A DNA stretch of 57,422 nt, filler included, from Sphacelaria rigidula (Eukaryota): NCBI GenBank assembly GCA_964200075.2. It is 7 parts of 7 records of this genome, joined end to end, with 100 filler letters (N's around TTAATTAATTAA, not from the genome) between each part and the next. Parts side by side here need not be neighbours in the genome. Positions count along the whole stretch, not along the records: positions 24,655 to 32,771 come from CAXNAA020012236.1; 6 more parts are not named here. The stretch is one strand, 5' to 3'. A program made the position numbers and the translations under genes. Every line of letters starts with the position of its first letter. Position 1 is the first letter of the stretch. Under the pieces are notes generated by a model. It saw only the letters and a list, made by a program, of their open reading frames with translations. It made no database searches and was not told the origin of the DNA. Of this stretch, positions 1 through 57,422 are shown piece after piece.

Positions 1-72
1 CGTCCCGGCTTTGTAGGGATGCGAGGTCAATGGTCTGATGACTATGGCAAGCATGATCATGAGTACACCCCC
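1..72 (+). repeat. Dispersed repeat terminus (CGTCCCGGCTTTGTAGGGATGCGAGGTCAATGGTCTGATGACTATGGC...)
   Basis: Near-identical copy at the start of contig 3 (16437-16495) and a diverged reverse-complement copy at about 28460-28522. Confidence 0.8.
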
Positions 73-243
73 TACAATGGCGACAGTCGGGCCATCACAC
101 CACCGGGGCGCAGCGGCTATTGTTATAGTGTAACCTCTACCTGGGACATGGACATCCGTCGCTGGGAATCCAACTGGGAGTTGGACGTCCATTGGCGATA
201 TCCGTATCTTGTTATAGGTGGAAATCCATCTGGGGCGTGGATA

Positions 244-705
244 TCGGGTTCGAAGTTTTTGAATCCGAATACAACCCGTCAATCCGAGCACGTAACCAGA
301 GGGACTCGCAGTCTTACTGTCTGCTTGGACTAACGACCACTTCCACAGCCCCCGCATTCTCAACTTGCGTGCAGATCTCGGTTCGAAGTTTTCGAATCTG
401 ATTACAGCCCGTCAATCCGCCCACGTAACCGAAGGGACTCGCAGTTTTACCGTTATTTGTTGCACGCGCGCGCGGCTTTTCATCGAATACTGCACGAATT
501 TCCGTCACAGAAAAGCTGTCGTGTGTGGATGTTGAGGTATCGCTTGAACAATGCGCGTGAGTGGTGGGTATCTGTGCGTGATTTTTCAGGGATGGGTGTA
601 CACGTGTTGGGCTCTGTTGTTGCCCCATTTCTCAACGTGCGTGCTGACCTGGGTTCGAAGTTTTTGAATCTGAATACAGCCTGTCAATCCGCGCACGTAA
701 CCACG
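244..705 (+). repeat. Three spaced copies of a ~55-75 bp motif (GGTTCGAAGTTTTTGAATC..AATACA.CC.GTCAATCCG..CACGTAACC)
   Basis: Copies at about 246-320, 380-450 and 651-702; probably subterminal repeats of the element starting at base 1. Confidence 0.75.
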
Positions 706-1054
706 TTCCAAAACAAAAAAAACACTGCAGAACTGCCATGTTGTTTTGTGTTGAGGGTAGTATTCTGTTCTCCATACACCACTGCAAAAATATCTTGTTT
801 TGAGTGTACTGGCCTGTATTCCATATAATGGCGTCATGGTTCGAGCAGTTTTTAAAACAATTCTGCTCGTTTTTCAAAAAGTTCTGCTCGTTTTTGAAAA
901 GTACTCCGAAAAAAACGAGAGTGTTTTTTGTCACAGAAATCTAATGCCGAATCTGGAATAGCCTGAGACAACAACCAGTTTGAAAATTGTAATGCGTACT
1001 ATAAAGGCTGCCCAGCATACTAACAGCGATGAATTCTACACGGAGTGACGAAAT

Positions 1055-1218
1055 CCTGTGAAGCGTCCTGTGTGGCACAAAATAATACCCTACAGTCAAA
1101 TCCCCGCGAGAAACCCTGCACAGTTTCGCTGAACCCTGTGAAGCGTCCTGTGGGGCGCAAAAAATACTACTACAGCCAGATCCCCGCGAGATTCACTGCA
1201 CAGTTTCCCTGAACCCTA
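1055..1218 (+). repeat. Tandem duplication, ~79-bp unit
   Basis: CCTGTGAAGCGTCCTGTG...CCCCGCGAGA...CTGCACAGTTTC.CTGAACCCT occurs twice in tandem. Confidence 0.85.
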
Positions 1219-1583
1219 CAGACGTGCCCCACAGGGTGCTATTTGTCCACGTGTGAGGGAAATCCAACCTGATCGTACCTTGGGACACAGGAGAAACGAC
1301 TGCGGGCGCTTATGATGCATCATCCGAGTTGAAACAAGGTCTTTCCGGGCGTGTTCACGCCGACAGAGACCCGTACGTCAAAAAGGACACGCCGGGCATG
1401 ATTTTCGAGGGGATCAGCTTGTCGTGTGAACAGCACAGTGTCGCCACAGTGACGCCATTGAATTATCACTCTTTACAGTGCTGTAATAGAGTTCGCACAC
1501 ACTCTTTTCAGGAGTAGTTTTCGCACACGCTCGACACTCATTGGAGTACTCTGTTCTTCGCCATGCTACTCCGTACGGATATT

Positions 1584-2008
1584 TCACCGCGGTTCCTCAT
1601 GCGCTTCCCTACAGCTGCCGAACTTCTCCGCGGCTGCCGTGAACGCACCGTGCTTCAGCACCCCGTTGTTGCTGCTGGCGAGGAGGAACCGAATCACCTC
1701 TTTTCCCCAAGTAGTGGTGAAGTCCTTGCGTTTTGACACCTGGGAGGCACTCCCAGCCGCGGGCATGCCTCAACAGAAGAGAGGAGGGCTTCTGACCGGA
1801 GGTTTAAGGTTGGGGTGGTGATTTCGAGCGACTTCTGCTGGGGTGGGAAGCACGTTTTTGCGAGGAAGTTTGAAAAACACCGGTTCTGAACGAAATGTGT
1901 CGGCTCGGGAAAACCAATGAAAAAAACCTGCTCGAAAAAGAGTCAGAGGGGCTCGAGATAGACCGCATTTTGTCCAAATCGGACTTATATTCCGGAACAG
2001 AGGGAGTA
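1584..2008 (-). mobile_element. 5' fragment of a plant-type mariner/Stowaway-like (Tc1/mariner) DNA transposon
   Basis: The minus strand reads TA|CTCCCTCTGTTCCGGAATATAAGTCC (2008-1981), the Stowaway/plant-mariner TIR signature with a TA target. Downstream on the same strand is ORF 1766-1584 (…EVIRFLLASSNNGVLKHGAFTAAAEKFG…), resembling the N-terminal HTH region of such transposases. No DDD domain or second TIR found. Confidence 0.6.
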
Positions 2009-2207
2009 TTATATATTGATCATAATATAGTATTCTTGATATAATGTAGGCCTATATTATATATACTCCTCCTCTGATATATTAAATACAGACGATTATA
2101 TATGCTATATAATTGCTATAAAATATAGATATATATATGCCATGTAATATAAATGCTGCTTATGTTGTGTATCATATATACACGATGGAAAAAATAGCAG
2201 GAGCCAA

Positions 2208-2292
2208 CATACACCCCGCAAAGGCGACCAGACTTGTCGGATTTTTTCAATGCTCATTGATCACTTTCTTGCAACAAAGTTGACAGAAATAT
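2208..2292 (+). repeat. Dispersed repeat fragment
   Basis: Diverged copy at about 29655-29740 (CCCCGC.AAG.C.ACCA.ACTT..CGGATTTT.TCAAT..TCATTGATCA.TTTCTTGCAACAA.GTT.ACAGAAA). Confidence 0.7.
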
Positions 2293-2614
2293 CCAAAAAT
2301 TCCGGGGGGGGCCTTACGGCTGAAAAGACTTCTACCCAACCGAAGTTCCAAAAGTGTCCTGTCCTGTCCGTCCAGGCCTCACAACTAAGATCCTAATCAC
2401 GCACGTTTTTTCCCGGAAATAAGTCGAAGCCGCGCTGCGCGGGGAAACCATCGCATCGCTCTTTCATTATCGAACGAGACGCCCTCAACAAATTTCAGCT
2501 TCATTGGTGCTCATGGCGTTGTGTTCCGCTTCCGTCTCTGGGCGCACTCGAGAACACTACCAATCCGACCCCTTTTGACCAGAGCGAGTCTTGGTTGAAC
2601 TTATCAGACTTGAC

Positions 2615-5600
2615 TGTAGCAACTCCAATCGAGGCACTTTCAGAGGTTCGAGGTATCGCACGCAGCAAGCGGCTCTTCGAATCCCTTTGAACACTGTGAC
2701 GAAATCACGTCTTCACGTTGAGTAGATGGTGATGATTGGATGATGACTTGGGATCTGTAGTGATGAGATGGATGATGACATGGACTCAGGGGTGTTACCC
2801 TGATGTGATTCACGGAGCGTATGTGTCTGGCGGGCACTTCGGGAATGATAAGGTGTTGTGAAGGCTGACAACTGAGACCTTGAGGCAAGTGGAACTGGGG
2901 AGTCCCTCAACAGCATTTAGATGCTGGAGTACTTGCAACCTGCTGGCGTCACAATATCGATATTAGCTAGTGCTAGGCGTGCTAGTTGGTGCTATCGTTC
3001 GAGACTGCTGATTGTTTTCAGCATGGGGAGTCTGGACAGCTTGTGATTAGCTTCGGGCATAAAGCTTCACGGACGCGTGAGGAGATTTTGAGCTGAGGTA
3101 GCTGCAAAGGCGGCTGGCCCGTGATTGATCCGGACTGGAGACTTGCTGGAGCTGCGTACAGCGGGTGTTTGTAGGACCCCAAGGCTGTGTGGAGCGGCGA
3201 AGAAAGCAAGTGTGAACTGAAGTTCGAGAAAGTTTCAGAAATCTTCGATTTTCCGCTCGAGAATGTCGACTACCGAGGTACCGGCAATAGAGCCAGCGGA
3301 AACGGCTGTAACCCCAGTCGTTCTAAGGGAAGAGTTGCGGCCGCCCAGTTACGGAAATTTGTATTCTGAGGGTGCTTCTCGTTCGTTTTACACGAAATAC
3401 GTGGAATAGAAAAGAAGGGTGGAGCATGCAAATACAGGGGGTGCGGTAAGGCATCAGGTGGTTTCTATGGCGTAACTAGTGCCTACCCCCCTGCAACGCG
3501 TCTTCGCGAGAAGGTTCCACGAAAAGCATATCATAACACCGCTGCAGTTTGCCGCAGCGATAAAGAAGTACGCAGGGCATGCGGCAGGAGCGGAGGTATA
3601 GCTCACTCAGGTGTCCGCGGCCGTGGCGAAGGCTGTCGAAATGAACCACAAGGGGAGGACCATGCGTGAGAGGGTGGAGCCCATAATGGGTAAGTTGGAG
3701 ACGTATTTCTCGGAAAATCCCAACGTAGAGATGATTTATCGTTCGTCCGATGGGAAATTTCGCCCAGGGCCCGCTGCGGTGGTCACGAAAGCGATGGTGG
3801 AGGGCCGGGCACCGGCGGAATTTAAGCAGATCGTGCTTGTACAGTTACAGCACGAAACAAATTGGAGGTCGAACCCGTATTTAGTCATGGATACCGTGGT
3901 GGCTGAAGCTCAGGCATGGCGGCGGGTCGAGGTTACTGAAAATCATCCACTTCGTCGCCGCAGTCTTCGAGCTCGCGTAACCGCGGATCAAAATCCGCAG
4001 GCAGCCGCCAAAATTACTTGCTATCAGTGTGTCCAGGCAGGTCGCATTGCACGGAAGTGCCCAACGCCTTCTGAGGGGGAGTCTGGGTAGACGAGTGCCG
4101 CGCGCCCTCGCAAACACAAAGGAGGGAAAGGCAATCGGGGTGGTGGCGGAGGCAGATCCTCCAGCGGTGGAGATGTAAAGTCGAGTTCCCAACAGCAAGG
4201 GCAGCGGCGTCAGCAGGGGTCCGGTTCTGGGTCCGCCTCAGCCGCAGGGGCTGTTGCTCCACAACGGGCGGTGCAGGTGGGACCGACCTCTCTAGTGTCG
4301 CGCTCGGTGCCGGCGCCGCCGGCAGCAGAGCAAGCCGAGACGCCGGCTGCGGAGCCGGCCGGTTTTCAGCTGAAATTTGGATCCGCTGCTGCGTCGGCCG
4401 GAGTACCGCTGCAATTTGGTTCTGCGGGCGGTGCTTCATACCCGCCGGCGGTGCCGGTGACCCCGGCGGGGGTGTCTATGCCTGCGCCGCGCGCGCAGCC
4501 GTGGCGCCAAGTGGGGATCACGACCCTTCAGTCGGCGGGGCAGGTGCCGGTCGAGGACCAAGAAAATTATATCCCTGCCGAGTTATATCTGCCCGATCAA
4601 CGGGCGCGGGGAGCTATATCAGTCAACGCGGTATTGGATTCAGGCGCCCACTTCACGAGCGTGTCGGTGCTAATTGTGGAGATGGTGGAGCGTCTACTCC
4701 GCGGTGAGCAAATCCGAATTCCGTTCTCGCTCGGGGCGCGGCAGGCCATCACCGCATCGGGGCAACGTATAAATGTGACGGAGCGTACGATTCCCCTACA
4801 GTTGGCGTTCCTGACTACTTGGGGGTCAGCGAAATTACTCCCAATATCGTTCGCGATCATGCCGGGGACGGATAGTGTCGTTCTGTTGGAGCTACCGACG
4901 CTTCGGGGACTCGGAGTCGATCCGTATGCTCGGTTGTTGGGGTCCCTAAAAACGCAAATGCCGTCGCCCAGTTCGAGTGTCGAGACGCCTGCCTTTTTGG
5001 CCAGTCGCAGAGTGAGCTTGTCGGTTGATGCTCTCCAGGAGGCGGGGGGGCAGGTGTCCGAGGAGCGTGATGAGGCGGTGGAACGCTTGGTAGAGCGTGG
5101 CCCCGATATGTTTATGGAGCCGGCGGAAGAAGAGTCCGCGCGAAAGGCTGCGCTTGAGGAAAGCGCGACGGATGCGGTGGTAAATGGCCTCACCGTCTCA
5201 AAAGTGGAGTGCTTGCGTGGCATATTGTATCGCCACGTTAACGCGTTTCGTCGTGCGCTGACGGGTGATCTTCCTGCGCGCGTGGAACCCATGAGGGTTA
5301 CACTGAAGCCAGGGGTGGCCGCGGTGAAGGCAAAACCGAGGAGGTATGATCCGGTAAAATCCAGTTGGTTAGCTTCTTGCGTGGGAGCTCTTGTGGCGTT
5401 TGGGTTGGTGTGCAGGAATTTACAGGCGGTATGGTCCAGTCCAGCGATGGCGGTGCCGAAGAAGGACACTTTCCGTCTTGTCAGCGATTACGGAGCCGTC
5501 AATGATCAGGTGGAGAAGTCGCCGGGTGTCATGCCCAATCAGGAATCTACATGATCGACCTGTTGAGTGCGCGATGTTTCGGTAAGTTGGACCTCCTACA

Positions 5601-6159
5601 GGGGTACTGGCAGATGCCGTTGGCCGAAGAGGCGCAAGAGATATTCACAATCACAACGGTGTTTGGCATGTTTACCCCGCAAAGAGTACCGCAAGGCGTG
5701 TTGAATGCTACTTCCTATTTTCAAGGTGTTATGGTAGACCTTTTAGATGACTTGAAATGCAAGATTTAGGTGGATGGTGTCTTTTTCTTCGCGGATACGG
5801 AACACGAACTGTTGGATACGCTTGATGCAATCTTGGCTCGCTTAGAGAGTGTTGGTCTGTTTGCAGCTGCCCACAAGTGTAACTTTCTTGCTAGTGAACT
5901 AGTGTGGTGGGGGAAAGTAAACTCACACAGCCGCGTCTCGCATGACCCGGCCCGCTTGCAAGGTTTGTCTGGCATGCGGCGTCCAGAAACAGCCGCAGGA
6001 TTAATGAAATTTCTGCACGCAATCAACTGGTTGCGTACCTCGTTGCCACGTATGGCCGAAGTAGTGGCGCCCTCACGCGGTTTCCTAGAGGAACTCATGG
6101 TGGGGGCTGCAAGGCGCACGAAGCGGGTGGCAAAAAATCGTGTTATTCCACCCGCCTAA
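2615..6159 (+). mobile_element. Degenerate, 3'-truncated Ty3/Gypsy LTR retrotransposon (gag-PR-RT)
   Basis: Gag with a decayed zinc knuckle (CYQCVQAGRIARKCP, ~4019-4065), aspartic protease VLDSGAHFTSVS, and RT motifs KKDTFRLVSDYGAVN, KLDLLQGYWQMPL, FTPQRVPQGVLNATSYFQ and *VDGVFFF (decayed YxDD). Frameshifts and stops present. The 5' boundary/LTR is approximate. Confidence 0.92.
4271..6159 (+). pseudogene. Gypsy pol pseudogene (protease + reverse transcriptase; RNase H/integrase missing)
   Basis: ORFs 4271-5554, 5551-5769 and 5770-6159 join, through a frameshift and a TAG, into a continuous PR-RT-thumb sequence. Confidence 0.92.
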
Positions 6160-6210
6160 CAGCGGATCCTGAAAAATGGGGTTCATCACAAAAATGGGGT
6201 TCAACCTATA
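6160..6210 (+). mobile_element. Putative DNA transposon terminus (CAG-starting) that truncates the Gypsy pol
   Basis: CAGCGGATCCTGAAAAATGGGGTTCATCACAAAAATGGGGTTCAA begins where pol homology stops; a related sequence begins at 32703, where the NB-ARC exon stops. Confidence 0.5.
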
Positions 6211-6667
6211 TTTGGGACTTTGACTATTCGACCGAAACAGTTCAGAGAGGGAACGCGCTTTCGCTTGTCCTCGGGTGCCAAGTAGTTTTGAAAGTTGGCG
6301 TGGGTACTCGTAGGCGTGTCGCCGACGACGGCACCGGAGAACCCGTGCCCGACCAGAAGGTCCTTGCCCGCTTCCTTCGTGTGTTCCTTCAATAATACAG
6401 TAGTCTAATCGCTGCCGTACCGCTTCGGTGGCCGCACGGCATGGTGTGTGGCAGCTAACATGGGTGTGCATCTGTGTGCGTTGTGTGCGGTATGTGCCAT
6501 CTACCATCAATAATGTGTGGACGTCACACGAAAGGATGCTTTCCACACGATCGACTGTGAGTATCAACTCGTACGTGATGCAAAGCGAGTACTTCGGCGA
6601 TTGTGTCCTGCTGTTTATCGGCGGCGCAAGAGCAACGCCTTCTTTTTCGTGTATTCCTGCAATTATA

Positions 6668-6802
6668 TCTTCACCTGCTCTTCTGCCCTGGACAAGGAGC
6701 GGGCATGGCCAACAATCAGAGTGGATCGACGGATGCAGTTATTTCTTTACCTGCTCTTCCGCCCTGGACAAGGAGCGGGCATGGCCAACAATCGGAGTGC
6801 AT
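6668..6802 (+). repeat. Tandem duplication, ~77-bp period
   Basis: ACCTGCTCTTC.GCCCTGGACAAGGAGCGGGCATGGCCAACAATC.GAGTG occurs twice. Confidence 0.9.
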
Positions 6803-8118
6803 CAACAAAAATGAAACATGGAAACGCCTGCGGCAACGACGAACGAAAAAAGTCCAGATTACGCGTCAACACTCTTGCCTGTCCCCTCTGTGCCCTAGTC
6901 GCCTGACTGCCACGCGTCTTGCCGCCTGCAATGAAAGACCAACCAACCACCGGCCTCTACTTTACGAAGGGGGAACCAGAATAACACTAGCGCATACCCA
7001 ATGATTCACTCGTGTCAACCCGACATCACCACTAGCCCCAGCATCACCAACAGCAGCAGCACCACCACCTATTCGACCATCACTCATCCCGCAACTCTCC
7101 CTGTTGCTTTCATCCCCCTTCAACACTCCAACTCAGCAGTACTTTCTTCGCCGCCGGAGTTCTTGTCGCCGCCGACACCATCTACACTATCTTCGTCTTC
7201 ACTGTCGGAATCGGCGCCTACGAACTCCTACTACGGCGACGAGGTCGAAAATGTGCAGCTGTCAGACGGACTACCGGGTCAATATCGGTTTTGGCTCCTG
7301 AAGCGGAATCGCTAACAGCTTCGGGTGCGGTTCCTCCCACAACCCGCTGCACACCCTCTCCCTTATTCCCGCCGGAACCCGTGGACACTCCACACCCTAT
7401 CGTCTCCCGACAGGTTTTGAGAGCCGTTTGCATTGTGTGGATGAACTTCATAAAATGAAACTCTCGAGCTTTCACAGATGTTGCGACTTCGGTGCAGCAT
7501 GTTGTTGCCGTGACCACCTCTGAGCAGACGGGAGGGCGCGCGGTAGAGCAACGAAAGGTAGACATGATCCGGTTTGCCTGCCGTACTGCCGATAGCGTCG
7601 CGTGAAAGCCACAACACCCTTGCTGTCGGCGGTCTCGAATGCAACAACATGCGGTTGATCGTAGAGCACTTTCGTATCTCCTCCCAAGTTGTGATAATCC
7701 ATGATCTCATGACATCGGATTAATTATTACCTGTGGGAAGCTACTCGTATTGTACCGAGCTGTCCACGCGACCAGCGTGTGCTGCACATTGCCTATGCGC
7801 CACGCTAGCAACAGTTAGGTCACCACCGTAGGTATCTTTTTTCACTCCGCATGTCGAAAAGGTTTCTACAAGTGTTCGATCTCTCATACACCCCCCTCAA
7901 CTAGCGTGTGGCAGGCTGTTCTCGTCGGGCACCCGGGAAGGGGGAGGTCGGCGAAAATCAACGATGAATAACACCCCCTAAGTTCAAATTGGATCTATTT
8001 CTTATTGCCGCAGCACCTCCCTTGCTGGCATATGTGTGACAGGAAACAGTAGTAGCGGTGACGGGAACATTGCCCTATTTTTTCTACGACATGTTTTTCA
8101 GCGCACAGAGGCGCGTCC

Positions 8119-8218
8119 NNNNNNNNNNNNNNNNNNNNNNNNNNNNNNNNNNNNNNNNNNNNTTAATTAATTAANNNNNNNNNNNNNNNNNNNNNNNNNN
8201 NNNNNNNNNNNNNNNNNN
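8119..8218. other. Artificial contig linker (N44-TTAATTAATTAA-N44); identical linkers at 16337-16436, 24555-24654, 32772-32871, 40989-41088, 49206-49305
   Basis: Six identical 100-bp spacers with a core that is a stop in all six frames. The segments between them are 8118, 8118, 8118, 8117, 8117, 8117 and 8117 bp, i.e. contigs sorted by length and concatenated. Confidence 0.98.
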
Positions 8219-8299
8219 CAGAGGTCCCACGACCTTTTCTTACACATAGACCCCAGCGCCGAGTAGGAGATTCAACTCTTAGTACTGACCAGAACCCCG

Positions 8300-11200
8300 A
8301 CATTGTTGTTATATAGAGGAATTAGCTTGAATAATAATACTCGAGCTCATCAGGTTCCCAAGTTCCCCCCCCAGGCGCTATTAGGCTTCATTATCCTGTA
8401 TTTCCGGATACAAGCTTCGGCCGCTGCACTGAGCATTTCTTGGTGTCACGCTCCTTTGATTGGAGCCCGACGACCAGACACACTGCCCCTGCCTTTTTAA
8501 GCACACAAGTTGCGTGCGACTATCATGTCGCACACAAATAACGCTGGCTCTTCCCCTAAATAGGAAAACCAATCGCTTCGTCGGACACGGAGTCAAACCA
8601 CTGGCGGTTTGAAATACTTTGATATGAGTGTCACATCACCTTCAACTCTTCGACGCACGTATGCGAGCGCTGTTCGATCTTCACGATCTGAAGACCAACC
8701 TTCGAGCAATGCTTGTTCTTCGAGGCTTGATGCCGCGACCTGTTCTCTCACGTACCGATTCGGACTCAGAGAACAGGCTTGTGCCACCGGCTGAGTCATT
8801 GGCTCCTGACGGACATGTCAGTGAACCCATAAAGGTGAATTTCGTAGCAACCCCCTCGCTGCGGCCTGTTCTTCCGAATCCCAATGTGGAATCCGAGATC
8901 AGGATTGTGCCCCCAGCTGAGTCGTTGCCCCTGGACACAATTGTCCAGCTTGGCCTTGTGACGGTTGCTTCAACCGTGGCACCCCGTCGCATGACGGTTG
9001 ACAACTCTCGCGACGACTCAGTCCCGACGAAGCGTATCGCTTCTGGAGCAAGAGACTTTGTCACGCGGGCTGCTTCCGTTACGGACCCCCGTCGCACGAC
9101 TCTCGGTAGTCCCGTGCGTCCTACTGCGCAGTCCAATGTCGAACCAGCAGTCGCGGCCATGCATCCTGCTCTGCAGACTATGCATCGCACTTCATCGGCG
9201 TCGGTGCACTCGCCAGCCTCAGCTCTCATCGAGGCATTTACGATTTTTTGCCACGCCACGCTCCAAGACCAAACGGCGTCTGCTCACGTGCAATTCAACG
9301 ATGATTCTGCATCTGCCACGCCCAAACCCGTACGTTTGGCGCCCTGGTCGGCGAAATTGCGTCCTCCGTTCGTCACTCGTGAAAAAGTCAACGAACACGA
9401 GTCCAGCCCCTGCTCGACGTCAAACAAGAGTCTTGCTCGCGCTCCTGACCGGCGCCGCACATCGGCAGTTGATCACGACCACGTCACCCGTGCTGGCAGT
9501 TTAAAGGACAACTCGCAGCAAAGCTGGAATTTATCGCGCATTTTTACACGCCCGAAGAAGGTCGCTCATGGTCGCACATATGACGGTAGTTCACGCCGCA
9601 GTTCCAATTCATCGCGCGCTCCGAAGCGCCCGGTGAATGCCAACCGTGACCGTACTCACGAGGATAATTCGCGGCACAGATCAAGTTCATCGCGCGTTCA
9701 CTCGCGCTCGAAGAACACCGATCATGCAACCGCGCGCACCCTTCCTGCTCCACATCTGTCACGCCGCCGTCATTTACGCGATGATAACACTGTACATGCT
9801 GACGATATCCAAAATATATTTTCGGACATGTCACCGGCTCTGGAATCCTCAATTGAGGGATCCGGCCGCACTTCATCGCCGAACCGACGATCCCGCAATG
9901 ACCGCGACCCACCGTCCCGCTCCGATGCTTCGATTATTCGTTCTCTTCAACGACAATTATTGACAGACCTCGAGCGACAACTATCAGCAATGGCGACCTC
10001 AAGATCCATTGCTACCGCCGCGAAGACCACGATGGAGACACTACAACCGCCGCTGCCGCCGCTGCTACCTTGGCCGATGCGCCTTTTGCCGCCCCCACGA
10101 CGGCCACAACACCCGCTGCAGCCCTGTCTGCGGTCGATACTGACGCAGATAGTGGCCCGGTTGCGGATGCCCCCGTGCGCTCGCCCCCATCTGTGGAGGA
10201 TCTCTCTTCGCTCGGCGACGAGCATTGCTCTACCGGGCTGCTGTTGAGGCTTTTCAGGGACCGCCCACGTGCGGAACAACTGGAACTCATTAACGACTAT
10301 GCCTCACATGCACCGGCGCTGGCCCACGACGTCCTTGAGCAACAGAGAGGGGCCAACGCCGCTGCGGCACGCGTCATCGCCGAAGAACACGCTGCCAAGC
10401 ATATAGACCTCCAGCGCCAGGCTAAACGAGCCCAGACTACCAACTCCGCGGCTCAACGCGCGCTACAGGAAGACCGCACTGCTGCGTTTGCGGCTCAGCA
10501 GCGCGTTAAGAACCTCGAGGAGCATGTCCGCCAAATTGCGAATGACGCGGCCACGTCGGTGGCCCGTCTCTCAAACCATCCGACCTCTCCGCCGTCCATC
10601 GGCAACACGACCGGTGGTCGCTCTCAACGCCAGCCAACGACCAATACGTCTACTTACGTCATCCCACGTAAGACGGACTGCCGCGGCCGCTGCCGTCCCC
10701 ACGACGGCCCCGACACGCCCGCCTCGTGCACCTAGCTCGGCGGCCGATGCCCACCTGATACCAGGTCTGCAACTGGCGCCTCACGAACGAGTGTGGCTTT
10801 CTCGTTCCACGGCCGATCATATCGGCCCCTTCCACAAGAGCAACCACCTCCACTGCTCCCGCGAGGCCTGGAACCTAATTTCGTAACGCATGCTCTTCGC
10901 TATTAGTGCTTATGTAGAGTAGGGAGCTTTCTTCTCCGACGAAGGCGTATCGGCACCCACCTTGGGCCAACTGGTCCTCCAAATGACTGACGGCGATCAC
11001 TCGGATCACCAGCGTTACGTCTGCGCTCTCACCGATCTTTTTGCGGCGCTACGCGCCGCTTACAACCCTGATCCCGGCGCCACCATCGCCGACGATGACA
11101 AAAATGAAGATAGGTGGGCTCCCGCAAGTACCAACGGCCGAGGAAATAAGAAGAACCATCGACGGGATGACGACGACAACGATGGAGGAGACTCACGCCG

Positions 11201-14200
11201 CCGCCATGGTGGTGGAGGATCCTCTTTGGGCGGGTCCGGACCGAACCGCCCGACTCGCAACCCCCGCGGCCCGCCTCGCAAGAAAACCGGATGTAATTCT
11301 TCCGCATCTTCCGCGACAGGTTGGAACCGGTCTGGTACAGACCTACCCCCCTCGGGTCCGGCGACACCAAGGCAAGTGATCCCTAAATTGGCTGATGTTT
11401 CGGCCCGCATTTTTGGTTTATCTGATACGGACACATCTGACCGTCCATTGTCTTCTACTGCAGCCCAATCTTAAGCAACCGCTGCGGCTGACAAAGAACG
11501 TTCCGAAGCTAGTAAAAAAGCAGCTTCCGATAGAGCCGAGTCTGCCCGAGTAGCTGCAATATAGAGACAGTATATTCAGATGGATGTGAAAAAGCGCTGG
11601 CACATTAAAACCATGCCTGCGGCGGATAACGAAGATTCGGGCCAGTTTATTTCTGCCCTCATCACGTCCATTCGCCGCACTGTTTGTAACATCTTTCACT
11701 TGGCGGATGCAACTAGCACACAGCATTTCGAAGATTCCGACTGGGTAGAGGGCTGGCAGACTCCCTTGCATGAAGCATTGCATCGATCCATCAGCCGCCG
11801 CTCTCCCGACATCGCTGCCTCCTTAACACAGGTCCTCGACGGCTTCCTTGCCGAAATGAGTCCGGATCGTGCCAAGGGGAAGACAGGCCCGATATTGCTC
11901 TCTGATTTGGAAAGGCGTCTAATAGGCTATTGCGACAAAGGTGAACAAGCCAGCGCCATCCAGAGGCTGAGTTATTTTGCTGTCGCATCGGATGTCCCCT
12001 TCGCGGATTATCTCCGCGAATTTAAGCTTTGGTTTCTGGTACTACGGGTCTTGGACGCCATAACGGACCGAGCGATGCAACGTGTCAGACTTACGTTCGC
12101 AATAGCGTTGCTCATCAGTATCCGGCTCTGATGCCGTCGTTGTTTCCGGGTGTCTTGGCGCATTGCGAGGTGCCTTACGCCTCTGTTCATACTGTGTGGT
12201 CTGCTTTTTTTCACCAAGACGGCAATCTAACGCCCGCCATACGTGGTAAACCATTTACGTCTGTGCGTTCACAACCTACGGTTGTATCTTCCGCTCATGC
12301 CCAAGGGGCTCGCGACAGAAATTCGAGCTCATCTCGCACATCATGAACCCCCGATTCGGTCGCCGGTTCAGTTATACATGTTCAGAGTACCAGAGATGCA
12401 TTCAGCGCGAGTTTTGATGGTTGGCAGTTTTCCGAGGAAACTTGGGATGGTGTTTATTCGACTTCAACAACGGCATCCATCAGAGATGAACCCCATTTGT
12501 GGAACCCACTTATTTCGCCTTCCGCTAGAGAGTCATGCTATGATAGGGGGGGGTGTTTGATTCCACGAAAAAGTGGGCTCATAAATGCTTCAGACGACCT
12601 GACACACTCGCGGTGCGCTTGTATTTGCGTAAAACCGGTGTCAAGCAGTATGAATAAGCATTATTTATCGGAAGCAAGCGCGTTTGAACAATCGTTGCTG
12701 CTATGAACGACGATTCCCAGTAGAATTTCGTGGAAAAAAACGGCCCAAAATACCCTCCCTCTATCGTAGCATGACTCTAGATGCAATCCCTTCAGCAGTC
12801 ATGCCAACCGTTGTATCAACTCTAGTGTTCAAGGCCACAGCATGCGCGACTGCGATAGTCCATGCATCAATGCCTTTGATCTCATGAACCGTGAATTGCA
12901 AGACAATGAACCCGCGTGGTGCCGATGGCAAAAACGCATGCGCGACTATCGCCCACCTGATCGAAATTACCGTAACAATTCGAATCAACGTGGCAACAAA
13001 AGCTCTGATCGCGGTCGCCGAAAAAGCAACAATCGCGCAAGCCCTCGCCAGAACGATAAAAATTCTCGCGACAAGAAACGTTCCGCTGATGGACAGCAGC
13101 GGACGGGACCGACACAAAGCTCGAATCCCAACACCAGAACACCTGATACCTTCACTACGGATCGCCTGGATCCATGATGTACCGACGCCGGCGTCCTTCG
13201 GTCTTCCACGCCGCCGACAGCACGAGCGAAGACTTTCTCAACACAGCACGAGTCCGTGACTAAGATTGCTCACCCGACTCCCCCGGCACTATCTAGGAGC
13301 GTAACTGACGGCCGGTCAAATCGACTCCCGTCTTCAACCTCCACACACTTTTTAACACAGCCCGCAGAGCCCGCGACTAAGGTTGTTCGCCCGGCTCCCC
13401 CGGCACTATGCAGGAGCGCAACTGACGGCCGTTCATATCGACCCCCGTTTTCACCCCTCCACACACCGCGTAACAGTTGTGTCACCCCGCGACTCAGACC
13501 TACACCCGGCTTTAAACTTGGTCCTTCAGTGCCGAGGATAAGTCTGAGGTGTGGGAAGACCAACCGCCAGTCCCTGAGGCAAAGGCTTCCCTCAGCGACC
13601 GCACGCACAGGTAGTAGCAAGCCTTCTTCAGCTGACCCAAGTGTTGCTGATTTGAACTTGACCACATCGGATCATGTAATTCCCAATCAGTTGGATCGAG
13701 CTCCTTCCCCGCGGTGTTCAACACGCAGGGACCTACCTTCGGCCGGTTCTGATAACACCCGCCCCAACACATCTTCGGCTATGACCCAATAGCCAAGCCT
13801 GCCTACGGAAAGTAGCCCACAAGTTTCTCTCCGTCATACCTCGATGCTGAACCCATCCACGCAACTGGACGCAGTTGTGTATTTATCCCAAAATGCTTTG
13901 GCCATTCCCCGACCTTTGTCACGGCGAAAGAGAAAGGCCCGCAAGCATGCCCCTAAGGACGCGCGCGCATCATCACGTACACCTCTTTCGAGCGGAAATC
14001 CTTGACCTCAATCTGTCCAAAATGCGACGACCTTTGAGTTCGACGGTTCTATCAAGTATCCCGGAAGAAACAAAAGCATATCATTCTGACGGCACTACTT
14101 CCTCAATCGACGACTCCAGCCCCGCACAATCTGGATCCCCCTTGGACGGCGATCCCTGTCAATGGCCACTCATACCGCCCCCCCCCCTTCTCTGGCGAGA

Positions 14201-16300
14201 CACCTGACCCACCGGTGGATCACCCGCCGTGCGTTTTTGCTGTCAGCCCCGCTGATCCTGACCAGTTTACCTTGCCGGTACACGGTCCGGATCTTGTCGG
14301 CGGTAAAGTGTCTGTAGATCCGGCCACTTTCACTACACGCGTTGCGATCCATTCCGGCCCAAACGCTATCACGCCTACGAAATGGGTATTCTTGTTGGAC
14401 AGCGGCAGCCCGCGAACATTTATTCGAGAATCAACATGGAAACACATGACACCGACTGGCCCTGCGACTGCAGCTTGCGAAACCACCACCCAACCTCGAG
14501 TATGGGGCGGTTTCGGTGATTCTGCCGCACCACTGACGACACGTAAATCCGTACGTCTCAGTGTACAATTCTTTCACAACACCACTCGATCTGCCAGCCT
14601 AGCAGTCTGGGTATACATTGCCCCCGACAGCACAATGCATCACACTATATCATTGGGCAGATATAGCTATGTGCGGTTTAATAAACGCACCTACCGCACG
14701 CTTCCGCCACTAGCGCCACATTCCACGTCTCGTGGAGAATTCAACCTCGAACACTTTGGTACTCTCCACGGCGCCCTGGCCTACCAGAAGGATACTAGAG
14801 CAACCGGAGCTGCTTACCACCTACGACTCGACGGTAGTGTTGGTATTACACTCTCCGACGACCCCCAACTCCTAGAAGTTGCACTAGTTCGCCGAAATGG
14901 CATGCCAGCACTTACGGGCCATTATATTGCCGAAATGTTAACCCGTATTGGCGCACCAGCCGACACAGAGCATTTTATGTCGGCGAGACAACAACTCCTC
15001 CCTCTTACGGGTCATGCTAACTTGGAACCCGGCGATGGTTAAGGAATCACCGCTGCTCCCCTAATGCACATCCCACTCGAGACGTGCGTAACAGAGCCTG
15101 CTGCGCCTAACGCCACATCTCCGGCGGAGTCAGTCTGTTGTGTCGATTAACCTTCTTTCGACCTCGCCTCTGCGGCTCCACCCCAGGTCCACACATTGCC
15201 CAGTCAAATTCCGATCCTTCTGCTGAAGTGCTTCAACTCTTCGCACCAGATTCTCGGAAAATTTTCTTGCACATGTGAAACCAACTGCCGCCACACAATT
15301 TTGACCTTCATGAGCCCGGCTGGGAACCGGCAGTAATCCGAGAAGTCAGTGATGTCCTGCTACAGTACCAAGACCGATTTTTCCGATCCAAGACCGATCT
15401 TGGGCATTGCAAAACGCTGCCCTTTGAGCTTACCCTCCAACCCGGCGTCTCGCCGATTTCTTCTCGGCCATACCGAACAAACCCGATCCTTACCAATAAA
15501 GTTAACGCCATCTTGGATGCGTATTTGGGAGCGGGATTAATACACAACATTCCTCCTCTCCTTGGGCCTCGCCCCTTGTGGTTGTCCCCCCAAAGGATGG
15601 AAACATACGCATAGCTGTGAATTATCAATGGTTGAGCCGCGTCACTGTAGTCGGTAACTTCCAATTCCACGCATTGATGAAGTCTTCGACTCCCTAGGCA
15701 AAGGAAAATTATTCAGCACCTTCGACCTCCCTTCTGGATTTTTCCAGAATGCTATTCACCCTGACACGGTCCCACTGACGACTTTTTGTACCTCGTCCCG
15801 TCTCTACCAGTGGCTTCGAATGCCACAAGGCGCCGCCACTGCCCCGGGATGCTTTCAACGCTTAATGCAACGCGTCGCCGAGGGCCTCAAGCACATCATC
15901 ATCTACCTGGATGACGCTATCGCTTTTGATGCCTCACCTATTGCACACATACGCATTATACAAGAATTTCTCTCTCGCCTACTCACGCACGATTTGAAAC
16001 TGTCTCCCTCCAAAGCTCGCCTTGGTGCGACTGACTTGGATTTCTTGGGGCATTCCATTTCGCCAGCAGGCCTCCATCCGGATACAAACAAAGCCAAAGC
16101 GATGACTGACTTGCCGATGCCAACTAACATTTCTAAACTTCGCTCATTGTTGGGCGGACGATCCTACTTCCACAATTTTTGCCGAATTTATCGAAACGGA
16201 TTCGCCCCCTTACTGAGTTACTCAAGAAAGGAGCCGTGTTTTCCTTCACAACCGAGATGGAGAATATCACCCGCGAATTACTCAAGGAGCCATCCTACGA
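8300..16300 (+). mobile_element. Degenerate Ty3/Gypsy LTR retrotransposon with a very long gag-like region, cut by the contig end
   Basis: Chain of broken plus-strand ORFs from 8628 to ~13800, then protease FLLDSGSPRTFIRE (~14390-14430), then RT (PRIDEVFDSLGKGKLFSTFDLPSGFFQ, YQWLRMPQGAATAPGCFQRLM, IIIYLDDAIAFD, LDFLGHSIS, MPTNISKLRSLLGG). Confidence 0.9.
14215..16300 (+). pseudogene. Gypsy pol pseudogene (protease + reverse transcriptase with YLDD)
   Basis: DSG protease motif in ORF 14215-15042; RT core in ~15560-16180 with several frameshifts and stops. Confidence 0.93.
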
Positions 16301-16932
16301 TAGGGGGGGGGGGGGGGGGGTTCTTTTTTTTTTGTTNNNNNNNNNNNNNNNNNNNNNNNNNNNNNNNNNNNNNNNNNNNNTTAATTAATTAANNNNNNNN
16401 NNNNNNNNNNNNNNNNNNNNNNNNNNNNNNNNNNNNGGGATGCGAGGTCAATGGTCTGATGACTACGGCATGCATGACCATGAGTACATCCCCCCACCCA
16501 GTTCTCAAATGCAATGCTGTGTTCGTTGTGGGTACTACCGACCGCAACTTGAACGCACCCGCGGCTGACAATAATAGAGAGTTTCGGAAAACGCTTGTTC
16601 GTCGTTCTAGAGTGCAAATATTTCAGGATGAGCGTACAGAATAATAAAAAAATAAATATCGAAAAAAAGGTTAGGGGATACCACATTTGACGTAGGGGGA
16701 ATCAATTCTCCGTCACACTCTGATCCTGAGATATTCGCAATCTGAAATGACGAAAAGACGTTTTCCGGAACTCTCGAATAAGAGTTATTTCTTGTTATTA
16801 CAGTATAACTCTGTCGTAGAATCACACCTAAAAATAGTGCCCCTTTCGAAATACCACGCGTTTCTCCTGTCTCGTGTTGCGCTGCTGTTGTACATATCGC
16901 CTAGGAATAAAGCAACATCTTCGACAGCAATC

Positions 16933-17118
16933 ATGATTATGATGGGTCGGTCATCGACGCGCGTGGGTATCCTGTCCGTGGTGGCGTTGGCTGCTGTGCT
17001 CCTGTCCACTCTCACACCCTCTCGTGCGGCACTCGCCCTTCCCGGGGCCTTCAAGGCCGTGAAGCACCAAGCAGAGCTCGCGACTACTAAGGCACAGGAC
17101 ACCATGGAAAACATCGGG
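16933..17118 (+). CDS. First coding exon of a predicted secreted protein (signal peptide); function unknown
   Basis: ATG at 16933/16939/16942 gives MGRSSTRVGILSVVALAAVLLSTLTPSRAALALPGAFKAVKHQAELATTKAQDTMENIG. It has a basic N-region, hydrophobic core and AxA-type site, and ends at a strong donor G|GTGAGT (phase 0). Downstream exons not identified. Confidence 0.65.
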
Positions 17119-20100
17119 GTGAGTTCGTCGATTGATTATATTTTTCCTATTCCAACCCACAGTCACGTACCAGTGCTGAAACTTGCAGGTTCGCAAGACA
17201 CCGATTTGCCGCCACTGCATCGGTTTCAAATTGTGAGCCTTTAGGTACCCAGTCAAGAGATGGCCGCCTGACAGTCAACCGAGGATGTTGAGACTCAGCC
17301 ACCACTGTAGGCATGGGTGGCCGCTAGTCAGTCGGGAGGGGGGTAATTTGGACTCCTGGAGAGGTGTAGTTTCTGACCGGAACGATTGGAATGGCTTGCG
17401 TCGTCTTCGGTCAAGCGGGGGCATTGGCGTTTCTGCTTGGAGTATTTGCGAAAACATATGCTCATTCGTCAATCATTGATTTTTCATGTAAATTTGTTGG
17501 CCAGCTGTGAACTAGCTCATCGTTCTGAATCCTACTGTGCTGACGCTAAGAGACACTCAGCAACAAACCAATTTCAAGATATCGACCGTGAGCTCATTGT
17601 CCCGGACCCCAATATACCGATGATGACAAGCACCACTGGAAGCAATTCTACGTGTCAATGGCAGGATGGATAGGCCACACACTAATTTACACACAACTAT
17701 GTATACGAAAATATTTTCCTTTTCAGCGTTGGGTAGCTTCACTACATTGGGATCCGGAACGATGGGCCCATGAATAAATGAAAATATAGACAGACGGACA
17801 GATAGATGGAAGGATATATATATAGATACATACATAAATGTATGTGTACACATAGATGGACTATCTATCTAGATAGATAGATCCACAATGTACAGCCTCG
17901 CGGACGTAGACCTCCGCTTTCTATGTGGGCGTTATCTCTTCCACCCAAAGCGATTATTCCAAATTCCACCACAGCAGGCAATGAAATGATCTCGACACCG
18001 GGCACATAAAGGATTACCATCCTACCCTCTCAATATCCAAGCATACTGTCCCGAGATCATTTTCGCTGATAGTCCCGCGAGGTTTCACGTGATGCTCTTC
18101 GTGGACGCAGATAGACGATCAAAGAACATGGGCGCTTCGCAGGAGTGTCGCAAAGTGAACATGCAGAAGCGATTCACATAGACATCCTGTCCGTTGGAAG
18201 GCACACTGAAGAATTCATAAGTTTTCGCCAGTGAATTCAGGCTTCAGGCTAGTCCCAGACCTGCAGAATTGGCATCCGAAAGGTTGAGGAAATAATCAAT
18301 CGATTAGTCAATGACTTCGGGAGTGGTGTTTTGTTTTCTGTGTCATCATTCGTTTCTGGAATGGGGGTCGCCGAATTGTAAGTCCATTCGACCGAATTTC
18401 CGAAATAATTACCTACCCTCATCCCCCGCAAGCAACAAAACAGCACCGAAAACTCTGGCGGGGATGATCTCCGAGTGGACGATTCACCCCTTATATCCCT
18501 AATTTTGACGGTCCTGACCGTTGCGTCCTGAGCAAGAACTTAAACTATTTGCAGTCCCAAATGCTTGGGAATCCCGCACAGCATTGCGTATGACTTCCCC
18601 AGTATTCGTTTTGGTCACAACGTTTTGAATGGCAAAGAGAAGAGCTGGGCGCAGGAACGGGTATCATCGAGCTTGGCTCAATATCAGCAACGTGCGCACT
18701 AAAGTTTGGGACAACCGAGGAAAGTTCAGTGATGCTGATTTCTGTACCCCAATCCGTTTCCCCTACTACCACCACGAGGCCATATTTGATGCACCAGTTT
18801 AGTACGGTTCCATGTGACTTCATCGTTGAAAACCCATGGTCCCGACAGCTACCTACTTGTTTTTGCTTGGTGTGAAAGGTTTCCGCCAGTTATTGTACTC
18901 TCTTAGCCCGACGTACCGCGGAGACAGAGGCGCTACGGCTTATGCCGTTCGAGCCGAAGACACCAGCGAGGAAATTCCGATCTGCAAAGCGTTTGTCATC
19001 GCAACAATCTCCACAAGATAACGGTTGTAGTGCGACGTGAAGACAAGACCTCGAACACACCGTAAGTAGGGCTCTCAATTTGCGATATTTCACACCCCTT
19101 CTGTCGATTCCCGGCCCTTTTGTTCAGCCCTGACGATACCCCAACCGCAAGCACAGCTCCAACCCAAGGCACGCCGAGGACCCCTTCAGGGAAGGTGTAG
19201 AAGGTGCCCTACACAGAGCGTGCGTCATTGAAGCTCGAATAGGCGCCACCGGTGCTCTCAAGCATGATATTGTCGTCTGTCTGATGGCATGCAAACTCCC
19301 TGACGATCACAAACGTCTGGTCGGCCATACTACCTGATGTTTGCTCAGGCCTTGTTTTGGTTGCAGAATACAGGATCGTTTTACAGGTTACGTATAGGAA
19401 GCTAGTATAATGCTCTTCCTTCCGGAAGTTTCCAAATCATTTTAATTGCAGCTCAATAGCGCAAGGTCCTGAAAGAAACGGATGGGTACTTTGAGCAGGA
19501 TGAAACGCTTTTACGCAATTTCTACCCTAGAAGTTGTAGTATCACGACAGCACCTCCATCTTTGCCGGCTGCACTCGTCATCACGGTTGGAAAGATGATG
19601 GTTCGATCGACAGTATACCCTCCGTCGCCTAGGTATACACATTGCCGTGTATAGAAAGCAGACGAGCATCGGTTGACCCGTCACCACCAGTTTCTACAGC
19701 CTTGTACAGGGATAGCATGTTCTTTGCGCCAGCCGGGTCTTGACTCTTCCCTCAGGTCCTAGCCTCTCTTCCAGTCTCTACACTTGACCTAAATGACCGA
19801 ATGGACGTCCCAAAGAAAGGTGAAGATCCTTGCCCGTGGAAACACAATATCGCCTCTGGTTTGTTGATCCGGCAACACCCGGTGAAGCTAGAGGCCTATA
19901 TCCAAATCGGCCAATGGACGATATCATCAGTGCCCTTCGTTCACTTGCCCTCTGTGAACATTCGATGAACCTCCATAACTTGGCCGCGCCTGACCGCATG
20001 GGAAATTAGACACGACATATTGTTCCCACGAGTACGGACTTCGACTTTTGTCGAGGGTACGTTGACTGGATTATCTATTACTCAGGTCAACCCTGCAGGA

Positions 20101-20959
20101 AACTAGAAATGTCTAGGGTATGACAAGAGGTTAAAATCTTGTTCCCACGATAATGTTGTTGGAGCGCATGTTCTTCGTGACGAATAATCTGTTACCAATA
20201 AAGCCAGGGTCACTCAGCTATAATGGCGGGTGCTTACATCGTGTTTTGGACGGGGTTTAGTGTTTTCATCCCCAATGTAGGGAGTGATTACGGAAAACCG
20301 TATCATCCCGCTCAAAAGACCAGCCCTCCGCTGACAGTATGGTGCCTTCAGTATCGCCTTTACGACGCATGGATACTATCGAGTGCACAGTGGCGCTACA
20401 ACCGCACTGTCAGTGCAACGGTATTGCAGTGTGGGATTCTGAAATAATAATGCCAATCCTCTATGCCTGCTCGTTTAGTGTTCACGCCTGTAGGTACGCC
20501 TTCGCCAGAACTACGGTTCGTGTAGACATGTTAACTAACGGCATCACTACCGGCCAACGCACTGCACTGTGGCCGTATCGCTCTCTGTGGGTGCTACGGT
20601 ACTTTTGACCACGTCTACACTCAACTGTAAAGTCAACAGCATTCTGGTGCTGGTACTAAACGTGATACAATCGTTGGACCGACATGCTTTGAGGCATTTT
20701 ATTTTTCTCTGGGCCGTGGCTTCGTGTTCAAGAACCAACAATCAAGCCCATCACGAGCACTGATTGATGTTTGAAACTCGAACTATATCGAGGTCTTAAT
20801 ATTCAACGAAGCGATCGTATTAAGCTCTTCCTTTGTGTTATGATGGCAAAGGTTTGCTGAAACGATTTTGGTGGGCGCAAAGATATGCCTTGTTTCAATG
20901 CTCTCCATTGTTTATCGTGTATCAGTATGCACTCTCGCACCCCCCTTACTCTGAGTGAG

Positions 20960-22300
20960 ATCTGATTGATTTTTTGTTCGATTTTGATTGATTGTCGCAC
21001 TTCACCTGATGGATCCAGCCGTGGCCACATGGGGACGGGAGGAAATAATTAAAAATCACTGGAGATCACCCATGCGAACGGTAAAATACTCCACACGCAT
21101 CCGATGGTCGACCGCCGTCTGAAGATAAGCTACACGAAAACACCCAGCCTCGAACTACCCTCAGCCGACGTTACCGGTGCACGAGGACCTCCACTCCCTC
21201 TCCGTTACACTATGAAAGCCATATACACGTTTACATAGATCACAAAGAAGTGCGCGATTGACCTCTCTCGAATAATTCATCCTGTAGATTATTTTACCAT
21301 CCTCAAACCTAGTTCCCATCTAACCTCATACCTTGGCATGTGTGCCCGTCACAATTCCTGCTCCTATCTGGGGCACCTCAGACACCACCCCAGCACCAGC
21401 ATCAGTTTCACAGGTCTTCTACACGTCTGACCTCCACCATCCAATCTTCTGTAACAACACCTCCTGCGGAATCCTCGCTGCGGACAACTGTGTGGTGCCA
21501 CCAATTCGCAGACAGTGCAAACCAATCTCCGCCGGCGGAAGGTCGACCAACGCTACCGTTCTCCGGAGCGCAATCACTCCATTGTATCGATTCCACATGA
21601 TTATCCTACCATCCGCCCCTATCCCATGATATCAGTAAAGCACCAGCCGGAAAATAAGATGCTTCCAACATGAGGTTCGGCATGAAAGCTGCAGCCTCAC
21701 CCCGTTCAAATGACCCCGAGACAACTTTATTGATGCGAAACACCACCGCTCCACCCCAACACTGATTCCCTTCGGGTACTCGAAAGCGCACCTCCACCTG
21801 ATCAGCCCCAGTTCGATGACAAATCCGTGAGCACATGCCTCCGTTAAAAGTTCACATCACGCCTACCCAAACCATAGGCCGAGTGGACGTTCAATCTGAA
21901 CCGGCCAGTACTACGCACGATCTAGTGAGAAAGGAAACAAAATACATGAGACCTTCCACATAATGTGGCCACCAAGGCCCCAACCGGAATATCCGTCTCC
22001 ACCCCATGGAAAACGCAATTTCCTCCAAATGATTTGACACCATTGCCGACTGACTGTAGTCCTTTCTTCTCGCATGCATATGCTACATAACCCACCAAAA
22101 ACAACACATGTAAGTGCTGCCCTGGTAGACGATCTATAAGACTAGGCACCTATCGTTTTTCCGAAACTCGACCCACGACCCAGAAATATCCCCAACATGT
22201 TCTGAGACGGTTCTGCATTCGCAGAGGGAACTCGGGGCGGAGACACTTCAATTTAGACTGGACCGACCGCTTCGGCCACCGCGAGACATTATCTACCAAA
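20960..22300 (-). mobile_element. Decayed tyrosine-recombinase retroelement (DIRS/Ngaro-like): YR gene remnant plus 3' terminal repeat
   Basis: Minus-strand fragments in YR order: FVSFLTRS (~21950-21918), VEVRFRVPEGNQ (~21798-21762), and ALRRTVALVDLPPAEIGLHCLRIGGTTQLSAARIPQEVLLQKIGWWRSDV* (~21570-21419), matching the H-S-L-R-x-G-G-A-T…G-R-W-x-S box II. Followed by the CTGGATCC…GAAGTGCGACAATCAATC terminus. Confidence 0.75.
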
Positions 22301-24054
22301 AACGTTTATTATACCACAACGCAGGTCGAGGCCACCGTCGCTGCCAAACAAAAGTCGCCCACCCTGGGATGGCCATGCCTAATACTTCGCCCCATTGATC
22401 GAAATATCATCGGAATGTACCGTTCTACCTCGACAGGAAGATAGTTCCCCCTTCCACAGATCATGACCCCAAAACTTCGGTTTCCGCAGTATCAGCGACT
22501 CTCAGTACGAGAGGCATAATAAAGCAAGGACCGCGAGGGCGGACACGAATAACCAGACATTCCTCGCGCATCAAACAAGAGAGGGTCGTTTTCACAGTAA
22601 GATGGTTTAGCGAACGGAAGTGATATTGGAGATTGGAACGTACACAAACACCGACCGTTAGTAAAACATTGAATATCAGATATCACGCTATCATCTATAT
22701 CGGCATCAGTTAAGAGTGGATCGTTGATGATACCACCTCTTTCCTGGATTGTCCTGCAATCCACAGACCTAGTTGTCATACGACGTAGTGCTCCGACGAA
22801 GAGGTGCTGGCAAACACCAGAACATTCAACATTGGGCTGCTGTGAGAGCCAGCCTCCAAAGCAAAACACGCAACGATGACCCGAAATTCTGCTGGAGATA
22901 CGGTGCACGGAGAAGGATGCTGTCAAGCACCCGGTCAATGTCAAATGCCGGAGCTTGCAGAAAGTCAGCATCATGGCTGATGCTTGTATGTGGTAGCGTG
23001 CGGGGGCAAAATACAACGTCACTGTACCCAACAGAAAGAAACAGAAGGCTCTGATATCGTGCATGTCGTCAAGGTGGAACAACAAAGTTCGACCGTCAAC
23101 CACATCCTGGAGCGATTGAGCATGCATTCGATTAAAGCTGTCGTCAACACCAGTGTGGTTTCCGTGGCGCGGCTCACTGTTTGAATTACCGCATCACTGA
23201 GTATGAATCGAGACGTCGTGTTCCAAACCCGGCACCAACGGCAATCTGTGGAAACTCCTTCGTGCCGGTGGAACTAAGTGCGTACGGCAGTAATGTCGAT
23301 CTGGGATGCAAACGCTTTACGCCCGACCCCAGCAACGGAGACATCGACATGACCCCCACACTCGCGCAACATGAACAAGCTATTGGAGCAATGCGACCCA
23401 GGGTGTCCTCGGCCGCTGCTCCTGATATATCGTATAACCTCCCTTCGCTGCGAACGTTCTACATCAAACGACCACACGCCAAAACATCTCTCCCCAAGAG
23501 ACCAACACACCAGGGTGAAGGTGGGCCGAGGAACCAAGCGACAGCATAGCGCGGTCATAATCCTCGTCATGGTGGCCCCTCAGATTGCACGCGAGCGCGC
23601 CCCTCATGTCTGCCTCCTCTCCCCTGAAAGCGTTCCACCTCTTGGGAAGAGTTAACAATTTAACTCCCTGCTGGCTCTTGTATACACATCCAACGCCTAT
23701 CCCTTCACCACCCGCCGGCTGCGTACTCGTCGACCTCGAGCAAACTTTAGACAGCACGCAGATTGCAGACTGCAGGCCACAAACAGACATAATATTGTAG
23801 CCTCAGAACGTACAGACGTACAGAAGAAAAAAAAACATGACAAATCCCCACCACCACGTCATATCGATATCCCACTTGTCTCCTCTCGGTCTTCCGCCAC
23901 CAGTTTCGAACATCCCCAGTGCCGCCCTGGTTCGACAGCATCATTTGTCGACTTGCTCGTCAACGTTTACTCTGGCGCTGCCGACTCCACCGAATTGTTG
24001 ACTGCTCTCACCGGCAGTCCTTTCAATACTGCAACTACATTTGATATTGTACCC

Positions 24055-24402
24055 GACGCCCCGGTGGCTCAGTTGGTAACCTCGTAACCTTCTGATGGTT
24101 GAGTAGGGGGTTCGATTCCCGGAGTGGTCTGGAATCTTCTCACCCAATGCCCAATCGTGGAGAACGGCTATGTCGCGGGTAAACAAAATTCGACTTAACG
24201 GTCGACGAGGGAAAGGGACCGCTGAACCCCTCTCGCGATAAAAATAAAGGCAAGCACCGCAGAAGGAAGGTGGGGTATTAAAAACAGATAAAAAAGAAGA
24301 AATACCTGTTGTGTTGACTTTCCTCCTGTGTGACCCCGGCTGATGTGCCCAGATATACCGAAAGGTGTAGACTGGTGCCCAGAATAAATGGGACGACAAC
24401 AC
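24055..24402 (+). mobile_element. tRNA-derived SINE, full-length copy
   Basis: Pol III A box TGGCTCAGTTGG and B box GGTTCGATTCC at the 5' end, then ~270 bp of body shared with three other copies, ending in GGGACGACAACAC. Confidence 0.88.
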
Positions 24403-24430
24403 TGGAGTTTCTTTCGTATTTGCTTTTCAG

Positions 24431-24554
24431 TACAGTAGCGGCCCCGATATAGCGGCATGTAGTGCCAGGCGGCAAAATTGCCGTTATTCAGGGCAACTCC
24501 GCTATACCCATATAGCGGTGATTTAGCCGCTAATGAGTCCTCAATAGCGGTATA
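24431..24554 (+). mobile_element. Possible pogo/Tc1-type element end, cut by the contig end
   Basis: TA|CAGTAG start followed by repeated ATAGCGG/CCGCTA motifs in both orientations. Confidence 0.4.
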
Positions 24555-24717
24555 NNNNNNNNNNNNNNNNNNNNNNNNNNNNNNNNNNNNNNNNNNNNTT
24601 AATTAATTAANNNNNNNNNNNNNNNNNNNNNNNNNNNNNNNNNNNNNNNNNNNNCGCGCGCGGTGTTCGCGAGCGCGAGGGGGGTGAGTGTTGTGTTGTG
24701 TCTCTTTTTCTTCTCAA

Positions 24718-24719
<2 letters not shown>

Positions 24720-24758
<39 letters not shown>
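24720..24758. repeat. (AT)n microsatellite
   Basis: Direct reading. Confidence 0.95.
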
Positions 24759-24761
<3 letters not shown>

Positions 24762-25365
24762 ACGCCACATTTGATCACAACCTATGCTGGGCGGTCTAAA
24801 GTAGGCTGGAGGTCAAAGCCTTGCGAGACAGGACGGGCAGTGGAGGAGATGCCGAAGAGCGAGAAACAGGGGGCGCGTCAACAGCTGAGTACATGCGTTT
24901 GGATACCATCGTGCTGTGTACCCGCGGATCTGAACGCCACAGTGAGAGTGGAAGGGGTCCACCAACAACACTGTCTCTACACTGTGGATGCAATTAGGGG
25001 GCTGAGTCACCCTCCTGCCGAACAGCCCGCCTGTTGGTGACAGAGGCTTCTGAACTCCCACCCGACGTGCACTCTATGTGAATGGTTTGGGCGGAGTTGG
25101 GCACGACAGATCCTTCAATTTTACTCCTCAAACTCGAAATACAACACACAGCGAAAAGTACAGCTGTGCAGCCCGCCAACGCTGTGTGTACAGGGCCGAG
25201 AATACTGTGCGCTATCCCGACGCCTCACACGCACAGCGGCTTGGCCTCTCCGCACGCGCCCCGTCACCCATCGTTGGTACACAGGACCACAAGACCACCC
25301 AACCACATCAATAACGTCGTCCACACGTGGACGCACGACTACGACGACGTTCCATCGCCTCGCAC

Positions 25366-25491
25366 CTAAGCTTTTAATAACCACGCATGGCTGTGCAGCG
25401 TGGCGGCCAAGCTCGGGTGCTCCGGGCCGAGAATCGTTTCCTCAATCGTCTGGCATCGCTCGTACAGTGACTCCACCTCATTGTACTTGCC
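25366..25491 (-). pseudogene. TPR exon cassette 3, 126 nt, last codon TAG
   Basis: cag|GGC…GCT TAG|gtgcga; GKYNEVESLYERCQTIEETILGPEHPSLAATLHSHAWLLKA*. Confidence 0.9.
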
Positions 25492-25785
25492 CTGCGATGC
25501 AGTACACAACGCAAGACCATCCGACACCTGTCCGCGTCAGACCTACGACGCCGGCGACACGCTCGCGCCACCGTGCCGCACAGCTGTGCAGCCCGTCCAC
25601 GCTGTGTGTACAGGGCCGAGAATACTGTGCGCCGTCTCGACGCCTCACCCGCACAGCGGCTTGGCCTCTCCGCACGCGCCCTGTCACCCATCGTTGGTCC
25701 ACAGGACCACAAGACCACCCAACCACATCAACAACGTCGTCCACACGTGGACGCACGACTACGACGACGTTCCATCGCCTCGCAC

Positions 25786-25911
25786 CTAAGCTTCCAACAA
25801 CCCCGCACGGTTGTGCAACGTGGCGGCCAAGCTTGGGTGCTCCGGGCCGAGAATCGTTTCCTCAATCGCCTGGCATCGCTCGTACAGTGGCTCCGCCTCC
25901 CTGTACTTGCC
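25786..25911 (-). pseudogene. TPR exon cassette 2, 126 nt, last codon TAG
   Basis: cag|GGC…GCT TAG|gtgcga; GKYREAEPLYERCQAIEETILGPEHPSLAATLHNRAGLLEA*. Confidence 0.9.
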
Positions 25912-26205
25912 CTGCGATGCAGTACACGACGCGGGAACATCCGACACCTGTCCGCGTCAGACCTACGACGACGGCGACACGCTCGCGCCGCCGTGCCTCA
26001 CAGCTGTGCAGCCCGTCCACGCTGTGTGTGCAGGGCCGAGGACACGGTGCGCCATCCCGATGCCTCACCCGTACAACAGCTCGGCCTCTCCGCACGCGCC
26101 CCGTCACCCATCGTTGGTCCACAGGACCACAAGACCACCCAACCACATCAACAACGTCGTCCACACGTGGACGCACGACTACGACGAAGTACCACCGCCT
26201 CTCAC

Positions 26206-26330
26206 CTGAGCTTCAAACAACCCCACACGGTTGTGCAGCGTGGCGGCCAAGCTTGGGTGCTCCGGGCCGAGAACCTTCTCCGAATGACCTGGCACTGCTC
26301 GTACAGTGGCTCCGCCTCCCTGTACTTGCC
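26206..26330 (-). pseudogene. TPR exon cassette 1 (kinesin-light-chain/TPR_12-like), 125 nt, 1-nt deletion
   Basis: cag|GGCAAGTAC…GCTCAG|gtgaga; translates GKYREAEPLYEQCQVI/(frameshift)EKVLGPEHPSLAATLHNRVGLFEAQ. Confidence 0.9.
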
Positions 26331-26528
26331 CTGCGATGCAGTACACAACGCGGGAACATCCGACACCTGTCCGCGTCAGACCCACGACGCTGGCGAGACT
26401 TCCGCCGCACCGTCCTGCGTAGCTCCTGGCAATCTGGTGATATCTTCCATCATTCAGTTGTAGATGTTTCTAATGACTCGTTTTTTGTGGGGTTACTTTA
26501 TGGATGTATCCCATTTACTAACAAGCCG

Positions 26529-26866
26529 GTCGCCCCGGTGGCTCAGTTGGTAACCTCGTAACCTTCTGACGGCTGAGTAGTGGGTTTCAATTCCTGGAGC
26601 GATCTAGGATATTTTCTCACAACATGCCCAACAGTGGAGAGCGACTATGTCGTGGGTACACAAAGTTGAACTTGACGGTCGACGAGGGAAAGGGACTGCT
26701 GTACCCCCCTCGCGAAAAAAAATGAAGGCAAGCACCGCAAAAGGAAGGTGGGGTACCTAAAAACAAAAACTCCTGCGTTGACCTTCCTCCTGTGTGACCC
26801 CGGCTGGTGCGCCCATATATACCGAAAGGTGTAGACTGGCACCCAGAATAGATGGGACGGCAACAC
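26529..26866 (+). mobile_element. tRNA-derived SINE, full-length copy
   Basis: Aligns end to end with 24055-24402 (A box TGGCTCAGTTGG, decayed B box, same body, GATGGGACGGCAACAC end). Confidence 0.88.
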
Positions 26867-27120
26867 TTGCATACTCGTAGCGTTTCCGTTATTTGGGGCA
26901 GGTGCTACCTCAAATTGTGTCATATGGATTATTTCGTATTATCCGTCTATTTCATGTAATTCTTTCCGGATAATTTTTCATATATATATATATATACATG
27001 TACACGTCAATAATTGATATTTTCCGGTATCACTTGTTTTTCGCAGATCAGATGAAATAGGAACAGAGTTCCAGGTTGTCGTTATTTATTCAATACCATC
27101 AATATAAATAAGGGTGATGC

Positions 27121-28335
27121 TATTTCCAAGTCGCGACTTGGACATAAAGTCGCGACTTGGAAATAGTTATGCCCACCCCTAGCTTCAATTTGACTACCCG
27201 CCCGCGTTCGTCTTATGTGCCTTGCATCGACACCAGCAAGACACGTGCAGTAGTACACTCACACAGTCCGTAGCCATCGTTCAAGCCATCGCACGGTGCA
27301 AACGGCCTCGTAGCGGTCGAGAAACGCGCCTGCTACACAGTGTTAAATAATACCGCCGCCCCACTGGAGGTGGACATAAGCTACTCTGTGCAAGTCGCGA
27401 CTTGGACATAGCCTTTGTCCACCATCAGCGATTGGGATACCTTCCCGCGCTAGTCCCATGTGCCTCGTATCGACACTGAAGCACCTGCAATACACTCACA
27501 CAGTCCGTAGCCACCGTTCAAGCCATCGTACGGTGCAGACGGCCTCGTAGCGAACGAGAAACGCGCCTGCTGCACAGTGCCAAAACATTCCGCCGCCAGA
27601 CTGGAGGTGGATATGAGCTATGTCCAAGTCCAGCGAGTGGAATATCCCCACGCGCTCATCCTGTGTGCCCTGTATCGACACCACAGCACCTGCAATACAC
27701 TCACTCTGTCCGTAGCCATCGTTCAAGCCATAATGGGGTGCAAACGGCGTAATTGCAGACGAGAAGCGCGGCTGCTGTACACAGTGCCAAAGCATATACA
27801 TCTGAATCCGACTGTACTTGGACATAGCTTTTCTCAAAAACGCGACCTTGGCAAGTTGGACATACGGCATGTTGGCTGAGGGCGTCGGAGCACGTAATCA
27901 CGTGCTTGCGATTGATAGCGACTGCGTTGCAGACAAGAACACCAACAGGTGATTGCCGCTATTCATTTACAGTGTTCAATAAACTAGAAATGTGCACGCT
28001 ACTCAGCTGGCTCGCGTCGTACGTTATCAACGTTGACACCAGTGCTACCAACGTCATACACGCCCTGTGTATTGCGCACTGCCCGTGTAACCCGAGGCTG
28101 TTGGGTACGAAGTGCGGATAGCGTGTACCAGCCGTAAAGGTAGTAGCTCTATGAATCCATGAATACACCCATTCTTCGTCGCGACTTGGACATCGCTTAT
28201 GCCCACCTGCAGTCGGGCGGCGGTATTTGTTTTACACTGTGCAGCAGGCACGTTTCTCGCTCGCTAGGAGGTCGTTTGCGCCGTGCGATGGCTTGAACGA
28301 TGGCTAGGGACTGTGTGAGTGTACTACTGCACGTG
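27121..28335. repeat. Diverged ~200-240 bp repeats (three direct, one inverted) with palindromic TCCAAGTCGCGACTTGGA motifs
   Basis: Core TACACTCAC.C.GTCCGTAGCCA.CGTTCAAGCCAT…GAGAA.CGCG.CTGCT..ACAGTG at ~27254, ~27491 and ~27696, and reverse-complemented at ~28235-28325. Confidence 0.85.
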
Positions 28336-30665
28336 TTCGAGGGGTAACGTGTATCCTACAAACGAATTGAAATGGGAAAGGTAGTAGAGAGAAAATGTGA
28401 ACATTTATTTGTTGTTCGATCCTCGGGCGCGGGAGAAACGAGAGAGACGGGGGGGGGGTTCCCACGATATTGCATGCCATAGTCATATGACCATTGACTG
28501 TGCATCCCTACAAAGCCAGGACGGAGCACGCCGGGCTTCCGCCGGACCAGGTTCGCAATTAATCACCAAGCGTGCCCCCCACCATTTTCACGGCCCTTGT
28601 GTCCCGACGCCACTTGAAGACGCCTTCACTGTATGGCAAGTTGTGCGGTCCCCGACCACTTTACGGCCCTTATCCCGACTTATCTTTTTTGAAGTCGCAA
28701 TTTTGATACTTTTTGGACCACGGCCTTTTTGTCAAAATGTGTATAATGGTGGAGCGTGGATGTTACTAACAAGCGTATCCGGCTGTTGCTGTTCAGTGTG
28801 GCCGTGTGTATATACACTGGCAATAGAGTACAGTATATGGGATTTGTACAGCAGAGGTCTTTTGACATGAATTCTTGTTTTGCTCAATTTTTTTAATTAC
28901 AGTTGGGCAAAAAGAGTAATTGACCCCAACAGCCCTTGCTGTACAACTCCCATATATTATAACTGGTACGAGATTTCCACAGCACGAGTGCCTTCAGAAA
29001 CGATACAGAGGATTTCGGTCTTGACATAAACCTTCCTGGGAGACCCCAACGTTGAAAACCCTCTAGCAGATTGTGAATGCCCAAGATCCTTTAGTGGGGA
29101 GTGTCAAAGCTCACGGCATGTTGGGAGAAGTTAGGAAAAAATTACCAGATAATTTACACCCCATAGTCAGGGAAATAAGGGTTTCGCTCAGCGCTGTAAG
29201 CTCACATCTTCGGGCACATCTATTCACTATAGTTGAAGCTGAACGCACAAGTGTAGGGGTGGGTGGTGGAGTGACGTGTGCCGTATGCGGTCCTCCCGTG
29301 CTCACGACGGTGCAACAATGGAGGAATAACTTTTCTGATTTCTGTAAAAAGATAATGCGTCGTTATTCTCTTTCTCGATTGCATTACAGGCGAACATGTC
29401 CAGAGATTTCGATCATCACATCACCTGTATACTAGCAAACCAGACTCACATACTGTAACTGAATATATGATTTCTAACCCCAAGTTGTGGGGGACTTAGG
29501 CCGAATACACCGTAGCCAAGTGATCAAGACCGACTTAATTGTTCGAGTACTTGCTCGTAGGCTGAAGGACAGGGACAGGTTTCGAGATCAGCAACTGAGG
29601 TGTTCAGGATTAATCACACGGTAAAACAACTGTGCATCGGCACATTATTAGAATATACAAACCCCGCGAAGCCCACCAAACTTACCGGATTTTGTCAATA
29701 TTCATTGATCAATTTCTTGCAACAATGTTAACAGAAAATACGAGCTGGGCTAGCCGGAAAACGGATTTAAGGTCTCAAAGCAATATCTCATCGACATAGA
29801 TGAGTTGGCCCATGATCCGCATATCACATTGATCGTCTTATCAAGGGAAAGGTGTCCATCTACAAAAAAATCTGAGCCATTTTTTCTCGTTGATTAGACC
29901 CCATGTCTTCTAGTAATTCCTATGCTGTACGGAGATAGCGTCCACACTCAAATCTATATGAAACCTCGAACGATGCATTCATCGGATGATCAAGATTTTT
30001 GGTATGGACCTTCTTTGTTTGGAGCACGGAGCGACGATAGACTCCTTCACCCAATTCGTAATCTATCTCGGGATATGGCGCACATAAGATTCCACACTAA
30101 AATAGAAATATTTTTACGAGCAGAGGTACTAGATGCCCTACATCTGGATATCGCGTCTCACTTTTTGAGAGTTGTGCTATGAAATTTTTTCATGGAAAAC
30201 CGCTAGTGGATTATGAAATGAAAAAATATACATTCATACCTTTTTTTCGTTTTCGATTTTTCTTTCATTTTTTTTCGTGTTTTTAGTGGAGTTTCGAGGA
30301 GAAATCAAGATTGCTTTTAGGCATGTCTCAAAAAAAGTTTCAGCTCAATTTTTAGAATTGTTATTTGAAACTCATCATGGAGAACCACGAAGGTGTGCCG
30401 AATGAAAAAAATATATGGGATTTCATTTTTTTTCTTCATAGAGGTTACGGCGTTTTCGTGAAAAAAAAATGGTCTCCACCATACTAGAACGCCCTGAACA
30501 AGTGGAAAAACGAAAATAAATCACTTTGACCCACCGAGTTTTGTCAATTATGTCCTAGCGAGGGCCCACGCATAATTTCGATACACAAAAACCAAACGTG
30601 CGCCGGTGAGTGGCCAGCGAAATACAGTTGAGAATTTCTACAGACCCAATTTTGAATGGCGAATG

Positions 30666-31003
30666 CGCCGGCCAATATTAGGAGTTGAAGCGTGACATTT
30701 GGTATGGACAATGTATAGGGAATGAAAAATATTACGACGGTACCAAAAGTTTTTTTTTTTTCATGAGTCAAGGGCAAAAATGATTTTTTCAGGTATCAGT
30801 AAAATGCTCTCAACTAACAAGGGAAAAAAACTCTCGGTGCACTCGTAATTATTTTTCCATACCCTATGCGTTGTTCATACCACATTTTACGCCCAGTAAA
30901 ATGCCCTCAACTCATGAAAAAAAAAAAAGTACATTCGGATTTTTTCCATGCCCTATGCGTTGTCCATACCAAATTTTACGCCCCGACTCTCAATATTGGC
31001 CGG
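30666..31003. repeat. Imperfect inverted repeat with ~110-bp arms (foldback/MITE-like)
   Basis: 30666-30776 is the approximate reverse complement of 30901-31003. Confidence 0.7.
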
Positions 31004-32347
31004 CCCATGGGCTTGCTAACTTAAAATCCGCTCCTAGGCTGACCCAGCCCGTTGTGTCAGTAGATTTTGGTAAAATGAACAGATCGCCTTCCCCCTCCAG
31101 TACACAGGTTAGTTTCGGTTGGTTTTATCAGTCGATACGAGTAAATAGCCCGTGTATCAGGAGGGTGTTATCGACCGTGGAACACCCTTTTTTGGCTCTA
31201 GTGCAATAAGTGAGTAAATTTTCGGAAAAATAAGTCTTCTGTATTTCTTCACGAATACAATCCGGACAGGTTCGATCGACCGAAAATACCAAAGAGTCAG
31301 GATCTGGGCTGAACGTGGCATAACCCCCGACGACCGGTCAGTCCGTGGGTCACTCAATACTGACTCCAGATGATTTTGTTCCTAGAATATGGAGCGGATA
31401 CAAGAATTTTCAGATCCCCAATGCGATGAGCGGTGGCAAGCATAAGAACGTAACAGTGTCTACAATTACGAATAATTTCAAAATTATTCAGACTTAAGGC
31501 GCCCAGTACTGTAGTACGTGATACCTTACTCATGCAGAAAGTGGCCGTCCGTGTACAGACTATTCCACGAATCTGTGAGGCTATCGAAGGGTCCCCCCAC
31601 GAATCCGTCTGTCGCGAATATGAGTTCCCCCGGATTTGCACATATTGGGGTCTCCACGGAATCGAGATCTCGTTCCCAGAAAACTGCCTGACGAGGGTCG
31701 CGATTAGTCACATGGAACGCAATTCAGGATCCAAAATAGGATACGTGAAATAGAAAGTATGGCGCAGATGTTAGACGCTCGCGTACATTGCACAATGAAG
31801 TGGTAGTGCAATAGTGTTTTGAGAACCTGATACATACCCAGTGAACTGTAAAGGCATCTGTTCGAGTAGCCATTGCCAAGCTTTGCCCTGGGAGCTGAGA
31901 GAGTTCGCTCACGTCCAGCTCGATGTAAGACTGGGGTATTCGGTGAGAGCGAGTGGCGGGCGTTTTAGTAACGTAACGAGTGACCGTGGTTGTGCCCGAA
32001 ATATGACTTTCGTTTCGAGCGGAAGACCCCAGACCGTGAGCGTCGTAATATCAAAATGCTCGGAAGGGGCTGATATCGAATGACGAAACCTTCCAGAATA
32101 CGACTAACCTATCTCGACAACACCTCCCGCCTAAGGATGGACTTGGGTCGGAACAGTCACCAAATTGACCAGCCTGGCTTTTTGCCTCGGCAGACATCCC
32201 GAGGTTGATCAGGCCACATCTTACATTTCGCGCTGCGGGTGTATTTCGCATTAAATCAATAGTTTGCAGAAGCTGTGTCTACAGTAATCTTCCGACACAG
32301 GTCGAGTACAGGCCACTATGTCCAAGGCAAACATACCAATAGCTCAC

Positions 32348-32702
32348 CTGTAAACAGTACAGTCTGCCGATCACCGAATACACATAGGCCACCTCCGTGT
32401 ACTCAGCTCGACCCAACTCTCCCAGACTAGCCCTATACGTCTCCACCTCCAGCTGATCATTGCCGGAAAGCTCCTCCAGTGACCGCCACAAACGCATCAG
32501 CGCGTACATGTTCGTGCTCAGCCCTTCGTTTTCCCCGTTCTTACCAAACTCTCGGACTACGGACAGTTGGCCCAAGTACTGCCTTTGGCGCCTCACCGCA
32601 TCCTCGACCAACCCGCGCATACCCTTGCTTGTACACTTTAGTTTGATGAAGTCCAGCAGCAGGTCGTGCACATAGAAGGAGCCTTCCACCTCATGCAACA
32701 AA
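32348..32702 (-). CDS. Exon (5'-truncated) of a brown-algal-type NB-ARC–TPR protein: winged-helix/MHD region and linker to the TPRs
   Basis: LLHEVEGSFYVHDLLLDFIKLKC…YALMRLWRSLEELSGNDQLEVETYRASLGELGRAEYTEVAYVYSVIGRLYCLQ|gtgagc. VHD is an MHD-like motif. The phase-0 donor after CAG matches the phase-0 GKY… TPR exons 6 kb downstream on the same strand and contig. The P-loop is not in the window. Confidence 0.8.
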
Positions 32703-34200
32703 CAGCCGATTTTATATTTTGGGGTTCATACAAAATATGGGGCTGAAGGGGCATATCTGTCTTGCACGGAANNNNNNNNNNNNNNNNNNNNNNNNNNNNN
32801 NNNNNNNNNNNNNNNTTAATTAATTAANNNNNNNNNNNNNNNNNNNNNNNNNNNNNNNNNNNNNNNNNNNNAGAATCGTTAGGAGCCTCTGAACCAGACA
32901 AAATTTCGCGAAAAAAGTGCACCCCTACCGTAGCATTGCTCCTCTGAGAGGTTCGTATATTTGCTTCTGCTCCTTGCCCGCGCTGTCCTGATGGCCTCGG
33001 ATGCCGGCCACGCTCACACATGTGTATGCACACGAGCGCATGGTGGCGACAGCCTGTAGCCAAAGTAGCAACAGTATCTCACACCTTGCCGGCGAGCGGG
33101 GCAGCGGCCGCTCCAGAAGAAGATACATAGGGGCCTTCACTAGTAGAGGGAGCTGCTGAAGTGAGCTTGGGGGAGGCGGCGTGTCCGTCATCTCAGCGGT
33201 CTCCATGTGATATCTGTACTCGGTAGCTGACTGCATCCGCCAACGCCATGGCTATAAACTAGGGAACAGCGGGCTGGGTGTCCCCCCCCCCCCCCCCCTC
33301 AAAAACTCAATCTTTCGACCCTGGGGTTTAAGATCCAGAAATCTTTTTCGACAGACCCTTGGGTAGATCAAAAAATTTTGCACAAATGTGCGTTGTATGG
33401 ATCACTACGCAACGATCGATGGACGATTTTTTCTTTCGACTTTTTTATTTCTTCATCGTTTTTCGGGCGTCCGACGGGATCCGAGTTTCCCCGAAAACCC
33501 TGGGACCCCCCAAAAACGGTGAAAAAAATCAAAAAGTAAAAATATCTCGACCGTCGAAATTTGCGTAATGACCCATGATATAGAAAATTGTACAAAATTG
33601 CAGGGTCTAACTCCTAAAAGCGGCCTCAAGCTTTGCCGATGAATGCTTCAAGGTTGAAAAGCGTGAACCAGCCTTTAGCACGACTCAAACTCCACATTTC
33701 CAGAGCTGGTCGAGTCATGCGTAAAACAGTCTCAGCTCCGAAATTTCCCCCCGGGGATTATAGGAGGCCTTGCACACTTCCTGCGGTAGCTTGCCACTGA
33801 AGTCTCTGATATCCACGAACAGGATCTCGTCGTGAAACTGTGAACACGTGACATTGCTACCGATAGAAGATACACATACACACAACACATGAAAAAATGT
33901 CAAGTCAGAACGAATTCGCACAACTTACTCTCTATCAACGCGAGACTCTCAATTTGACGAGACCCTGTTAAATGGCTATATAGCGCCGGAGATGTCTATT
34001 ATTTGTGGAATCGGCATCATTTTCGCTTGAGTTGCTGCATGATCCAGATTTGCAACACTGGCGGTCAAAGGGTAAACATTCCGAACAGTTAGTCGGTGGA
34101 CATATAATCCCGAACCAACCAAGCAAACACCAACGTACCATTCTTTCGAATCGCGGCAAGTGAAAACTCTACCCTTATACACTCGCGATGAACGTACAAA

Positions 34201-34362
34201 CCCTCTTGGGACCGGAGTGAACTAACCGGGAGATGAGGGTCCATTGTCAATCGGCATCATTTTCACTTGAAAACGACTGACAATGATGCCGGTTCACAAA
34301 TGGACCCTGCCTGCGGACCAGGTCCTCCACCCATGGTCAGTGGGAATCCGGTCCCGAAAGGG
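34201..34362. mobile_element. Short piggyBac-like MITE
   Basis: Ends CCCTCTTGGGACCGGA … TCCGGTCCCGAAAGGG|TTAA are inverted repeats (left flank CAAA, right flank TTAA). A related right end, TCCGGTCCCAAAAGGGTTGA, is at ~49358-49377. Confidence 0.65.
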
Positions 34363-35748
34363 TTAAATGGAAAATATTTTTTGGAATGCATGTCATTGTG
34401 TGCGAAGTATAATCGGAACCTGTTCAACGTACAACTTCGTATTAATGAGAGGAATATTCCGATGGGTGATGTTGCTATTCCCCTTTTTTCATTATGTTCG
34501 TTCAACAAAATGCATCGTTCCGTACTGAAACTCGTTTAGCTCAAGACTCCAAATTCAAACAGTGTTCCTCAGCGTCACTCGTATAAACCCGTCGACCGCT
34601 AGGGTAGGTGATCTGTTGAATCGACTTGATTTACAATTGATATCCAGACATATTAGTGTTCCATCCGTTACTATGAATTACACAAAAACAGCGTCTTCCT
34701 ATTGAAAAGACCACACTCAAATCACATGCCAAACACTCAATCTGGTGAAAAGGATTGTTGTTAGTCTGACGGACGCGAACACCTACGTAGGTACTTTCTT
34801 TATGTTGTTATCACTTGCAATTATGGAAACAATTTTACTCCATCTCCTACCTGTCGACTGTGCCAGTCAGCCGTGAGTGATATCGCAACAACATCACAGC
34901 AGACGCGCACCAAAGCGCACTACAGTCATGAGCGCATACAAGTCTTCTAACGGATACCCACCACCGACGCGCTTCCGCTGATCTTCGTGTGGAACCAAGC
35001 TCTCGACACCACGATTGGTGGACACTTTCCGCGGTATAAACAGAGCAAACATCGTGCACCTCACCCTAAACCCAATACAAACACTACCTCTCACCACCTG
35101 TCCGCGGGGAAACAAATTAAAAAAAAGCGCCTCTATACTTATATACGGTTCGCGTGCATGAACGATACACATGCCCAAATAGCCGTTTGTAACTCCCGGT
35201 GATCCGTTGTCACCCGCACAGGGTCGCGGTAGGTGCCACTTGGGACGCATTTCTTTCCCCCATGTGGCACATAGTACCGTTGTCTCCGCCCAGTCCCAGC
35301 ACGAGGCGGGGAACATACTACCTGGCTAGGGTCCACGCTGCACGACAAGAAGCGTAGTCATTTCCAACGCATACTAATATACACATGTGGGGATCTACTG
35401 TACGACAGGTGGACGCGTTCAGCTCGCCACCGATAACGTCCCCCGTGTGGAACTGAACCACCTACCTTACAGTTTTACAGCAACCCAAAAGGCACGACAA
35501 CCATGAGACAGCAGACAGAGTCAACTGAGGATGAGCACTCATTTTGTCGGCATAAATACATTGCTCATCTTCCCATCATACAGGCTGCCCCACTCCTCAA
35601 GTCGAACAGCATGTCGTCACTGTCAAGCCTATACTGTAAGTGGGCACGGTTTTCATGGGTGCTAAAAGCACCCCATCCCACGCCCACAACCAGTAAGTTC
35701 CTACTCGCAGAAGAGCTCTCCACACAGACGCATCGAGTTCCCTCAGGA

Positions 35749-38700
35749 TTACCCCGTAGCACCTAGTTCTGGTAGGTGGATGGCGGAATCCAGTCCCCGA
35801 GGGGGGGTGTCTAACTCCAGCCCAGTATCCGTACCGCTAGCTCCCCCGCCTCGACTACCGGACAAGACATGACGCCACGACAGGCCTTTCGATGCAGCCC
35901 GAGAGAATCGCGGCAGAAGCGACTTGTCCACGTCCTGAGAAGAAATACAATCGAAGGGGGGGATGGCGGGATGTGGTGTGATGGGTAGTTGTTGAGTAGA
36001 TGGGTGAGTACACGGTGCGAGAGCGGGGCGTGGGAAACGGGAACTGACGCACCAACATGGGTTAAAGTATAGAAAGCGCCACAACGACCGCTCCCGCAAA
36101 TTATTTCGTGTTTAGCGTAACCTAATGCTGTCTCGTCATTTGGGTGCAGGATGACAGCATGGGGGAAATCTTGGACAGTTTTCCTCAGCACAGAGGGACA
36201 CCCGGGTGGTGCCAACTTACAGGCACCTGCGCAAAGGTATTTCGCGTGACACTGCCCGACATGATTTTGGCCGGTCATCTGCAAAACGACGGAAGTCATC
36301 TGAACACTCCACCTTTGGTCATATCTTTTTCTTCAACTGGGAGAAGGTTTCACCTACTTGTAAGCCAAAACTCTTCCGGACAATCACGCCCGCGGGTGTG
36401 GCGTGTCAAGATGTCACAACAACCACTGAGCTACTCAGTCAGCACTAAATCAGTATCGTGACATCTCCACAAAAGTTCGTCCTGGTGTCCGTCCAAGCTA
36501 TCACCATAAATCGAACTCCCTGTTTCATCCCAGGGTTCGTCATTTCCTGTAACCAAGGCTGCAACCATGTAGGATTTATTGTGCTCATTCTTGCCTGACG
36601 CATTTGCACGCCTGGCGCATCTACACCGGCTCACCGCGGTGTGCTCTTCTATATTGCTTTGTCGTGAAAAAAAAATGGACAAGAACGATTATGGGGGGAA
36701 TCCAATCCAGAGACTAGCTTTTGTTAAGATGCAACAACATGCTCGCCCACGTCATTCGTTCTGTCACTACGACTATTCTGTCATGTGCACGCAGGAAAAG
36801 GAAACGCGGAAGATTCCCCGTGGTTCTCGACGAGCACTGCTGTCGAAAAGTTAGCGTGTCCCAGCGTTGAGGTTACCTTCACTGTACTAATTTCAAGTGA
36901 ATATGTGACGCGGAAAAAGACAGCAACAACCTTCTCTGGCATGAACCACCCATTCATGAGGGAGACTCTATGGCTTACTATCTAGCAACTGTATTGCACG
37001 ATGAACAAAACAGGACATGCACCACGGCTTCCAAGGTGACGCTGGCGCGGAATCTCATGGGCCACGTCCCCCGCGCTGTCTTATGCTAGTACGAAGTCCC
37101 AGTCGTGTCTCAGAAGCGCAAATGTCAGTTGTTAATGTGATAAAATTTGTGACTAGAGTGTTGGCACGCAGGACCGAGTGTAGAACGCGACAGAGATTAC
37201 AATTTTTATGAGTGCTATACTTATGACCTCCAAAAACGTGTGTGGAGACGGGGAGGGGAATATTGTAAGCGAATCGCGTATGTCAGAGCACACTACCCTA
37301 AGCTAGAACCTTCTGCCGCCTCAGTCGTCCCGACGAGGGTTGCTCCGACGTCATGGTGTTTGTTGACCTTTCATTTCATTTTCTTATTTTTACGTCTCAG
37401 TCTACCATGTCGTTATGTTCGACTTTTTATGTTCCTTCTTTTTCTTCAGCGAGTGTTTTCAATTTTGTTTTCTTGGGTACGTCTATCATGCGACAACGGC
37501 TGGATCCCTGGGGGGTCAGTTAAAGTGCGACAATCAATCAATCAAATCAATCAAACCAATCATGCTACTCCGTCTGATTTACACCAAACAACGCGCGCAA
37601 CTGAAAGCAAACTTGTGTTGCGTGTAACATATCCCCTGTGCGATGACGGCCTCACGAACTCAAGGTATAGCAAGCTGGCGACCTGCAGCCATTCTGTTCG
37701 GCTACTTTGAATCGTCGAAAGTGACCCGTCGGAATGCTCTGTGACATCTTTATTTCGCGAAATGTAACACGGGTTGACCATCACGAGAGTGATGTCGGAC
37801 TGTAATTTAGGTGCTCGCGGGTATTCGTGAAGGAGAACGACTGGACGCGAATCAGCCACACGTCAAGACAGGGAACATGTCATCGCACGTCGGTGTATCC
37901 GCCCATGTCGTCTTTAACGGCACGATCTGTGACATCTTTATTTCGCGAAATGTAACACGGGTTGATCATCACGAGAGTGATGTCGGACTGTAATTTAGGT
38001 GCTCGCGGGTATTCGTGAAGGAGAACGACTGGACGCGAATCAGCAACACGTCAAGACAGGGAACATGCCATCGCACGTCGGTGTATCCGTCCATGTCGTC
38101 TTTAACGGCACGATCGTCTTGAGAGGAGGGCACGACTCTCTGGACAAAATACAAGAGGACGTCAAGGGCATGAACCCCTCGTGCGCGAAGCAGCAAACAT
38201 TTTGATCGCACGAAGTACCGTCGCTCAACACATACACGAATACAAAGCATCCCCCTCCTCCCCCTTCCTACTGACTGCTCGCTCCACCCATAACTTACCA
38301 AATGAGAGCAAACCGCTCTCAGATTGGCCACCATCCTCAGAACGGGAACCATCGCCTGGGGAAGCCTTCTGACCGCCATGCCCCTCATCAGCTCCATGCA
38401 ACCCTCACCCAGTAAGTCCAACGCGTCGTCACGCTGAGTATCAAACAGTCCGCGAAGGATCAAGACATGAGTAAGAGGAGCCCTGGCCACCATGAGCATT
38501 GGTGACGGCCGAGGCGGCGGCGGCGGCGGCGGCGCCGATGACTCCTGCCCCTCATCACCGCTCACGCTCGCCTCAGCCTGACCCTCGTCTTCGCCCAACT
38601 CCTCCTCGATATCCTCCCCCTGCGGCACTGCTGCCTCTTTTTCACTCTCGCCGTCTCCATCTGCCGGCTCCGGATCTTCGTCCCCTTCTGCCGGCGAACC

Positions 38701-40873
38701 GGCCGCCGCCTCTTTTGCGTTTTCTGCGTCGATGCCTAGAGACGAATCAAGAGCCACTTCCCCGACGGCAGCCACGGCATCAACTGCCTCCGTCTGGGTC
38801 CAGCGTGTGCTCGATGATGACGGTGGTGGAGTCGACGAGTCACCGCCCCCGCGGAGTTGTTCGGCGTGGTAAGTGGAAGTTCGCTCGATACCGCCGGCGG
38901 GTGGCAAGTCGATCACGAGGCCGACCCCTTCCATCGCAGCTCTGGCCTTGCTCTCGGCCGCCGGCGACGGGTTTGCGGCGTCCTCATTCTTGAGCTCGAC
39001 CATCGTGCGATACAGGCGGCAAAGCGCTCGCCGCTGCTCTTCTGTCAGCGTGCATACGGCCGACAGGTCAGTCAGGCCCACCTGCAACGGAAGACGCCGA
39101 GAAGAGAGGACGGCAGCGCGTGGCGGTACGATACCGTATGGTGCACAGGCATCCGGTTGTTCTATGTTTGAGGAAGTCGAATGTTTGAGCAACAGGAAGA
39201 GTTGCAGCACAAGGATTCCGTGATCAAGACTTGTGTGCAAGCGAAGCACGTGAGCGATATCGTCATGAATCGTTGGAGAGGACGCGGGGTTCAGTATGAC
39301 GACGAGCTATATCAGCAGCAGTTCTAGTGGGTACGGTGACGCTAACGCACAGGCCTACGACATGGGTCAAGTGATGCAGGGTGTACCGGTGATGGGGCGA
39401 TTCGCGAGTCCTGCGCCCGTCTACAGAAAAGCATTGCATTAAAGATACAAACGGCTACCTCGGTTGAATCATCACGCCCTTCGGCTGTTCGCTCCTCTCG
39501 TTGCTTTCCTAAAAGCACTACTGTACTACCCAATTTCGACAGCACATTCGTGTTCAGTGTATGCCTCGTTGCCTATTAAATATGAAGCACTTAGCGACAC
39601 ATGAAACAAACTAGATTCCTTGATACAACCATCCCCGTGAGTTCCACCCGTCACGCACCTGGCCGCCATACATATACAATAGGTTGTCTGGCATGGGGTT
39701 GGACGGAAAGCACCCATCCGCGAGACACATCTGCCCGAACACGGTGAACAATCTGTCCACGAATCGGCTCCTCTCCTTCTCCCCACGAGCTGCCGCGTGG
39801 TCCATCACCCTGGCATCCGAGACATCTACCCCGCGTAGGGCCGTTGTTACGAGCAGTCCCCGTCGCGCGAGCTTGCCGAGCTCTGGGCAAGACACCACTT
39901 GCGGCACCACCACCAAAGAACCGAGCATTCCCGCCCGCGCGAGGTTATAGCGGATCTTCTCGATGTTATCGGCCTCGATGCGTAGATCACCCGCTTTGTC
40001 GACCGCTGCCGCAACCTCCGCCACGACGCCCGACAGATCTAGATCGAGTTTGGATCGATAGGCCATGCGCCGCAGCATTCGTCGGGCGGCAGCGACATCG
40101 TCGGCGGCGAGGTCGAGCTGCCGAGGTACGTTTATCTTAATTACAACCGGCTGAAGGGTCGGCTTCGGCGGCGAATGCGCATCCGCGATACTCTGCGCCT
40201 TATCCGTTCCGTCAGCATTACCCACGTTCTCAGGGTTAAGCTTCGCCCACCTCGTCCACCCCGGTAAGTCAGCACTCCTTGGTGCCGCAGAGGTAGAGCT
40301 GCCGCCACTGTTGCCCGTTAGATACGAACTTGACCACGCGGCAAACTCGTCGGCGTCGCCGAATGGTAGCTCGGCGAGCGCGTGGTAGAACCTGGTGAGA
40401 ACGGATCCCGTGGATGCGACAGCGGTCACGTTGTGGAGGCGAATCAATGGGCCTTCCATACTTATCATGGGTGTATCCCACGCCATCAAAGCCTCCGGGG
40501 ACTGGCTCGTTGGCAATATAGGGCTTGTGTCGCCACCCTCCATCTCTTTCTCCACTTCTTCCAGCAGTTCTCCTGCACTATCGTCCTCTTCCTCCCCGCT
40601 GCTTTGTCCCTTTCGAATGCGCCTACTAGATTTGCTCTTCCTTTTTCTTCCTTTCTGCCTCTCACGTCTCACGTTTCGATTCTTCGTTCGTTTCGCCGTA
40701 GCCGACAGCAATCCTCCCCCGACCCGCATCGTGCCGACGATGATCTTATGGGGTATCCGCCAGCCGAGAAGACCGACCCCAGTACGTTGACCGTCCCCGC
40801 GACGTACACGCCGAGCGCGGGCGCCGAACTCCCGCTTCAGCCTCCGGTCTAGTCGTCGAAATTTTCCCCAGCC
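35749..40873 (-). CDS. ABC1/UbiB (ADCK)-family atypical kinase-like protein, 5'-partial; exons 40873-39659, 39081-38299, 35934-35749
   Basis: Three in-frame phase-0 exons (1215, 783 and 186 nt) with AG/GT ends and a terminal TAA. Motifs VVIKINVP, DLRIEADNIEKI, VVVPQV, LLVT, FGQMCLADGCFPSNPMPDNLL and VGLTDLS follow the ABC1 order (VAVK, ELDF..EA.N, V.VP.V, G.FHADPHPGN, LLDFG). Confidence 0.78.
37476..37560 (+). repeat. Dispersed terminal repeat ending in (AATC)n
   Basis: GTCTATCATG.GAC.ACG.CTGGA.CCCTGGGGGGTCAGTT.AAG.GCGACA(ATCA)n; reverse-complement copies at ~57254-57330 and, more diverged, ~20960-21032 at the end of the YR element. Confidence 0.75.
37738..38115. repeat. Recent intronic tandem duplication, 188-bp unit, two near-identical copies
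   Basis: TCTGTGACATCTTTATTTCGCGAAATG…GTCGTCTTTAACGGCACGAT occurs twice with only a few substitutions. Confidence 0.95.
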
Positions 40874-41471
40874 CTGCCAAACAAACGGTACGAGGTATAT
40901 GAAGGCCAAGGAACCTCCCCCCCCCCCCCCCCATGGGGGGGGGGGTTCCCCGGAAGGTTTAAATGGGGGGGCCCCCACGGGAAGGGGTNNNNNNNNNNNN
41001 NNNNNNNNNNNNNNNNNNNNNNNNNNNNNNNNTTAATTAATTAANNNNNNNNNNNNNNNNNNNNNNNNNNNNNNNNNNNNNNNNNNNNAGATGGGTTGAT
41101 CCCTTGACACCACGGACTCATCCCGAGGAAGGGGAGGGGTTCAAAGTGTGATGGGAAAAAATATGTATCAGAGGAGCACGGACAGAGCCCGTACATGTGT
41201 TTTGCCAAGGCCCTTTTTTGGCTAAAAAGTGGGTGGGTCGACCCATGTTTGTCTCTAACACTTCAATATATTGGCGGTTCCTGCTTTGTCGTGCGTATGG
41301 GTCCGTATTCACGGCTTTCATATTCCTCTTTTCATTTTTGACGTACATCTCGAACAACGTTCACATTATTCTGATTCGCTGGATTTAATTCGAAGAAATG
41401 AGCATATAAGCCATCTGTCTTGACCGACAAGTGAAACAAAGTTGGCGCTAATACATGTACCCCAAAACCAG

Positions 41472-42779
41472 GAGGAATGCCGATCATCTACGCGAAAAGA
41501 CCTGTCTCTGGAAGTTGCATGCCTCTGCAACCTTGCCTTGGCAAATATAAAGCTGGAGCGTTTCGGTGAAGTCGAAGAAGCGTGCTGTAGGGCTCTTTAC
41601 CTGTCCCCCTCTTGCTCGAAGGCACGCTTCCGCCGTGGACAAGCCCGGCTTGCCTCTGGAAAACTCGTCGATGCCGCGGCAGACTTCCAGGAGGCAGCGA
41701 AGCTGGAGCCCGGTAACACTGAGATTTGCAGGATGCTCCTGCTCTGTAAGGAGAGAAAAGGACTTCAGAAAGATAAATACGGTGAAGATACCCATTTCAG
41801 TGGTTCGGAGAAGGGGGGTTTTGTTGGTGTAGTGGGGAAAGAGGACCGAGACAATGAGAGCACGTGCAGTGTAGAATGTAACGATGGTCACAATAATGAT
41901 GCCGCCGGATGCACCGAGGATGATGGTCCCCGGGATATCGCAGCCTGCGACAAAGTGAGACTAGCCGATGAGAAGACATCTGAATCTTCCTCTCAGTCCC
42001 GTTGCGAGAATATCGACCGCTTTGGCGCTAATTCCGATGAGAGCAACGATGCTAAACCAGATGCGTGTTCAACAAGGAACAATAGTGTCATCGGGGCATG
42101 CGAGCGACACCGAGAGGCAAGGACAACCGATCGTGTTGAACAGGACGAGAGTTTCACCTCCAGCACCAGGACATCAGGCTTTTTGGTGTCTGGTTGGTTG
42201 AGCTCAGAAGCACGAGCAGAGGCAGAGATGCTCCTGAAAAAGCAAGAGTCGGGCCCCGTTTCATTTTGCAAGGACGAGCGCCTAAAGCCCGGCAATATTA
42301 CCCACGGGTACGAGAAAAGTGTCGTCACTGACGGCGGCAGTTCGGGAGTATCTGACGGCAGTACGAGCGTGTCGTACCTCGTATCCGGTCTTAGAACAAG
42401 CGAAATCAAAAGCCGAGCTGAACGTTCGAAAACACGTACACAGTCGGACTGGTCGTCGCTAGACGACGAGGAGAATCACAACCTGAAGGAGCTTCGACAG
42501 CGACTGGGGCAGTCGTCCGTGGCGTTGCACGCAGAGCTTGAACTCGGAACCCCGCATCGTAAACCAACTGGAGCCGAGAAGAAAAAAAAAAGCAGTAGCA
42601 AATGCTTGAGCCAAGGGCAGGGGGCCTCGAAGTTGGAAGGACCAGACAAGCGACGTGTGCAGGAATCTGAGTGGGCGTCCTTGGTGGCAGAGGAGAAGCA
42701 GGTTCGCGAAGCATTCCGATGCAAGCTGGCAGGCTTTGGTCACAAGGAAAAGGGCAAGAAGAGAACGACGAAAAAATAA
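41472..42779 (+). CDS. Last exon of a TPR co-chaperone-type protein (FKBP/Cyp40-like TPR followed by a low-complexity tail)
   Basis: Long open frame: VACLCNLALANIKLERFGEVEEACCRALYLSPSCSKARFRRGQARLASGKLVDAAADFQEAAKLEPGN. Probable acceptor …CTAAT…ACCAG|GAG at 41471/41472; Lys-rich C-terminus; TAA at 42779. Confidence 0.82.
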   Translation, partial: EECRSSTRKDLSLEVACLCNLALANIKLERFGEVEEACCRALYLSPSCSKARFRRGQARLASGKLVDAAADFQEAAKLEPGNTEICRMLLLCKERKGLQKDKYGEDTHFSGSEKGGFVGVVGKEDRDNESTCSVECNDGHNNDAAGCTEDDGPRDIAACDKVRLADEKTSESSSQSRCENIDRFGANSDESNDAKPDACSTRNNSVIGACERHREARTTDRVEQDESFTSSTRTSGFLVSGWLSSEARAEAEMLLKKQESGPVSFCKDERLKPGNITHGYEKSVVTDGGSSGVSDGSTSVSYLVSGLRTSEIKSRAERSKTRTQSDWSSLDDEENHNLKELRQRLGQSSVALHAELELGTPHRKPTGAEKKKKSSSKCLSQGQGASKLEGPDKRRVQESEWASLVAEEKQVREAFRCKLAGFGHKEKGKKRTTKK

Positions 42780-43242
42780 GCTTCTCGCAAGTCGCCGGTA
42801 GACGTTTTTCGTGACAATATCGTGTCGGACAGTGAAAAAGCGATGTGTGGAGCGGACACCATGATCGCATGAAACATCAAGATGCATGGAATCGCCTTGG
42901 AATATGTTGTCAGTACTTTGGTGACTACTGAGAGGCGAATATTGCATCAGACACTACACGTTGTGCGCTGCACTCCTGTCTCGATGCGTTGTTTTGGCAT
43001 GAGTTGAAAAAAACTAGGATTTGAATTGATTGGTCTGGTTGCGAGCAAGGAGAAATCTCAATCAAACGTGGATGAAAACAGCAGACCTGCCTCGCGCTGG
43101 AATTAATTGATGTCCCTAGTCACAGCAAAAATACCAAAATTATGGGCATCTGGTAGAGAGTCCTGTTGTTGGTGGTGCCTTCTGTCGGATCTGGATTTCT
43201 CTCCCCACATGCATCGTCCGCGTTTCTCGTCAAAACCATCCG

Positions 43243-45057
43243 TTAATATTTATGATAGTGAATCCGTTTTCTGCTCAAGACGTCCGTTGGCAATCGGTTC
43301 GTCACCATACTCTCGAACTGCCGATATCCAATCTGTGAAACACGAGTAAAACGCCAACAAACAAACACGAGGTGGGGCGACCGATGCGTGCAACATGAGT
43401 CCGGGATTACCGTCAAGGCATACCAACACGTTTCGCACATACCAGGTATGTACAAGCGATAACTCGAAGCTGCCCAGGGATATGTGTGAACCACGTGCCT
43501 AAATATTGGCGCTCGTGGGGTCCTGTTGTCAAATGAGCGCGTAAAACCTCATTTCCAGCAGTTCTTATGTGATGTTGACGGATCTGCTTTTCACCCGTGT
43601 CACAAGTAACGAGTGTGCACTCCGTTCCTACTGGACTTCCTAGGACAGAACTCCGATGAGTACCATTGAGTAAAGAAGCAAGGTTTCGTCTCACCCTTCC
43701 ACTGCCATCCCAATTTGCTTCCGCGAACATTTCTGCAATTTTCGCCGGCGGCATGTCCGCCTCGCTGATCACCTCTGAGATCACCTGAAGACAGCCATCG
43801 CGTCAAAAAATAACGAAAGCAGCAGGAATAGAAGACGATACCTGGTCGATTGTGTAGTACTGTAAGATATAAAGTTCATGACGCAACGACGCTAGGAACT
43901 TAGAGAGATGATCTCGCGACTTTCGCGGGCGGGTTCTGACTGATTGTCGTAATTCTGCGAATTTTCAATTATTGACCATACGCAAGTCTTGAGAACTTGC
44001 CTGTCGCATGTCGTCTCTCGTGATGAAGCCTCGACATCCCCTATCGAATGCTCTAAACATCTGCCGCACTTCTTCCGTAGAGTCGACGAGAGCAAGGCGG
44101 TGAGCCATGACATTCAAAAACACGTCTCTGGATATGCCTGCTCCGAGCAGAACAACGCATAGCGTCTCAAAAGAGAACAAGGGTTGGCATAAACAACGGA
44201 CATCAAGCCAATGTTTAACCATGAGCCTACTCCTGCTGTAACATGGTCAACACTCAACAATCGACGACCAAAGGACGGGTAATACCAATTAATCGAACAA
44301 AATATGTGTTTCTTAACCACGTTGACATGTTGTGAAATACGTGAACGCGCCACATGTTCTCGGCCAACGGTCCACCCGACCAATATCATGTTCCTCTTCC
44401 TCCTAGAATAAACGTACGTCGTAGCAACCGAACCCCCGTGACTCGTCACCTGGACATTCTGGCTCCTGTGCTGTTGCTGAAGCCAGCATTTGTTGAACTT
44501 CGTACTGCGGCGAGACAATTTGTACATACGATAATGGGGAAAGGTAGTGAGATAACGAACAGATGGAAAAACGATGATTGGTTAAACGATGATTGGTTAT
44601 GATGAAAGAAAGTACAGTGCAGCACCGAGCTAGGGACGAGGAGGGTCATGAGCGAAAAATGGGGGATCGCTAGCAATCAGTCAACGTGCTACCCCCAAGA
44701 ATAGTCTCGAGAGTCAATAGTTCAGAGAGTCAATTCCAGACATGTTGCAGACCATACTTGAGAAATAAGATTTAGCCACCATCTGATGCTGCAGCAACAG
44801 AAGAGCCAGGTGACCTGCAAGCATTGCTCACATCGGTTTTTGTACAGAGACTATCACATTGCGTATCGTGCATGTATTCGGTGCGATGGTACCTGTACCT
44901 TTATCCACTTTTACTGTGTTGCACAAAAACTAGGTCGCCGTTGACAGCATAATTTCCACAGCGCATTTCGACAAGCTTTTCACGGCGCCCACCTTGGACG
45001 GACGAAACCCCAGTAACGCAGTGACGGCGACCTTCAGGTCGTCCTTGTCAAGATAAC
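43243..45057 (-). CDS. EFCAB11: EF-hand calcium-binding protein, EFCAB11-like; exons 45057-44993, 44504-44450, 44137-44001, 43784-43695, 43332-43243 (5' exons unresolved)
   Basis: Phase-consistent splicing gives GYLDKDDLKVAVTALLGFRPSK-YEVQQMLASATAQEPECP-GISRDVFLNVMAHRLALVDSTEEVRQMFRAFDRGCRGFITRDDMRQ-VISEVISEADMPPAKIAEMFAEANWDGSGR-IGYRQFESMV…*. This matches my recollection of the EFCAB11 pattern (GYL…D.K.AV..L.G.KPSK; EVR..F.AFD…RGF.T). Confidence 0.8.
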
Positions 45058-48000
45058 CTGAATCGATAAAAATGGGCAATGCATAAATCATGTATTTGGT
45101 TACATCTGGCGACGTTGTTTTTGTCTGCACGTGTGGCACAAGCATCCTGCGTTGCACACAACTCTCAAGAACAGGGAGTTCTATGGTTATCCTGGCCGAG
45201 GCTGAGCACAGCAGGCAGCAACTTAACGGAGATTAACTTCAGATCTCGCGCATTTGAAGCATTCACACCACCGTATTGCGTTGTTGTAGACGCCATTGCA
45301 ACTGTATCGTACTGCTTGTACTCTTTCACCAGATTGAGGAGAACGTCTGACAGGTCCAATCAGAAGGCGAACTTCTTCGCCCTGTAAAGTATTTCCGGAT
45401 AAGCAGTGAATACCCAAAAGTCCGTACCTTTCCCACGAGCGTAGTTGGCTTGAATTGCTTCCTGTTGCAGTTCGAAAGTGAAGGCGATATTTTCGTGCTA
45501 TGCAGACTTCATTGTACTGTGTTCGACTCGAATGACCTTGCCAGTATCTTGTCATGCAAAACCTTTCGGAAATCACCATGACCTTCCATCCCGACAAATT
45601 TAACGGGATCTTTGGACAATTCAGGCTCACACTGCACTTTTGTGTTACAGTGTACGAAAACAATACACTATGGATATAGCTGTACCACTGTAAGTGATTG
45701 CAACATATAACACAATTTAAATATTGTAAAATTAAAAGGGCAGTATTTGCATGAATACATGAATGCTACTGCACACGAAATTCTCCACCACAAGCTACCG
45801 GCAGAACGTTTGATGATAATTATTATTATTTTCGCACATTAGTTCTCGAACCCGTTCTACACAGGTAACTTCAATACATGAAAACGCGGGCAATAGGTTG
45901 GAACATACTCAGAAGTTAGCCCTTTGACCGCAATTTCCACCCAAATCACTCAAGATAATTCATGGTCAGTTGGCCGTGGAGGTGCTGTTATTCAAGGGAC
46001 AGTGGACACCCTTTTATACAAGCACGTGGATTTTGAGCGTTTGTACGAAACTTAGTGCAGAAGAACCCCTGATCATTTCTTCTGTACAAGTCACGCATGT
46101 GTACGTTTTGTGGGGTTGGGCAGGTGGTTCATACTGCCATGCGCAAGTAAGCGATGCTCGCTGGCGACCACTGCTGCTGTGATGTGCGCAAACAAGGTAC
46201 TCTCGGCCTTGCTTTAGCCGTGTTGGTACTTCCAAGACGTCGCTGGCGCACTCTCTGCATGGTACATCGTCTCAACAGTACGTACTATATGGCACCGTGC
46301 CGGTGTTGTACCGTGCAGGCAGACTCACTTCATTAGCGGCCAAACACAGGGGAAAAGTACAGTAACGTATAGTACCCTTACTCTCTACTGTACACAGCAC
46401 AGTGTTTGCTGCGTTTTATCTCTGCACATTGCACGCTGCGTTTATCTCTGCGCACTGTTCCACAACAATAATGAGCATTAATCGCTCGCTATTCAACCCA
46501 ATAGGGGACAGGCAGGTCGCGAAAATTGCGCAGAGAGCAAAAAGCACCAGCCTTTTTTTGTGTGCTTCGATGACTGAGTGGTCGTTGCTCGAATGGCAAA
46601 ATTCAGCTTCACCTCCAGGCGGCGATATTGGCGGTGCTTCGCCCCATCAAGTCCCCTAAAATACCACCACCTTCAAAACACAAGACACCTCGGAGTAAAC
46701 GAACTCGATCAAGCACGCGATCAAACAATATACGGGAATCTATGGGTTGCGGGTCTCTGAAACTACGTCGTCAACGAAACACGACTCAATTCCCCCCGAG
46801 TACCGTGGGAAAACTGACAGTGGATGTCTGTGACCACAAGATATTAGTATTTGTACAAACCCGAAAGCCATTCTCCATTATGTCCTTCCGAGACGCGATC
46901 GTCCATGAGTCACGCTGTACGAAACCCAGCACGACGTCTTTGCACATGCGAGTAGCATCTGCTGACAGCCGAGGTTTGAGACAAAAAGTTGTGCTTATGA
47001 CCTCAGTAAATAGTGCGATATTTGCTATTAGTGCTTTCAATTTCATCTCCGACTATGATTTCACGGCAAGATTGTATCACAGCGGTCCTGGAAGGCATTG
47101 ACAATATGTCATAGCTACACAGCGCCAGTTGATTCACCTCAGTTCGCTCCATGCCGATAGGAATATCATCGACTTTGTGACACATTCTGGAGCATAGAAG
47201 ATAAAGTCGGACCGATGACTGAAAGCAAAAAACGAGCGCGACGGTTTCGCCGCACATGGCTCTTGCTGGTGAATCAAAACTCTATGGGCCTCTTACTACA
47301 CTTATGGTGTGAAGTTTAGCTTCATGTTATACTTAAAGCAGGCCTTACGTAAGTTGTGTACTTATTCGGAGTTTCGGGTATGCCGATCAGCTTTTTCTTC
47401 GCTCTTGAAAGCCAGCACAACATCCTATAGTGTTGGATACGATCCTTACACTAGAGCTCAGTCGAGTACGCTTTTTTGTACGTCCATTTTTAAGGTTGTC
47501 CAATTTTTGTCGAGTTGTTGAATTCGCAGTATAAATGAAAATTCGTTTTACCTTTTGCAAGAGATTTCACGTTGTCTGTGGATTATGCGCATATCTTGCT
47601 TGTTCCAATAGACTACTTAGCGCAGGCGATTGATGTATCATCAATGAACGTGGCTGCCGACGAATAGTTCGTACCAAAGTCAAGACAAGCCAGGTATTCG
47701 AGCAGATTTTTCCGGCACGTCATCGGACTTCACCCAAGGTGTTTAGTTGGTGAGATTTAAAGAAACGCGCCGGTCTTTCTGCAATAAAACGCGTATGACT
47801 CCAAGTTTATGTGCGTTGCCTAGGGGACGCATGAAGCGATGCATTACGAGAGTAGCAGTCTATCGCAACACCATGGAGGTGGTCTCCGTGAAGGCAGTGG
47901 TCGTCAACACCAACGCACCGACAAACTTCGCCTTCTTTTTTCTCACGCTACCTCACTTTGCTACAAACATCGATCACACTTTTTCATTCCACGTATGTAT

Positions 48001-51000
48001 CATTCTGCAGTAATTCTAACAGCTGGTCATATTCGCTGCGTATTGTGGGATGTCCTGACGAAATGCGGGTCAGGTGTTCAGCGCATGGTCTGGAATCCCG
48101 CCATATTCGCCACCATTTACAACAAGACGGCAGCGTTCAAAGAAATAAATACATTTGACCGACGAAACTTATCGGACGATCTGTAGGAGAACATAATGGA
48201 TTCCACCAATCAGAACTGTCAATACCACCTCTTCACCCTCCACCAGGCGTACTGCCTGACCTAGAAATTTCCTGGAAACATTCATGGTTGATTTACAAAG
48301 CTCCCACGATCGGCGAACCCGCAGGTGTCCCGCTCGAAAACTTGGAAATATGTAGGCTGTCAGCCTGCCATGCTGTTTCCAAACGATGCTGGAGATCAAA
48401 AGGTCAAGCCTTTGAGCGCCGGGACTCTTTTCGGTACAATGTTACGGCTGAAATTCCCGCGGAAGAAGTACACATCATATTGTTGTGATCTCACGTCTGG
48501 AACGCGGTACATCTGTCCGTACAGGATGAAGATGAGTCGATACGATACTCCAGACAGAACAGTCCATGGTGACTCGTCATTGCTCTCCTTCTGTCTAAGT
48601 TGCACAACGCTGTCATCAAGCACTTGCACACAAACCCGTGCTGGGCACAACTTGGTTTTGCACGTATGCTATGAAGCTTTCGCTCGATATATCCCCCATT
48701 TATTCTCAATGGCACCTTCACAACTGGCGTAATATGGCGTTTTCAAATTGAACAAAGCTGCCGTTTCTCAGGTGTTATATGGTCCACCTGAGGGGTCCCG
48801 TGGCAAAAGGACTAACTTGCGATACTGCACGAGTAATGCGTTGACTTGGGGTCGTGTACTGTACAACTACTTAGCGGGTTCCGCGTTAAGTATGAATTGT
48901 TCCGTTCACCCTTGAGAAGAAAGACGAATTAGCACTGAAACGCCTACAGACCACTTCTAGAGAACGGTATGGAAGAAAAAGTTCCTCTTGGATCCGATTC
49001 TTTTTTTCGCGCATTCCTGAACCTTTTTGTTTATACCATCACTCCGATCGACTCCGCTTGGACGATTTCAAGGGTCGGCCAAATAATGATTCATCTGGAA
49101 ATTACTTGGTTTTAGTATGATCAGTCGACTCGTGACAAAGCAATCCCTAGGCTTTATTTCCGCGTTGCAACCCAGGTGCACGCAGCCCAGACACGTGGAA
49201 TGGCGNNNNNNNNNNNNNNNNNNNNNNNNNNNNNNNNNNNNNNNNNNNNTTAATTAATTAANNNNNNNNNNNNNNNNNNNNNNNNNNNNNNNNNNNNNNN
49301 NNNNNACATATTTTTTATTATTCCACTAACACAGGATCAACCCTGTGTTAGTGGGGGTCCGGTCCCAAAAGGGTTGAGCAGTAACGAGGGGGGCATGGTC
49401 GCTCACTTATGTGCTCGAAAGAACCGGCACTGGTATTAGTGGGGTGGTGATGACCTCTCTGCGGCAGTGACGCTACATCACTACAGCACGCCACAACACA
49501 CGAGACACCTACGGGACAATGAGCTGTTGAAACACGCTAAACATAAAACCCGAAACCCTGGTGGAGGTATACAAATCAGAACAGGATGGTACGAAAATCT
49601 ACGTGCTGCCATAATATCGTTCTCGAAATCAAATTTGCCGCGGGCTTGTTTCACCAGAATTAAAAAAATTGTGGGCCAAAAATCTGTTTGCCATTACATC
49701 CGGCCTGATAGATCATGATTTCAACCATTTTCAAAATTTTCGACGGTGGTTGAAATTATGGCTGTCAGATCGGGATTTTTGCTTTCCACCGCACAATTTC
49801 GATCGAAAGCTAATTAAATGTGCGAAGACACGGCTTAAGACACGGCCCAAGACACGACCTCACCAAAAAATATATGTAGAAAGGGTGAAAGTCAGAGCCT
49901 CCGCACATACCCAATGTCAAGTCTAACGTATATGGTGCCAAAGTTTGAAGAAAAATTACTCAAACTTGAGCACACAATCGCTGTTAATTTTCAATATTCC
50001 TGTTCGCATCTTCGGCGGTCCAGCTTGTACGGGTCTGAAAAACACGCCTCGGGGTAACAGTTTCGGGTGAAAGCTAGCTGTCAAGCCTCAACCATATGTC
50101 GTTCGTGGAACAGCTCCTCGAAGTCCACATTTTTCCACCGCCAGTGCCAAATGGATTAAGCGACATTCACGCAGCACATCGGACGGAAGTGATTAAAATA
50201 TTTGAAGCTGGAACCTGATGCCCCAGCCTCATGATCCACCGTCAAAATCAACCCCCGACCAGCCGGGAGTACAGAGCTGCGATAGTGTCAGTCGTCTGCC
50301 GAAAGCGTCGAGTGCTCAAGAGGACCACGATCATTGACAGCCAAAAATACCCTACCCTACCTTGGTTGGATAATATTTTGGTGAAATGGCCCAAAACCGA
50401 CGTCATCACCGCACTTGTCGCGACGTCAAGGTTTGCAAGTCTTACCACTGCGCGTGTATGCAGGGGTGTTATATACCATCATACAATGCAGTCAGCACAA
50501 CCACATTACCTGCACAGCGCAGTAAAGAGAGCTGAAGCACTTATGGTACAGACAACATTAGCATAGAAAACTTCACGTACGTCATGCGGTATCTATATAT
50601 ATTTCGTCCGCGTGGTAAAATCAAGTGTCGAGAGCAGGAAATCGTGTCAAGGGGCGACGTGAACGGGGGTGATATATCCCGTCACGTAGACCACTGCGGG
50701 TTCAAGGTTCATTGATATCCTTCGTTCTCGCTTCGTTCATCTCACACAGTCGACTAGGACGAACTTCCACTTATTGCAATGCCAAATATATACATAGTAG
50801 TATACTATACCTTCTCTGATGATCGTACCCTCTCACCTGGTCTCGTTGAAGCCGGCAGCAACACTTGCAAAAGCACGCTGACCCCACTGTTGCTGTCGCT
50901 GTGCGCTAGCTCTTAGTGGCATCGCCACCCACGCCCGCAACATTTTGCTACGCGGAAGTCTGGTAACCACTTAATCAAGATTGTTATTTATGGACGACCT

Positions 51001-51203
51001 TGATCCAGAGTGAATCACACAGTAGGTAGAGATAGCGTGCGGCACAGGACGAAGCCGACCGTTATCTCGTTCAATGAATCAGGCTCGCTCTGCCGGCGCC
51101 GAGCACTTGGAGTTATACACCCGGGCCGGATTTCTCTGACCCGCAGTTGTATAGATATCGCCTGGCAACAGCACGAGTACAGAAGTAGAGTCCCCCATAT
51201 GGA

Positions 51204-51567
51204 GTGTGTAGTGTGTGCTATCATCGCATCTATTCTGGACGCCGGTCTACACATTTCGGTATATGAGGGCGCATCAGCAGGGGTCACACAGGAAGAAGTT
51301 CAACACAGGAGCTTTTTTTTGTTCTTGTTTTTCCTATTACTCCACCTTCCTTCTGCCGTGCTTGTCTTGATTTTTTATCGCGAGAGGGGTTCATCAGCAG
51401 TCCCTTTCCCTCGTCGACCGTTGAGTCGAATTTTGCGTACCCACAACATAGTCGCTCTCCACTGTTGGGCGTGGTGTGAGAAAAAAATCCGAGATCGCTC
51501 CGAGATTTGAACCCACGACCCGCCAACCGTCAGAACGTGTCGAGGTTTCTAACTGAGCCACCGGGAC
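51204..51567 (-). mobile_element. tRNA-derived SINE, full-length copy
   Basis: Reverse complement of the 24055 family, with A box TGGCTCAGTTAG, B box GGTTCAAATCT and a CA-rich tail. Confidence 0.85.
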
Positions 51568-53875
51568 AAATGGTGAAACGTAATATACTCGTTCCGAGAA
51601 AAATATTGAAGACTGCATGCGGATCTTGTGCGGATGTTGCATGATCGCATACTTGGAAAGTCAGTACAACAGTGTGTCGTACTCCACTATACGGCAGTGG
51701 GACAGTAGTAGTAAATCAAGAGTAACTCATTCTTGTTCGTGTAAAAGTTTTACTCGATCAGTCAAGCTGCTGCCGGATGTCACAAACGTTTGAGTAAGTG
51801 ATACTCGTAGAGATATCTCAAACTCGAGGTTCCCGGTGTACACTTGACAGTAGATTCACTCACCCCACGTCGTTGCCATGATGATCAACAACAACGGTAA
51901 CATGCACTACAAATGTCTCTAGTGTGATGCAACAGTATATATATATATATACATATACCGTCTGTGTGCGGGTTTTACATTATTCTACTGAATTGCGTGC
52001 GGGGAAAGTACAGAACCGTGGAAAAAAAAAAAGCACATATGCGGAATGCGGAATGTTAGAAATGAGAACTCGATCTTTTCACGTGATCGCCAAAGGGGAA
52101 AGGTTGAACTTCACTATTTGATTGGGAGAGACTGCTAGGAGGCACTAAAACGAACAGTTCTGGTAACATATCCTCCCAGAGCAACACGGGTTCTAGTAGG
52201 CTGTCGTATCCCTCCAAGTCAAAGCAGCACCCGTCGAGGGCGGACGGCTCCGGAAGTTTTTGCACAGGAGATTAGAAGAGAGTTCGGCCTACGATCGTAC
52301 AGGTGAGCATGGGCTGACCACATGGTGTTCTCTTGTTGCGCGTTGCATGGTTCACGTGGATTGTCGTGATTCTTTGACACACTCGATATACATTTGTTGT
52401 TGGTTCTTGTCTAAGAATCACAACGATATACGGCCACTTGATCATCGTCGGTTACAGGGTCAGTTACGTTCCTACGATAGGGCAATGCAGGAGCTGTGTA
52501 AGTGCAGTCAGCACAGCTCACCAAAGGTAGCCAACAGCTGTATACCGTGGCTGTACTGTCCCATGCTGCACTTTTATACTGCACGAGGATATGGGACACC
52601 CAAAGCCGCAGTTCCCATCCATAAGAGTAGATCATTGCCGAGTGAGATGAAACATAGCTCCCTTCCGTCGCTTGGCACATGCAGCATTGCGCGAACTTCA
52701 CCTTTGGCAACTGATGACGAAGTCAGTCACATGCAGTACGATACAGTCAGTGCAGTGTTGGCTGTTTCTTGTCTCTGCGGTCGCTTGCGCTGACGGCTTG
52801 CAGCTGGTCGCCAGCCAAGAATAGTTCTGCGAGCGCATACTAGCGAGACTGTTTTTTGACGTAACCATTGCAGCAGCGCTAGTTGCGGGCTGTATGCACT
52901 GGAAAACTGAAGTCCATCAACAACTTGGTTGATAGATACATGCGCCAATTTACCCAAACCGTTCAACCGCACATTCAAATTGTTCCAACAGCGCAAAAGA
53001 GGGTACATAACGTCACTATATTCACTGCACATTCCCCAACTGCCAGTTCGGTCGCAGTAGCTTGACCAGTGTCTGCAGTGTTGTCTGTGCTTCAGACATT
53101 ACAACATCTGTGGCGCTGTCTTATCAAAATGTTTTCGTGTCGAAAACTAGCGGTCGAATCGAATTCGCTCGTTTCTGATTCCTCCACGCTACTAATTTTC
53201 TCAGATGGTTGAGAACAGGAATGCCGTGGACGTATCAGGTACGAGCAAATTTGATTCCACCGTATGTTTTCAAGTCAGAAACAATTTGATCAGACACGGC
53301 CTGTGTGTTTGTTCCTAAACTCCTCGAGAGAAGAAAATATTTACAGCCCTGCTGTGTGGGGACATGCACGGCAAAACAACGTTCTCTGCACACCCCTTTC
53401 TCGTGTAGGTAATCCGCAACAGATTTATCCGACGGGCACCCTGTACAACACCCCCCCCCAAAAAAGAAAGAAAGAAAAAGGACACAAATGAAAAGCATAC
53501 ACTTGAAATCTTTGCGCTGGCGCAGGAAGTCTCTCGTCAGCAATTAATTGCCGAAGATGGGGACCCTTCCGACATATTCGAATTTGCCCGCGACATGGTA
53601 CATGCCTTGACCGCGACGGTAGGTCCTCTGGGCCGTGCATTCATGTTCAAAGTGAAATTGATGCCGATTGAACAGATGGAGGTTGGTTCACCACTTGGTG
53701 AAACAGATGACCTGTGTCGGCGGTCAGAGGGATATGAAACTAACTCCCAACAGCGAAGCATGAGGCTTCTTCTATATTCAACAGTAATTTACTGTCAGAT
53801 AAATGCGAAACCTCGACAGGGAGATCCATCGATCTTATCTGAGATAGTAGGAAAAAACGGTATGCACCCAGGACT

Positions 53876-54089
53876 GAACCCCCCTGGGCGATGAGAAAGA
53901 AAAATAAAAGGCAAGCACCGCAAAGGGAAGGTGGAGTATTAAACACAGACAAGAAAGAGAAAAATTCCTGTGTTGACCGTTCTCCTGTGTGACCCCGGCT
54001 TGTGCGCCCACATACACCGAAAGGTGTAGACCGGCGGCCCAGAATAGATGGGACGACAACACGCGCGCGCGCACACACACACACACACA
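53876..54089 (+). mobile_element. 5'-truncated copy of the same SINE with a (CG)n(CA)n tail
   Basis: Matches the 3' ~190 bp of the SINE body (AAGGCAAGCACCGC…CCTGTGTGACCCCGGCT…GATGGGACGACAACAC). Confidence 0.85.
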
Positions 54090-56447
54090 GGGGTTTCCAA
54101 ATAAGGAGCTCTGTGTTGGAAATAACCAGCTCTATGTTTATCCCGGTACTGTACTGTCACAGTACTTCCACCAGTGCGGCAAGAACCATGTTAACATCAG
54201 CTCCCCTGGGTCGTTCTTATCTGGTGTTATGAACTACGCTGGAATGCCCTGTGCTACCTTGTCCGAATTCCATGTTTATGGGGCACCTTCCCTCGTCACT
54301 AATGTCAATACACGTACAAAAGAGTTTACCTCCAACGGAGTCCTCAGCAGAGTTTCACCAAATGATGGGAAATAATGAAGTAATGGTTTTCACTTGATTT
54401 TAGGCTGGACACTGCAATTTGAATTTTTGGAGGTGCTGACAGCGCCAAGTGCTCCCGTTTTATTTTGGCTCGCCACGAACGTGGTTGTGTCTGAATCGGG
54501 GGCGCCGCGTCGAAGTCTGCCAACGCACGCTTTGCCCGGAGCACTCTCTGCACCCCTCGTGCCCGAAAATTCTTTCGTGCCTTGATCGGGGTTACTGGTA
54601 GGTTTGATGGTGAACCGGCATCGAAACGGCTGAGAGTGATACAAAAACGAACACGACAACGAGACAGGCAAATGCAACGTGAGAAGAGGGTTGTTGTGCT
54701 GCCTTCGAAATCAGTGTTCTCCCCCGCCCTAAGTTCATGTTTTAATGAGACAAGAAAAATGAGGACGCGCCGACAGAGTGAGAGTGATTCTGGCGTGTTA
54801 TAGTATTGTTTTTCTCTTGTCCCAGCTTGCCCTTCCAATCGATTGTCCGTCAGTTCTGAACCAATCAAAAAAAGCTCAACACGTTTTTCCCCCCAACCGC
54901 CAGAATCGCTCCCATTCTCACGACGCGCTCCCACTTTTTTTCTCTCGTCACAATGGGCCGTAATGGAAGTGCTGCACTACTGTGTATGCAATAACTCTTG
55001 GCTCAACCACGTGCTATGTCCCTATTTCGGCTTCGAAATGTATCTCAAGAAATGTGATGTACATACTTGGACAGGCGAAAATACTGTTTTCAACAATATC
55101 CTCATACGTGCTGTCTCTATACTTGTCCTAGAGCACAACCAACGAAGTGAACAATCCCCCGGCGGTTTGCGGGAGAAAAAGGCGCCGCCATTGTTCGCAT
55201 AAATAAGTGTTGATGCTTTATGTAACAGGGTGCGTGCACTGCGCCAATTTGACAGGGTGTATTAGTGGGTCGGACCTCCACACTGCCTTGAGCAAAGCTT
55301 GCGAACGCTCGAGATGCCTACCCCACATGAGGGCAGTCTATCCGAGCCTCCTAATAATCGGCGCACGAACCCGCTTGCGGGGTAATTGTTGGGTCAGGTT
55401 TCCTCCTTCCTTCAAGCAGAAAAATGATGCTATCGTACTGTTGTAGCCCAGTGTAGAAGCAAGAGCTCTCGTTCAAACTAACCTCGGGTCCTGCTCGTGT
55501 CCCGAGTCGTCCACAGGCCGTGTCCCTTGATCATCAGGGTGGGACATCTGGGCACTGACTTGGGCTCATTTTGATAATTTCAATGGATGTGATGATGCCA
55601 ATTCCGCAGATGATCACTCACCCCTGCCGGTTAGGCCATGTCTTGCGGCCTGTTTCATTCAGCACACGATATTTTTTCGATCGAAAAAGTACGGTGGGAG
55701 CAAATAATTCTGGTCTGAAAGACACCCTGTTTGAGCCCGGTCTGGGAGCGTGTCTTGGCAGATCATACGTATTTCGATCGGAAAACTGCCTGCACTGTCC
55801 ATGAGCGTGTACGCACGTAGATCGCCCACTCTACACGGCAATTCCGTCACCTACCCCAAATTCATACAATGAAAGAAGATGCGTTCAGGCCAACTCTAAT
55901 GGGGGCCATCCAGAAATCAGTTGAAAACTGCCTCCTTGGCCCTTCCCGCTGGCCACAGTTTTTTCTTCGGCCAAACTTGCATTCCCCTGGTTTGATCGAA
56001 GTGCCTCGTGCTTTCCCGCCACATGCTTTTGATCGAAAGAGTTAAAAGCGAAGGGCTTGTCTCAGACTGCTTGTCATGTATAAAAAATAACAACTTATTG
56101 AAACGTGCATTTTTGGCCCCTCTCCATCGGTCTCCTCCCGAAAAGAGGGCAACTGGAGGCGGATGTTGACACCTCGAAATGACTTGCTCTACTCGCCGCG
56201 GACATTCCAGAGCACCTTTGCGTTCTCCGAAGGTCACGGTTTCGTTTTTGACCGAAGTTGCATTTTCAATGACTAACGGTCAAGTTGCCAAAAAAATGCC
56301 AGTTTTCCCCCTGTTTTTTCCCAACAAGTCATTCCAAGGTGTCAATATCCGCAAAGCCCTTTTTCGGGGGAAAAACGACGGAGAAGGTTCAAAAACGCAC
56401 TTTTCAACCAGAACAAGATTCATTTTTTCATACATGAGGCCTCAGCA

Positions 56448-56600
56448 CTTTTTTTTTCGATCGAAAATATGCGGTGAAAAAACAAATAATATTCCGATCT
56501 GACCGTGATTTCAACTATCGCAGTTTTTTAAGGTGGTCGAAATCACGATCTAGTAGATCGGGATATTTGTTTTTCACCGCACTTTTTCGATCGAAAACTA
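56448..56600. repeat. ~150-bp imperfect palindrome bounded by TTTTCGATCGAAAA
   Basis: The arms are reverse complements. A related hairpin lies at ~49700-49810, and the TTCGATCG(A)AAA motif recurs at ~55675 and ~55772. Confidence 0.7.
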
Positions 56601-56863
56601 ATGTGCTACGACACGGCCTGAGCTCTGTCGCATTATGCCTTCCGGCCGCGCCTAAAAATATATCGATGATGGCTAGAATCAGCTGAGAAAATTCAAGCCG
56701 TCGACCTGTCATTTCGAATTTTTTCTCTTCCACTTCCACCCCTCTTGTTCGATGGTAACAGTGTGGTGGAAAAGAATAAAATCCTATCTGATCGAGGCCA
56801 CCGACACTTTTGGGCGTAGATCTATGGTTGATTTTTTCAAACAAACTGACAAAAACGCTAGCC

Positions 56864-56886
56864 CACCCTAACCCTAACCCTAACCT
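56864..56886 (+). repeat. Short interstitial telomere-like (CCCTAA)3
   Basis: CCCACCCTAACCCTAACCCTAACC. Confidence 0.55.
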
Positions 56887-57422
56887 CGACCCAAGGCGTA
56901 CGAGACTATTGGGCTCGGGGGGATGCGCAGATTCTCCCAGGTGAAGTGTGCATTGGCAGACCTCCAATCGACGCCGCCGGCGCCGATTTCGACAAAAACA
57001 CGTCCTGGACGAGCTGGGTCCACCGCTCACCTGCCCCAAACCATACATTTTCTCGGAACTTTCTCTAACCCTAACATCAAGTAGTCATGCTGTTAACCGT
57101 AAATATGCACCAAAAACTTCAGGTCTACTGATCTGATCGGTCGTCATTTATGCCGACGTCAGTTGTGTTGAAATGACGACCCATCATATCAGAAAAATTC
57201 ATTCCACCACACCTTCTCGATCGGGCAAAAAAGATGCAGAGACACGCCCTAATAATTGATTGATTGATTGATGTCGCTCTTCAACTGACCCCCCCAGGGG
57301 TCCAGTCGTGGTCTCATGATAGACGATACCATTTTTTATAGCAACGATTCACGGTTAGGACAAATCATCACGACTCAAAATCACCAAATTCACGACTTCT
57401 TCTGCCTGATTGCCCGAAAGGG

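Follow-up and report, generated by a model that had tools for sequence, protein, structure and literature searches.

A probable NB-ARC–TPR pseudogene with a short tandem array of TPR exons in the brown alga Sphacelaria rigidula

Our analysis revealed, on the minus strand of a contig of Sphacelaria rigidula, what is very probably the 3′ part of a brown-algal NB-ARC–TPR gene of the STAND/NLR type, decayed and now pseudogenised. Its remnants would be a 5′-truncated exon with an MHD-like motif and linker (exon X), a former intron of 6 kb invaded by repeats, and three cassettes of 420 nt (A, B and C), each with one TPR exon of 42 codons. The preliminary description had treated the region as a working receptor locus, which is contradicted by lesions in all three cassettes and in exon X. 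With three units, a frameshift in cassette A, TAG stops in B and C, a truncated exon X, a repeat-filled gap and no NB-ARC domain in view, the locus does not amount to an intact receptor, and it would be either untranscribed or non-functional.

The window is the whole stretch of 57,422 nt analysed, seven unrelated pieces of about 8.1 kb joined by linkers of the form N44-TTAATTAATTAA-N44. Exon X and the cassette array both lie within one continuous piece (24655–32771), and linkage to the NB-ARC–TPR locus is not assumable for anything beyond it. Contig depth and joint data came from sequencing runs that include X1, X3, X4 and X8; of the runs listed as containing the stretch, none is recorded as RNA. 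Among the contig joints listed, none links exon X to a cassette. The cassette array is not resolvable by the short-read contigs.

The linker exon and its relatives

Exon X (32348–32707, minus strand) is an open stretch of 118 codons that encodes the end of a winged helix, including an MHD-like motif, and then a linker and the opening half-helix of a TPR (…LYCLQ). The motif reads VHDLLLDF by direct translation (32648–32671, minus strand), and the 3′ end of the exon is intact and in phase 0 as had been described, with the CAG at 32350–32348 followed by GTGAGC. In an alignment of 13 sequences, four positions of the motif (D21, L22, L24 and F26) do not vary at all, while conservation at H20 and D25 is at least 90%. 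In the relative P0045 the motif falls within an APAF-1-like WHD match (E 2.6e-5; 24.8 bits, under the 27-bit cut-off).

The assignment of exon X to the brown-algal NB-ARC–TPR family is upheld by its relatives, which are brown-algal wherever they are named and of which most of the long ones carry NB-ARC directly upstream. Exon X is similar to 126 sequences at E<=1e-3, and 61 of these reach E<=1e-10. NB-ARC was found in 10 of the 12 relatives of at least 386 aa that were scanned (9 above the Pfam cut-off) and TPR_12 above its cut-off in 7 of these 12, with exon X aligning downstream of NB-ARC and upstream of the first TPR. Ten clusters were looked up for their sources, and all eight that are named come from Sphacelaria, Nemacystus, Cladosiphon or Ectocarpus; no source name was found for P0002. 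The closest named relatives belong to S. rigidula itself (64–70% identity). Among them P0133 (1226 aa), P0132 and P0004 are 69–70% identical to exon X and have in common with the locus the junction of …LQ followed by GKF… and the TPR signature LYERCQA…LGPEHP…LHNRAGLL. However, P0133 has an NB-ARC domain and about 14 TPR units, and P0134, likewise full-length, about 9 units, compared with three broken units and no NB-ARC in view at the present locus. Searches by tblastn with 14 and then 3 further relatives detected no NB-ARC similarity in the whole window; only 67 nt of the piece lie upstream of exon X, and NB-ARC exons could follow farther upstream, beyond the repeat at the piece end.

Judged by its sequence, exon X corresponds to the winged-helix/linker segment that follows NB-ARC, with the conserved hHD motif present and about 19 codons missing from the 5′ end. 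The start previously given at 32702 is without a splice acceptor. Similarity to P0001 and P0002 begins at 32707, and the 28–32 upstream residues of these two proteins have no match at the exon X locus. Of these residues the approximately 19 nearest to the shared part (QD..GAK…FL..NA) can be aligned between relatives, and also with residues of P0004 that are annotated as coding. In their place stands unrelated sequence, without an acceptor, behind an in-frame TGA (32728–32726); the sole AG downstream of this TGA (32691–32690) is inside the region of protein similarity. The truncated exon is adjoined by the edge of a high-copy repeat (32723–32771) that contains the TGA. The contig of unique depth ends at 32722, the bin 32514–32771 reaches a summed depth of 691,061 versus about 60–85 in unique parts, and 15–16 contigs per DNA-type run have loose ends at 32768 with 0.88–0.99 agreement.

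The cassette array and the interval upstream of it

Tandem Repeats Finder reported a repeat at 25160–26396 with a period of 420, 2.9 copies, 92% matches and a score of 2082, and a repeat search found three copies with spacings of 420/420 and 420/419. On the minus strand the array (25160–26424) alternates TPR_12-type exons with introns of 294 nt, and in all three units the exon is flanked by the acceptor TGCATCGCAG before GGCAAG and by the donor GTG(A/C)GA after AG. Searched with a DNA profile of the 420-nt unit, the window yielded three units, all at E 1e-146 to 1e-151, with no further match at E<=10. In the direction of reading, the array consists of the exon of cassette A (26206–26330; 125 nt, ending in CAG before GTGAGA), intron A–B (25912–26205; 294 nt, identical to intron B–C at 271/294 positions), the exon of cassette B (25786–25911; 126 nt, 41 TPR codons and then TAG), intron B–C (25492–25785; 294 nt) and the exon of cassette C (25366–25491; 126 nt, with TAG at its end and 11 private changes). 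The array ends in a third, partial copy of the 5′ part of the intron (25160–25365; 206 nt). No exon was found beyond 25160, the stretch 24655–25160 being free of TPR similarity to the relatives' proteins and to the TPR-unit profile. Pfam TPR_12 matches cassette B at 1.1e-8 and cassette C at 2.8e-7, and a profile built from 31 distinct 42-aa units of relatives matches them at E 1.2e-22 and 2.7e-18, respectively. With this unit profile, 42-aa C-terminal TPR repeats in the GKY…Q register are seen in A, B and C (lengths 125/126/126). Thus the period, the strand, the single TPR per exon and the introns of about 294 nt given in the preliminary description are confirmed, but not its array of 126-nt phase-0 exons, since there are only three units, A has 125 nt, and TAG closes both B and C.

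Exon X and the array lie on the same contig and strand about 6 kb apart, as had been noted, with 6,017 nt between them (26331–32347, minus strand). This interval, presumably a former intron, is filled with dispersed and inverted repeats, and the summed depth is very high over 26281–27093, 28449–28719 and 29533–31429. No TPR or NB-ARC similarity was detected within it, and none of the seven ORFs scanned there had a Pfam match. Roughly 100 nt from the array edge it carries a SINE-like dispersed repeat of about 340 nt (26526–26867, plus strand), with copies at 24057–24403 (83%), 51224–51565 (81%, opposite strand) and 53899–54062 and a summed depth of up to 3.3 million in X1. From box-like motifs we take the head of this repeat to be tRNA-like; ARAGORN and Rfam gave no tRNA match for it.

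Such a distance, dominated by high-copy repeats and with a SINE-like insertion so close to the upstream edge of the array, would also suit an origin of exon X and the array as separate relics of different NB-ARC–TPR copies, joined by rearrangement or transposon activity, and loci of this family are described as often clustered with pseudogenes (PMC3341825). We consider this origin unlikely. Exon X and the array agree in strand, order and phase, and exon X ends at …LQ and cassette A begins at GKY exactly as where the two are adjacent in relatives, in which the first residue matching cassette A directly follows the equivalent of exon X, so that X and then A are collinear. Furthermore, exon X has kept its own downstream intron, the start of which is conserved with the contigs of P0001 and P0002.

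Lesions of the reading frame

Cassette A carries a 1-nt deletion near 26283 within a cluster of 9 substitutions, which shifts its frame, and the 42-aa profile splits the unit over two frames (positions 1–19 and 17–42). Cassettes B and C have TAG where cassette A and the published consensus have Q/CAG; no short-read contig unambiguously confirms these two stops. No continuous open reading frame runs across the exons, given the frameshift in A, the TAG in B and C and the TGA upstream of exon X, and in the in-silico product of X, A, B and C the TPR frame is lost after 16 residues. Exon X sets a frame in which none of the cassettes can be used, A owing to its frameshift and B and C owing to their terminal stops. 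The suggestion that the number of repeats could change without a break of frame is therefore inapplicable at this locus, where the frame is already broken. When A is skipped and X is joined to B, the frame stays open until the TAG of B, and a short product may arise in this way.

A working NB-ARC–TPR receptor gene, in which the lesions are assembly errors or are avoided by splicing and the array provides variable TPR content, is very improbable. The canonical acceptors and donors of all three cassettes and the open exon X would agree with it, as would the X–B frame and the alternative splicing of TPR exons reported for the family (Teng et al. 2023, by way of the works that cite it); an in-frame form of the cassette A site (net +1 nt) also occurs in one contig each of X1 and X8. 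Nevertheless, this reading would have four independent lesions to account for. B and C have the identical TAG, and the deletion in A lies in the substitution cluster and not in a homopolymer; no indel is seen at the site in contigs of X3 and X4, two additional samples that stem from two studies. The in-frame contig of X1 accounts for 47.9 of 212 depth, which fits a paralogue. Exon X is without its 5′ part and an acceptor, and the X–B product would hold a single TPR unit versus about 9 to 14 in relatives. For the pseudogenised locus that we favour, the canonical splice sites in three of three cassettes and the open exon X imply that the decay is recent or that some of the lesions are assembly errors. 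Hardly any credence can be given to a repeat protein encoded by the array on the plus strand in its open frames of 506 and 330 codons (25041–26558 and 25471–26460), as 420 is a multiple of 3 and a frame open in one unit stays open across copies, no Pfam match was obtained at E<=0.01, and the strong TPR matches and splice sites are on the minus strand.

Cassette duplication and relation to known receptor genes

The introns had been described as about as similar to each other as the exons, and they proved at least as alike in all three pairings: 113/126 exon and 271/294 intron positions are identical between A and B, 113/126 and 197/206 (the first 206 intron nt) between B and C, and 103/126 and 187/206 between A and C. 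Variable sites make up 25/126 of the exon and 41/294 of the non-exon positions (p=0.14), the exons being conserved no better than the introns. Nei-Gojobori dN/dS values among cassettes were 0.60–1.04. Neither result gives a sign of purifying selection. Private changes of A, B and C number 36, 8 and 20 over 420 columns, and all site patterns are compatible with the tree ((B,C),A), three copies being too few to demonstrate mosaic tracts. In cassette C the private changes are denser in the exon (11/126) than in the rest of the unit (9/294; p=0.02), an excess that could reflect past diversifying selection instead of neutrality.

Homogenisation of the introns need not be invoked, as the closeness of B and C with A as outlier fits two successive tandem duplications. 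The repeat spacing and the site patterns support the earlier view that exon plus intron is the duplicated module, in the form of an exon plus flanking intron DNA. The cassettes would have arisen when one exon, together with part of the intron on either side, was duplicated in tandem twice in succession by unequal recombination or replication slippage, A probably being the first to separate. The introns would be equal in length and as alike as the exons because the duplicated segment included both. The TAG common to B and C suggests that the cassette was duplicated or converted when already inactivated: either the last duplication copied an exon carrying the stop, or conversion spread it, and under either origin a DNA-level process would have acted regardless of function.

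The one-repeat-per-exon layout is already published, and the locus would be an unremarkable, non-working case within an established family. According to Zambounis et al. 2012 (PMC3341825), Ectocarpus NB-ARC–TPR genes have phase-0 exons of 126 nt and 42 aa in the register GKYxEA…LLxxQ, probable pseudogenes account for 5 of 24 NB-ARC loci, and some TPR exons are inactivated by nonsense, frameshift or loss of a splice site on the coding strand. The present locus has the same design and GKY…Q register, but only three cassettes, all defective, a truncated upstream exon, and introns of exactly 294 nt that are 92% alike owing to recent tandem triplication; in the relevant passages of that paper we found no statement on how alike the introns of TPR cassettes are. 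The idea that brown-algal NB-ARC–TPR genes undergo exon shuffling and alternative splicing is likewise in print (PMC3341825; Teng et al. 2023, Plant J, cited in PMC11378527 and PMC13449251), and by its title and the citing passages the study of Teng et al. holds the idea of the preliminary description that TPR exons are shuffled or skipped as modules. As far as the relevant passages go, brown-algal ROCO LRR genes also place each repeat on an exon of its own, show duplicated exons and hold inactivated copies inside introns, but differ in their 72-nt LRR exons of phase 2 and in a GTPase core instead of NB-ARC (PMC3341825, PMC11378527). Fungal NLRs, as outlined in PMC13449251, carry near-identical tandem repeats in the sensor domain that change by unequal recombination; these repeats are not intron-split, and the likeness is one of mechanism only.

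With this locus, one more probably pseudogenised NB-ARC–TPR gene, from a brown alga other than Ectocarpus, joins a family whose birth-and-death evolution and one-repeat-per-exon structure are already known; by itself the locus matters little. Its value is modest, as a clean small example in which the duplicated unit is a 420-nt segment with breakpoints inside introns, and in which duplication or conversion would have acted on an exon already carrying a stop codon. As such it bears on the question, raised in passages of PMC13449251, of whether repeat shuffling is controlled or results from passive illegitimate recombination. It is an unlikely but conceivable extension that cassettes kept duplicating or converting after inactivation, in which case their turnover would be passive and DNA-level, not selected or controlled, and dead arrays could serve as a reservoir of TPR modules for live paralogues. 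If true, such a reservoir would be comparable in logic to the pseudogene donors of other diversifying receptor and antigen systems.

Exon X and its relatives

The open stretch 32725–32279 (-) holds the motif VHDLLLDF at 32671–32648 and includes exon X (32348..32707, -), the upstream exon of the locus, which ends in …LYCLQ at a phase-0 donor (CAG|GTGAGC at 32348). Exon X itself matched no Pfam family at E<=1; its assignment to a family rests on its relatives. A search of 1.84 billion representatives revealed 126 relatives at E<=1e-3, including 61 at E<=1e-10 and 5 at E<=1e-30. Domains were scanned in 15 of the 126, among them 12 of at least 386 aa, and NB-ARC was detected in 10 of these 12, nine above the Pfam cut-off; the NB-ARC match of the relative P0015 reached 23.4 bits against a cut-off of 23.5. 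TPR_12 was above cut-off in 7 of the same 12, six of which carried NB-ARC as well. In the scanned relatives, the part matching exon X invariably followed NB-ARC and either preceded the TPRs or lay at their beginning. Ten clusters were looked up, and the eight with named sources were all from brown algae (Sphacelaria rigidula, Nemacystus decipiens, Cladosiphon okamuranus and Ectocarpus spp.). A second search returned S. rigidula proteins with 69–70% identity, one of which (1,226 aa) contains NB-ARC and about 14 TPR units.

As shown by tblastn, the residues corresponding to the start of cassette A, the first of the three downstream repeats, come directly after the exon X-matching residues in the relatives; the order of exon X and then A is thus collinear with intact proteins. 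The reading of VHDLLLDF as an MHD-like motif is supported by its position, since the HD columns vary little or not at all among 13 aligned sequences and the motif columns lie inside an APAF-1-like winged-helix match, itself below threshold, of the relative P0045. A metagenome scan with exon X gave a single weak locus (L001, 43% over 42 residues), which was rejected as unrelated; none of 14 family proteins matched it by tblastn at E<=1e-3, and its sole tandem repeat has a 42-nt period.

Exon X is truncated at its 5' end. In the relatives, whether annotated proteins or short contigs with read-through ORFs, the corresponding exon has about 19 more residues on its upstream side (QD..GAK…FL..NALLHEV). 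Similarity ends at 32704–32707 in all relatives tested by tblastn but P0015, where it reaches 32716, and beyond this edge lies unrelated sequence with an in-frame TGA at 32728–32726. The first AG dinucleotide after this TGA (32691–32690) falls within the conserved LLHE|V. The unique-depth contig stops at 32722, past which summed depth rises about 10,000-fold, indicating that exon X adjoins a high-copy element. The intron after exon X (32120-32347, -) is conserved with other loci: its first codons (VSYW) are common to the read-through ORFs P0001 and P0002, the latter aligning to 32120, so that introns of the family are recognisably homologous between copies.

The cassette array and its lesions

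Tandem Repeats Finder placed the array at 25160–26396 (period 420, 2.9 copies, 92% matches, score 2082), and a repeat search gave three copies with spacings of 420/420 and 420/419. A DNA profile of the 420-nt unit, run over the whole window, recovered three units (E 1e-146 to 1e-151) and no fourth besides A, B and C. On the minus strand all three share the acceptor context TGCATCGCAG|GGCAAG and each has a donor AG|GTG(A/C)GA; these sites place exon A at 26330–26206, exon B at 25911–25786 and exon C at 25491–25366, with two 294-nt introns between them. A third intron copy, incomplete at 206 nt, reaches 25160, and the repeat also takes in about 70–94 nt upstream of exon A. The idea of a microhomology where the duplication joins was dropped, as the left edge of unit A may lie anywhere within 26382–26424. 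Pfam TPR_12 matched exons B (1.1e-8) and C (2.8e-7), and a profile built from 31 distinct 42-residue units of the relatives matched them at 1.2e-22 and 2.7e-18, respectively. Neither the 6-kb gap nor the DNA beyond C yielded an extra or relic TPR exon at E<1. Summed contig depth in the public run X1 was 122–1,582 in the array bins against about 60–85 in the unique flanks, and this depth, which is not copy number, hints at more cassette-like sequences.

The preliminary description had given every unit a phase-0 exon of 126 nt. That length holds for B and C, but exon A measures 125 nt, and B and C both terminate in TAG. Exon A carries a 1-nt deletion near 26283, among nine substitutions in 24 nt, and its match to the 42-residue profile is split into two halves, each in another frame. 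The last codon, TAG in B and C, is CAG in A; the published TPR exon consensus ends in Q in the excerpted text (PMC3341825). When exons X, A, B and C were joined in silico, the TPR frame was kept for only 16 residues, after which the product left this frame and stopped at a TAA in C, and exon X joined to B gave one TPR unit followed by a stop at the TAG.

These lesions were checked in short-read contigs only, by which the array is poorly resolved. Contigs of the public runs X3 and X4, which stem from different samples and from two studies, show no indel relative to the window at the deletion site of A; outside this site, X4 and the window diverge by about 1–2%. A net +1 form (+2/−1) at 26283-26288 was present in one X1 contig (47.9 of 212 depth) and in one contig of X8, a run taken as RNA by guess, and this in-frame form is probably the cassette of an intact paralogue. 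At the TAGs of B and C, where the array is likewise poorly resolved, no difference appeared among the contig differences listed (86 more).

Intervening DNA, flanks and transcription

Rather than a single contig, the 57,422-nt window is a composite of seven pieces of 8,117–8,118 nt each, joined by six linkers N44-TTAATTAATTAA-N44 (8119-8218, 16337-16436, 24555-24654, 32772-32871, 40989-41088 and 49206-49305). Exon X and the array both lie wholly within the piece 24655–32771, in agreement with their earlier placement on the same contig and strand. Public contigs passing 32768 continue in a manner unlike the start of the following piece, and neighbouring pieces are therefore neither flanks of the locus nor neighbours in the genome.

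The interval from exon X to cassette A spans 6,017 nt and includes several stretches of very high depth. A SINE-like dispersed repeat of about 340 nt (26526–26867, +), whose copies are 81–83% alike, recurs in other pieces at 24057-24403, 51224-51565 (opposite strand) and 53899-54062, with a summed contig depth that exceeds unique DNA by a factor of tens of thousands. Its head, with box-like motifs, looks tRNA-like; neither ARAGORN nor Rfam returned a tRNA match in the repeat, and a tRNA origin was left unconfirmed by these tools. Tandem repeats of 205–245 nt, 74–88% alike, occupy 27147-27826 and 28178-28336 and have an inverted partner about 900 nt off (88% over 162 nt); they may represent a foldback or MITE-like element in a former intron. 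Sub-threshold Rfam matches to plant miRNA-precursor families at 28829-28961 (-) and 30731-30849 (-), scoring 33.4 and 27.8 bits where the gathering threshold is 83, are most likely hairpins of repeat elements.

None of the runs listed for this stretch is recorded as RNA. The run X8, RNA by guess, gave no cover on 31701–32513, which is most of exon X. The depth of 125.1 in its bin 32514–32771 is not assignable to exon X, as this bin includes the high-copy repeat. Parts of the cassette bins were covered by X8, in a form unlike the window at the deletion site of A. None of the 15 joints listed (530 more) connects exon X to a cassette.

Two antisense frames cross the array (25041-26558, +, 506 codons; 25471-26460, +, 330 codons); what keeps them open is solely that the 420-nt period is divisible by three, and Pfam matched neither. 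Among 62 longer ORFs from all pieces, the sole Pfam match was TPR_1/TPR_2 (1.8e-7 and 9.9e-7) in a 451-codon frame at 41424-42776 (+), in which tblastn with the NB-ARC–TPR relatives detected nothing similar. Long open frames also occur at 4091-5551 (+, 487 codons), 8628-10244 (+, 539 codons) and 37972-39306 (-, 445 codons), with no Pfam match at E<=1e-4.

Origin of the array and its place in the family

Identity between units A and B is 113/126 in the exon and 271/294 in the intron, between B and C 113/126 and 197/206, and between A and C 103/126 and 187/206; introns are at least as similar as exons in every pair, much as the preliminary description had it. Its term "homogenised" fares less well: the similarity was seen, but three copies cannot tell homogenisation from recent duplication. 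The repeated module comprises a single exon and part of the intron on either side, which makes the 294-nt intron a junction product of tandem duplication. A first duplication would have split A from the ancestor of B and C and a later one would have produced B and C, an order that the private changes over 420 aligned columns fit (A 36, B 8, C 20). The TAG common to B and C implies a stop older than the last duplication or one spread by conversion.

Variable sites (25/126 in the exon against 41/294 outside it, p=0.14) show no stronger conservation of the exons than of the rest of the unit, and rough Nei-Gojobori dN/dS values were 0.60, 0.66 and 1.04. This pattern is as under neutral decay; a diversifying receptor could look alike. 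Exon C carries an excess of private changes (11/126 against 9/294, p=0.02), on few sites.

Exon shuffling and alternative splicing in brown-algal NB-ARC–TPR genes were reportedly described by Teng et al. 2023. Together with the excerpted text of Zambounis et al. 2012, this means that both the kind of locus and the preliminary inference, TPR exons as modules open to shuffling or skipping, are already published. In Ectocarpus, according to that excerpt (PMC3341825), TPR domains of 126-nt, 42-aa exons occur in 13 of 24 NB-ARC loci, with TPR query fragments of the type GKYxEA[E/D]PL…LLxxQ; half of the NB-ARC loci are clustered and 5 of the 24 are probable pseudogenes, and inactivated TPR exons on the coding strand show nonsense changes, a lost splice site, truncation or a frameshift (fig. 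2E). The present locus has the linker exon and the TPR exons of the NB-ARC–TPR family and lacks its open frame. It is most probably a pseudogenised fragment of this known brown-algal receptor-type family, in which an exon-plus-intron segment was recently duplicated in tandem to three units. There may be a slim chance that cassette turnover goes on in dead loci and that dead arrays act as donors for live paralogues.
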